Shown piece by piece: positions 1-46,421 of a stretch of 46,421 bases of DNA. Location: assembly GCA_963677895.2 (NCBI GenBank), contig CAXXGJ010000039.1, positions 1 to 46,421 on the forward strand, written 5' to 3'. Position numbers and translations under genes: made by a program. The notes beneath the pieces are model-generated. The model made no database searches. It was not told where the DNA came from and saw only the letters and a list, made by a program, of their open reading frames with translations. The DNA is from Treponemataceae bacterium (GTDB lineage: Bacteria; Spirochaetota; Spirochaetia; Treponematales; Rectinemataceae). Numbering within the stretch: position 1 is the stretch's first letter; every line of letters starts with the position of its first letter.

Positions 1-256
1 ATTTAAAATTGAGAAAGGATTAAAAGTAGAGACAAATGCAAAGATAGAAAAGATAAAATCAACGGTAGTGGCAGGAATCATAGTATGGGGCACTAATTGG
101 TCTGTACCTAAATCATATAAGACATTATCAAGATTTATTAAAGAGAATGATTATGAAGAGACAAAAGAATGGAGAGAATGGCATATATATACTGAAGATG
201 ATTATTCGAAAAATAATATCACATGGGTACAAAGAACAATAATGAAGAAAGAATAA
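1..256 (+). CDS. 3' part of a cassette hypothetical protein
   Basis: ORF 68..256 ends at the first attC; probably begins before the window. Confidence 0.5.
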   Translation, partial: FKIEKGLKVETNAKIEKIKSTVVAGIIVWGTNWSVPKSYKTLSRFIKENDYEETKEWREWHIYTEDDYSKNNITWVQRTIMKKE

Positions 257-380
257 CCTAACAACTGCTTCAACCCTATAACGCCTTTTGTTATGGTTTT
301 TGCGAGAAGATCACGCAAAAACCACGCCAATCCTTCGCTTCGCTCAGGAACAGGCGTTAAGGGTTAAGCCAATGTTAGGC
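256..380 (+). repeat. attC site
   Basis: ACCTAAC...GTTAGGC, main family. Confidence 0.95.
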
Positions 381-457
381 AGACGCGCTTACGCGCGCGC
401 AAGATAAATCAATATATTTAAAGTAGTTATTCTTCAATTATAGATGAAAATTTGTAC

Positions 458-486
458 TTGACAAATAGATGCAATATGAATACTAT
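458..486 (+). promoter_or_regulatory. sigma70-type promoter of TA cassette
   Basis: TTGACA-17 bp-TACTAT upstream of GAGGT RBS. Confidence 0.7.
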
Positions 487-505
487 TGAAGCAAGAGGTA
501 TTTAT

Positions 506-739
506 ATGGCAAAGACTATTACTGTACGGCTTGATGAAACAAGCTATGATATATTCAAAAAGGCAGCAGAAGGACAAAAGAGAACTATATCTAACTATCT
601 TGAGTACGCCGCGTTAAACTTTACTGTCAATGAATCGATTGTTGATGATGAAGAAATGAAAGAAATACTTACCTTTGAAAAGGATCTTAAGAAAGGACTT
701 AAGGATATTTCATCGGGAAGGTATAAAGTAATTGCTTAA
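506..739 (+). CDS. Ribbon-helix-helix antitoxin
   Basis: MAKTITVRLD beta-strand start, RBS before ATG 506, overlaps downstream toxin. Confidence 0.75.
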   Translation: MAKTITVRLDETSYDIFKKAAEGQKRTISNYLEYAALNFTVNESIVDDEEMKEILTFEKDLKKGLKDISSGRYKVIA

Positions 740-1004
740 CTATAAAATTGCAGAGACTGAAACCTTTGAAAAGAAGATCAGTACTCCGAAGTATAAATTC
801 TTATATAAAAAGATTAAAGAATATATATATCCGATATTGCGAGAGAATCCATATTTTGGATCGAATATAAAAAAGCTTAAAGGCGAGTACAAAGAAGTAT
901 ATAGATATCGTATAGGAGATTACAGGCTATTTTATAAAGTATCAGAAGAGACGGTTATAATATTCATCATTGATATAGAAAATCGTAAAGATGCATATAA
1001 GTAA
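732..1004 (+). CDS. relE: RelE/ParE-family toxin
   Basis: 90 aa, KKLKG...YRYRIGDYRLFY...RKDAY motif. Confidence 0.9.
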   Translation: MLNYKIAETETFEKKISTPKYKFLYKKIKEYIYPILRENPYFGSNIKKLKGEYKEVYRYRIGDYRLFYKVSEETVIIFIIDIENRKDAYK

Positions 1005-1014
1005 AAGTAAAATT

Positions 1015-1140
1015 GCCTAACAAATGCTTCAACCCTATAACGCCTTTTGTCATGGGTTTGTGCAGAACAACAATGCACAAACCACGCCAATCCTTCGCTT
1101 CGCTCAGGAGCAGGCGTTAAGGGTTAAGCCAATGTTAGAT
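1015..1140 (+). repeat. attC site
   Basis: GCCTAAC...GTTAGAT. Confidence 0.95.
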
Positions 1141-1277
1141 TTATTGAATAACTAACTCTGTAAAAGATTGGCTTCTTTGGTGAAAAAAAGTATATACATT
1201 TATTCCAACAAAATAGTAACAAGATGCTAGTTTTACTAAAAGCATGAGTTATATTGAATATACTAGAATAATAAATT

Positions 1278-1879
1278 GTGAGGGGAATTATGCGTATTAT
1301 AAGAAAATCTAAGGATAAGGTATTTGTTCTAATTGCTATAATGCTTCTATTGAGTGCTAGTATCATTTATGCTCAAAATAAGGATAACCAAAGCATAGAA
1401 ATATCATTTCTTTATTCTAAAGTTTCTGGCTTTAGTAGCAATCAATATGCTATATGGGTTGAAAATGAAAATGGCGATTATATAAAAACAATATATGTCA
1501 CAAAATTTACAGCAACAAAAGGGTGGAAAACTAGACCTGAAGCGATTCCTGTATGGGTAAAAAAAATCAAATATTAGCAAAATTGGGAAAAAACAAGTTG
1601 ACCTAATAAGTGGAGCAACACCAAAAGACTGGTGAGCAAAAATATTATTGGGATTTTACAGATAATAATGGTAAGGCAGTAACTGATGGTAAGTATACAA
1701 TAGTATTTGAAGCTACCTTTGATGGAAATTCAAAGGATCCAAGTGAAGTTCAATATAAGGCGATAATAGATAAAGGAAAAACGATAGAAATATTAAAGAA
1801 TGGGGCAGAGTATAAAGGGAACAGTCAAAGAGGAAAGACAATGATTGATAATGTAAAATATGAAGTGGTAAAGAAATAA
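1278..1879 (+). CDS. DUF2271-like exported protein, frameshifted at A-run ~1560
   Basis: Signal peptide, QYAIWVENENGDYIKTIYVT motif; ORFs 1278..1577 and 1610..1879 join across a poly-A run. Confidence 0.7.
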
Positions 1880-1884
1880 TTAAA

Positions 1885-2009
1885 ATCTAACAAATGCTTC
1901 AACCCTATAACGCCTTTTGTCATGGTTTTTGCAGAACAACAATGCAAAAACCACGCCAATCCTTCGCTTCGCTCAGGAACAGGCGTTAAGGGTTAAGCCA
2001 ATGTTGGAT
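1885..2009 (+). repeat. attC site
   Basis: ATCTAAC...GTTGGAT. Confidence 0.95.
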
Positions 2010-2061
2010 GGACAGGTATTATGGATCGTGTAGGTAGATGAAATAAATATAAAAGGAAAAA

Positions 2062-2551
2062 ATGAAAAAGATAATTTATGTAATATTGATTATGTTTTGT
2101 TTAATTCAATATGGATATTCACAAGAGGAAGAGAGAAAATTTATTGCACAATATGTCGGCTGTGATAAATATTTATCATATACTGGATTATTTGATATTA
2201 ACAATAATGAAATAAAAATTTCTTCTAATAAGAATACTGAAGGAAATAATATTACTAAATTGGCTATTTATAGTATTATAGATAAAAATATTACACCATT
2301 TATTTTTGTTGATGGTCCAAAAATATATTCTGGAGAGATGGTGATTCTAGTTGATTTAAGTCTAGCTCCAAAAGAGTTTTATGGGTGGAGCATTAATATT
2401 TCAAGAGATATGTATTCAAAAAAAACCATCGGGAATTAATATTCAATGGTGGGCAAATGTAGGGAATAATACAACTGATGCAATCTATTTTATATGGAAT
2501 AAAAACGAAAATAGATTTAGAATAAATAGAATTGATCCATCTAATTATTAA
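2062..2551 (+). CDS. Secreted hypothetical protein, probable frameshift at A-run ~2420
   Basis: MKK signal peptide; alternate frame continues to TAA 2551. Confidence 0.55.
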
Positions 2552-2597
2552 GGAAAATAATATTTAATTAAGAAAAGTATATTGAATAATAAATGCC

Positions 2598-2720
2598 ATC
2601 CAACAACTGCTTCAACCTTATAAATCCTTTGTCATGGTTCTTGCGAAAAGATCACGCAAGAACCACGCCAAGCCCTCGCTTCGCTCAGGCACGGATTTAA
2701 AGGTTAAGCCAATGTTAGAT
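2598..2720 (+). repeat. attC site
   Basis: ATCCAAC...GTTAGAT. Confidence 0.95.
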
Positions 2721-2768
2721 CGACCAAATGCGATATAATTCTATTCATATTTTAAAGGATCTTTTGTT

Positions 2769-3356
2769 ATGGATAAACCAAAAGAATATTTTCACCTTGT
2801 AACAAATACAAAACTAGAACTTGGACAAAAGATTCTTTTTAACAAAGACACAAATAATATACTATATGATTTCTTTTTTAAAAAAGAGTTTAGAAATAAT
2901 GAAGGAAGAGATTGTTTTGATATTATAAACTCTGGATCAACACCTAGTGGATTGTTACTAAATGAAGAAGATACAAGAATAATTCATAAATATAATGATA
3001 TTACTATAAGAGGCATTAGAGAGTTGATTGTTGAAATGGTTAGGTTAAAATATTATCCAAACTATCCATCACGTTTGAATTGCTTGTATGTATCTAAAAC
3101 ATATGAAGATTTATTAAAATGGAAAGATATATTTGAATCTTATAATAGAAAAATATTGCAGCTAGTAAAGTTACAGTCAAATGGGAATTCTTTTGAAGGC
3201 GATGGAGAATTACTACCAAAAGAAGATGGAGTTTCATTTGATACGAAAATAAGTCAGGCAAAAGAATATTGGGAAAGTAATAATAATTGTGGATTATCAG
3301 AGGTATTACTTGATGGAGAAATCGAAGTTATTAAGATCATTAATGAATATGAGTAA
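2769..3356 (+). CDS. DUF2441-family protein
   Basis: FHLVT N-terminus, [21 protein letters not shown]...[10 protein letters not shown]. Confidence 0.75.
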
Positions 3357-3375
3357 GAATAATTGAAAATGGGCG

Positions 3376-3500
3376 ATCTAACAAATGCTTCAACCCTATA
3401 ACGCCTTTTGTCATGGTTTTTGCTAGAAGATGACGCAAAAACCACGCCAATCCTTCGCTTCGCTCAGGAACAGGCGTTAAGGGTTAAGCCAATGTTATGC
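3376..3500 (+). repeat. attC site
   Basis: ATCTAAC...GTTATGC. Confidence 0.95.
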
Positions 3501-3565
3501 GGACTCGCGCATTCGCGCGAGCTAAGTTATTATAATAGAAATATATAAAAAGTATAATGTTATCC

Positions 3566-3594
3566 TTGACATTACACAGCATAATGTGTAGACT
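3566..3594 (+). promoter_or_regulatory. vapBC promoter with palindromic operator
   Basis: TTGACA-17-TAGACT; TACACA-6-TGTGTA inverted repeat in the spacer. Confidence 0.75.
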
Positions 3595-3614
3595 ATAAAC
3601 ATAAGGAGGACATT

Positions 3615-3812
3615 ATGGCTACAAACCTTGCTATAGATGATAGATTACTCACCAAAGCGCTTGAAATTGGTGGTTATAAATCAAAAAAGGACACTGTTAA
3701 CGCTGCACTTGATGAATTTATCAAAAGAAGAAAAGCAAAAGAGCTTATAGATATATTTGGTACAATAGAATATGACGCTTCTTATGATTATAAGAAAATG
3801 AGATCTAGATGA
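3615..3812 (+). CDS. vapB: VapB antitoxin (copy 1)
   Basis: MATNLAIDDRLL...KKDTVNAALDEFI; AGGAGG RBS; overlaps vapC. Confidence 0.9.
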   Translation: MATNLAIDDRLLTKALEIGGYKSKKDTVNAALDEFIKRRKAKELIDIFGTIEYDASYDYKKMRSR

Positions 3813-4222
3813 AACGAGTATTAGTAGATACTTCAGTATGGTCTCTTGCACTAAGAAAAAAGGAAAGAACTGAAGTAGAACAAAAGATAGTAAGTCATCT
3901 ATCAAAATTGATAAGTAACCTTACTGTTGTTCTTATAGGTCCAATAAGGCAGGAAATTCTATCAGGAATCTCAACGAAAGAACGATTTGAAGTACTTAAA
4001 GAAAAGATATCAATATTTGATGATCATACAATACATACACATGATTATGAACTTGCTGCAGAATACTTTAATGAGTGTAGAAAACATGGGATACAAGGAT
4101 CTCATATAGATTACCTAATATGCTCAGTTGCCACAAATAATGATATGTCAATATTTACATTGGATAATGATTTTCAGCTCTATAAAAAGCATATAAGAAT
4201 TAAGCTAGAAAAATACGCATAA
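3809..4222 (+). CDS. vapC: VapC PIN-domain toxin (copy 1)
   Basis: VLVDTSVW, E, D and TLDNDF PIN acidic residues. Confidence 0.92.
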   Translation: MKRVLVDTSVWSLALRKKERTEVEQKIVSHLSKLISNLTVVLIGPIRQEILSGISTKERFEVLKEKISIFDDHTIHTHDYELAAEYFNECRKHGIQGSHIDYLICSVATNNDMSIFTLDNDFQLYKKHIRIKLEKYA

Positions 4223-4341
4223 CAAAAGCTTCAACCCTATAACGCCTTTTGTCATGGTTTTTGCTAGAAGATAACGCAAAAACCACGCCAATCCTTCGCT
4301 TCGCTCAGGAACAGGCGTTAAGGGTTAAGCCAATGTTAGAT
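4217..4341 (+). repeat. attC site
   Basis: GCATAAC...GTTAGAT. Confidence 0.95.
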
Positions 4342-4370
4342 TCACTAAAAGGAACATAATAAACAAAGTT

Positions 4371-5105
4371 ATGAAAACGGTCGTAATATTGGGAACTTGT
4401 CATGAAGAGACAAAAAACTATAAGGCAGAGCATATTGTTGATATAATGGAGGGGCTTCAACCTTCAATCATATTTGAAGAGTTGCCAGAGGAGTGGAAAG
4501 TAGATTTAGAATTCAGAAAAAAAAACATAACTGGTTTAGAAAGCAAAGCGATTATTGCATATATAAAAAGACACCCAGAATGTAAAGTGATTCAATATGA
4601 TATTCAGCATAGAAATAGAACTCTTAAAGAAAAGAATTATTTTGAGATGCAAAAGCAATTCAATGCTGCATTAGAAAAGCTATACAAAGAGAAAATACCA
4701 ACTTCTGAAGATAGATTAAGATTTAAGCACCTTTATGATATCTATAAAATGAGAGATAAAAGCTTAAGCAATGATCATGTAAGGATAATTAATAGTACAA
4801 TTTCTGATAGCTTAATACGGTATAAAGAAAAGCTTGCTTATAGTTTCTATAGAGATATCGTAAGAAAATATGAAGAGCTTCATGCATTCAAAGAATATGT
4901 TCATTTTATAGATCATTTCTGGAAAATTAGAAATGAAGCAATGGTAGAAAATGTCTTAAAAGCGCTTAAAGAAAAAAATAATGATATACGATCTATTCTG
5001 TTATGTGGGTATGAACATAGAGAAATTCTAAAGAGACTATTTAATAAACATAAGAATGATATAGAAGTAAAAGAGTATTGGGAAATTGATGTAAACAGTA
5101 AGTAA
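4371..5105 (+). CDS. Hypothetical protein, TraB/GumN-like motifs
   Basis: GTCH, IFEE, RN..M and GYEH pattern. Confidence 0.55.
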   Translation: MKTVVILGTCHEETKNYKAEHIVDIMEGLQPSIIFEELPEEWKVDLEFRKKNITGLESKAIIAYIKRHPECKVIQYDIQHRNRTLKEKNYFEMQKQFNAALEKLYKEKIPTSEDRLRFKHLYDIYKMRDKSLSNDHVRIINSTISDSLIRYKEKLAYSFYRDIVRKYEELHAFKEYVHFIDHFWKIRNEAMVENVLKALKEKNNDIRSILLCGYEHREILKRLFNKHKNDIEVKEYWEIDVNSK

Positions 5106-5110
5106 GAGGA

Positions 5111-5235
5111 ATCTAACAAATGCTTCAACCCTATAACGCCCTTTGTCATGGTTCTTGCGAAAAGATTACGCAAGAACCACGCCAATCCTTCGCTTCGCTC
5201 AGGAACAGGCGTTAAGGGTTAAGCCAATGTTAGAA
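5111..5235 (+). repeat. attC site
   Basis: ATCTAAC...GTTAGAA. Confidence 0.95.
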
Positions 5236-5290
5236 TTATTAAGCAATCCTGGAAATAGTTAAGCAAAAAATTGCACTATGAGGAGATTCT

Positions 5291-5773
5291 ATGAAAGTAG
5301 TTGCGATAAATGGAAGCCCTAAAAAAGAGGGTAATACATATCATGCCATTAAGCTTGTAACCGAACAGCTTGAAATACAAAATATTGAAATAGAGATTAT
5401 TCATATTGGGAATAAGGTAATACGTGGATGTATGGGCTGTGGCCAATGTGCAAAACAAAAAAATGAAAAGTGTATCTATTCGAATGATGAAGTAAATGAA
5501 TGTATTCAAAAGATGAAGACTGCAGATGGAATCATATTAGGATCTCCAGTTTACTTTTCTGGAATTACAGGAACGATGAAATCATTTTTAGATAGGGCCT
5601 TTTATGTTGCAGGTTCAAACGATAATCTGTTTCGGTATAAAGTAGGAGTTAGTGTAATAGCAGATCGAAGAGCAGGAGCAGTAGTAGCATATAGCCAATT
5701 AAACAACTATATAAATTATGCTGAAATGTTCATGCCAAGTTCAAATTATTGGAATGTTACATTTGGTACAATG
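5291..5773 (+). pseudogene. Flavodoxin-family iron-sulfur flavoprotein truncated by IS66
   Basis: INGSPKKEGNT, CMGCGQC, GSPVYF; interrupted at 5774 by IS end. Confidence 0.85.
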
Positions 5774-5846
5774 GTAAGCGTCCAATTCTCCACATGCTGA
5801 CAGTATTGTAAATTCGATTATCCTTCTCGCAAGGGAGGGATCATCA

Positions 5847-6190
5847 ATGTACCTGAAAAAGGATCGGACCATTTACCTCGTCGCCGGGATTACCGATATG
5901 CGAAAACAAATCAATGGACTTTCGGCAATCGCGCAAGACAAGCAACCAGAAGAAGTCTTCTCAGGGTCGTACTTTGTATTTCTCGGGAAGACAAGAAAAG
6001 TAATGAAGATTCTTTACTGGACAAAAGTGGTTTCTGCATGTGGATCAAAAGACTCGAAGAAGAAACCTTTCCCTGGACGCGAAAACAGAAGGGTGTTATA
6101 GAAATCGAACGTGATAAATTCAAGCTTCTTATAAAGGGAATCGACATATTTAGAGAACATCGAAAGCTCGAATATTCTGCGGTAGCATAG
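5847..6190 (+). CDS. tnpB: IS66 accessory protein TnpB, frameshifted ~6020
   Basis: TDMRKQINGL...KILYW then, in shifted frame, DKSGFCMWIKRLEEETFPW to TAG 6190. Confidence 0.85.
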
Positions 6191-6236
6191 GCGATTTCAG
6201 GCTGCAAATAGGGCATTTCATGCTATACTACAGTGC

Positions 6237-7817
6237 ATGGTGAGCGTGCTAGAAAACCTTCCTGACGACGTGGCTAGTCTCAAGAAACTGGTCAGGGAAA
6301 TGGCGAAAGAACATACGAAGGAAGTCCATGAACTGCAGAGCAGGCTCTCCCTTGAACAGGAAAAGTACGCCGCATTACAGCGCCTGATATTTGGACCAAA
6401 GAGCGAGAAACACCAAAAAGAGAATCCTAAACAGGATCTGCTGTTCAACGAAGCCGAAACGTTCTTCAATGTCCCCGATCGAAAACCAGCCACGATAATG
6501 GTTAACGCTCATGAGCGAAAGAAATCGGGAAGGAAACATTTCCCGGATACGCTCGAACGAAATGAAATCGTGCATGAAATGAGCAGGGAACAACGCACCT
6601 GCCCGTCCTGTGGTTCTTTACGGCCGGAAATCGGTGAAGAGCGTACGGAAGAATTGAGGCTCATTCCCGCCAAGGCAGTGATCGACGTTCATGTCATAAA
6701 GAAATACGGGCCTTGTCCCTGCAAAGAATGCACGGGCACCGAAAAGACTCCGATTATTCAGGCTCCAGGACCTGCAAAGATTGTTCCCGGTTCGAGATTC
6801 TCGAACGGAACGATCGCCTTCTTCCTGACGAGTAAGTTTGTCGACGCCCAGCCCTTCTACCGGATGGAAGGAATCCTTTCCCGCTGGGGCGTAGACACGG
6901 GGCGTTCAACCTTGTGTTCCCTTGCCATGAACGCTGGCCGTGCAGTGGGCGATCTTGTCCAGGCGATCAGGGATGACATAAAAGTATCGCCCGTGATCGG
7001 GATGGATGAAACACCATTACAGGTACTGCACGAAAAGAATCGAAGCGCGACGGCGAAGTCGTATATGTGGGTAGCGTCGGGATTCAAGGATACCAAGCGG
7101 CTTTTGTTTTTTCACTACCACCCGACAAGATCTAGCACTGTGCCAACTGAATTTCTAAAGGGCTATTCAGGCTATCTTCAAACGGACGGCTATTCAGGGT
7201 ATTTGCCGATAGGCGAAGCTCCGGGAATCGTCCATGTGGGCTGTATGGCGCATATCCGAAGGAAGTTCTACGACGCGGACAAAATCGCAGGCGGTTCAGG
7301 AGACGCTGCTGATATGCTCTCGATGATCGGAGCGTTCTACCATAACGAAGCGCTTCTACGACAACGGTATGAGAGCAAGGCGCTCGATGAAGCTTCATTC
7401 CTTGCAGAACGGAAACTGCTGCAAGAGCCACAGCTTACGGCGATCTATGAGTGGCTCACCTCACGAAGCCTAAGCGTAGCGCCTTCGAGCAGTCTGGGAA
7501 AGGCGATTTCCTATGCACTGGGGCAATGGGAGCGCGCGATTCGCTATCTTGATCATGTGCTTTTGACGCCTGACAACAATGTCGTCGAGAACGCGATCCG
7601 GCCTTTTGTCCTAGGCAGAAAGAATTGGCTTTTTTCGAACACACCGTCAGGAGCTCATACGAGCGCGGGACTTTACAGCCTTATAGAAACGGCAAAGGTC
7701 AATGGGCATGAGCCGTATAAATATCTTTGTTACCTATTCGATATGCTTCCAAGGGCAACGACGCTTGATGAGAAGCTTGCGCTCCTTCCGTACCGGCTTG
7801 ATCCTGCTACTTATTAA
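6237..7817 (+). CDS. tnpC: IS66 DDE transposase TnpC
   Basis: FGPKSE, CPSCG zinc finger, MDET, QTDGY, CMAHIRRKF, DNNVVENAIRP, SLIETAK. Confidence 0.95.
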   Translation: MVSVLENLPDDVASLKKLVREMAKEHTKEVHELQSRLSLEQEKYAALQRLIFGPKSEKHQKENPKQDLLFNEAETFFNVPDRKPATIMVNAHERKKSGRKHFPDTLERNEIVHEMSREQRTCPSCGSLRPEIGEERTEELRLIPAKAVIDVHVIKKYGPCPCKECTGTEKTPIIQAPGPAKIVPGSRFSNGTIAFFLTSKFVDAQPFYRMEGILSRWGVDTGRSTLCSLAMNAGRAVGDLVQAIRDDIKVSPVIGMDETPLQVLHEKNRSATAKSYMWVASGFKDTKRLLFFHYHPTRSSTVPTEFLKGYSGYLQTDGYSGYLPIGEAPGIVHVGCMAHIRRKFYDADKIAGGSGDAADMLSMIGAFYHNEALLRQRYESKALDEASFLAERKLLQEPQLTAIYEWLTSRSLSVAPSSSLGKAISYALGQWERAIRYLDHVLLTPDNNVVENAIRPFVLGRKNWLFSNTPSGAHTSAGLYSLIETAKVNGHEPYKYLCYLFDMLPRATTLDEKLALLPYRLDPATY

Positions 7818-7851
7818 TCTCTGGTCAAGACGGGGAGAATTGGACGCTTAC

Positions 7852-7881
7852 CAGGCGTTAAGGGTTAAGCCAATGTTAGAT
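7852..7881 (+). repeat. Truncated attC (right arm only)
   Basis: CAGGCGTTAAGGGTTAAGCCAATGTTAGAT directly after the IS66 end. Confidence 0.9.
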
Positions 7882-7903
7882 TTACGGAATTACTGAGGAG
7901 TAT

Positions 7904-8764
7904 ATGAGATTTGAAGTCTTAGGATCTGGCGGCGCTGTATCCACACCCAAACCTTTTTGTACATGCAAATCATGCACCGAAGCTCGATTAGGAGATCCAA
8001 AGAACTCACGCTTCGGGCCTAGCGTGTTTATTCATGGTCCTGACATTCTTATTGATACACCTGAAGAAATATTTATCCAACTGAACCGATCAAAGGTGAG
8101 CCATATAGCCGTGTGTTTCTATTCTCATTGGCATCCTGATCATACTTCTGGGAAGAGAATATTTGAGATGAATAAAGATTGGATAAATTATCCAGCAAAA
8201 AATAAAACTACTAATGTTATCTTAACTGAGAAGATAGCCGATACATTTTCTAAATGCTTGGGTATAAAAAGTCATCTTGATTATTTAGCATATACAGGCT
8301 TAATAAAGTTAGAAGTAATTCCTAATTCAAAAAGCTATGAATTTGATGGCTATAGAGTAACACCTATTCAGTTAGGTCAGGATTATTCATTTGGCTATGA
8401 CATTGCTGGTTTTGGAAAAAGAATATTGGTAATAATGGACGAACTTAAGTTTTGGATTCCTAAGCAAGAGATATATGCCACTACTTATGATCTGATATAT
8501 TTGCCGTTAGGTGTTGTTGATGTAAATCCAATAACTAAAAAGCGAAACATTGATCCAAATCATCCAGTACTAGAAGACGAACAAACAATACTAGAGACCC
8601 TTGAGTATATAAAAGCATTAAAAAGTAAACAATTCATACTCGGCCACGTTGAAGAACCAGATGGTATTACCTTTGAAATGGGTGAGAGATTGAGCATATA
8701 TTGTTCAGAGATTACAGGAAAAAATATTAAAATAGCATATGACATGTTAGAATACGAAATCTAA
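7904..8764 (+). CDS. MBL-fold metallo-hydrolase (PhnP-like)
   Basis: LGSGG..P...CTCKSC, SHWHPDH motif. Confidence 0.85.
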   Translation: MRFEVLGSGGAVSTPKPFCTCKSCTEARLGDPKNSRFGPSVFIHGPDILIDTPEEIFIQLNRSKVSHIAVCFYSHWHPDHTSGKRIFEMNKDWINYPAKNKTTNVILTEKIADTFSKCLGIKSHLDYLAYTGLIKLEVIPNSKSYEFDGYRVTPIQLGQDYSFGYDIAGFGKRILVIMDELKFWIPKQEIYATTYDLIYLPLGVVDVNPITKKRNIDPNHPVLEDEQTILETLEYIKALKSKQFILGHVEEPDGITFEMGERLSIYCSEITGKNIKIAYDMLEYEI

Positions 8765-8884
8765 CAAACGCTTCAACCCTATAACGCCTTTTGTCATGGT
8801 TTTTTGCGAGAAGATGACGCAAAAACCACGCCAATCCTTCGCTTCGCTCAGGAACAGGCGTTAAGGGTTAAGCTAATGTTATGT
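8759..8884 (+). repeat. attC site
   Basis: ATCTAAC...GTTATGT. Confidence 0.95.
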
Positions 8885-8987
8885 GGACCCTCCGGGCAGT
8901 AATAGATTATGAAGAAAAAATTGGTAATCAAGATAAATGCTCTTCAAGATATTAGTCTCATTAAGATGAAATAAGAAGAATAAGAGG

Positions 8988-9242
8988 ATGCATATGGGAG
9001 TAGTTATAGCAATTATAGTAGGTTTGACTGCGATGACATTAATTGCAGCTGGATTTGATTACATGGGTAAAAAGTCTAAAGGAGTATCAAGCGATATTTT
9101 AAATAAAGTAAAAAATATTGAGAGCAGAATGAATACACTTGAAAATACCTTAATAGAAAAAGATGAAGAGATAAAGCAGTTAGAAATTAAAATCCAATTT
9201 ATGGATAGATTATTAGAAGATAAGTCAAATAAAGATAAATAA
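8988..9242 (+). CDS. Small membrane-anchored coiled-coil protein
   Basis: N-terminal hydrophobic helix plus heptad-rich tail. Confidence 0.65.
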   Translation: MHMGVVIAIIVGLTAMTLIAAGFDYMGKKSKGVSSDILNKVKNIESRMNTLENTLIEKDEEIKQLEIKIQFMDRLLEDKSNKDK

Positions 9243-9305
9243 AATCATAAGAAGTATACTTAAAAAAAATTAAGCATAATTAAAGATAAATATAAAAATG
9301 GAGAC

Positions 9306-9428
9306 ACATAACACATGCTTCAACCTTATAAATCCTTTGTCATGGTTTGTGCAGAAATCCCATGCACAAACCACGCCAAGCCTTCGCTTCGCTCAGGCGC
9401 GGATTTAAAGGTTAAGCCAATGTTAGGC
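9306..9428 (+). repeat. attC site
   Basis: ACATAAC...GTTAGGC. Confidence 0.95.
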
Positions 9429-9613
9429 AGACGCTCCGCGCGGGTTGTGATATCTTAGCAATAACATCTAAAAAGATGATTATTTAGTAAATTCATTGTA
9501 AGTACTTTGAAGTAAGAAAAAATTCAGCTTGACATTGTCCTTCAATTTGTTTATAGGGAAACTAAACAATTATATAAAAACCAAGGATTCTTTAAAAATG
9601 GAGAAAATCAAGT

Positions 9614-10033
9614 ATGGCTGTTATAAATAAAACAACGACATCATTAAGAATTAGCGGTGATAGTTTAGTACCCAAAGAAATATCAGAATTATTCAGATGT
9701 GAACCGACTATAGCATATATGAAGAATGAGAATATATCGAATTGGAAAGCAAAGAAAATTGTAATAGCAAGAACAAGATTATGGTGCCTAAATGCTGAAA
9801 AACAAGAACCAGTGGAATATAAATCATCAAATTAGTGAAATATTTAGGAAACTGCCTATAGATATAGAAATATGGCGCGAAATAAATAAAAAATATGATA
9901 TTGATTTATTTTGCGGCCTATTCCTTAGAAATGTCAATGAAGGAGTTGAATTGTCATTAGAAAGCTTGAAATATTAAGTGAAAGATACATTAAAATCGGA
10001 CTAGATATTTATAGTAATTTTAGTAGTACTTAA
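9614..10033 (+). CDS. DUF4279-like protein, frameshifted
   Basis: SLRISGDSLVPKEIS...PT; IDLFCGLF; fragments 9614..9835, 9792..9977 and a tail to TAA 10033. Confidence 0.65.
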
Positions 10034-10068
10034 ATGAAGTAAGTACCTATATTAATATTTAGAAAAGT

Positions 10069-10192
10069 GCCTAACAAATGCTTCAACCTTATAAAGCCTT
10101 TTGTCATGGTTTTTGCTTGAAGATTACGCAAAAACCACGCCAATCCCTCGCAGTAGCTCGGGCCAGGCTTTAAAGGTTAAGCCATGTTAGAT
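10069..10192 (+). repeat. attC site
   Basis: GCCTAAC...GTTAGAT. Confidence 0.95.
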
Positions 10193-10270
10193 TGATTAAT
10201 AATATTAAGTTTTATTAATATATATTAGAATATTTTGTATAACTTAGTATTAATTTGAAATAATATAAAT

Positions 10271-10798
10271 ATGGAAAACTTTAAGGTCTTTATCAAAAAT
10301 ATAAATGATAATGATACTTTATTCACTATAGTAATGTACTTATTCTTATCAGGAATAATAAAAATTGGTAGTACAGCATATAAAAGAATTGCATTAGGAA
10401 AGAAGAAGGAGAATATACTTGCGTTTAAAAGCCAAGATAAAATAAATGGAAAATACAAAATTAGAAAGATATTTCAAAGCATGTGGAATTTAATATATGT
10501 TGTATTAGAGTTGCTTTTGAAAAATAATGTGATGATATATTTCCCAATTATATTTGGAGTATCATTAACATTGATTAAAATAATCAAGGGAGACCAATAT
10601 GAAAATGTACTTGAATATGAGAAAGGAATTATATATACGAGGGAAAATAGTAAAATGGCAAGATATTACAATAATATCTGAAACTGATGATTATAAAGAA
10701 ATTAGGATTAAAGAATCTGAATTATATCTATATAAACGTACAAAATTGAACATAAATGCTAATTATTATCTTAAAATGAGACTAGAAAAACAATCTAA
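10271..10798 (+). CDS. Hypothetical membrane protein, frameshifted
   Basis: Overlapping ORFs 10271..10681 and 10599 onward; hydrophobic segments. Confidence 0.5.
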
Positions 10799-10925
10799 CA
10801 AATGCTTCAACCTTATAAAGCCTTTTGTCACGCTTTTTGCTAGTCGCTACGCTCCTTTACGCAAAAAGCGCGCCAATCCCTCGCTTCGCTCAGGAGCAGG
10901 CTTTAAGGTTAAGCCAATGTTAGAC
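10793..10925 (+). repeat. attC site
   Basis: ATCTAAC...GTTAGAC. Confidence 0.95.
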
Positions 10926-11001
10926 GGACGCGCTATCGCGCGCAAGATGAAGATTATAGAGAATTATAATACAGAGGCAGATGGTAATAGAAAATGATCT
11001 A

Positions 11002-11227
11002 TTACTCCCATACAACTTCAGGCTTTTTCTTTTCTTTAGCACATTGAGAAAGAAAATAATTTATTAGCGTTTGATAAGGAATCCCTGAGTCTTTCGAAAG
11101 TGCCTTGAAGTACATTTATCGTATCAGTATCAAGCCGAATAGTTATAGATTTCTTGAGGCGGTTGATATAGGGATTTTTAATAGATTTATCAAAATCGTA
11201 GTTATCAAGCATGTCGGTGTCTTTCAT
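11002..11227 (-). CDS. brnA: BrnA antitoxin, frameshifted ~11115
   Basis: YDF...KNPY...KKSITIRLD then shifted YFKALSKDSGIPYQTLIN. Confidence 0.8.
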
Positions 11228-11501
11228 AGGAGGTCTCCTCCTTCTTCGTAGCCTTTCTGGCTGATATCAATCGGATAATAGAATCCGATTCACGATAGCA
11301 ATGGCAAACAACTAATAGCCGTAATTTAGAACTAAGACCTAAGATGATGAAGCGATCTTCTTCGGTAGAATGTAAAGGATCAAAGATTACGCGAGCATAT
11401 TCATCAAAGAAGACAGTCTTGGCTTCTTCAAAGCCAATATCATGCTTCGTTTGATTGATAAGGTTCTTTCTTGGATCCCAAACAAAGGAAATATCCTTCA
11501 T
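11205..11501 (-). CDS. brnT: BrnT-family toxin
   Basis: FVWDPRKN...KHDIGFEEA...EDRF...IRLISARKATKKE. Confidence 0.92.
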   Translation of the reverse strand: MKDISFVWDPRKNLINQTKHDIGFEEAKTVFFDEYARVIFDPLHSTEEDRFIILGLSSKLRLLVVCHCYRESDSIIRLISARKATKKEETSYERHRHA

Positions 11502-11596
11502 GTGTTACAAAGTATGTACATTATCATATAAAAGTCAAGATGAAGAAGTGGAATTGTTTAAGAAAGAGTATAAAGACAATTATAGAAAAGAAATAC

Positions 11597-11721
11597 GTCT
11601 AACAAAAGCTTCAACCCTATAACGCCTTTTGTCATGGTTTTTGCGAGAAGATGACGCAAAAACCACGCCAATCCTTCGCTTCGCTCAGGAACAGGCGTTA
11701 AGGGTTAAGCCAATGTTAGGA
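11597..11721 (+). repeat. attC site
   Basis: GTCTAAC...GTTAGGA. Confidence 0.95.
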
Positions 11722-11813
11722 GGACGCCTTCGGCGCCCAGAGGAAAAAGAAAATATATTAGGGGAATCATTACTACCTTGAAATAGCGTAAGGCAAATGA
11801 AAAGAGAAATCAT

Positions 11814-12179
11814 ATGAATATAATAATCCATTCAAAGAATGAAGCTCAAATTACGGAAATACTTGATGATGGGCTTATTCTCAAAAATGTACAGGATTTT
11901 ATTGATATTATTGCTAATAGTCCATCAAGAAATATAATTCTACATAAAGAAAATATCATACCAGAATTCTTTGATCTAAAGACAAAGATTGCTGGAGATA
12001 TATTACAGAAGTCAAGTTACTATAGAATCAGAATAGGAATAGTAGGAGATTATAAAAACATTAAGAGTAAAAGCCTACGAGATTTTATATATGAAAGCAA
12101 TAAGACAAAAGAGATATTATTTAAAGAGAATATTGAAGACATAATAGAGATATTTGGAAAGAAAAAAGAAAATTCCTAA
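11814..12179 (+). CDS. DUF4180-family protein
   Basis: FFDLKTKIAGDILQK...VGDY...SKSLRDFIYESN. Confidence 0.88.
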   Translation: MNIIIHSKNEAQITEILDDGLILKNVQDFIDIIANSPSRNIILHKENIIPEFFDLKTKIAGDILQKSSYYRIRIGIVGDYKNIKSKSLRDFIYESNKTKEILFKENIEDIIEIFGKKKENS

Positions 12180-12294
12180 CAAATGCTTCAACCGGATAAT
12201 TCCTTTGTCACGGTTTGTGCTATCGCTTCGCTCTTTATGCACAAACCGCGCCAAGCCCTTCGGGCACGGAATTACCGGTTAAGCAATGTTAGCT
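12174..12294 (+). repeat. attC site (CCGGATAATTCC variant)
   Basis: TCCTAAC...GTTAGCT. Confidence 0.93.
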
Positions 12295-12360
12295 GGACGC
12301 TATCGCGCAAAAAGAATACATGTTCAAGTTGTTTTAAGGGCACTACAGTAAAATATCAAA

Positions 12361-12862
12361 ATGCAAGAAAAATATAATGAATTCATCAGAGTAGCAATTT
12401 GTTTAAATAAAAAACTGAGTATTACTCCTCTTTTATATGGATCTTTAGGCTTGCAGCAATTAGTTGTTGCAGAGTTGTTTCCTGAAGATATTGATATACT
12501 TGTTCAGAGGAATTTATCAAAGAAAAGTGGATAAATTTAAAAGAATCAATGGAAAGTATTGGTTATCATTTAGAAGATCTTCATGAGCATGAGTTTTTAT
12601 ACGGTAGGTATAAAATAGCATTTTCATTTATTGAAGACTTAAGGGAGTATGCAAAAATATTTGAAGAAGACATTAAAACAATAATAGATAAAGAAGTAAA
12701 GTATAAAGTATTAGGTTTAGATCAGTATTTAAGAGTATATGAAAGATCAATTAAAGATAACTATCGTAAAGAGAAAAATAATAATAAAGATATTGAGAAA
12801 ATTAGAATTATTAAAGCAGAAATAACGAAGAAGAGACAGCTAACAAATGCTTCAACCTATAA
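12361..12862 (+). CDS. Nucleotidyltransferase-fold protein, frameshifted ~12505
   Basis: ATG 12361 reads PLLYGSLGL...EDIDILV (GS..DxD); continues in ORF 12549 frame. Confidence 0.6.
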
Positions 12863-12960
12863 CGCCTTTTGTCATGGTTTGTGCAGAACAACAATGCACA
12901 AACCACGCAATCCTTCGCTTCGCTCAGGAACAGGCATTAAGGGTTAAGCTAATGTTAGGC
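12838..12960 (+). repeat. attC site
   Basis: AGCTAAC...GTTAGGC. Confidence 0.93.
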
Positions 12961-13016
12961 AGACGCTTCGCGCCGAGGATTAAAGATCATTTTACTAGCA
13001 ATAAAGGGCTAATCGT

Positions 13017-13413
13017 ATGAGTCCAATGAAAATGCATCTAATAGAATCTGGCATTCGCCTTGTTGTAAAATTATACAAATGGCATTAATGATCATAAGGT
13101 AGAAGATATCATAAGGCTATTAAGTGATGATTGTACTCTGGAAAGTACATCTCCTGTTCCTCGTGGATTGATTTATACTGGGAAAGATCAAATAAGAAAA
13201 TACTATGAAAATCTATTTGAAGAAAGAAGAGAAGTAAGGTTTAAAACAGAAGAATTATTGGGCTTTGGTCATCGATGTATTATTCGATGGGAATGTATAT
13301 GGGTAAATGAGGATAGCTCAGAAGAGACTATACGTGGAATAGATATTATTAAAGAGAAGAATGATTTAATAAGCGAGATACTCTCCTACAGTAAAAGTTC
13401 AGAATTAGATTGA
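13017..13413 (+). CDS. SnoaL/NTF2-like protein, 5' frameshift
   Basis: GKDQIRKYY, RCIIRW, RGIDII...ISEILSYSK. Confidence 0.7.
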
Positions 13414-13504
13414 AATAGTAAGCATATAGAAGAAAAAGTAATATTATAAAGAAATAAAGTGTAAATAGAATTACGGAAGTACTAATATTATAGAAAGAAA
13501 AAGT

Positions 13505-13629
13505 GCCTAACAAAAGCTTCAACCCTATAACGCCCTTTGTCATGGTTTTTGCTAGAAGATGACGCAAAAACCACGCCAATCCTTCGCTTCGCTCAGGAGC
13601 AGGCGTTAAGGGTTAAGCCAATGTTGGAC
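13505..13629 (+). repeat. attC site
   Basis: GCCTAAC...GTTGGAC. Confidence 0.95.
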
Positions 13630-13652
13630 AGATTATTTTTTCGGAGTAAAAA

Positions 13653-14435
13653 ATGGGGCAATTAGAAAAGTATTTATCTTCTATTAATCATAATATTATT
13701 GATATATTTATTGATTTTGGGAAAAAGAGTATAAAGCTTCAACCAGCGACTCATCCTAAATATAAGTATAGAGATAATTTGCTTTATCGTATTCAGTCTT
13801 CACTATTCCATTTATCATTGATTAGTCATGTGAAAAATCTTGGAATAAATAGGCTTGCTGATAATGAAGATGATAGAAATCCGGCATTGCTGATGCAAAT
13901 TGTTAGGGAAGTATATTTTTCTTTTGAAGACTTAATATATAGCCTTATTTCTCAAATTGATTATTTAGGAAACCTAATTGGGTATATATATCTTGGAGAA
14001 CATAAGGGTACTTTAAAATGGAATGGAATAGCAAAATTGTGTCGAGACTGTAATCATATCACAATCAATGAATCATTAAAGCAAGCAATTATTAATGAAG
14101 ATAGAAGATTATTTAATCACCTATATAAATATAGATCAAATTTAATTCATTATAAAAGTGATGGATCTGAAGCAATTCATAAGGAACAACTATATCAAAA
14201 TGCAATAGAACATACTTTAATAATTAAATGTCCAGAACAATTACAGTTGATTATGAAAAATTTAAAGTTTGAATGTAATAATGATATATTACAAATAGCA
14301 AGCTTATTAACAGAAGAAGTATTTAAAACAATGGAAGTAATAATTGCATTAATAGCTAAAGATATAGTTCCAAAGAATAAGGTAAATATGGAAAGACTTG
14401 TAAAAGAGTTTGAAGAAAAGAATAGGAAAATTTGA
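13653..14435 (+). CDS. HEPN-domain protein (Cthe_2314-like)
   Basis: Helical protein with RSNLIH (Rx4H) motif. Confidence 0.6.
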   Translation: MGQLEKYLSSINHNIIDIFIDFGKKSIKLQPATHPKYKYRDNLLYRIQSSLFHLSLISHVKNLGINRLADNEDDRNPALLMQIVREVYFSFEDLIYSLISQIDYLGNLIGYIYLGEHKGTLKWNGIAKLCRDCNHITINESLKQAIINEDRRLFNHLYKYRSNLIHYKSDGSEAIHKEQLYQNAIEHTLIIKCPEQLQLIMKNLKFECNNDILQIASLLTEEVFKTMEVIIALIAKDIVPKNKVNMERLVKEFEEKNRKI

Positions 14436-14446
14436 TTTAGTGAACT

Positions 14447-14595
14447 GTCCAACAACTGCTTCAACCTTATAAATCCTTTGTCATGGTTCTTGCATGTCGC
14501 TTCGCCACTTCGTGGCGGCGCTCCTTTATGCAAGAACCACGCCAAGCCTTCGCAGTAGCTCAGGCGCGGATTTAAAGGTTAAGCCAATGTTAGGT
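14447..14595 (+). repeat. attC site (long, 149 bp)
   Basis: GTCCAAC...GTTAGGT with an extra CGCCAC-TTC-GTGGCG hairpin. Confidence 0.93.
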
Positions 14596-14611
14596 AGATT
14601 AAGAGGCATTA

Positions 14612-15804
14612 ATGACTAAAAGTGAGGTATTAGTATCAAAGCTATGTAAAAAGCTTTTTTGTCTCTTTGGACTGTATCAAATCCATTAGGAAAAGAAGCG
14701 GGAAAAGAGCTATGTGATGCTCTAGTAGTATTTGAAAATTGTATCTTAATTATTTCAGTAAAAGATATAGTATATAAACCAACAGAAGATCTTCAAACTG
14801 GATATGACAGATGGAATAAAGCAGCTATAGAAAAATCGATTAAGCAATTAAAAGGAGCAAAAAGATTCTTAGAGACCGTCAATGAAGTTAAATCAAAAGA
14901 TGGTAGAGTAGTATTTTCTTTACCTCCTAAGAAAGATCGAAAATATTATTTTATTACTATTTCCTTAGGGGCAAAAAGAGAAATTCCACTTAGTCTTCCA
15001 ATACTTGATGAAGTTGTTCATTTTTTTGATGATTACAATCTTGATATTATTTTTTCTGAATTGGACACTATTAGTGATTTTATTGAATACATGCAAAAGA
15101 AAGAAACATTTTTAGCGGAAATAAAGAAAATTGTAATAGGAGCAGAAGAAGATTTATTGGCACTTTACCTATTTAACAATAGAAAATTTCCAATAAAATC
15201 TGAACTTATGATTATTGAAGATGGTATTTGGAAAGGATTTTCTAAAAAACCAGAATATTTAGGTAAAAAGCATATAGATAAAGTAAGTTATATTTGGGAT
15301 TCTATAATTGAAGAGTTAATAAATTTACGAGATCCATCAATGAAAAATATTCTTGGATATTCTGATCCAAAAAACGTTGATGTAGAAAATGCTCTAAGAA
15401 TATTAGCAAAAGAAAACAGATTTTCAAGAAGGATACTATCAGAAGAGTTTTTAGATTTTATAAATGTAAAACGGATTGCATCAAGAGTAGTTGAATCAGT
15501 AAATGGAATTGTTTATGTTTTTTTAAAGAAACCAATAGAGATAGACAGACTTGAACGTCAAAGAGAACTATACGCCAGATGTTTCATAGTTAGACATAAA
15601 ATTAATAGAAATGCTATAGTTATTGGAATTGCTACAGAAAACGATATATCTGTAGGGCATAGTTTTGATCTAATATACTTTGAGAGGAAAGATTGGAGTA
15701 AAGAAGACCAGCAATTAGCAGAAAAAATGATAAAAGACTTAAAGCTATTTAACTCAGTCGAGTATAGTCAAGGTTCAGCTGATGAATATCCAAAGGTAAA
15801 ATAA
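14612..15804 (+). CDS. NERD-like / PD-(D/E)XK nuclease-domain protein, 5' frameshift in T-run ~14655
   Basis: KELCDALVVFENCILIISVKD...SIKQL motif; ATG 14612 with RBS. Confidence 0.6.
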
Positions 15805-15809
15805 GAACT

Positions 15810-15924
15810 ACCTAACAACTGCTTCAACCGGATAATTCCTTTGGCATGGTTTGTGCAGAAATCTCATGCACAAACCACGCCAAGCCCTTCGGGCACGGAA
15901 TTACCGGTTAAGCCAATGTTAGGC
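15810..15924 (+). repeat. attC site
   Basis: ACCTAAC...GTTAGGC. Confidence 0.93.
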
Positions 15925-15992
15925 AGACTCGCGCAAAGCGCGAGCAAAAACAAGTTGAAAACATAAATTATCTTCCAGAATAGGGGGAAAAT

Positions 15993-16406
15993 ATGATTCT
16001 AGTTAGTGCATGTTTAGCTGGTGTTCCTTGTAGATACAATGGAGAAAGTCAGCTTAATAAAGACGTAATGCAACTTATAAAAGATGGAGAAGCACTATTT
16101 GTATGCCCTGAACAATTGGGCGGATTAACAACACCAAGGCCACCTGCAGAGATAATCAATGGAAGAGTAGTAGATAAAGAAGGAAGAGATGTAACTAAAG
16201 AGTTTATAAAAGGGGCTGAGATTACTCTTGAACTTGCTCGTACTTATAAATGTAAAAGAGCTATTCTGAAAGCAAGATCTCCATCATGCGGCATAGGTGA
16301 AATCTATGATGGTACTTTCACTGGAACATTGATAGAGGGAAATGGAATAACAGCAGAATTATTATTAAAGAATGGGATAAAAGTAATAGATGAAGATGAC
16401 ATTTAG
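15993..16406 (+). CDS. DUF523 family (2-thiouracil desulfurase-like)
   Basis: VSACLAG..CRY, VCPEQLGGL.TPRPPAE, LKARSPSCG. Confidence 0.9.
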   Translation: MILVSACLAGVPCRYNGESQLNKDVMQLIKDGEALFVCPEQLGGLTTPRPPAEIINGRVVDKEGRDVTKEFIKGAEITLELARTYKCKRAILKARSPSCGIGEIYDGTFTGTLIEGNGITAELLLKNGIKVIDEDDI

Positions 16407-16498
16407 ATAAGAACAGTATCATAAGATTAGGGAAAGACAATAAAATATCATATTGAAAAGTAATGTATATAACTATAGAGAATAGAAATAGAAAAGAT

Positions 16499-16623
16499 GC
16501 CTAACACCTGCTTCGACCCTATAACGCCCTTTGGCATGGTTTGTGCAGAACAACAATGCACAAACCATGCCAATCCTTCGCTACGCTCAGGAGCGGGCGT
16601 TAAGGGTCAAGCCAATGTTAGAC
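16499..16623 (+). repeat. attC site
   Basis: GCCTAAC...GTTAGAC. Confidence 0.95.
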
Positions 16624-16643
16624 ACACTAAAGGATTATGAAAA

Positions 16644-17429
16644 ATGATAGATACTTCTATTGCTGATAGAATATTCAAAGCTAGAGAAAGAATAGTAGAG
16701 GGTTTTGATTCTGAAAACTGGGAGGAGTTAGGATTATTAACTGGTGAAAGGGATATTATTAATCGTCATCCAAGGTTACTTAGAAGTTTATTATGGAATG
16801 ATGAAGATTATTCTGGCAATGTTTTAACTGTTATTAGAAAAATTGTTGAAAAGAATCCAACGACATTAGCTTTGATTGAGGAATACTTAGATAGAAACTT
16901 TGAACAAGATTCACAGTACATTTCTGCAAAACCAGCTGAAAGAAAAATTACATTTTCTCCTTATGTTTTTGATGTTCCAGATTGTTATGTAGAAATTGAT
17001 CTTGTATCAATAATGATGCCATTTTCTAAAGAATTTGATGAAATAAATACAACTATTAAATCTGCTTCACAGAGGTGTGGGCTTCGTTGTTTACGAACAG
17101 ATGATATTTGGGAAGAATCAACTATAATTCAAGATATATTTAATTTAATATTTCGATCACAAATTGTTATAGTTGATTTTACTGGTAAAAATGCAAATGT
17201 GATGTATGAGACAGGTATTGCTCATACACTTGGGAAACATGTGATTCCTATTTCACAGAGTATGGATGATGTTCCTTTTGATATGCGGCATCATAGAGTA
17301 TTGAGATACCTAAATAATTCAGAAGGATTAAAAAAGCTTAATGATGATTTATATGCAAAAATTAGTCAATTTTCCATTCATGGTGAAAAAAAAGAAGATG
17401 ATGTTCCATTTAGTGATGTGCCATTTTAA
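16644..17429 (+). CDS. Protein with C-terminal nucleoside 2-deoxyribosyltransferase/TIR-like domain and AbiJ-like N-terminus
   Basis: MMPF...RTDD...IVDFTGKNANVMYETGIAH; N-terminal HPRLLRSL.W.DEDY. Confidence 0.65.
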   Translation: MIDTSIADRIFKARERIVEGFDSENWEELGLLTGERDIINRHPRLLRSLLWNDEDYSGNVLTVIRKIVEKNPTTLALIEEYLDRNFEQDSQYISAKPAERKITFSPYVFDVPDCYVEIDLVSIMMPFSKEFDEINTTIKSASQRCGLRCLRTDDIWEESTIIQDIFNLIFRSQIVIVDFTGKNANVMYETGIAHTLGKHVIPISQSMDDVPFDMRHHRVLRYLNNSEGLKKLNDDLYAKISQFSIHGEKKEDDVPFSDVPF

Positions 17430-17438
17430 AAGTGAGGT

Positions 17439-17561
17439 GTCTAACACATGCTTCAACCTTATAAATCCTTTGGCATGGTTTGTGCAGAAATCTCATGCAC
17501 AAACCATGCCAAGCCTTCGCTACGCTCAGGCGCGGATTTAAAGGTTAAGCCAATGTTAGAT
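17439..17561 (+). repeat. attC site
   Basis: GTCTAAC...GTTAGAT. Confidence 0.95.
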
Positions 17562-17716
17562 TTATCTATATAATAATTGTGAAATGTTACGCTAGATAAA
17601 GATACTACATAATTGTTTTTAGAATTGTAATTGAAAATATTATAAATAATGTTTATATCAAAAGAAGATTATTCATTAATAGTTAATCGTCTGTAATTAA
17701 AATTAGAGGAGTACAT

Positions 17717-18373
17717 ATGAGAAAATTTAAACAAAGATTAAGGTATAATAAAGTAATTGCTGAGAGAGTGATCGCATTACACAAGAATTATGAATTAGAA
17801 ACGAATGTGATAACAAACCATGAAGAAAGGCAAGAAAGTATTATTACAATTGGCATGACAATAATTACTGCTATGTCATTTGTTTCGTTTGATAAGAAAA
17901 GTTCTATACTTAGCATGCTTGTAATAGTATCAATTTTATGGCTGATATCATATTTTTCTAATCATGCATTTTCAATATTTACACATGGAATGTATAGAAA
18001 GAGTATTGAAAAAAAAATAAATAGACTTAGCAAATATAAAATATGTGAATGGGAATATGTTTATACAAATTATTATCAAAAAAATCCATTTCTATATATT
18101 ATGTTATTTTTTGCTTCTCTTATTGGGGTAATTGAATCTGGTATTTCTTTATTAATTATCGTTGATAATTTAGGGTATAAGTTTATTTATAATTTTATTC
18201 CATTTGTAATATCCGGATTATTAATGATAGGAATACTATACATTATTATAAAAATACTACTTAAAAATGTAAGAAAAATATGCGACGAAAGAAATATTAA
18301 GAAAGGTGATCTACTATTAATAAATAAGAAAAATAAAGAAAAGGAAAATCTAACAAATGCTTCAACCCTATAA
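17717..18373 (+). CDS. Hypothetical membrane protein (~4 TM)
   Basis: GAGGAG RBS, hydrophobic segments; stop codon lies inside the attC. Confidence 0.7.
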   Translation: MRKFKQRLRYNKVIAERVIALHKNYELETNVITNHEERQESIITIGMTIITAMSFVSFDKKSSILSMLVIVSILWLISYFSNHAFSIFTHGMYRKSIEKKINRLSKYKICEWEYVYTNYYQKNPFLYIMLFFASLIGVIESGISLLIIVDNLGYKFIYNFIPFVISGLLMIGILYIIIKILLKNVRKICDERNIKKGDLLLINKKNKEKENLTNASTL

Positions 18374-18472
18374 CGCCTTTTGTCATGGTTTTTGCTAGAA
18401 GATGACGCAAAAACCATGCCAATCCTTCGCTACGCTCAGGAACAGGCGTTAAGGGTTAAGCCAATGTTAGAA
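18348..18472 (+). repeat. attC site
   Basis: ATCTAAC...GTTAGAA. Confidence 0.95.
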
Positions 18473-18904
18473 TGACCTATGTATCGTAAGATCATTACAT
18501 AAGCTTGTTCTAAGAATTATGTAAGATCCTAAATAAGAAATAAGAAAAATAATAATTATTATCGCCTGTTAAAAAAGAGGAAACAAAGAGCTGCTCCAAG
18601 AGCGCGTTAGTGTCGATAGAATAAGGCGGTAAAGAGATTCGCTTTTTCGCAGATTTGCGATGATGTATCAAGAAGCATATGTTGAATGTAACAAGTAGTA
18701 GAAAAGCGGAATGAGATATTGAAACCTGAAGAGCTGCGAAAAAGAGAATCCAAGAGCCGCCAAAGGCAATGAGATTAAGCGCGCGAAGAGGAGCAGCATA
18801 GGAGTTTCCTCTTTTTGCTGCGTTTGTTAGGGATTCCTGGTTGGTCACTATTATATGTTAGATGGCATAAGCGAAGTGGCTTGCATCCATACATAAGAGG
18901 GCAA
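18473..18904. ncRNA. Gene-less cassette; candidate structured non-coding RNA or ssDNA element
   Basis: No + strand ORF of 60 aa or more; nested inverted repeats 18572-18816 and flanking hairpins; matched GTTAGAA/TTCTAAC ends. Confidence 0.5.
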
Positions 18905-19026
18905 TTCTAACAAATGCTTCAACCTGACTCGCGTTAGAGAAAGGATAAATAGCTGCAATGTTAACCTGATAATGCCCTGGTGGCGCAGTAGCGCACGACG
19001 GCTCGCAGGTTAAGCCAATGTTCGAT
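18905..19026 (+). repeat. attC site, second family (AACCTGACTCGCG type)
   Basis: TTCTAAC...GTTCGAT. Confidence 0.9.
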
Positions 19027-19065
19027 GGACGCCTTCGGCGCCCAAATAGTATATACAATGTATAC

Positions 19066-19094
19066 TTGACAAATAGATATACAATGTGTATACT
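19066..19094 (+). promoter_or_regulatory. mazEF promoter
   Basis: TTGACA-17-TATACT; repeated ATATACAATGT elements as likely operator. Confidence 0.8.
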
Positions 19095-19112
19095 ATTGTT
19101 GTGGAGGTTCTT

Positions 19113-19346
19113 ATGAAAACAGTTGTTCAAAAATGGGGCAATAGTCTCGGTATACGTATTCCTTCGCTGTATGTGAAAGAATTTGATCTTAAGGGCGGAA
19201 GCTCAGTAGAAATAATGGAGGATAATGGAAAACTTGTTATTCTTCCAAAGAAAACGACGCTTGAATCACTCCTTTCTCAAGTAAAAGAAGAAAACCTGCA
19301 TGCCTATGTAGATACTGGATCTTCAATAGGAAAAGAAGAATGGTAA
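19113..19346 (+). CDS. mazE: MazE/AbrB-family antitoxin
   Basis: VQKWGNSLGIRIP; GGAGG RBS before ATG 19113. Confidence 0.92.
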   Translation: MKTVVQKWGNSLGIRIPSLYVKEFDLKGGSSVEIMEDNGKLVILPKKTTLESLLSQVKEENLHAYVDTGSSIGKEEW

Positions 19347-19678
19347 GTAAAAGCTATATTCCTGAGAGAGGAGACATTGTTTGGCTGGACTTTAACCCAC
19401 AATTGGGCCATGAACAAAGGGGAAGAAGACCAGCACTCACATTATCATTTAAAGCATATAATGAGAAAATTGGATTAGCATTATTTTGCCCAATTACAAG
19501 TAAGGTAAAGGGATATCCATTTGAAGTTGAACTAGAGTTAAAAAAGATAAAAGGTTCTGTATTAAGTGATCAAATAAAGAGTTTAGATTGGAGAGAAAGA
19601 AATATAGAATTTATAGAAAAAATTGGAGATAAAAAGATGGAAGAAGTAATAGAAAAAATAGACGTAATAATAAGATAA
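19340..19678 (+). CDS. mazF: MazF endoribonuclease toxin
   Basis: RGDIVWLDFNPQLGHEQRGRRPA, CPITS, DQIKSLDW. Confidence 0.95.
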   Translation: MVSKSYIPERGDIVWLDFNPQLGHEQRGRRPALTLSFKAYNEKIGLALFCPITSKVKGYPFEVELELKKIKGSVLSDQIKSLDWRERNIEFIEKIGDKKMEEVIEKIDVIIR

Positions 19679-19683
19679 GAAGC

Positions 19684-19815
19684 ATCGAACAACCGCTTCA
19701 ACCTTATAAATCCTTTGTCACGGTTTGTGCAGTCGCTTCGCTCCTTCATGCACAAACCGCGCCAAGCCTTCGCAGTAGCTCAGGCGCGGATTTAAAGGTT
19801 AAGCCAATGTTAGGT
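19684..19815 (+). repeat. attC site
   Basis: ATCGAAC...GTTAGGT. Confidence 0.93.
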
Positions 19816-19914
19816 TTATTTATTAATCCGGATAAAATATTATGTGCATTTGTTAAGTAGTAACGTTCTCCATGAGGAATAAAAGATCTTAGGCTCTTAA
19901 AAGAAGGAAAATAT

Positions 19915-20418
19915 ATGCAAACCATAATCGATGGAATTCTATCAAGACATAGTGTCCGTAAGTTCACTGGAGAATCAATAAATGAAGATGATCTGAACAT
20001 AATTCTTAAATCAGCTATGGCTGCTCCTTCTGCAATGAACATTCAGCCTTGGTCATTCATTGTTGTTACTGATAAAGTGATCTTAAATAATCTTTGTAAA
20101 GCATTACCATATGCTAAAATGCTTGATATGGCTGGTGCTGCGATTATTGTTTGTGGAGATTCTAAAGAAGATAATTGGGTAGTAGATTGTGCCGCTGCAA
20201 CAGAAAACATATTGCTTACAGCACATGCATTAGGATATGGAGCCGTATGGACGGCGGTATATAAATATGAATCAAGGATTGAACCTGTAAGAAGTGAATG
20301 TAAAATACCTAAGGATATAATTCCATTAAATGTAATTCCAATAGGAATACCTTTAGAGAAGAATTCGAAACCTATAGATAAATATAAAGAAAACAAGATA
20401 CATAAGAATGTTTGGTGA
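19915..20418 (+). CDS. Nitroreductase family protein
   Basis: RHSVRKF, AAPSAMNIQPW, LGYGAVW. Confidence 0.92.
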   Translation: MQTIIDGILSRHSVRKFTGESINEDDLNIILKSAMAAPSAMNIQPWSFIVVTDKVILNNLCKALPYAKMLDMAGAAIIVCGDSKEDNWVVDCAAATENILLTAHALGYGAVWTAVYKYESRIEPVRSECKIPKDIIPLNVIPIGIPLEKNSKPIDKYKENKIHKNVW

Positions 20419-20479
20419 AAAGAGAAAATATATAGAGTAAAGATATTAATAATACAGAAATAAGTATAAAGTAAGAAAA

Positions 20480-20599
20480 ACCTAACAACTGCTTCAACCT
20501 GACTCGCGTTTGAGAAAGTAGATTACTACAGTATGAAAATGATAATGCTTTGGTTACGCAGTAGCGTACGACGGCTCGCAGGTTAAGCAAATGTTAGAA
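20480..20599 (+). repeat. attC site, second family
   Basis: ACCTAAC...GTTAGAA. Confidence 0.9.
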
Positions 20600-20662
20600 T
20601 GACGCCTTCGGCGCATAGGAAAAGATATAATAAGATCTAATATTCATTTTAGGAGGATTTCA

Positions 20663-20916
20663 ATGAAATGTTTTTGCTGTAATAGTGAAGCAAAGTATTC
20701 AATACTCTTAGCTGATGGTTCCTATGAGGAAAATGGTTGTAGGATTGAAAGAATGTATTTACCAAATCAAATGGTAAGAAAAACAGAAAAAGAACACAAA
20801 CTAATAAAAGAGACATGGTTTTGTCACGAATGCGTGCGAAAATTGAGGATAATCTAAGAGCAACAATATTGTATTTACAAGCAGAAAATAGGGTTATTAT
20901 ATTTAATAAAGAATGA
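20663..20916 (+). CDS. Small Cys-rich (CxxC...CxxC) protein, probable frameshift ~20840
   Basis: AGGAGG RBS; CFCC and CHEC. Confidence 0.55.
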
Positions 20917-20959
20917 AGTCATCGTTATAAAATTTGTTAAATATTATTAGGAGAGACGA

Positions 20960-21367
20960 ATGAGTGAATTATATGCATTACAAGGTACGTATGATTCTGG
21001 AAAAACAGAAAAACTTAAAAATATTTATCAAATATTAATAGAAAAATATCCATCTATAATAGTAAGTATGAAAAAAGGAAATGTGGATTTAAAAATTGTA
21101 TTAAAAAATGTAAATGGAATGACAATAGGAATAGAGACGCAAGGAGATCCTAATTCTAGGCTTGAACATAGTCTAAATTATTTTAAAAATCTAAAATGCG
21201 ATATTATATTTTGTGCTTGTCGTACTAGAGGAATGACAGTAGATTGGATTAATTCTATATCAAATATATATAATGTTCATTTTATATCACAAACAGTCGA
21301 TAGAAAAAACTATAAAATAAGTAATCAAAAAATGGCAAATACAATTATAGCTTTAGCAGGTTTATAA
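20960..21367 (+). CDS. Hypothetical protein with P-loop-like motif
   Basis: GTYDSGKT near the N-terminus; AGGAG RBS. Confidence 0.6.
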   Translation: MSELYALQGTYDSGKTEKLKNIYQILIEKYPSIIVSMKKGNVDLKIVLKNVNGMTIGIETQGDPNSRLEHSLNYFKNLKCDIIFCACRTRGMTVDWINSISNIYNVHFISQTVDRKNYKISNQKMANTIIALAGL

Positions 21368-21395
21368 ATGTATTACAGGATAAAGAAGAGAATAA

Positions 21396-21519
21396 TTCTA
21401 ACAATGCTTCAACCCTATAACGCCTTTTGTCATGGTTTTTGCTAGAAGATGACGCAAAAACCACGCCAATCCTTCGCTACGCTCAGGAACAGGCGTTAAG
21501 GGTTAAGCCAATGTTAGAA
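21396..21519 (+). repeat. attC site
   Basis: TTCTAAC...GTTAGAA. Confidence 0.95.
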
Positions 21520-21548
21520 TAGCGCTCCCGCGCAGGAAGAATTAAAAA

Positions 21549-22129
21549 ATGAATGTAAAGCTTGATGAGCATTCAAAAATACTTGTTGTAGGTACTAGTG
21601 GTTCTGGGAAAAGTACATTAGCTAGAAATATTAGTGCTATTCTAAAAATTAAGGATATAGAACTTGATGCATTACATTGGAAAGAGAACTGGCAAGAATC
21701 AAGTAATGATGATTTCAGAGATAAAATAGTACAATCAATAAAAGGTACAAGCGGCTATGTAATTCATGGAAATTACAATAAAGTTAAAGATCTGACGTGG
21801 GGGAATGCTGATACGGTTATATGGCTTGATTATTCTCGTTTTATTGTAATGTGGAGAGTAATAAAAAGAACATTTATTAGAATACTGATACAAGAAGAGT
21901 TATGGGCAGGAAATAAGAGACAATAAAGAAATCATTCTTTGATAAAGATTCCATAATACTGTGGGCATGGAATACATATAGTAAAAGGAAAGCTCAATAT
22001 AAGGAAATGGTTAAAGAGAATCCATATAAGATAAAAACTTATATCGTGTTAAAGAGTCCAAGCGAAGCAAAAATATTTATAGAAGAATTAAAGAAAGGAA
22101 GAATTCTAACACCTGCTTCGACCCTATAA
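21549..22129 (+). CDS. Adenylate kinase-like P-loop protein (FlaR-like), frameshift ~21917
   Basis: VVGTSGSGKSTLA, ELDALHW, GNY, ADTVIWLD. Confidence 0.8.
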
Positions 22130-22235
22130 CGCTATTGTCACGCTTCTTGCGAATTGCTGTAAAGTAGGAGCGACAACGTAAAGTGGAGCAAGAATCGCGC
22201 CAATATACGCGTTAAGGGTCAAGCCAATGTTAGGT
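22104..22235 (+). repeat. attC site (divergent centre)
   Basis: TTCTAAC...GTTAGGT. Confidence 0.9.
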
Positions 22236-22260
22236 CAACAATAAAGAATTAGGAAATTGA

Positions 22261-23033
22261 ATGATATATGTAAAACGAAAAATTATTTTTATTATACATT
22301 TAATATTAATATATTCTGCAATATTTATATCTTGTACAACTAATAAAGCTATAAATATTGAAGATGATATCGATGATTTTTATCAATATCCTAGTTTAGG
22401 ATTAAAAAGCTTTAATAAAGCGGTATTGAATGAAACTAATAAAATAGAAATTAGAAGTAAAATAGGTGACTATAATACAAATGACGAATTATTACAAAAA
22501 ATTTGTTTATATTTAAAAAATGAATATAAAAGCGCAGAAATAGTTGATGGTGCTAATATGAGATATTCAGATGAAATTATAAGAACTAAAACCATAAGGC
22601 ACTGTGCAGAATATGGTGTTATATGGTTAAGTATCCTTAGGCTTTACCAAATTCCATGTATTTATATTCAAGCTATGAAATTGAAGATGCTGAAGAAAAA
22701 GATGGAAAGAGTTGGGGAGGCCATGTTTTTATATGTGCATATATTGATAAGCAATTTATATTAATTGATTCAACACGTGAAAGAAAATATATTATTAAAA
22801 ATTATTATTCAAAAATAATACCTATTGTAATACCGGGATTTGCCAAAAAAGGTTTTGTAGAAATGTTTAGATGCTTTGACCCAGGAAGTATTATATTTAG
22901 ACAATCAGACTATCATAACTACATTGTTAATACGAGAGATTTATATAAACGAAGTATGGAACCAAAAGAATACATTGGAGGGATTAAGCTAATCAAGAAT
23001 GATAGTGTATTAGATTTTAAATATAAATGGTAA
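22261..23033 (+). CDS. Lipoprotein with transglutaminase-like domain, frameshift ~22675
   Basis: FISC lipobox; C (HCAEY), H (GHVF), D (LIDST) triad split over two frames. Confidence 0.65.
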
Positions 23034-23044
23034 TAAAAATTGTG

Positions 23045-23184
23045 ACCTAACAAATGCTTCAACCTTATAAAGCCTTTTGTCATGGTTTTTGCAGAACAAC
23101 AATGCAAAAACCACGCCAATCCCTCGCATCGTTGCTACGCAACGCCGCTCAGGCCAGGCTTTAAAGGTTAAGCCAATGTTAGAT
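23045..23184 (+). repeat. attC site
   Basis: ACCTAAC...GTTAGAT. Confidence 0.95.
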
Positions 23185-23362
23185 TCACTATGAAATGGAG
23201 AAAAAATTTACACTTATTTGTAATGAGAAAATGCTGCGAGAAAAATGTTTCTTTGTCTATTATATAAAATTTATAATTTATTCTTGAAAATTTGCGATTC
23301 AAGAGCAATTTTGATTGTATCTTGTATTTGCTATGAATGTGAAAATGATTCGATGGAAAATT

Positions 23363-23793
23363 ATGTATGATTCTTTCTTTTTAGATATATTATCGATTCA
23401 ACCGACACAATTATACATCAGTGCATTGAAGTATCAAATTGTAAATGAAAAATTATCTAGAGAAAAGTTTTCTCATGAACTCTATAATGCAATTCCGATA
23501 AAGCAGTTTGATGATAAAGTAATATTTATAGATGGGCATACAAGAGCAGCATGGCTCATAAATCATGGAATCTATACAATCAAGGTATATTGGGAAAAAG
23601 AAGAATATAATTGGGATCTATATAGAAGATGTATTAATTGGTGTAAGAAGAAAACATTAATTCAATCGATGATCTTAAGGGAAGAATAGTAAGTTCAGAA
23701 GAATATAAAGAATTATGGAATAAGAGATGCAAAATAGCATTACTAAAAATTCGAAGATCAAGAAAAATAGAACAGAAAAATATAGGAACCTAA
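23363..23793 (+). CDS. ParB/sulfiredoxin-like protein, frameshift ~23645
   Basis: IQPTQLYIS and IDGHTRA motifs. Confidence 0.65.
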
Positions 23794-23912
23794 CAACTGC
23801 TTCAACCCTATAACGCCTTTTGTCATGGTTTTTGCGAGAAGATGACGCAAAAACCACGCCAATCCTGAGCTATCGCTCAGGCTAGGCGTTAAGGGTTAAG
23901 CCAATGTTAGGT
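23788..23912 (+). repeat. attC site
   Basis: ACCTAAC...GTTAGGT. Confidence 0.95.
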
Positions 23913-23955
23913 TGACGCTTCGCGCCATTAGGAATTTTAAAAGAGGCAATTATAA

Positions 23956-24651
23956 ATGAGTTATTCTGTTATATCACCTCTGGGTGAAATTATATTGATC
24001 TCTTCGCAAAAAAGCACTAAAACCAAACAAGCACATCTTCATTTGAGAAATGGAGTATGTTTTAGATGTTCTTTAATTGAAGAAGCATATAGATTACTTT
24101 TAGATGGAATAGAAAACTTGAAGTATGAAGAAACAAAATTAATGGAAGTAAATATATACATAAATTCTATATATATTAATATTCGTGGAATAATTGATAA
24201 TTTGTCTTGGTATTTAAAATATGAGCTAAATATTAGTACAAAGTCTGAAAACCAAATTGACCTTAAGGGTAAAATATTTAGGAAAGAACTTGTAGAAAAA
24301 GGATTTAATATTGATAGAATTCAGAGATTTGATGACTGGTTTTCTGAAATAAAAAAGAAAAGGGATCCAATTGCACATCGATTGCCCTTATATATCCCAT
24401 ATAGGATAATAACTGATAAAAAAGATGCAGAAAATGCACAAAAATTATATAAAGAAGCAGATAATAAATTATGTAATGCGGATAAGACATGGACAAGTTC
24501 TCTTTTTGATGCTAGGAATATTGGAGAATTTAAGCCAACAATTTTAAAAACAGATACTGAAACAGGAGAAATAACAATATATCCAATAGAAAAAAATATT
24601 GAAAGCGATTTAGAAAATATTAAAGATCTTGTTAAAGAAATTCTACAATAA
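23956..24651 (+). CDS. HEPN-domain protein (Cthe_2314-like)
   Basis: RDPIAH (Rx4H); IRGIIDNL helix. Confidence 0.6.
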   Translation: MSYSVISPLGEIILISSQKSTKTKQAHLHLRNGVCFRCSLIEEAYRLLLDGIENLKYEETKLMEVNIYINSIYINIRGIIDNLSWYLKYELNISTKSENQIDLKGKIFRKELVEKGFNIDRIQRFDDWFSEIKKKRDPIAHRLPLYIPYRIITDKKDAENAQKLYKEADNKLCNADKTWTSSLFDARNIGEFKPTILKTDTETGEITIYPIEKNIESDLENIKDLVKEILQ

Positions 24652-24774
24652 CCTAACACATGCTTCAACCTTATAAATCCTTTGGCATGGTTTGTGCGAG
24701 GACGGAAGAGCACAAACCACGCCAAGCTTTCGCTGCGCTCAAGCGCGGATTTAAAGGTTAAGCCAATGTTAGGT
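24651..24774 (+). repeat. attC site
   Basis: ACCTAAC...GTTAGGT. Confidence 0.95.
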
Positions 24775-24884
24775 TGACGCCTTCGGCGCAAAAAGATACA
24801 TGCCAAACTATTTATTGGTAATGTTAGCTTGATGTTTCATGATGGAATAATCAAATAAGTAAATGATGCTGAGTTGGAGTGTCT

Positions 24885-25211
24885 ATGGCAACAGATCTTG
24901 AATTCATACAGTATGTATGTGAACAGATTAGTGAAACTGGTAGAATTCGTTATAGAAAAATGTTTGGTGAATATATGGCATATGTAAATGATAAGCCAAT
25001 ATTATTAGTCTGTAATAACAGTGTATATATAAAGCAACACGCATGTCTCGTTGAGTTGATGAAAGAATCAGAAAAAGGAATTCCCTATACTGGAGCCAAA
25101 GAACATTACATATTAGATATTGATAATAAAGAACTATGTACAGAAGTGATTAAGCTTGTAGAACCACTAGTAAGTATACCTAAGTCGAAAAATAGTAGTA
25201 GGAACCAATAA
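24885..25211 (+). CDS. TfoX N-terminal domain protein
   Basis: YRKMFGEY...LVCNNSVYIK. Confidence 0.85.
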   Translation: MATDLEFIQYVCEQISETGRIRYRKMFGEYMAYVNDKPILLVCNNSVYIKQHACLVELMKESEKGIPYTGAKEHYILDIDNKELCTEVIKLVEPLVSIPKSKNSSRNQ

Positions 25212-25454
25212 ATGGAATTTATACCTATACCATATTTTGGAATGATCATGTGCTTCTTTGTAGCACCAACATTAACCTTTGGTTTTATTTCATATATGAA
25301 AAAGATTAAAGCTGATGTAGAAAAGAAAAAGTATCAAAAAGAAATATTAGAGTTAGAGATACGAAAAGATGAGATACATCTGAAGATGATTGAAGAAGAG
25401 AATAAAAAGTATGACAAAATGATTGGATCAGATATTAGAAAAGAAGAAAAGTAG
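25212..25454 (+). CDS. Small membrane-anchored coiled-coil protein
   Basis: One TM plus charged tail, abuts the TfoX gene. Confidence 0.65.
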   Translation: MEFIPIPYFGMIMCFFVAPTLTFGFISYMKKIKADVEKKKYQKEILELEIRKDEIHLKMIEEENKKYDKMIGSDIRKEEK

Positions 25455-25456
25455 AA

Positions 25457-25581
25457 ACCTAACAAATGCTTCAACCCTATAATGCCTTTTGTCATGGTTT
25501 GTGCAGAACAACAATGCACAAACCACGCCAATCCTTCGCTTCGCTCAGGAGCAGGCGTTAAGGGTTAAGCCAATGTTAGGT
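25457..25581 (+). repeat. attC site
   Basis: ACCTAAC...GTTAGGT. Confidence 0.95.
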
Positions 25582-25613
25582 TGACGCTTCGCGCCAATAA
25601 AAGAGGTGATACC

Positions 25614-25811
25614 ATGATCAAACTTAAGCAATTCCAAAATAGGTTTGAAGCGGAATTCTTCGCTACCATCTTAGATAAAGAAAATATTCCCTACATAATC
25701 CAGTCAGATGATAGCGGAGGACAAAGACCAGCATCATATAGTATAGCTGCAACAATACTCGTTAGCGAAAAAGATTATGAACTGGCTAAATCCTTTCTTT
25801 TAGAACAATGA
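25614..25811 (+). CDS. DUF2007-like protein (copy 1)
   Basis: EAEFFATILDKENIP...VSEKDYELA; GAGGT RBS. Confidence 0.75.
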   Translation: MIKLKQFQNRFEAEFFATILDKENIPYIIQSDDSGGQRPASYSIAATILVSEKDYELAKSFLLEQ

Positions 25812-26249
25812 AAACTAAAGATATTGCTCCTTGTGGGATTAATTGTAGTCTCTGTTTAGCGTATCAAAGGGATAAGAATCATTGTAATGGATGCAATGGA
25901 TCAGATGATCATAAAGCATACCATTGTGTTGAATGTAGAATAAGGAATTGTGAAGAGAAAAAGGGAAATAAAGAACGGTTATGTAGTAAATGTAAGAAGT
26001 ATCCATGTAGAAGAATAAAGGATTTAGAAAAGAGATATACAAATAGATATAATGTGAGCATCTTATAAGAACTTTGAGGATATAAAGATATTAGGAATAA
26101 GAGAATTTATACAGAACGAAAAAGTAAAATGGCAATGTGATAAATGTGGCAAATATTTTTGCATGCATAGAGATATGTGTCTATTCTGTGGAAATCAAAA
26201 TCTAATATATATAGAGAAAAGAAATAACCTAACAAAAGCTTCAACCTGA
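25808..26249 (+). CDS. DUF3795 Cys-rich protein (copy 1), frameshift ~26063
   Basis: APCGINCSLC; the intact paralog at 41737 shows the 1-nt insertion. Confidence 0.8.
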
Positions 26250-26347
26250 CTCGCGTTTGAAAAGCGTAAATAGCTACAATGTTAACCTGATAATGCCCTG
26301 GTAGCGCAGGAGCGCACGACGGCTCGCAGGTTAAGCCAATGTTAGGA
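26227..26347 (+). repeat. attC site, second family
   Basis: ACCTAAC...GTTAGGA. Confidence 0.9.
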
Positions 26348-26490
26348 TGACGCGCTAAACGCGCGCAGGTGCTCTTCGTAATAAGTAGGTGATAATAATA
26401 GTTTATAGCAAAAGTATTAAGTTAAATGCATCGTTGAAATATTTATCGCCTGCTAATTGTGCTTTTACGGCAAATTGATAAATTGAGCAT

Positions 26491-26873
26491 ATGAGAGATA
26501 ATAATATTATGAAAACAACATTACATACCATTAACGATGAAAGAATACTTGAGCTTGAAGACAATGGCTATATTTTAAAGGATGCGCAGGATCTATTAGA
26601 TATTATAGGAGCATACTCTGTACGAACTATCATACTAAGAAAGAAAATATCATACCAGATTTCTTTGATCTAAAGACAAAAGTAGCAGGCGAAATATTAC
26701 AGAAGACAAGTAACTATGGATTAAAGATTGGCATTATAGGAGATTTTACATCTATTAAGAGTGAAAGCTTAAGAGAATTTATATATGAGAGTAATAAGAC
26801 TAAGCAGGTAATATTTAAAGAAAGTAAAGAAGAGATATTAAAGATATTTGGAAAGAATGATAATGAAGAATAG
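26491..26873 (+). CDS. DUF4180-family protein (paralog), frameshift ~26640
   Basis: Shifted frame gives FFDLKTKVAGEILQK...SLREFIYESN. Confidence 0.8.
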
Positions 26874-26895
26874 GGTAAAGATCTTAAAAAAATTA

Positions 26896-27019
26896 TCCTA
26901 ACAAGTGCCTCAACTTATAACGCTCTTTGTCATGGTTTGTGCAGCACAACAATGCACAAACCACGCCAATCCCTCGCTTCGCTCGGGAGCGAGCGTTAAA
27001 GGTTAAGCCAATGTTAGGT
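26896..27019 (+). repeat. attC site
   Basis: TCCTAAC...GTTAGGT. Confidence 0.93.
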
Positions 27020-27134
27020 TGACGCCTTCGGCGCAAAAAGATACATACTAAATAAGTTAGTGTTAATGTTATATTGAAGCTTAGCGTAGAAAAGCCGAAT
27101 AGCTGAAAAGCGGATTTGTTCTGTTGGAGAAAAT

Positions 27135-27650
27135 ATGGATGATACAATAATAAAAACGAGCAGATTAATACTGCGCTACCAAAGAAAATCAGACATAAAG
27201 TTCTTGGTGAACTTGTGGATGGATGAAGAAATGACGAAGTACACTGGAGGGCCAAGAGATAAGCTAAATTTAATTGAAGAGTTTAGAAAGATAGCAGAAG
27301 ATCCAAAGAAAGAAGAATATGATCTTTGGCCAATAGAGCTTAAAAACACCCATGAACTGATAGGACACGCAGGATTTATTCCAAAAGAGATAAAGGGAAA
27401 AGAATATATAGAGCTAAATTATTACATAGATAAAACAAAATGGAAAAAGGGATATGCAAAAGAGATATCAAAGGCATTAGTTGATTATGCCTTTAAGGAA
27501 AAGAAATTAGATAAGGTTATAGCGATTATAAATCCTGAGAATGAAGCATCAAAAGAAGTGGCAAAATCTATAGGAATGAAGTATTGGATGAATGAAGAAA
27601 GATCAGGGAAGATAAAGAGTATTTACATAAAAAGAAAAGAAGAAACCTAA
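27135..27650 (+). CDS. GNAT N-acetyltransferase (RimJ/RimL-like)
   Basis: KTSRLILR, WKKGYAKE, NEAS...IGM. Confidence 0.9.
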   Translation: MDDTIIKTSRLILRYQRKSDIKFLVNLWMDEEMTKYTGGPRDKLNLIEEFRKIAEDPKKEEYDLWPIELKNTHELIGHAGFIPKEIKGKEYIELNYYIDKTKWKKGYAKEISKALVDYAFKEKKLDKVIAIINPENEASKEVAKSIGMKYWMNEERSGKIKSIYIKRKEET

Positions 27651-27769
27651 CACCTGCTTCGACCCTATAACGCCCTTTGTCATGGTTTGTGCAGAACAAC
27701 AATGCACAAACCACGCCAAACCTTCGCTTCGCTCAGGTGCAGGCGTTAAGGGTCAAGCCAATGTTAGGT
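27645..27769 (+). repeat. attC site
   Basis: ACCTAAC...GTTAGGT. Confidence 0.95.
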
Positions 27770-27801
27770 TGACGCTATAGCGCAGATACTAGAAGAACCA
27801 T

Positions 27802-28457
27802 ATGATTCCTGATTTTAAAAGAATTAATCTTGAAATTGATAGAACACATAAGAATGTCCTCGAGTTCATTACAATATGTAAATCTGAAAATTTATATGAT
27901 AGCTCATATGAAGATTGGAACTATAAAGATGTTATTACACATTTGACACGATGGATATCATTCTCTGCCAACAAGCTTGAAAGTATTAAAAATCAAATCC
28001 CTTTTAAAGATGTAGATGACTTTCGAAAAGCAAATAGAGAATGGTATGCGGTTGATAATGATAAAGAACTCAAGATAGTAGAGTCAGGATTTGAAAATGC
28101 AATTGAGAAGTATAAAGCAGTAATAGCAACCTATAGTAAAGAAGATCTTATTAAGAATGATCTACCATTAGGTTTTAAAATGGATCTTTGGCGATATATG
28201 ATAATGGATGGATCAACACACCCAAATGGGCATTTACTCTATCATTACTTGAAACGAAGGAAATACTTGAACTTTATAAAAGTTTTAAGAAGAGACGGAA
28301 GATATATTTTCTTTGTTTTCTAAGGGGAATAATAAAGTATATAGTTTTGTAGAGTATGAAGATAAAGGATGGAATGGTTAAAGAGAGAATAAAAGAATTA
28401 AGTAAAGCATATAAAGATAAAGATATACTTAAGAAAGTAATAGAAGCTAATCAGTAA
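27802..28457 (+). CDS. DinB/ClbS-like four-helix bundle protein, 3' frameshifts
   Basis: WNYKDVITHL..W and HPNGH. Confidence 0.6.
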
Positions 28458-28469
28458 AATAGGGCAGAC

Positions 28470-28594
28470 ACCTAACACATGCTTCAACCCTATAACGCCC
28501 TTTGTCATGGTTTTTGCGAGAAGATAACGCAAAAACCACGCCAATCCTTCGCTTCGCTCAGGAACAGGCGTTAAGGGTTAAGCCAATGTTAGAT
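28470..28594 (+). repeat. attC site
   Basis: ACCTAAC...GTTAGAT. Confidence 0.95.
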
Positions 28595-28641
28595 TGACGC
28601 TTCGCGCAGAAGAAATTTAACATAATATATAGAGGTAGTGA

Positions 28642-30027
28642 ATGAAAACATTATCAATTGGTGTTTCTATCAAGCACTCTGAGGTTACAAATAGTTATTT
28701 TTCTTCTTCATTTTCATTTCTTGATTATGATCTTGTGCTACTTGATTTCACAAATATTCTAGATGAGTACAATTCAGATTATTCCTATTCAACTTATATG
28801 GGATATAAATGTTTGTCTGATGACGATTCAGTAAAAATTAGTAATGATATAGAACGAAGAAAGATAGAGATAAAAGATATGCTACAAAAATGGGAAGAAC
28901 TTAATCGTTTTTTCTTCTATGCCAATTTATTGCTATTATGCAACCGGGAAAAAAGAACATTCTGGTACTGGAAGAAACCAAAAAACTACTCGAATAGTAA
29001 GCAAGCTAGATATAATTAAAGCGCTAAATATACAAATGAATACTATTCCGGCAACAGGAACAAATATTGAATATGAGAATGACAAGATATTTATGCCATT
29101 CTTTAAAAAGCTAAAAGAAATATTTTATTACTCAGCTTACTATGAAAGTAGTACTGGTACTTGTATTGCAAAAATTAAAGGAACCAATAAAACGGTTTCT
29201 GAGTAATACTAAACATAATAATGGTTACATTATATGCTTGCCTTCGATGTATAAAGAAAGAAACTATAAATTAAAAAGTGATTATACAAAGAACAGTATA
29301 CTATTTATCAATGCTATATTCGAGTTAATGAAAGAGCTTAATTATTCTGAAGGAGATTATTCATTACCTGATTGGGCGATAGGGTATATTTTGCCAAGCG
29401 AGAAAGAAATAAGAGAAAAAATAGAAAAGGGACAAATTAAGCTAGACTTATTATTAAGTAAACAAAGTAAACTAAAAAGACAAAAAGAAGAAATTGAATT
29501 AAGAAAAAATTTGATTTGTGGGTCAGGGAAAGCATTAGAGAATCAGTGTGTTAAAATCCTTGAAAAAATTGGATTTGAAATATGTGAAAGTGAAAATGTG
29601 AATCGAGAAGATCTTATAATAAAATGGAAGCAGATAGTATATATTATCGAAATAAAGGGGCTAACAAGTAGTGCAGCAGAAAAAAATGCTGCTCAACTAG
29701 AAAAATGGGTAAGTGAGTATCAGATAAAGCATGATATAAAAACCAAAGCCAATTTTGTTAGTAAATGCTTTTAGGAATGATCCGCTAGAAAATAGAAAAG
29801 ATCCATCTTTTCCTGACCAGATGATAAAATATTGTGTTAGCAGAGAGCATTGTCTTTTAACAACAACACAATTGCTTTGTAGTTATATAGATATAGTAGT
29901 AAATAAAAATGGATCAATTGATATGCTAGCAAAAAAAATGAATTTATGTCGTGGAATATTAGAAGACTATCAAAAATTTGAAGACTATATAACAATTGAA
30001 AAGAAAAGTGAAATAAAAGAAACCTGA
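28642..30027 (+). CDS. Protein with C-terminal restriction-endonuclease-like domain, split into four frames
   Basis: Overlapping ORFs 28642, 28919, 29142 and 29755; LE...GF...REDLII...IEIKG...AQLEKW motif. Confidence 0.65.
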
Positions 30028-31099
30028 ATTCAAGGTCGAAGTGCAACGGAGAGGCGACGTTGTAGAATAACTCGAAAGGGGTTTTATAACCATGCCTCTT
30101 ACGGGGTCTCGTATTGAGTTTATAGGCAATACTGTCACATTCAGTCTGGGTAACACGTTTCATACAGGATCCTTTAGGAAGATATTGGCGAATGAGGCCA
30201 TTCGTGTTTTCATTGGTTCCTCGTTCCCATGAATGGTAAGGATTAGCGAAGTAGCAGGTAACAGGGAAGAGATATTCGAGATCTTTATAAGCATGGAACT
30301 CGGTACCATTATCAAAAGTGATTGAAACGAATTTCTTTCCGTGTTCACGAATTGCGGCAACACAAGCAGCATTAACTTGGAGCGTCGTTCTCGCTTTAAC
30401 CTTTTTGATAATAAGGAAGCCGGTTTTACGCTCAACTAAGGTAACAATACAATGGTGGCGATCCTTACCCATAACAGTATCGCCTTCCCAGTGGCCCAAG
30501 GAAGCTCGAGAATCAATTTCGAAAGGGCGATCGGCGATCATACGCTTTCCAGGTAAGACACCGCGGGAATCATGCGAGTTGTAGCGTTTACGCCGGCGCT
30601 TAGGGACGATACGAAGATGCTTAAAGAGCGTTCCTCCTTTCTTTTTATCATAGAGCAGGTATAAGTATATGGTTTCATGACTTATAGAAAAGCCAAAGCA
30701 CTCTTTGATGATATTTGAAGCTTGTTCCGGGCTGTAGTCAGCTTTGATAAGGAGCAGAACAATACGCCATTGATCAGGAGAGAATTGAGAACCTCGTCGA
30801 TTACGTTTTCGTCGAGCCGTAGCGTAACTGTGAGCGATTTCAGGAGAATAGGTATTGAGCTTAGGTCTTCTGTTTCGGTGTAATTCACGGCATATAGTAG
30901 ATTTATCTCTACCAAGCTCTTTAGCAATAGTACTAAGAGAGCAGTGGGTTCGCAAAAGGGCGTGAATAGTGTATCGTTCTTGCTGGGAGAGTTGCTGATA
31001 GCTCAACGGTGGATTCCTTTTCTTGGCAGAATGAGGGTGCACTTAGTATCGTGACTCTCCCTCTTTTCGCCTACACCGTTGCACTTACTATTTGAACCC
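30026..31099 (-). mobile_element. IS30-family insertion sequence
   Basis: Imperfect 24-bp IRs 30026-30049 / 31076-31099 sharing AAGTGCAACGG; 9-bp direct repeat AAGAAACCT at 30017-30025 and 31100-31108. Confidence 0.93.
30030..31006 (-). CDS. IS30-family transposase
   Basis: HTH (LGRDKSTICRELHRN), GHWEGDT, TFDNGTEF, PYHSWERGTNENTNGLIRQYLPKG; likely TTG start at 31006; 3' end approximate. Confidence 0.93.
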
Positions 31100-31104
31100 A
31101 AGAA

Positions 31105-31227
31105 ACCTAACAACTGCTTCAACCTTATAAATCCTTTGTCATGGTTTGTGCAGAAATCCCAAGTACAAACCACGCCAAGCCTTCGCTTCGCTCAGGCGCG
31201 GATTTAAAGGTTAAGCCAATGTTAGGA
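31105..31227 (+). repeat. attC site
   Basis: ACCTAAC...GTTAGGA. Confidence 0.95.
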
Positions 31228-31258
31228 TGACGCCTTCGGCGCAAATCAACGAGAATCT

Positions 31259-32020
31259 ATGAAAACAAATCAATTACAGCTAAAAGAATACTTGATCTCA
31301 CAATACGAGATTAAGTTCAGTGGTTGGGATTTCTCCTATCTCGATGGAAAAATGGAAGAATCACCATTACCATGGAATTATAGAAATATAATCACCGAGT
31401 ATATGAAGACTTCATCATGTATGCTTGATATGGGAACTGGCGGTGGAGAATTCTTGGATTCATTAGAAGAATTACCAAAACTTGTATATGCTACCGAAGG
31501 TTATGCACCTAATATTCCTATTGCACAAAATAGATTAAAGCATAAAAATATTGAAGTTAAAGTCATAGACGAGACCAACATTCTTCCTTTTGATAATGTA
31601 TCCTTTGACGTAGTTATAAACCGCCACGAGGAGTATATTGTCGATGAGGTAAAAAGGGTTTTAAAAGAAAACGGATACTTCGTAACGCAACAAGTAGGCG
31701 GTATGAATAATATTGATATCAATTCAACATTAGGTGCAATTCCGCCACATTATTATAATTGGTGTTTGCTAAAGACAATTGAAGATTTAACAAATGCTGG
31801 ATTTAAAATTGTAATCAGTGATGAAACGATAGGATATTCAAGGTTCTATGACATTGGAAGTATCGTTTACTATTTAAAGTGTATACCTTGGCAGATTGAT
31901 GATTTTTGTGTTGAAAAGTACTTTGATAGATTATATTTGCTTGATGAGTATATAAAAGAACATAAATATAAAGATTTCATTAATCATAGATTTTATGTTG
32001 TTGCACAGAGAATACGTTAG
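31259..32020 (+). CDS. Class I SAM-dependent methyltransferase
   Basis: LDMGTGGGE, LPFDNVSFDVV. Confidence 0.9.
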   Translation: MKTNQLQLKEYLISQYEIKFSGWDFSYLDGKMEESPLPWNYRNIITEYMKTSSCMLDMGTGGGEFLDSLEELPKLVYATEGYAPNIPIAQNRLKHKNIEVKVIDETNILPFDNVSFDVVINRHEEYIVDEVKRVLKENGYFVTQQVGGMNNIDINSTLGAIPPHYYNWCLLKTIEDLTNAGFKIVISDETIGYSRFYDIGSIVYYLKCIPWQIDDFCVEKYFDRLYLLDEYIKEHKYKDFINHRFYVVAQRIR

Positions 32021-32041
32021 GATACTACGGTAAAAAGTATA

Positions 32042-32166
32042 TCCTAACAAATGCTTCAACCCTATAACGCCTTTTGTCATGGTTTTTGCTTGAAGATTAC
32101 GCAAAAACCACGCCAATCCTTCGCTTCGCTCAGGAGCAGGCGTTAAGGGTTAAGCCAATGTTGGGT
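32042..32166 (+). repeat. attC site
   Basis: TCCTAAC...GTTGGGT. Confidence 0.95.
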
Positions 32167-32202
32167 GGACAAAAAATCTATAAAAGCGAGAAATAAACAT
32201 TT

Positions 32203-33162
32203 ATGGCAAGTATTGAAAAGTTGCATATCCCATATGGAGCTAATTCTGAAGGAGAATTAGTATCACCTTCTGATGCAGAAAAAAATAAAGAATACTTTTG
32301 TCCAACTTGTAAAGAGAAACTTATATTAAGAAAAGGTGATATCAAAATACCACATTACTCGCATAATAATAATACTAACTGTTCAAATGAGACAATATTA
32401 CATAAAATTGCTAAAGGGTTAATTATTCAAGCAATAAAAGAATTTAAAAAAGAGAAGGGAAGTCAACCAGAAATAAAAAGAAATTGCTTAATATGTGATT
32501 CAGAGCTTATGCAAAAGTTACCAGAAAAAGTAACACATGCAGTAGAAGAGATAAGATTGAAATCTGGCTTTATTGTTGATATTGGTTTATATAATGAAGA
32601 TACTTTAGAAGCTGCTATTGAAATATATGTAACACATAGAGTAGATCAAGAAAAAATGGGTTGCATTGAAATTCCGTGGATTGAGCTAAACGCAAAAGAT
32701 CTTATTAGTGACAAGATTACTTGGATACCAATTTATGATAACTTTAAAAGTTTTGTATGTAAAGAATGCAGAAATAGATTAAATAAATATAATGTAAAAA
32801 TTATGGAACTATCTGATCGCTATAAATTAAATATAAATACTGAAAAATATCATTGTGGAATAGTAAACTGTTGGAAGTGTGGAAATGAAATTCCGGTATT
32901 TGATATTGGTATTGAGAATGAAGATTATTATCCAAAAACTGTAATGAGAAAATTCTCTAATACTAAACGTGAAGAGTATCTAGCTAATACTTGCCCTATT
33001 TGTAAAAGTCTTCAAGGTGAATTCTTTTTATATAGTGAACCAGATGGACCTTTTTTTGCATTAGATTATATAAATAAAAAGAATTCTAACTTATCTGATG
33101 ATATGTTAATAAATCTAGCTATTGCTAATAAATATTATGATGAAAAAAGTTATGAAGACTAG
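32203..33162 (+). CDS. CoiA-like zinc-ribbon nuclease
   Basis: YFCPTC..L..RKG....HYSH, E..LH..AK, VDI...AIEIYVTH, further CxxC pairs. Confidence 0.75.
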   Translation: MASIEKLHIPYGANSEGELVSPSDAEKNKEYFCPTCKEKLILRKGDIKIPHYSHNNNTNCSNETILHKIAKGLIIQAIKEFKKEKGSQPEIKRNCLICDSELMQKLPEKVTHAVEEIRLKSGFIVDIGLYNEDTLEAAIEIYVTHRVDQEKMGCIEIPWIELNAKDLISDKITWIPIYDNFKSFVCKECRNRLNKYNVKIMELSDRYKLNINTEKYHCGIVNCWKCGNEIPVFDIGIENEDYYPKTVMRKFSNTKREEYLANTCPICKSLQGEFFLYSEPDGPFFALDYINKKNSNLSDDMLINLAIANKYYDEKSYED

Positions 33163-33175
33163 TAATTCATATGCC

Positions 33176-33299
33176 ACCCAACACATGCTTCAACCTTATA
33201 AATCCTTTGTCATGGTTTGTGCAGAAATCCCATGCACAAACCACGCCAAGCCTTCGCAGTAGCTCAGGCGCGGATTTAAAGGTTAAGCCAATGTTATGC
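33176..33299 (+). repeat. attC site
   Basis: ACCCAAC...GTTATGC. Confidence 0.95.
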
Positions 33300-33414
33300 G
33301 GACTCGCGCATTCGCGCGAGCTAAGTTATTATAATAGAAGTATATAAAAAAGTATAATGTTGTCCTTGACATTACACAATATAATGTGTAAGCTATAAAC
33401 ATAAGGAGGACATT

Positions 33415-33612
33415 ATGGCTACAAACCTCGCTATAGATGATAGATTGCTCACCAAAGCACTTGAAATTGGCGGTTATAAATCAAAAAAGGACACTGTTAA
33501 TGCTGCACTTGATGAATTTATCAAAAGAAGAAAAGCAAAAGAGCTAATAGATATTTTTGGTACAATAGAATATGACGCTTCTTATGATTACAAGAAAATG
33601 AGATCAAGATGA
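33415..33612 (+). CDS. vapB: VapB antitoxin (copy 2)
   Basis: Protein identical to 3615..3812. Confidence 0.9.
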   Translation: MATNLAIDDRLLTKALEIGGYKSKKDTVNAALDEFIKRRKAKELIDIFGTIEYDASYDYKKMRSR

Positions 33613-34022
33613 AACGAGTATTAGTAGATACTTCGGTATGGTCTCTTGCACTAAGAAAAAAGGAAAGAACTGAGGAAGAACAAAAGATAGTAAGTCATCT
33701 ATCAAAATTGATAAGTAACCTTACTGTTGTTCTTATAGGTCCAATACGACAAGAAATTTTATCAGGAATCTCAACGAAAGAACGATTTGAAGTACTTAAA
33801 GAAAAGATATCAATATTCGATGATCATACAATACATACCCATGATTATGAACTTGCTGCAGAATACTTTAATGAATGTAGAAAACATGGGATACAAGGAT
33901 CTCATATAGATTACCTAATATGCTCAGTTGCCACAAATAATGATATGTCAATATTTACATTGGATAATGATTTTCAGCTCTATAAAAAGCATATAAGAAT
34001 TAAGCTAGAAAAATACGCATAA
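33609..34022 (+). CDS. vapC: VapC PIN toxin (copy 2)
   Basis: One visible amino-acid difference (V/E) from 3809..4222. Confidence 0.92.
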   Translation: MKRVLVDTSVWSLALRKKERTEEEQKIVSHLSKLISNLTVVLIGPIRQEILSGISTKERFEVLKEKISIFDDHTIHTHDYELAAEYFNECRKHGIQGSHIDYLICSVATNNDMSIFTLDNDFQLYKKHIRIKLEKYA

Positions 34023-34141
34023 CAAAAGCTTCAACCCTATAACGCCTTTTGTCGTGGTTTTTGCGAGAAGATGACGCAAAAACCACGCCAATCCTTCGCT
34101 TCGCTCAGGAACAGGCGTTAAGGGTTAAGCCAATGTTAGAA
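34017..34141 (+). repeat. attC site
   Basis: GCATAAC...GTTAGAA. Confidence 0.95.
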
Positions 34142-34186
34142 GGACGCCTTCGGCGCCAGAAAAAAATAAATTCTTTCGAGGCAACC

Positions 34187-34738
34187 ATGCACTTTAAAAA
34201 GATGATAGGAGAGAAATGTTATCTTTCTCCTATAGACCTAGAAGATACTAATCTCTATGCAGAATGGCTCAACTCAGAAGAAGTGTTTCAGTATCTCTTA
34301 GTAGGCACAAACATAGTATCTTATGAATCCGAAAAAGAAATATTACTTAGGCTATCAAAAGAACATGTATATGGAATCATTGAGAATGAGAATAATACGC
34401 TGATAGGTAATGTAGGGCTTGTAAGTGTGAATCATATTCATAAGACAGCAGAAGTGGGAATATTCATAGGTAGAAAAGAATACTGGGGAAAAGGGTATGG
34501 AACTGAAGCCTTGAAGCTGCTTATAGACTATTCATTCAGAGTATTAGGAATTGAAAACATAATGTTAAAAGTATTTGATTATAATGTGCGAGCTAAAAAA
34601 TGTTATGAGAAAGTAGGATTTAAGAAGATAGGTGAAAGACGAAAGGCTCATTACTATAATAATGAAAGGCATAATGATATCTATATGGATATAATAAAAG
34701 AAGATTTTTATAAAGAAGACAAGAAAAGAAGCTTCTAA
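34187..34738 (+). CDS. GNAT N-acetyltransferase (RimJ/RimL-like)
   Basis: AEVGIFIG...YWGKGYGTEA, N.RA..CYEKVGF; start reset to ATG 34187. Confidence 0.9.
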   Translation: MHFKKMIGEKCYLSPIDLEDTNLYAEWLNSEEVFQYLLVGTNIVSYESEKEILLRLSKEHVYGIIENENNTLIGNVGLVSVNHIHKTAEVGIFIGRKEYWGKGYGTEALKLLIDYSFRVLGIENIMLKVFDYNVRAKKCYEKVGFKKIGERRKAHYYNNERHNDIYMDIIKEDFYKEDKKRSF

Positions 34739-34857
34739 CAAAAGCTTCAACCCTATAACGCCTTTTGTCATGGTTTTTGCTAGAAGATGACGCAAAAACC
34801 ACGCCAATCCTTCGCTTCGCTCAGGAACAGGCGTTAAGAGTTAAGCCAATGTTAGCT
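34733..34857 (+). repeat. attC site
   Basis: TTCTAAC...GTTAGCT. Confidence 0.95.
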
Positions 34858-34909
34858 GGACGCTTCGCGCAAAGTATTAGAATATTTAGCTTTTCCTAAG
34901 GATTAATAG

Positions 34910-35689
34910 ATGTTGGTGATAAAAAGCATTAAAGCAGGAACTACCTGTTGTACTTTTACAACTGTACCAAAAAATTTCTTAGTAAACTTACTCAGTATAG
35001 ATTCCGAACCAGCATTATTAAGTGAAATTGAAATATATAATAACGAGACTTCAACTTTATCGTATTTAAATGGATGCTATTTTTTAGAAACTACATCTGG
35101 TTTAGTAAATTCAGTTATAGATTTTTTTAGATTTATTCGATTATTAGAGCTAAAAAGAATGCACTATATCGAATTTATATTGCAGTCAATTACTGATTAT
35201 CAAAAAGGCGTTATTTATAAAAGATCAAGGAATATTACAGCAATGGGTACTATTTATAAGTTTGATCAAAAAGAAAAAGAAGAATATATAAATTATTCTA
35301 TATCAAATTTAGGAATACATGATGAAAAACTTGAAAAAGCACTAATATACTATAACCATGCTTTGTTTTTATTGGATGAAAATTGTAAAAGCATTGAAGA
35401 AAGTCAAAAGCAATTCTATATTTCAGAAGCTATTCTTAATTTTTGGAAATCTGTTACAATTATTATCGGTGAAGGTAAAAAGTGGAAAAGTGGATTATAT
35501 AATATCGGAATTGTAGAACAGGAACTTATAGAACGAACTCAAAAAATATTTCATACTAGAAATAAAAAAGATGTAGCTCATAGTAGCTTTGAAACAATAA
35601 ACTTAACAAATGAGGTTTCAAATATTGAAACTACTACAAGAATAATTATTGAAAAATATATCTGTTCGATAAAAAATAAAAACAGCTAA
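34910..35689 (+). CDS. Hypothetical protein with C-terminal HEPN-like motif
   Basis: ALIYY...LNFWKS...RNKKDVAH. Confidence 0.5.
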   Translation: MLVIKSIKAGTTCCTFTTVPKNFLVNLLSIDSEPALLSEIEIYNNETSTLSYLNGCYFLETTSGLVNSVIDFFRFIRLLELKRMHYIEFILQSITDYQKGVIYKRSRNITAMGTIYKFDQKEKEEYINYSISNLGIHDEKLEKALIYYNHALFLLDENCKSIEESQKQFYISEAILNFWKSVTIIIGEGKKWKSGLYNIGIVEQELIERTQKIFHTRNKKDVAHSSFETINLTNEVSNIETTTRIIIEKYICSIKNKNS

Positions 35690-35808
35690 TAAGTGCTTCA
35701 ACCCTATAACGCCTTTTGTCATGGTTTTTGCGAGAAGATCACGCAAAAACCACGCCAATCCTTCGCTTCGCTCAGGAACAGGCGTTAAGGGTTAAGCTAA
35801 TGTTAGGC
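35684..35808 (+). repeat. attC site with mutated R'' box (AAT)
   Basis: AGCTAAT...GTTAGGC. Confidence 0.9.
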
Positions 35809-35836
35809 TCATTAATATTACGAAAGGGACTTCAGC

Positions 35837-36307
35837 ATGAGTATTACTGTCGTTGAATCTAAAGATGTGAACATAATCACCATGCTCAATAAAACTGTTC
35901 AGAATCTTCATCATGAGAAATATCCAGAATACTTTAAAGCATATAATTATGAGAACATAAGAAAAGCAATTGAAGAACTACTTGTTCAAGATAATTGGTA
36001 TTCTTATGTAGCATATGATGATAAAAAGGCTGTTGGATATATCATATTTTATGTAAAAGAATTTAAAGAGAATCCTTTTCGGTATTCATATAAAGGAATC
36101 CATATAGATCAGTTAAGTGTGATTAAAGAGTATCAAAAAAGAGGTATAGGATCCTTATTAATGAAAAAAGCTGAAGACAAAGGAAAAGCAGATAAAGTAA
36201 GTCAACTAGAATTAACATATTGGGAGAAGAACACCGAAGCCAAAGATTTTTATAGGAAGAAGAAATTTGAAGAAGGAATGCATTTTGTTATTAAGCAAAA
36301 AATATAA
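35837..36307 (+). CDS. GNAT N-acetyltransferase
   Basis: IDQLSV...YQKRGIGSLLM, N.EA..FY. Confidence 0.9.
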   Translation: MSITVVESKDVNIITMLNKTVQNLHHEKYPEYFKAYNYENIRKAIEELLVQDNWYSYVAYDDKKAVGYIIFYVKEFKENPFRYSYKGIHIDQLSVIKEYQKRGIGSLLMKKAEDKGKADKVSQLELTYWEKNTEAKDFYRKKKFEEGMHFVIKQKI

Positions 36308-36339
36308 AGAAGTAATTTATTATATGAAAGAAAATAAGA

Positions 36340-36464
36340 GCCTAACAAATGCTTCAACCCTATAACGCCTTTTGTCATGGTTTTTGCTCGAAGATGACGC
36401 AAAAACCACGCCAATCCTTCGCTTCGCTCAGGAGCAGGCGTTAAGGGTTATGCCAATGTTAGGT
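36340..36464 (+). repeat. attC site
   Basis: GCCTAAC...GTTAGGT. Confidence 0.95.
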
Positions 36465-36494
36465 GGACGCTACGCGCAGTAATAGAGGAATAAA

Positions 36495-37211
36495 ATGAGA
36501 ATAGCAGTACTATCAGATATCCATGCAAATGTACTTGCCTTGGAAGCTGCCTATTCTGATATAAAAAAGCAAAAAACTGACATAACTGTTTTTCTCGGTG
36601 ATCTCGTTATGACAGGACCGAGACCAAGTGAAGCATTCAATCTTCTTAAAGAAATTAATCCATTTATCTGGCTTCAAGGAAATACTGATAATTGGCTAGA
36701 AGAGATCAACAATGAATTTGTACCAAAAAATGATAATGAGATCTTTTGTAAAGTATTACGAGATTATTCTTTTCAGTATTTGAATACTATCAACATAGAA
36801 GAAATAATTAGTAAGCCGATCAAGCAAGAATTTGTTTATGGGGACACACTAATTACATTTTGCCATGGTTCTCCAACATTATTTTCTCAAGCTATTCTGA
36901 TGAATACTGATAAAGAAAAAATGGATACTATAATATCTAGTACCAATGCAAGTATTATTTGTTGTGGCCATACTCATATAAAAACGAACATAAGGTATAA
37001 AAGCATATCAATAATTAATTTTGGATCAATAAGCATACCTGGCAATGATTATAGTAAAATGGCAAGATATGGTATTATAGAAATAGATGATAATGATTAT
37101 GTTAGCTTTGAATTTAAAGAAGTATGGTTTGATATAGATATGTTATTTAGAGATATGAAAGAAAGAAAATTCCCAGGGTTGGATAGACTTAAAGAGAAAT
37201 ATTCATATTAA
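36495..37211 (+). CDS. Metallophosphoesterase
   Basis: SDIHAN, LGDLV, GNTD, HGSP, GHTH. Confidence 0.92.
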   Translation: MRIAVLSDIHANVLALEAAYSDIKKQKTDITVFLGDLVMTGPRPSEAFNLLKEINPFIWLQGNTDNWLEEINNEFVPKNDNEIFCKVLRDYSFQYLNTINIEEIISKPIKQEFVYGDTLITFCHGSPTLFSQAILMNTDKEKMDTIISSTNASIICCGHTHIKTNIRYKSISIINFGSISIPGNDYSKMARYGIIEIDDNDYVSFEFKEVWFDIDMLFRDMKERKFPGLDRLKEKYSY

Positions 37212-37220
37212 TAGCCATTC

Positions 37221-37345
37221 ACCTAACAAATGCTTCAACCCTATAACGCTATTTGTCATGGTTTTTGCTAGAAGATGACGCAAAAACCACGCCAATCCTT
37301 CGCTTCGCTCAGGAACAGGCGTTAAGGGTTAAGCCAATGTTAGGT
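37221..37345 (+). repeat. attC site
   Basis: ACCTAAC...GTTAGGT. Confidence 0.95.
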
Positions 37346-37376
37346 TGATTAACGGCAAAGGATGTAAGTTGTAGCT

Positions 37377-38207
37377 ATGAATGTAATTATTACTGGTGCG
37401 AATCGTGGGATCGGTAAACAAACAACAATAGCGCTTTCTAAACTCGGTTATACGATCATTATGGCATGCAGAGATATTGATGCTGCAACTCTTGTTTGTA
37501 ATGAGATAAAAGAAGCATCGGGGAATAGTAATATCTTCGTGATGAAGCTTGATTTAGCTAGTTCAAAATCGATTCAAGCCTTTGTAGATGATTATTTTAA
37601 AAAGTTCAAAGAGATACATATACTTATTAATAATGCAGGTGTCTCTAAAAACAGTCATGAAATAACAGAAGATGGATTTGAAATAAATGTTGGAACAAAC
37701 TACTTCGGGACCTATCTGTTAACTAGTTTATTGCTACCCTTATTCCCAAAGAATGCAGATAATAGAATAATCATTGTTACATCGAATATATTTAAAATTG
37801 GTAATTTTGCTATTGATAAAATAAATAAGTACCATTGGTTCAAAGCGTATGCTGTATCCAAGTATATGTTACTTTTGTATTCTTTATGGCTATCAAAGCA
37901 ACTACGTAATAGAGGGATAAAAGTAAACGCTGTTCATCCTGGAATTGTAAAGACATCAATTATGTATACCAATAAATGGTATGATGCAGTAATTAAGGTA
38001 CTCCTAGCTCCATTTATTGTTACTGTTGAAGAAGGTGCTAAAGGGAATGTCTATCTTGCTACGGCAGAAAGAATTGGCACTGGGAAGTATTATGAGAAAA
38101 GCAAAATAGTAAATATTTCTAAAAGGTATGATACAGACCACAAGATAAGTGAGCTTATTGATTATAGTAAACAATATATGAAAAAAGTGACTTCAAAAAA
38201 GAAATAA
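37377..38207 (+). CDS. SDR-family oxidoreductase
   Basis: TGANRGIG, NNAG, YAVSK, HPG. Confidence 0.93.
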   Translation: MNVIITGANRGIGKQTTIALSKLGYTIIMACRDIDAATLVCNEIKEASGNSNIFVMKLDLASSKSIQAFVDDYFKKFKEIHILINNAGVSKNSHEITEDGFEINVGTNYFGTYLLTSLLLPLFPKNADNRIIIVTSNIFKIGNFAIDKINKYHWFKAYAVSKYMLLLYSLWLSKQLRNRGIKVNAVHPGIVKTSIMYTNKWYDAVIKVLLAPFIVTVEEGAKGNVYLATAERIGTGKYYEKSKIVNISKRYDTDHKISELIDYSKQYMKKVTSKKK

Positions 38208-38211
38208 AACA

Positions 38212-38336
38212 ACCTAACAGATACTTCAACCTTATAACGATCTTTGTCATGGTTTGTGCAGAACAACAATGCACAAACCACGCCAATCCCTTGCTTCGCT
38301 CGGGAACGAGCATTAAAGGTTAAGCCAACGTTAGGC
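38212..38336 (+). repeat. attC site
   Basis: ACCTAAC...GTTAGGC. Confidence 0.93.
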
Positions 38337-38429
38337 CGACGCCTTCGGCGCATCAATAGTGTGAATTCTAGCTCAATACTGTATTAATTCCTATTCATAT
38401 AAAGATATCGAAAATTTAAGGAGTGCATT

Positions 38430-39497
38430 ATGTCAACAGAAAAAGAAGCAACTATCAAGGTAGCATCTAAGAAGCTCAATTGGCCATTTCCTAGAAGTAC
38501 GCTTGAATCAGCCTTAAGAATACCTATGGCGCTAAAAGAATATAATGGTGGTAACCCATGGGAGCCGGAAGAACTAAGAAAGGCTATAGGTGTTGGCTCT
38601 GGTGGGAATACCTATTTTTACCTTTTAGCTGCATCTAGGGAATATGGATTAACTACTGGTACAAATAAAAGTGAAAAAATAGAATTAACAGATTTAGGAA
38701 GAGAAATTGCATATGCTCCCGATCCGGATACAGAAAAAAACTTAAAAATTAAAGCATTCATTTATAACGAAATATTTAAAAAAGTACTTGAATATTATAA
38801 AGGTAGTAATTTACCTGAAATGAAATACCTCGGGAATACATTACATAAACAATTCGGTCTCGAATCCGGGACTCATGAAGAATTCTCAAAGACATTTCGA
38901 GAAAATTGTCAATATTTAGGATTAACATCAGGCTTATTGCCTCAAGCGGATGGAAGTGAAAAAAGCTTACTAACCCATAAAACAGCTCCAGATACAATCT
39001 TGCTTGCAGAACCCGAGGGGTCTTCAAAATTAACTGCATTTGTAATTTTACCATTTACGGAAAGAGATTCTAAACATTCACCTGGCTTTTTTGCAGAAGT
39101 ACTTCGAAGCCTAATAACTCCAGCAGCCAAAGAAGCCGATTTTAAGGTTAAAACCGCTAATAGGCAGGGTAGCGATTTGATACAATCAACTATAATAAAT
39201 GGACTAATAGAAGCAGATCTTGTTATTGCAGATCTTACAGAACATAATCCTAATGTTCTATTTGAACTCGGTATGAGAATGGCAGTAGATAAACCTGTTG
39301 TATTGATTAAAGCATTTAGCACGGGTCCTCTTTTTGATATTGATAATCTTCTTAGAGTTTTCGAGTATAATCCTAATCTTTGGCAAACTACGATAGAGAA
39401 AGATATGCCTGAATTGACAGAATTTATAAAAGGTGCTTGGGACAATAGAGATTCAGAAAATACATATTTGAAAATATTAAAAGGTAATAAAAAATAG
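38430..39497 (+). CDS. Winged-helix-like N-terminus fused to a nucleoside 2-deoxyribosyltransferase/TIR-like domain
   Basis: YGLT...IELTDLG; AFVILPF...ADLVIADLTEHNPNVLFELGMR. Confidence 0.65.
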   Translation: MSTEKEATIKVASKKLNWPFPRSTLESALRIPMALKEYNGGNPWEPEELRKAIGVGSGGNTYFYLLAASREYGLTTGTNKSEKIELTDLGREIAYAPDPDTEKNLKIKAFIYNEIFKKVLEYYKGSNLPEMKYLGNTLHKQFGLESGTHEEFSKTFRENCQYLGLTSGLLPQADGSEKSLLTHKTAPDTILLAEPEGSSKLTAFVILPFTERDSKHSPGFFAEVLRSLITPAAKEADFKVKTANRQGSDLIQSTIINGLIEADLVIADLTEHNPNVLFELGMRMAVDKPVVLIKAFSTGPLFDIDNLLRVFEYNPNLWQTTIEKDMPELTEFIKGAWDNRDSENTYLKILKGNKK

Positions 39498-39522
39498 GAA
39501 TATATTCGAATAAAAAATACTG

Positions 39523-39637
39523 GCCTAACAACTGCTTCAACTTAATAAATCCTTTGGCATGGTTTGTGCAGAAATCCTATGCACAAACCATGCCAAGCCC
39601 TTCGGGCACGGATTTAAAGGTTAAGCCAATGTTAGGT
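39523..39637 (+). repeat. attC site
   Basis: GCCTAAC...GTTAGGT. Confidence 0.93.
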
Positions 39638-39680
39638 AGACGCCTTCGGCGCCCTAGTGTATTGATAATATGTAAAGGAA

Positions 39681-40493
39681 TTGGAGTTTATGATACTTAA
39701 CGCTTTCATTGTGAATTCTTTTACAGACAAGTTTGCTTCGGGGAATCCAGCAGGTGTTGTCATCTACGAAAATGAATTATCAAGTACTATGATGCAGACT
39801 ATTGCTTTTGATATAAATAAATCAGAAACAGCATTTATTAATAAAACTGATAAAGAAAATATGTATGGTATTCGATGGTTTTCTCCGTTAAAAGAAGTTC
39901 CTATTTGTGGGCATGCAACACTAGCAGCGTCTAAAGTTCTTTATGAGCTGCATCCATTTGATAAGATTACTTTCATCTATGCAAATGGTTCTATACTTGT
40001 AGAGCATGCTAAAGACAATATGTTCATTATGGACTTTCCGCTTGATACATATGAAAAAATAGAAATAGATCCTGTATATCAAGTCTTCTTTCCTTATGTA
40101 TATATTAAAGAGTGTATATTGGGTACAAAGACAAAAAAAGTCATTCTAAGAATAGATGAAAAAACAGATATAATATCGATAAAGCCTGATTATTCATCTA
40201 TGAGAAACTACGATGGGCTGTGCAAAAATGGCATTGGGATAACAAAACTATCAAATGTATATGATTTTGAATCACGTTACTTCAATCCGTGGTATGGAGT
40301 TGATGAAGATCCAGTCACAGGCTCTATGCATACAGTGTTAGCTCGATATTGGGGAGATATACTAAGAAAAGATACATTACGAGCATATCAAGCCTCACAG
40401 AGGCCAGGCGAGATAAAGCTGATTATAAAAAATGATACAGTTCAAATTATTGGAAATGCAAAAGTAGTTTTGAAAGGAACCATTGAAGTATAA
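39681..40493 (+). CDS. PhzF-family isomerase
   Basis: GNPAGV, SETAF, EVPICGHATLA, EDPVTGS. Confidence 0.93.
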   Translation: MEFMILNAFIVNSFTDKFASGNPAGVVIYENELSSTMMQTIAFDINKSETAFINKTDKENMYGIRWFSPLKEVPICGHATLAASKVLYELHPFDKITFIYANGSILVEHAKDNMFIMDFPLDTYEKIEIDPVYQVFFPYVYIKECILGTKTKKVILRIDEKTDIISIKPDYSSMRNYDGLCKNGIGITKLSNVYDFESRYFNPWYGVDEDPVTGSMHTVLARYWGDILRKDTLRAYQASQRPGEIKLIIKNDTVQIIGNAKVVLKGTIEV

Positions 40494-40502
40494 AGTGTTT
40501 TT

Positions 40503-40627
40503 ACCTAACAAATGCTTCAACCCTATAACGCCTTTTGTCATGGTTTTTGCAGAACAACAATGCAAAAACCACGCCAATCCTTCGCTTCGCTCAGGAGTAG
40601 GCGTTAAGGGTTAAGCCAATGTTAGAA
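40503..40627 (+). repeat. attC site
   Basis: ACCTAAC...GTTAGAA. Confidence 0.95.
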
Positions 40628-40648
40628 GGACTTTAATATTATCTATGA

Positions 40649-41338
40649 TTGACTGAGGATGCTATGGATAAGTTTCTTAAAGCCGATAAGGTATATTACC
40701 CAAAGGAATATGAAGAAGGATTAACGAATGCATGGGTAGTTCGTAAGGGTAAGGAAACAGAAAGAGATCAATATTGGATTTTGGTTAGGAGTGAAGATTT
40801 ATTAGATCTACCAGAAGACCAAATACTTCCAGGGTATATATTTGAAATAAAAGAAAAATTTATTCTAAAAAACAATGATAAAAGAGTCAAATCATATAAG
40901 GAGTTTAGTAAATTTCTCGGAAAAGCGTTGGTATTTGACAAAGATTTAAACTATCAAAATGAGATAAACAAATACGTAGTCAAGTATAACAGTAGAATAT
41001 TGGTTGTAATAAAAGTTATCGCTGATAATATCAAGCGAGTATTTAAGTATTTTGTATTTGTAATATTAGGTGGACTTATTAAGTTAATCTTTGGAGATTT
41101 GATTTCTTATTTTAAAAATATGCATGGAATTTATGTTTCAGGATATGAGTTAAAAAAAAGTGAGCTAGAACGATCTGTAACCAATTCGGTGGGAGGAAAT
41201 CTTTCTAAAATCGATAGCAAGATAGAGGTAATCAATCATAAAGTTGATACTTATCGAAAAGAGAATGCTGAGATTAATAAGTCAATGATTGCTGTTATTA
41301 TTTCGATAATTAGTTTACTTTTTTCATTAAAAAAATAG
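40649..41338 (+). CDS. Hypothetical membrane protein
   Basis: 229-aa ORF filling the cassette, two hydrophobic segments. Confidence 0.65.
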   Translation: MTEDAMDKFLKADKVYYPKEYEEGLTNAWVVRKGKETERDQYWILVRSEDLLDLPEDQILPGYIFEIKEKFILKNNDKRVKSYKEFSKFLGKALVFDKDLNYQNEINKYVVKYNSRILVVIKVIADNIKRVFKYFVFVILGGLIKLIFGDLISYFKNMHGIYVSGYELKKSELERSVTNSVGGNLSKIDSKIEVINHKVDTYRKENAEINKSMIAVIISIISLLFSLKK

Positions 41339-41340
41339 CC

Positions 41341-41455
41341 TTCTAACACATGCTTCAACCTTATAAATCCTTTGTCATGGTTCTTGCGGGAAGATTACGC
41401 AAGAACCACGCCAAGCCCTTCGGGCACGGATTTAAAGGTTAAACGAATGTTAGGT
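41341..41455 (+). repeat. attC site
   Basis: TTCTAAC...GTTAGGT. Confidence 0.93.
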
Positions 41456-41542
41456 TGACGCCTTCGGCGCGCAAAGATACATGCTAAACTATAAAATGCA
41501 AATGTTAGATTGACGCTTCATGTTAATAAAAGAGGTGGTTAC

Positions 41543-41740
41543 ATGATCAAACTTAAGCAATTCCAAAATAGGTTTGAAGCAGAATTTTTCGCTACCATCC
41601 TGGATAAAGAGAGTATTCCCTACATCATTCAGTCAGATGATAGTGGAGGCCAAAGACCAGCATCATATAGCATAGCTGCAACGCTACTCGTTAGCGAAAA
41701 GGATTATGAGCTTGCTAAATCGTTTCTTTTAGAACAATGA
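41543..41740 (+). CDS. DUF2007-like protein (copy 2)
   Basis: Near-identical to 25614..25811. Confidence 0.75.
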   Translation: MIKLKQFQNRFEAEFFATILDKESIPYIIQSDDSGGQRPASYSIAATLLVSEKDYELAKSFLLEQ

Positions 41741-42180
41741 AAACTAAAGATATTGCTCCTTGTGGACTTAATTGCAGTCTCTGTCTAGCATATCAAAGGG
41801 ATAAGAATCATTGTAATGGATGTAATGGATCAGATGATCATAAGGCATACCATTGTATAGAATGTAGAATAAGGAATTGTGAAGAAAAAAAGGGAAATAA
41901 AAAGCTATTATGTAGTAAATGTAAGAAATATCCATGTAGAAGAATAAAGGATTTAGAAAAAAGATATACCAATAGATATAATGTGAGCATATATAAGAAT
42001 TTTGAGGATATAAAGATATTAGGAATTAGGAAATTTATAAAGAACGAAAAAGTAAAATGGCAATGTGATAAATGTGGCAAATATTTTTGCATGCATCGAG
42101 AAAAATGTCTATTTTGTGGGAATCAAAGTCTAATATATATAGAGAAAAGAAATAACCTAACAACTGCTTCAACCCTATAA
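41737..42180 (+). CDS. DUF3795 Cys-rich protein (copy 2, intact)
   Basis: APCGLNCSLC and multiple CxxC; stop inside attC. Confidence 0.82.
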   Translation: MKTKDIAPCGLNCSLCLAYQRDKNHCNGCNGSDDHKAYHCIECRIRNCEEKKGNKKLLCSKCKKYPCRRIKDLEKRYTNRYNVSIYKNFEDIKILGIRKFIKNEKVKWQCDKCGKYFCMHREKCLFCGNQSLIYIEKRNNLTTASTL

Positions 42181-42294
42181 CGCCTTTTGTCATGGTTTTT
42201 GCGAGAAGATCACGCAAAAACCACGCCAATCCCTCGCATCGTTGCTACGCAACGCCGCTCGGGCCAGGCTTTAAAGGTTAAGCCAATGTTAGAT
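42155..42294 (+). repeat. attC site (chimeric arms)
   Basis: ACCTAAC...GTTAGAT. Confidence 0.93.
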
Positions 42295-42318
42295 TTACAG
42301 AATGTATCGGAGACAGTT

Positions 42319-43131
42319 ATGCATGATAGCGATATCGTAAAGAAGTTTTACAATAGACAGGTAGAACATGAATGGACTCGTGCAGAAAGGCATCCAGTAG
42401 AATTTGAGATAACAAAACGTTTGTTGTTAAGGCATCTACCAAAGACGCCAGCAAAAATATTGGATCTTGGGGGAGGCCCAGGACATTATTCATTTTGGTT
42501 AGCAAAATTAGGGTATTCTGTCACGCTATTTGATCTTTCAGAAGAGAATATTACGTTTGCACGAGAAAAAGATACACATAACGATGAGCATATAGATTCG
42601 TTTGTTGTTGGGAATGCTCTTGATCTTAATAATCTTAATGAAAATGAGTATGATGCAGTCCTCATCATGGGACCTCTTTATCACCTTACAGACAAAGCTG
42701 ATAGAGAAAAAGTCATTGAAAATGCATTAAAAGTATTAAAACCTGATGGAATAATAAGTTCTACATTCATATCAGCATATGCACCTATCATTGATATATT
42801 AAAGAAATATCCAGATAAGGCTGTTGGAAATATTAGTACATTGTTAGGATACTTTAGTAATGGTACAAATATTGTGAGCGATGATGGCTTTACCGCAGCT
42901 TACTTCTCAAGGATAGAAGAAGTAGAAGAATTAATGAGCTCTTTTTCGATTAAGAAAATTGGTTGTTATGCTGTTGAGAGTATCCTTGGTCCTTATGAAG
43001 AGGTTTTAAAGAAGTATCCAAAGGAAGTGATTTCTGAGTGTATTACCTTAGCAATGGAGTTTGTAGAAGATCCTCATTGCATAGGTTGCGCAGAACATTT
43101 GTTATATGTTGCTCAAAATGGGAAGTGCTGA
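42319..43131 (+). CDS. Class I SAM-dependent methyltransferase
   Basis: ILDLGGGPGHY, YDAVLIMGPLYHL; start reset to ATG 42319. Confidence 0.9.
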   Translation: MHDSDIVKKFYNRQVEHEWTRAERHPVEFEITKRLLLRHLPKTPAKILDLGGGPGHYSFWLAKLGYSVTLFDLSEENITFAREKDTHNDEHIDSFVVGNALDLNNLNENEYDAVLIMGPLYHLTDKADREKVIENALKVLKPDGIISSTFISAYAPIIDILKKYPDKAVGNISTLLGYFSNGTNIVSDDGFTAAYFSRIEEVEELMSSFSIKKIGCYAVESILGPYEEVLKKYPKEVISECITLAMEFVEDPHCIGCAEHLLYVAQNGKC

Positions 43132-43132
43132 A

Positions 43133-43257
43133 ATCTAACAAACGCTTCAACCTTATAACGCTCTTTGTCATGGTTTGTGCAGAACAACAATGCACAAACC
43201 ACGCCAATACCTCGCTACGCTCGGGAACGAGCGTTAAAGGTCAAGCCAATGTTCGGT
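43133..43257 (+). repeat. attC site
   Basis: ATCTAAC...GTTCGGT. Confidence 0.93.
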
Positions 43258-43283
43258 TTACGCCTTCGACGCGGAGGATAAAA

Positions 43284-43793
43284 TTGAAATTAGTTCGATT
43301 TGATGAAATCAATGAGAATGAGTATTTAGAGTATATATTGGAATGGGAAAATGCAAATGAGACAATTATCCCGGGAGCAAGTGATAGAAAAGGGCGATCA
43401 TTTAGTGAGATGATTGAAAAATGGAAATCTAATGAAAGTAGACGTATGTATCTTGAAGGGAAAGTACCTTCAACTTTGTACTATTTGACTGATGAAGATA
43501 GAATAATTATAGGAGCTTTGGATTTTAGGTATGAACTTAATGAGCAACTACTAGTTCATGGGGGCCATATAGGATATGGAGTACGCCCTTCAAAAAGAAG
43601 AGAAGGTAATTGTACATTAATGTTGAAAACATTTATAAAAATGATCAATGATAAAAACATTGAAAGAGTATTACTAACGTGTGATGAAAGCAATATTGGA
43701 TCAATAAAGACAATAGAAAAGTGTAAAGGGAAACTAGAGAATACGATAGAAGATAAAGAAAAGAGAGTAAGAAGGTATTGGATAGAAATATAA
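43284..43793 (+). CDS. GNAT N-acetyltransferase
   Basis: GGHIGYGVRPSKRREG, LTCDESNIGS, RRYWI; GGAGG RBS then TTG 43284. Confidence 0.88.
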   Translation: MKLVRFDEINENEYLEYILEWENANETIIPGASDRKGRSFSEMIEKWKSNESRRMYLEGKVPSTLYYLTDEDRIIIGALDFRYELNEQLLVHGGHIGYGVRPSKRREGNCTLMLKTFIKMINDKNIERVLLTCDESNIGSIKTIEKCKGKLENTIEDKEKRVRRYWIEI

Positions 43794-43802
43794 TAAGAAG
43801 AA

Positions 43803-43925
43803 ACCGAACAACCGTTTCAACCTTATAAATCCTTTGGCACGTTTTGTGCAGAAATCCCATGCAAAAAACGCGCCAAGCCCTCGCTTCGCTCAGGCCCGGA
43901 TTTAAAGGTTAAATGAATGTTGGGT
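43803..43925 (+). repeat. attC site
   Basis: ACCGAAC...GTTGGGT. Confidence 0.9.
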
Positions 43926-44071
43926 TTATTAATTAGGTTGAAAATAGATAACGTGCATTGGAATTACTATTATGTGTCTAGTTAGGTTGGTGCTTTCGGC
44001 GTAGTAAAGAATCAACTGAAGTGAATAGGCAAATTACATAAAGTAATGCTTCAAAGGAATAAGGTACTCAT

Positions 44072-45058
44072 ATGAAAATACTTATTATCGGTGGAAACGG
44101 TCTATTGGGTACCCATGCTGTACGTGAAGCTATAAAACATGGGCATATAGTAACGATTCTATCGAGAGGTAATAACCATATTCCAAAAGAACTTGAAAAT
44201 AGTGTTACAAACAATATAGGTAACGTTTATGATATGAACGATGATGCTGTAAAAAGCTTAATGCTAGGACAAGATGCGGTTGTATATTCTCTTGGTATCG
44301 ATGATAGAGAGTTACATAAAAGACCAGCATATAAAGCTTTTCACTATGATCATGTTACTGTATGTATGAAGATAGTAAAAATCGCAAAGGGATGTGGAGT
44401 TAAAAAGTTTATTGTCTATGGAAGTTACTTCACCTACTTTGATAAAGAATATCCTGAATTAAAACTTGCAGAGAAGAACGTTTATATACGTACTAGATCT
44501 GAACAGAAAGAAGCGGTGTTAGCTGAATCAACCGATGCATTTGAAACATATGTTTTTGAGTTGCCATACATAATTGGATATTTACCTGGGAAAGTACCTC
44601 CTTGGACATTCATTTTTTCGTTACTTGAAAAGGGAGAAAAGAGTGTATTCTTTTTTAATAAAGGAGGAACAGCACTTGTAACCGCCCATCAAGTGGCACA
44701 GGCAACGATTGGAGCTCTAGAACAAGGAATTGGTGGTAAGGCATATCCAATTGTTGGCAGCAATTATGCATGGAGAGATTTCGCAAAGATATATTTTGAC
44801 GTATCAGAGAAACAAAAGAATGTAATAGGCATACCAAAGTTTATATTCACAATATATGGAGTAATAGATTCAATCATACTATTATTTCGCAATAAAGAAA
44901 GAGGATTATCAATTAGAAATTATGCTGCTTTACAATACAAAAATGCATTTATTGATCCTAGTGTATCTATGAAAGCATTAAAATACTCTGATGATGATTA
45001 TGAGAATGAAATGAAAAGCTTAATTTCTGAATGGATTCAAATAAAAAACAAAACCTAA
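44072..45058 (+). CDS. NAD-dependent epimerase/dehydratase family protein
   Basis: IIGGNGLLG Rossmann motif, YIRTR. Confidence 0.88.
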   Translation: MKILIIGGNGLLGTHAVREAIKHGHIVTILSRGNNHIPKELENSVTNNIGNVYDMNDDAVKSLMLGQDAVVYSLGIDDRELHKRPAYKAFHYDHVTVCMKIVKIAKGCGVKKFIVYGSYFTYFDKEYPELKLAEKNVYIRTRSEQKEAVLAESTDAFETYVFELPYIIGYLPGKVPPWTFIFSLLEKGEKSVFFFNKGGTALVTAHQVAQATIGALEQGIGGKAYPIVGSNYAWRDFAKIYFDVSEKQKNVIGIPKFIFTIYGVIDSIILLFRNKERGLSIRNYAALQYKNAFIDPSVSMKALKYSDDDYENEMKSLISEWIQIKNKT

Positions 45059-45200
45059 CAATTGCTTCAATCTTATAAAGACTTTTGTCATGGTTTTTAT
45101 GAGAAGATAACACAAAAAACATGATAATCCTTCGAATCTTTGCTACGCAACACCGCTCGGGCCAGGCTTTAAAGGTTAAGCCATTAAGCCAATGTTTTGT
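45053..45200 (+). repeat. Degenerate attC site
   Basis: ACCTAAC...GTTTTGT; TTAAGCCA tandem duplication; stem mismatches. Confidence 0.8.
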
Positions 45201-45272
45201 GGACGGGTTTCGCGTATTAATAATAATATTTAAGCTGTTTGCTTTTTAAAAGCATACAAAATGTATTAAGTA

Positions 45273-45851
45273 TTGGTGATAATTATGGTGAATAGTACTG
45301 GTTCAATTCTTCAATTCGAAAATAGAAAAGCATTTAGAATATGGCTTGAAATCAACCATAGTTCTTCATATGGCATTTGGATTGTTATTATCAAAGGAAA
45401 CAAAGATTTTACCTCAAATGATGCCTTGGAAGAAGCAATCTGTTTTGGTTGGATTGATGGGCTAATGAAGTCAATAGATGAAACAAAGTATAAAAAGTAC
45501 TTCTCAAGAAGGATTGATAAAAAGAAGTGGTCTGAAAAGAATAAGGCAATCTATAAAGGACTTAAAGAAAAAGGATTAATTACAGAGTTCGGAATAGAAG
45601 CATATCAAGATAATGATAAGAATAATGAGGCCGTAGATAAGAATAGTGTACATGCTGCCAATATTAAAAAATTAAAAGACGTATTGTGCATGGAAAATGA
45701 TACATTGAAACTACTTGAAAGTACTACACCTTCTAGACAGAAGCAACTAGCGGGATTCTATTGTGATGCAAAAACTGAAGAGACACGAAGAAAAAGAAAA
45801 GAAAAAATAATTGTAGCCATAAAGAATAATTACAAAGGAATGTTGTATTAA
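45273..45851 (+). CDS. YdeI/OmpD-associated family protein
   Basis: ALEEAICFGWIDG, FSRR...WSEKNK, AKTEETR. Confidence 0.88.
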   Translation: MVIIMVNSTGSILQFENRKAFRIWLEINHSSSYGIWIVIIKGNKDFTSNDALEEAICFGWIDGLMKSIDETKYKKYFSRRIDKKKWSEKNKAIYKGLKEKGLITEFGIEAYQDNDKNNEAVDKNSVHAANIKKLKDVLCMENDTLKLLESTTPSRQKQLAGFYCDAKTEETRRKRKEKIIVAIKNNYKGMLY

Positions 45852-45856
45852 TTTTC

Positions 45857-45981
45857 GGCCAACAACTGCGTAAATCCTATTACACTCTTAGTCATGGTTT
45901 TTGCGAGGAGATACGGTAAATAACAAGCTAATCATTCGTTTCGCTCAGGAATGAACGTTAATGGTTAAGCCAATGGTAAAA
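45857..45981 (+). repeat. Highly degenerate last attC
   Basis: GGCCAAC...GGTTAAGCCAATGGTAAAA; GTT lost. Confidence 0.7.
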
Positions 45982-46069
45982 ATACTAAAAAAAAGATTGA
46001 CATAATTCAATATCAGATGCAAAAGTATTATATGTTATAATTTGTTTTCTTAAAAGAAGGAGAACTTGC

Positions 46070-46421
46070 ATGAAGCTTACAATTTTTAAATCGCTGATTT
46101 TCTTCGGACTGATCACGTCGTTGCTGGTACTCGGTAGCTGTGCGACAATATTTAATAATAAACAAACCACTGTATCATCATCTTCAAAGGTTGCTAGTGA
46201 AGTAACAATTTTAGAAAATGGTTCTGTGGTTTATCAAGGATCACTTCCTGCAACAATTAATGTAAATGGTAATAATAACTATACAGTTCAGTATAAAGAT
46301 AAAGATGGAAATTCACGTACACTGCAACTTCAAAAAAAGATAAGTGGATGGTTTATAGCTGATGTCTTATTAATTGGAGGGTGGATTATAGATCTTATAA
46401 CAGGCGATGTAATGGAATATA
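46070..46421 (+). CDS. Lipoprotein, runs off the window end
   Basis: AGGAG RBS; MKLTIFKSLIFFGLITSLLVLGSCATIF lipobox; no stop before the end, so absent from the ORF track. Confidence 0.75.
   Translation, partial: MKLTIFKSLIFFGLITSLLVLGSCATIFNNKQTTVSSSSKVASEVTILENGSVVYQGSLPATINVNGNNNYTVQYKDKDGNSRTLQLQKKISGWFIADVLLIGGWIIDLITGDVMEY

Follow-up and report, generated by a model that had tools for sequence, protein, structure and literature searches.

In the window, by which we mean the whole 46,421-nt stretch of DNA that was analysed, we identified an integron cassette that encodes no protein and whose central 245 nt are predicted to fold into a long interrupted hairpin, hereafter the rod. As judged from sequence comparisons, the rod represents a real structured family, new within a type of element that is already known, and its function is a prediction. 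The helices and the NAAGA loops that face each other between them are under selection, and the protein-free cassette is a good candidate for a mobile functional RNA. The family is apparently limited to one spirochaete group and apparently undescribed.

The window is an entire contig (G000:C39) and consists of a single integron array with 48 attC right ends and 47 complete cassettes, of which the rod cassette, present once, is the 19th. Its G+C content is 33%, compared to mostly 55 to 60% in the rest of the genome. The same attC end has 142 exact matches in G001, a genome of the same genus, and the array type therefore belongs to the lineage. A search of G000 for an integron integrase of the G001 type found none; the G001 integrase, behind which that genome's rod array lies, matches TIGR02249 with 461.9 bits (cut-off, 265) and is oriented in the same direction as the cassettes. 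Together with the best solved relative of the host uL2 protein, chain 8fmw_AD of the Borrelia ribosome, this orientation points to a spirochaete. The rod cassette begins at a core site and carries its own attC, with complementary cores. Position 18911, given as the cassette end in the earlier note, proved to be the start of this attC, and the cassette extends from 18466 to 19019. The next cassette downstream, a MazE/MazF pair with its own promoter, is linked to the rod at no other locus.

Two oversized cassette intervals of the window (5229 to 7874 and 28588 to 31220) contain long ORFs (526 aa on the plus strand and 401 aa on the minus strand) and look like inserted transposases. Weak PADLOC matches to TIR effectors were obtained for 2 of the 10 proteins scanned, encoded in the window at 16644 to 17429 and 38430 to 39497 (E values of 2e-8 and 2.5e-4), and the former has an AbiJ N-terminal domain 5; both are candidate defence cassettes. 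Protein cassettes are duplicated within the array at 3494 to 4334 and 33293 to 34134 and at 25575 to 26340 and 41449 to 42287. On the plus strand, the 3′ untranslated parts of the window cassettes are 68% purine and 5% C.

The rod cassette and its predicted parts are as follows.

18348..18472, plus strand: attC of the upstream cassette, ending in the GTTAGAA core of the rod cassette
18466..19019, plus strand: whole gene-less cassette, core site to next core site, 554 bp
18466..18484, plus strand: 5′ end of the body; complementary to about 18887 to 18911 at the 3′ end, with which it pairs, lengthening the attC stem of the excised circle
18490..18528, plus strand: 5′ flanking hairpin; the divergent G001 copy also has a predicted hairpin here, with a different sequence
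18572..18816, plus strand: rod, 245 nt, conserved core of the family
18572..18584, plus strand: P1, 5′ strand, pairs with 18804 to 18816; 6 of the 10 pairs tested show double changes, with 100% of cells paired
18585..18589, plus strand: loop 1, 5′ strand, AAAGA; faces ATAGGA at 18798 to 18803 (GAAGA or AAAGA in divergent copies)
18590..18597, plus strand: P2, 5′ strand, pairs with 18790 to 18797; 2 of 8 pairs change on both sides
18598..18601, plus strand: loop 2, 5′ strand, AAGA; faces GAAGA at 18785 to 18789
18602..18608, plus strand: P3, 5′ strand, pairs with 18778 to 18784; almost invariant
18609..18624, plus strand: bubble, weakly paired and poorly conserved; faces about 18762 to 18777
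18625..18630, plus strand: P4, 5′ strand, pairs with 18756 to 18761; nearly invariant
18631..18635, plus strand: loop 3, 5′ strand, AAAGA; faces CAAGA at 18751 to 18755
18636..18652, plus strand: P5, 5′ strand, pairs with 18734 to 18750; longest helix
18653..18733, plus strand: apical domain, whose length and sequence vary from clade to clade; ends in GAAGA at 18728 to 18732
18854..18895, plus strand: 3′ flanking hairpin, loosely conserved
18905..19026, plus strand: the rod cassette's own attC; homologues have this attC type or others

All 14 stem and core strings of the earlier note lie exactly where it placed them, and the two flanking hairpins that it described both fold (−10.2 and −9.6 kcal/mol). 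The cassette body folds at −128.7 kcal/mol on the plus strand (z = −5.77) and at −116.8 kcal/mol on the minus strand (z = −7.21), energies that none of 100 shuffled sequences reached on either strand. When a 250-nt slice was taken at the same offset from all 47 cassettes, the rod gave a z score of −10.5 and the next best cassette −2.5, a contrast flattered by an offset chosen to fit the rod. A G·A mismatch within P5 (18641/18745) is a G-C pair in seven near homologues, and the pairing of the cassette ends shows one T-A to C-G double change between clades. In four representative rods, 80% of the unpaired bases are purines (293/364).

A pattern scan yielded 30 loci on metagenome contigs, eight of which are homologous, with 89 to 94% identity; two of the eight (L013 and L030) have identical sequences, and four share one assembly identifier. 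Inserted DNA interrupts two of these copies, inside the rod in L023 and in the 5′ flank in L025. Where both ends could be read, the homologue is a whole cassette between attC sites, sometimes of another attC type. When 68 further family genomes were searched with a covariance model built from this near clade (R1), three of them proved to contain divergent copies, five in all (70 to 83 bits): three in G001 and one each in G020 and G478. The divergent copies are 52 to 57% identical to the near clade, and the G020 copy is 64 to 65% identical to the G001/G478 group. The three G001 copies differ by 4 to 8%, with a tandem pair 6% apart, which suggests separate captures or old copies and not a fresh duplication. 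Neighbouring genes differ at every independent rod locus. The earlier description of the cassette as mobile is thus borne out, since the unit moves with other neighbours and other attC types and also occurs behind an integron integrase.

Other searches delimit the family. With blastn, no rod cassette was found in 60 relatives and the 68 family genomes; R1 later matched three genomes that blastn had missed, and these DNA-level negatives are therefore weak. Among 400 genomes of the phylum, blastn gave only short matches of 22 to 61 nt in 20 genomes, none confirmed by nhmmer, and the pattern matched twice with one mismatch, both times at R1-negative sites. R1 matched G478 only among 151 genomes of the order and nothing in 150 other genomes of the class. 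One pattern scan of genome contigs gave no match; another gave at least 116, of which the 80 tested with R1 were all negative. Viral scans contained no rod homologue, and blastn returned one 26-nt chance match from plasmids and none from phages. Part of the window stretch was present in 20 of 24 sequencing runs and half of the stretch in none of the 24, while three DNA sequencing runs carry variants along the rod. Because R1 lacks the divergent copies, estimates of range may be low, and the family may range more widely than the R1 picture.

G001 harbours three integrons (C1, C5, and C7), with integrases 81 to 93% identical to that of C7, and each of the three arrays has its own repeated gene-less family. 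Family B (562 bp; z = −6.0), which forms a long hairpin, occupies positions 1, 7, 11, 19, and 29 of 38 in G001:C1 (L197:14676-15237, minus strand, and four more copies). A 491-bp relative (L205:5565-6055, minus strand) at positions 2 and 20 of another array has a hairpin stem that differs in sequence and still pairs. Family C, of about 165 bp, has 11 copies in the 90 cassettes of the G001:C5 array (L203 to L205) and also occurs at L026:1875-2039; its overall fold is weak (z about −1 to 0), and it contains 31 GAAGA per kb. The first cassette after intI in G026 (L357; 428 bp) is gene-less, with 13 GAAGA and no significant fold (z = −1.2), and a 575-bp gene-less cassette at 805 on the minus strand of L203 (z = −3.9) is by eye unlike the other families.

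We evaluated covariation at 34 pairs in five helices, using 11 rods aligned with MAFFT independently of the structure. At 54 to 65% identity, 98.7% of the 374 cells are paired, compared to 36 to 52% in controls with slid partners. Double changes occur at 10 of the 34 pairs, a number reached by none of 500 shuffles; they stem from about three lineages, and the independent events are hence fewer than the cells. P3 shows no covariation because it is almost invariant. The part of P5 that MAFFT misregistered was left out of the 34; in a model-fitted alignment, which leans to the model, 9 of 17 P5 pairs show double changes. It is the pairing that homologues conserve, and not the minus-strand 112-aa ORF, whose conservation in place of the pairing the earlier note had named as a refuting outcome. 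With pairs changing on both sides and loops kept, the proposal of a structure under selection gained support.

While the stems change, the facing loops keep NAAGA or a close variant on both strands. A facing AAGA/AAGA loop between two 5-bp stems occurs at five sites in the 3.5-Mb genome, two of them in the rod cassette; in a genome-wide search for host RNAs with the same loop, the three other sites all lay inside ORFs. On the plus strand, AAGA reaches 33 to 37 per kb in rods versus 12 to 29 per kb in ordinary parts of arrays, where it is frequent on that strand anyway, which tempers the loop conservation. The pattern on each loop strand is C-NNN-GA-G, with tandem G·A pairs available to both strands. 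The bulged strand of a kink-turn of the Kt-7 type resembles this pattern, as do tandem sheared G·A loops. In contrast to a standard kink-turn, the rod loop has a bulge on both strands, which makes it two-fold symmetric, and no L7Ae family gene was found in the five host-family genomes searched (80 to 97% complete; controls positive in 7 of 14).

The cassette body was said to have no credible plus-strand ORF, and the longest one is indeed 31 aa; an ORF is conserved on neither strand across the rod homologues. A 112-aa ORF on the minus strand (18510..18848) was rejected as a gene, being open only in the window and L024 among eight bodies; neither this frame nor a 43-aa minus-strand frame discussed below has a Pfam match. 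A search of the body for the σ70 consensus found no promoter-like site. With a σ70-type matrix, the best scores in the cassettes were 5.6 to 10.9 bits compared to 15 for the neighbouring mazEF promoter; the best positions differ between clades, and no −35/−10 combination is conserved. This test covers promoters of the σ70 type, and since none is conserved, expression of the rod would depend on Pc or read-through. Terminator scoring of the cassette gave no terminator-like site. No neighbouring gene is common to the loci, which leaves the suggested antitoxin role without support. A type III antitoxin and a retron or DRT noncoding RNA were rejected for want of a fixed adjacent toxin or reverse transcriptase gene; where reverse transcriptase genes occur, they are on different contigs or distant from the rod, and searches of G020 and G478 found none.

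The plus strand of the rod folds better than the minus strand in 12 of 12 cases as DNA and in 11 of 12 as RNA, although this energy advantage is in part another expression of the purine-rich loops. In the same array, 34 of 36 attC sites have their more stable fold on the bottom strand, which is the strand that IntI recombines according to the available text of PMC8946536. This opposition argues, indirectly, that the rod favours the strand that would be transcribed over the one that recombines. The earlier note had favoured the plus strand as well; the folding energies, whose strand preference is opposite to that of attC, speak for that choice, and the G-T pairs that it cited do not, since the T at 18630 is a C in five of the seven near homologues aligned with it. 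One-sided changes pick no strand, with three pairs passing through G·U and three through A·C. One RNA run of doubtful kind contained two short contigs, from which neither transcription nor habitat follows.

The explanation that we tentatively prefer, and to which we give somewhat less than an even chance, is that a Pc-driven RNA presents repeated symmetric loops and acts in trans as a multivalent protein decoy. The cassette would be the gene of a mobile noncoding RNA. As in ordinary cassettes that lack a promoter, its plus strand would be transcribed from Pc or by read-through, most strongly once next to attI. Symmetric purine loops can stack as non-canonical purine pairs. The transcript would fold into a stiff rod whose two-fold symmetric loops stack in this way, and the three facing loops would offer repeated sites for one RNA-binding protein, probably a dimer, which the decoy would titrate in trans. 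The target might be a protein of a phage, a mobile element, or a toxin system; this is the weakest step, a role in conflict being guessed because the arrays hold toxin-antitoxin and TIR-like cassettes. A trans-acting RNA could explain together the paired helices, the symmetric loop, the lean to the plus strand, the lack of a partner gene, and the lack of an own promoter.

Array position bears on this explanation, which the first places would favour and a last place would not, and also on its rivals. In G001, three of the 33 cassettes that follow a confirmed integron integrase are rods (positions 1, 2, and 7); the rod is the first cassette after intI in G020, where its 3′ end is disrupted or cut, and the last cassette of its array in G478. 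At 15 of the 30 integrase loci inspected, at least 400 nt of the first cassette could be read; two of these cassettes were rods and four were gene-less. Compared to 4 rods in the 208 cassettes of G000 and G001, a binomial computed by hand gives about 0.03 for the rod at first position, in a sample of genomes chosen for having a rod and with a small excess. The excess at first position is suggestive only.

These positions also form part of the case for a cis-acting RNA module on the array transcript, a reading that we consider unlikely. Here, the folded, C-poor RNA or a factor loaded on its loops would alter downstream read-through, as a processive antiterminator or stabiliser, or as a silencer when first. 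Gene-less families recur at intervals in each of the three G001 arrays, and GAAGA is enriched in other gene-less cassettes (12 to 31 per kb versus 5 in coding parts). GAAGA is the loop of lambda boxB, but boxB is a terminal loop, whereas those of the rod are internal. Polarity of first cassettes is known: in the portion of PMC11511950 available, how far the second cassette is expressed depends on translation of the first. A cassette in first place that is not translated must hence have consequences for the array. On the other hand, the G478 copy has no cassette downstream, the window has a single rod in 47 cassettes, and no terminator-like site scored. Moreover, a compensated A-U to G-C change in G020 breaks the U run, so it is the pairing that is kept and not a terminator tail.

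We also consider it unlikely that the rod is a selfish fold-back DNA with no RNA role, in which self-pairing of single-stranded DNA would join the attC sites or protect the excised circle, so that excision by IntI and re-insertion at attI would become more frequent. The multiple copies would fit this reading, as would the first positions and the cassette ends, which pair and covary. In the part of PMC5737381 at hand, covariation does not separate RNA from single-stranded DNA, and selfishness is the other open explanation for noncoding cassettes in the sections available of PMC1382264. Interrupted helices would suit avoidance of SbcCD cleavage, a link that we infer from excerpts of PMC8946536. 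Self-pairing alone, however, needs no conserved loop sequence, and tandem copies 6% apart are not a fresh duplication. In addition, the better fold is on the top strand throughout (12/12 as DNA), whereas IntI uses the bottom one in the same excerpts.

In a further reading, the cassette would carry an RNA polymerase decoy like 6S RNA (RF00013), with closing arm, bubble, and inner arm mimicking an open promoter; we regard such a 6S-like decoy on a mobile cassette as highly improbable. In outline the rod resembles 6S RNA, being closed at its ends and having a bubble in the middle and an inner arm of comparable length. The bubble starts after about 36 nt and measures about 18 nt on each side, compared to 41 nt and 17 nt in Escherichia coli 6S, but in the near clade it is partly paired. 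In G000, G001, G002, G020, and G478, 6S was detected in none of the five by RF00013 or by a spirochaete model (the latter without a positive control), while 42 of 101 genomes of the class match RF00013, and the host family may have lost 6S RNA or have a very divergent one. Nevertheless, a model of 20 spirochaete 6S RNAs plus that of E. coli gives rods at most 7.8 bits, on the wrong strand; R1 gives 6S genes at most 8.2 bits and has no match in the ygfA neighbourhoods of G020 and G478; and the conserved CTTGAAC...GTTCAAG signature is absent from the rod. Membership in the 6S family was rejected, as neither RF00013 nor the spirochaete model scored. The rod also differs in its length (230 to 250 nt versus about 180), its three facing NAAGA loops, and its mobility and multiple copies.

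It is very improbable that the cassette is a promoter cassette of the kind known from Treponema and Vibrio with an incidental fold: promoter activity is common in gene-less cassettes, as far as the available text of 10.1101/2023.11.21.568050 and PMC6557892 goes, and the flanks are AT rich, but the conserved covarying part is the rod and not the flanks, and the body has no consensus site, low matrix scores, and best-scoring positions that shift from clade to clade. A minus-strand type I toxin mRNA with its ribosome site hidden by fold-back pairing, proposed from a Shine-Dalgarno-like GAGG inside P1 followed by ATG and a hydrophobic 43-aa frame (18668..18799, read from 18799 to 18668), is largely refuted and was rejected, since the frame is intact in only three of seven near-identical sequences (early stops in L008, L024, and L030; frameshift in L015) and has no Pfam match.

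A broader idea, speculative and in our view improbable, is that RNA-only cassettes form a set in the integrons of this spirochaete family, sharing one loop-binding protein and serving as phage-protein decoys or as a switch of array expression. The set as proposed comprises the rod and at least two more multicopy gene-less families, several of them GAAGA rich and repeatedly at first position. If it exists, IntI would be shuffling a class of mobile RNA genes, and the question of what purpose empty cassettes serve would be answered directly. Noncoding cassettes make up 6 to 49% of Vibrio arrays, and the choice between selfish DNA and functional or regulatory RNA has been left open since 2006 (PMC1382264, in the sections available); what has been tested since is mainly promoter activity. 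The rod family offers a structure backed by double changes, a repeated loop in which mutations can be made while the fold stays intact, and natural variants that are 54% identical, and the question is therefore directly testable: with one small set of constructs, different outcomes are expected for an RNA in trans, an RNA in cis, and a DNA fold-back. Were the rod a decoy or a defence RNA, protein-only screens of integron cassettes would miss a whole class of cargo.

A check against Rfam, proposed earlier, gave no match in the window at the gathering score and, at E values up to 10, only weak unrelated matches in the cassette; none covered the rods of four divergent loci. In Rfam 15 and the literature searched, much of it available in part, the family is undescribed, the ORF-less cassettes of Treponema being compared by description only. 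Noncoding cassettes of Vibrio superintegrons (PMC1382264; 10.1101/2023.11.21.568050) and ORF-less ones of Treponema (PMC6557892) are, as described in the text available, the closest relatives in kind: they are attC bounded and ORF-less, have been seen in first position, and are likewise conserved over their length, confined to one lineage, and often multicopy. Their function, however, is promoter activity, whereas the rod covaries, has repeated loops, and lacks a conserved promoter; a word search of the available text of the promoter papers (10.1101/2023.11.21.568050 and PMC6557892) did not find "secondary structure." A precedent for a cassette-borne RNA is sRNA-Xcc1 of Xanthomonas, known to us through its citation in PMC6557892 and 10.1101/2025.06.18.660453, a noncoding RNA that has moved between species. 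It occurs with symE, lies opposite to Pc, and is controlled by HrpG/HrpX, whereas the rod has no partner gene and is oriented with Pc. Finally, the DUF1874 motif, in the portion of PMC5737381 available, is also a covarying structure in an integron-like array that may be RNA or single-stranded DNA; that motif recurs between consecutive ORFs as attC does, whereas the rod is cargo between two ordinary attC sites.

What the first reader, a model, noticed from the sequence alone, without database searches (positions are those of the whole stretch)
30017..31111. IS30-family element inserted in the attC R'' box, preserving both gene and attC
Seen: the IS (30026-31099) is flanked by the 9-bp direct repeat AAGAAACCT, so the pre-insertion site reads AAGAAACCT^AAC, inside the ACCTAAC inverse core. 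The right copy regenerates a full attC. On the left, the IS end supplies GA so that ACC-TAA becomes ACC-TGA and the protein still ends ...KET*. The IS now sits inside the cassette and would move with it. Established: attC targeting is described for IS1111-attC elements and group IIC-attC introns, and canonical IS30 makes 2-3 bp duplications. Inference: this may be an attC-targeting IS30 subgroup with long duplications.
Basis: partly seen in the sequence, partly recalled or inferred. Interest (0 to 1): 0.75.

Follow-up and report, generated by a model that had tools for sequence, protein, structure and literature searches.

The report
Jumping gene targeting integron attC sites
A small IS30-type jumping gene sits at one exact spot, in one orientation, at the edge of an integron recombination site (attC), and most of its relatives in other bacteria, including the named Vibrio elements ISVa6 and ISVvu6, do the same, which points to a lineage specialised in invading gene-cassette arrays.

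Summary
The element and its position are real; the 9-bp duplication is not. The IS spans 30023-31102 (1080 bp) with an ordinary 3-bp duplication (AAA). Near-identical copies keep these ends at other sites, and three empty/filled allele pairs in another genome show 3 bp. The targeting idea holds strongly. Of 141 distinct sites of relatives (about 44-98% protein identity), 110 have the attC R'' AAC at the same offset outside the left end; 1 of 14 outgroup sites does, and it is not an attC. Insertions use the R'' side (72) rather than the mirror R' side (2), antisense to the array. All 9 copies in one 5-Mb genome sit at attC. Targeters fall in one clade of 132 transposases (support 0.92) that includes Vibrio ISVa6/ISVvu6 and carries distinctive residues on the helix retroviral integrases use to touch target DNA. 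The right end usually supplies a stop codon in the register of the R'' TAA, but non-targeting relatives can too, and this cassette gene is already frameshifted. About one site in six is off-target. Ten literature searches (eight on novelty) showed no report. This scan noted the same phenomenon earlier on other DNA (e1-7819093).

The parts
30023..31102 (-). IS30-family insertion sequence, 1080 bp, antisense to the cassette array
   Evidence: IR register; same ends in 7 near-identical copies; contig of run X2 starts at 30023
30023..30047 (+). Right inverted repeat (IRR), facing the cassette gene; its nt 3-5 are TGA, in the register of the R'' TAA
31078..31102 (-). Left inverted repeat (IRL), always the end next to attC
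30020..30022 (+). Target duplication AAA, left copy
31103..31105 (+). Target duplication AAA, right copy; its last base is the first base of R''
30023..31006 (-). DDE transposase (HTH_38 + RNase H core; D176, D232, E266 counted from 31006; start codon uncertain, TTG at 31006 or GTG at 31042). The frame has no stop inside the IS and runs on to 29837 in the flank.
31105..31227 (+). Intact attC: R'' 31105-31111, L'' 31117-31124, L' 31209-31215, R' 31221-31227
28642..30027 (+). Cassette gene of unknown function in four frame-shifted pieces; last piece stops at the IRR-supplied TGA
   Evidence: (no Pfam hit for any of the 4 pieces)
28470..28594 (+). Upstream attC; its R' GTT (28588) opens the cassette that carries the IS
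256..45985 (+). Cassette array filling the contig: 49 attC-like right ends, 38 with 7 of 7 L-box pairs; no intI over the cut-off in the assembly

Best explanation
This is one copy of a broad IS30-family lineage that has specialised on integron attC sites. (1) Shown: it inserts with a 3-bp duplication whose last base is the first base of R'' (NNR|YYTAAC), left end toward attC, transposase antisense to the array. The attC stays whole, so the IS lies between gene and attC and would travel with the cassette (inferred). (2) Inferred from the family: it moves by copy-out-paste-in through a circle whose joined ends attack duplex target DNA three bases apart. (3) Inferred, about 55% on its own: the transposase itself picks the site by reading the left arm of attC, meaning the YYTAAC core plus features further in that differ between the R'' arm and its mirror R' arm. 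Lineage-specific residues after the second catalytic Asp (T235, H238, Y240, E244) are the candidate contacts. Weaker look-alikes give the minority of off-target insertions. (4) Shown as a pattern, cause unknown: IRR nt 3-5 are a stop codon in the register of the R'' TAA, so genes that ended in R'' keep their C-terminus. (5) Inferred: because copies are co-oriented, recombination or IS-mediated deletion between them removes cassette blocks and leaves mismatched flanks.
For: AAC at offset 6 in 110 of 141 distinct non-outgroup sites; 0-2 of 141 at the neighbouring offsets 4, 5, 7 and 8; 1 of 14 outgroup sites, plus 0 of 5 further distant elements (read by eye). L-box pairing of at least 6 of 7 in 72 of 121 sites with long flanks, against 67 of 3040 other AAC triplets in the same flanks. 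R'' side 72, R' side 2, neither 19 of 93, with a scorer that sorts the window's own attCs correctly. G061: 9 of 9 copies at attC within a 137-site array downstream of intI; 7 of 9 have 3-bp duplications and 3 have empty alleles. G064 5 of 5 (one offset by 2 nt) and G065 3 of 3. Vibrio ISVa6/ISVvu6: 10 of 13 sites and 5 of 7 scorable plasmid copies (8 fetched). Clade of 132 proteins, FastTree support 0.924. DNGTEFH invariant in 99 of 99 aligned proteins; T235 in 4 and H238 in 2 of 20 outgroup proteins. T235 is D+3, aligned with the integrase DNG-x position; HIV-1 S119 and PFV A188 contact target bases (PMC4005685, abstract). intI present in 9 of 10 genomes tested.
Against: No experiment; the recognition step is inferred. 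31 of 141 sites lack AAC at offset 6, and 6 of these have true 3-bp duplications, 5 of them with no attC-like arm. Only 37 of 101 core sites show a duplication (21 of 40 genome records, 13 of 51 metagenome contigs, 3 of 10 Vibrio); I attribute this to chimeric assembly and later rearrangement but showed a hybrid flank only in G061 (2 of 9). The DNGTEFH motif is also in two proteins just outside the clade (L073, whose site is not an attC, and L213, whose left end was not found). Searches returned the best 80 hits per collection, so the sample is not random, and kin are not independent. The attC scorer is home-made. The window's own genome holds one full copy and no intI over cut-off (92.8% complete).
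Confidence: 0.8

Rival explanations
1. Same targeting, but the cue is structure or replication: the transposase, or a host factor such as the sliding clamp, recognises the folded attC (bottom-strand hairpin or cruciform with its extrahelical base) and inserts at its base.
For: The YYTAAC core is equally present at the mirror R' end (table), yet 72 of 74 assignable sites are on the R'' side. Target attCs range from about 60 to 165 bp and differ widely in sequence. Two sites keep the L'' register with a non-AAC core (L044, L060). An IS30 transposase peptide binds the beta clamp (PMC3971601, passages). IS1111-attC elements and IIC-attC introns take the same antisense orientation (PMC3001079, passages).
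Against: A 3-bp duplication needs duplex DNA at the cut. Off-target sites lean toward A at positions 7-8 (16 of 31 each). Some core-register sites have no recognisable partner arm (for example L025, L084, L138). The R'' arm has its own conserved bases that the mirror arm lacks, so sequence could explain the asymmetry.
Confidence: 0.3
2. IR mimicry: the attC left arm is taken for the element's own right end, and insertion runs by the IS30 IR-targeting pathway, which gives only IRL-IRR junctions.
For: IS30 IR-targeting is strictly oriented and goes by single-strand transfer (PMC9333248, passages). The first 5-6 nt of R'' resemble the IRR tip (94th percentile of background), the gap is 3 nt, and many sites lack a duplication.
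Against: Beyond nt 6 the attC arm does not resemble IRR (63rd percentile; whole-arm mean score -12.7 against +28 for true IRRs). ISPpu17-type elements have the same CCTGAA tip and do not sit at attC.
Confidence: 0.08
3. IntI bound at attC recruits or positions the transpososome.
For: intI found in 9 of 10 genomes tested; the insertion abuts the R box where IntI binds (established knowledge, recalled).
Against: Copies also sit at attC on plasmids and in this contig, where no intI was found; a 3-bp duplication is a DDE product, not a tyrosine-recombinase product.
Confidence: 0.07
4. No targeting: insertion is near random and selection keeps copies in dispensable arrays, or one old insertion was spread by cassette movement.
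For: About 23 of 141 sites are off-target; in G061 all 9 copies lie in the distal 46 of 137 attC sites.
Against: Selection does not explain one nucleotide register and one orientation. The duplicated triplets and flanking genes differ between copies (7 different triplets in G061). Outgroup IS30 elements are scattered.
Confidence: 0.03
5. One reading: the element is 30026-31099 and makes long (9-bp) duplications.
For: The 9-bp direct repeat is in the sequence.
Against: Terminal bases are conserved at other sites; 0 of 130 sites show a repeat above 5 bp; empty alleles show 3 bp.
Confidence: 0.01

Closest known systems
IS30 family (IS30, ISApl1, IS1655; nearest named members ISVa6 and ISVvu6 by RefSeq product name)
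   Same: DDE transposase matching NF033563; about 25-bp imperfect terminal IRs; about 1.1 kb; short duplication. ISVa6/ISVvu6 (48-49% identical) fall inside the same clade and sit at Vibrio attC in the same register.
   Different: IS30 uses nearly palindromic hot spots or its own IRs and makes 2-bp repeats (PMC9333248, passages). This lineage uses an asymmetric site, one orientation and 3 bp, and lacks the N-terminal extension of IS30 (query residue 6 aligns well inside the 383-aa IS30 CDS). The paper that names ISVa6 does not link it to attC in the passages seen (PMC4572688).
IS1111-attC group (ISPa21, ISPst6; IS110/IS1111 family)
   Same: [quoted passage not shown]
   Different: Unrelated enzyme and chemistry: IS110-family recombinase with subterminal IRs and no target duplication (recalled), against a DDE transposase with terminal IRs and a 3-bp duplication here.
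Group IIC-attC introns (S.ma.I2)
   Same: Insert at attC, oriented opposite to cassette genes, separating the gene from its attC (PMC3001079, passages).
   Different: Retroelements with reverse transcriptase that insert into the bottom strand; no IRs or DDE enzyme.
IS1630-type IS30 elements with long variable duplications (recalled, no call)
   Same: IS30 family members reported to prefer inverted-repeat targets.
   Different: Long variable duplications were tested for here and not found.
ISPpu17, ISAs2 and Acinetobacter IS30-family elements (41-42% identical)
   Same: Nearest outgroup; similar IR tips and, where both flanks match, 3-bp duplications.
   Different: Not at attC in the copies seen; carry K/R-E-F-A/S in place of T-E-F-H after DNG.

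Membership tests
IS30 family | Single ORF for an IS30-type DDE transposase with N-terminal HTH | tested here: met
   NF033563 277.6 bits against cut-off 80; HTH_38 and rve; D176/D232/E266 invariant in 99 sequences; model matches IstA and retroviral integrases
IS30 family | Imperfect terminal inverted repeats of about 20-30 bp | tested here: met
   30023-30047 and 31078-31102 share TTCAA and AAGTGCAAC in register
IS30 family | Length about 1.0-1.25 kb (range recalled) | tested here: met
   1080 bp
IS30 family | Short (2-3 bp) target duplication | tested here: met
   AAA/AAA here; 3 bp in 43 of 130 relative sites; 3 empty/filled allele pairs
IS30 family | Transposition through an IR-IR circle or dimer junction | not testable with these tools
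   Only contigs were available; no IS circle joint among the joints shown, and 65 joints were not shown
IS1111-attC group | IS110-family (DEDD) transposase | tested here: not met
   Protein is an IS30 DDE enzyme
IS1111-attC group | No target duplication, subterminal IRs (recalled) | tested here: not met
   Terminal IRs and 3-bp duplication
IS1111-attC group | Oriented insertion at a fixed place near the 5' end of attC (works like) | tested here: met
   110 of 141 sites in one register; R'' side 72, R' side 2
Group IIC-attC introns | Group II intron RNA with reverse transcriptase ORF | tested here: not met
   No RT domain in the element's ORF; RNA families were not searched
Long-duplication IS30 elements (IS1630 type, recalled) | Long, variable target duplications | tested here: not met
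   No exact end repeat above 5 bp in 130 sites
Integron attC site | R''-L''...L'-R' boxes, extrahelical base in L'', bottom-strand hairpin | tested here: met
   31105-31227, 7 of 7 L pairs, hairpin -28.2 kcal/mol with DNA parameters
Integron attC site | Recombined by an IntI integrase | not testable with these tools
   No intI over cut-off in this assembly

The most novel reading that the evidence does not exclude
A widespread, undescribed clade of classical DDE transposases has evolved single-nucleotide, strand-specific recognition of attC without any accessory protein or guide RNA. Its right end is under selection to hand back the cassette gene's stop codon (TAG 58, TGA 47, TAA 1 of 119 right ends, against 3 of 119 left ends). 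Its co-oriented copies are a second engine, independent of IntI, that deletes and reshuffles blocks of chromosomal integron arrays, Vibrio superintegrons included. In one sub-lineage the transposase gets a fixed C-terminus only in the circular intermediate.
Probability: 0.4. Interest if true: 0.85.

Novelty: new variant of a known kind. Interest (0 to 1): 0.72.

Why it matters
The known attC invaders use a recombinase (IS1111-attC) or retrohoming (group IIC-attC introns). A plain 320-residue DDE transposase that reaches the same site with nucleotide precision, across Spirochaetota, beta- and gamma-Proteobacteria, Acidobacteria and others, would be a third, chemically independent route. It makes an open question testable: what feature of attC can proteins other than IntI read? 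It names candidate residues and gives a tractable member pair (ISVa6-like against ISPpu17-like). It also bears on array evolution: an IS that rides inside cassettes, spares gene and attC, and builds co-oriented repeats can spread with cassettes and cause block deletions. ISVa6 and ISVvu6 are already annotated in Vibrio records, so the behaviour can be checked in many public genomes.

Tried and rejected
9-bp duplication: rejected. Sequencing-error frameshift as the cause of the missing transposase stop: rejected, since 7 relatives align to the window copy with no internal gap and read through too. Full IR mimicry by attC: only the tip matches. Stop-codon supply as a special adaptation: not shown, because 3 of 7 outgroup right ends also carry a stop there, and only 7 of 35 duplication-verified sites (one not an attC) had a gene of 60+ codons ending at the R'' stop. 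Other copies in the own genome: one short left-end remnant on C4 and two distant fragments, uninformative. Viral contigs gave 2 weak hits only; the 20 phage hits listed were distant, 36% identity at best. No solved IS30 structure: the sequence search found only weak integrase hits and the fold search IstA and integrases. Sequencing runs: no run held half of the words, all were contigs, so no read-level test of circles or of the empty window site; X1 pieces agree with the cassette gene without gaps across 28887-29205 but at depth 2, and X1 may be the source. Literature on novelty: (listings); passages read in PMC9333248, PMC2262945, PMC3971601, PMC9229058, PMC8527097, PMC4572688, PMC11322120, PMC3001079; abstract of PMC4005685. 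None linked IS30 to attC in what I saw. The Tetu and Holmes 2008 paper is not held; ISfinder could not be consulted; no supplements were opened, and supplements or subscription papers may bear on novelty.

Full report
Observation. The window is one whole contig (C39) of a 3.5-Mb, 39-contig genome and is a cassette array: 49 attC-like right ends by a two-mismatch pattern, 38 with perfect L''/L' pairing, all on the + strand. No integron integrase passes the TIGR02249 cut-off in the assembly, which is 92.8% complete. The minus-strand ORF at 29837-31042 is an IS30-family transposase (NF033563, E 1.2e-82). The 9-bp repeat is at 30017-30025 and 31100-31108 as stated.

Boundaries. Both readings give the same empty site, so only other copies can decide. 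Seven metagenomic copies at 81.6-95.2% nucleotide identity keep the same tips beside different flanks; three of them (L104, L108, L109) show 3-bp duplications, and six of seven sit at an attC. In genome G061, 7 of 9 copies have 3-bp duplications and three have empty alleles of the same cassette end in the same array, each differing by the IS plus three bases. A contig of run X2 starts exactly at 30023. Among 130 non-outgroup sites with both flanks the longest exact repeat was 3 bp in 43, 4 bp in 1, 5 bp in 1, and none longer. The IS is therefore 30023-31102 with duplication AAA.

Targeting. I fetched 79 loci from genomes (best 80 of 113 relatives), 80 from metagenomes (best 80 of 460), 23 from the window's genome and its kin, 25 from five of the genomes, and plasmid-collection records. 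Loci with no detectable left end, under 20 nt of flank, or under 30% identity were dropped, identical flanks were merged and the window copy was left out, leaving 155 sites. AAC lies at offset 6 outside IRL in 100 of 128 environmental sites, 10 of 13 Vibrio sites and 1 of 14 outgroup sites; that one has no attC partner arm. Neighbouring offsets 4, 5, 7 and 8 hold 0-2 of 141. The consensus is NNR|YMTAAC followed by the L'' box. Of 121 sites with at least 140 nt of flank, 72 pair at least 6 of 7 L-box bases; 67 of 3040 other AAC triplets in the same flanks do. The scorer is home-made and misses some evident attCs. Placing the extrahelical base assigns 72 sites to the R'' side, 2 to the R' side and 19 to neither, so the transposase gene is antisense to the array. 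In G061 (5.0 Mb) the search found 9 copies; all are at attC sites of a 137-site array downstream of an intI. G064 gave 5 of 5 (one shifted by 2 nt), G065 3 of 3, and G062 one copy at a non-attC site with the same core. Vibrio ISVa6/ISVvu6-type copies use the same register; of 8 more plasmid copies fetched, 7 were scorable and 5 sit at an attC.

Counter-evidence. 31 of 141 sites lack AAC at offset 6. Eight of them still score above the 99th background percentile on an L''-region matrix at shifts of up to 2 nt, one (L069) probably by chance. Six have true 3-bp duplications, so real off-target insertion occurs. Four of five genomes checked for such copies do carry an intI. Only 37 of 101 core-register sites with both flanks show a duplication. 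Collapsed repeats in short-read assemblies explain part of this (13 of 51 against 21 of 40), but the Vibrio records give 3 of 10. In G061 two copies have a left flank from one cassette and a right flank from another, as expected after deletion between co-oriented copies. That is an inference.

Lineage. A FastTree tree of 152 distinct transposases (171 loci with at least 270 aligned residues), rooted on IS30, puts all attC-associated elements in one clade of 132 (support 0.924), from ISVa6/ISVvu6 to the window copy; ISPpu17, ISAs2, ISApl1, ISPsy38 and Acinetobacter elements lie outside. Five more distant elements from two of the genomes are not at attC. The clade has DNG-T-E-F-H-x-Y where outgroups mostly have K/R-E-F/M-A-x-H; DNGTEFH is invariant in the 99-sequence alignment. 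Two proteins just outside the clade share it (L073, L213). The AlphaFold model (pLDDT 85.8) matches IstA and retroviral integrase cores, and the profile aligns DnGteF with the integrase DNG-x-x-F motif. HIV-1 S119 and PFV A188 contact target bases and set base preference (PMC4005685, abstract); that S119 is three residues after the second catalytic Asp is recalled. T235 holds that position. This is a lead, not a test.

Mechanism. IS30 moves by copy-out-paste-in, inserting either at near-palindromic hot spots with a 2-bp repeat or next to its own IRs in fixed orientation (PMC9333248, passages). A 3-bp repeat implies staggered attack on duplex DNA. The hexamer alone cannot be the cue: it is as good at the mirror R' end and occurs 305 times in the 180-kb G061 region. 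Full IR mimicry fails beyond nt 6. I favour readout of the attC left arm by the transposase (about 55%), with recognition of folded attC or replication-linked loading as the main rival (about 30%).

Gene and attC preservation. The attC is intact by construction. IRR nt 3-5 are a stop codon in 106 of 119 distinct in-group end pairs (TAG 58, TGA 47, TAA 1) against 3 of 119 at IRL, in the register of the R'' TAA. Two annotated Vibrio genes end on that IRR stop. A frame of 60+ codons runs into it at 24 of 87 target sites, against 8 and 7 in the other two frames. But 3 of 7 outgroup right ends also carry a stop, and only 4 of 38 window attCs use the R'' TAA as the gene's stop, so adaptation is not shown. 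The window's own cassette gene is in four frame-shifted pieces with no Pfam match.

Known or new. It meets the tested IS30-family features and works like IS1111-attC elements and IIC-attC introns, which also insert near the 5' end of attC and antisense (PMC3001079, passages), but it belongs to neither. Eight searches on novelty and the passages read showed no IS30-attC link; the library lacks most subscription papers and ISfinder was not available. These are unchecked notes, not support.

Verdict. Observation partly confirmed, interpretation partly supported: an attC-targeting IS30 clade, with ordinary 3-bp duplications. New variant of a known kind; interest 0.72.

Noticed in passing
window 30023-31006 (-); L024-L026, L103-L181 subset: In 44 of 139 distinct IS sequences the transposase frame has no stop inside the element and ends flush with the IRR tip, so the C-terminus depends on flanking DNA (0-93 extra residues; 61 here). 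In a modelled circle with a 3-nt spacer all 44 stop 5-6 codons into IRL. The conserved T at IRL nt 16 may instead serve a junction promoter -10 box.
   Followed up: partly
G061:C1 683-823 kb (L216-L224): All 9 IS copies lie in the distal 46 of 137 attC sites, none in the 91 nearest intI. The array is also full of a cassette of about 390 bp repeated dozens of times.
   Followed up: no
L025 / G062:C1 near 2.13 Mb: An off-target copy sits in the same register beside a TTTAAC that is not an attC; the flank resembles a dif/Xer-type site (recalled consensus) and a tyrosine-recombinase match lies about 1 kb away.
   Followed up: no
window 28642-30027 and other cassettes (10271-10997, 19086-19678, 22261-23033, 42187-43793): Several cassette genes appear as overlapping ORF pairs, either real decay or indel errors in the assembly; the IS itself has no indel.
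   Followed up: partly
G000:C4 13237-13415: A 179-bp remnant of the same IS (88% identical) with most of IRL deleted, about 2 kb from a lone attC; single attC-like sites also occur on C2, C6, C13 and C30.
   Followed up: partly
window 3547-3846 / 33347-33646; 25569-25868 / 41498-41797; 11946-12163 / 26640-26857: Duplicated cassettes within the array at 95%, 90% and 81% identity.
   Followed up: no
W03 (NZ_CP016323.1, 40.8 kb): A record labelled as a plasmid holds 8 matches to the transposase, those seen all at Vibrio attC sites; it may be a superintegron fragment.
   Followed up: no
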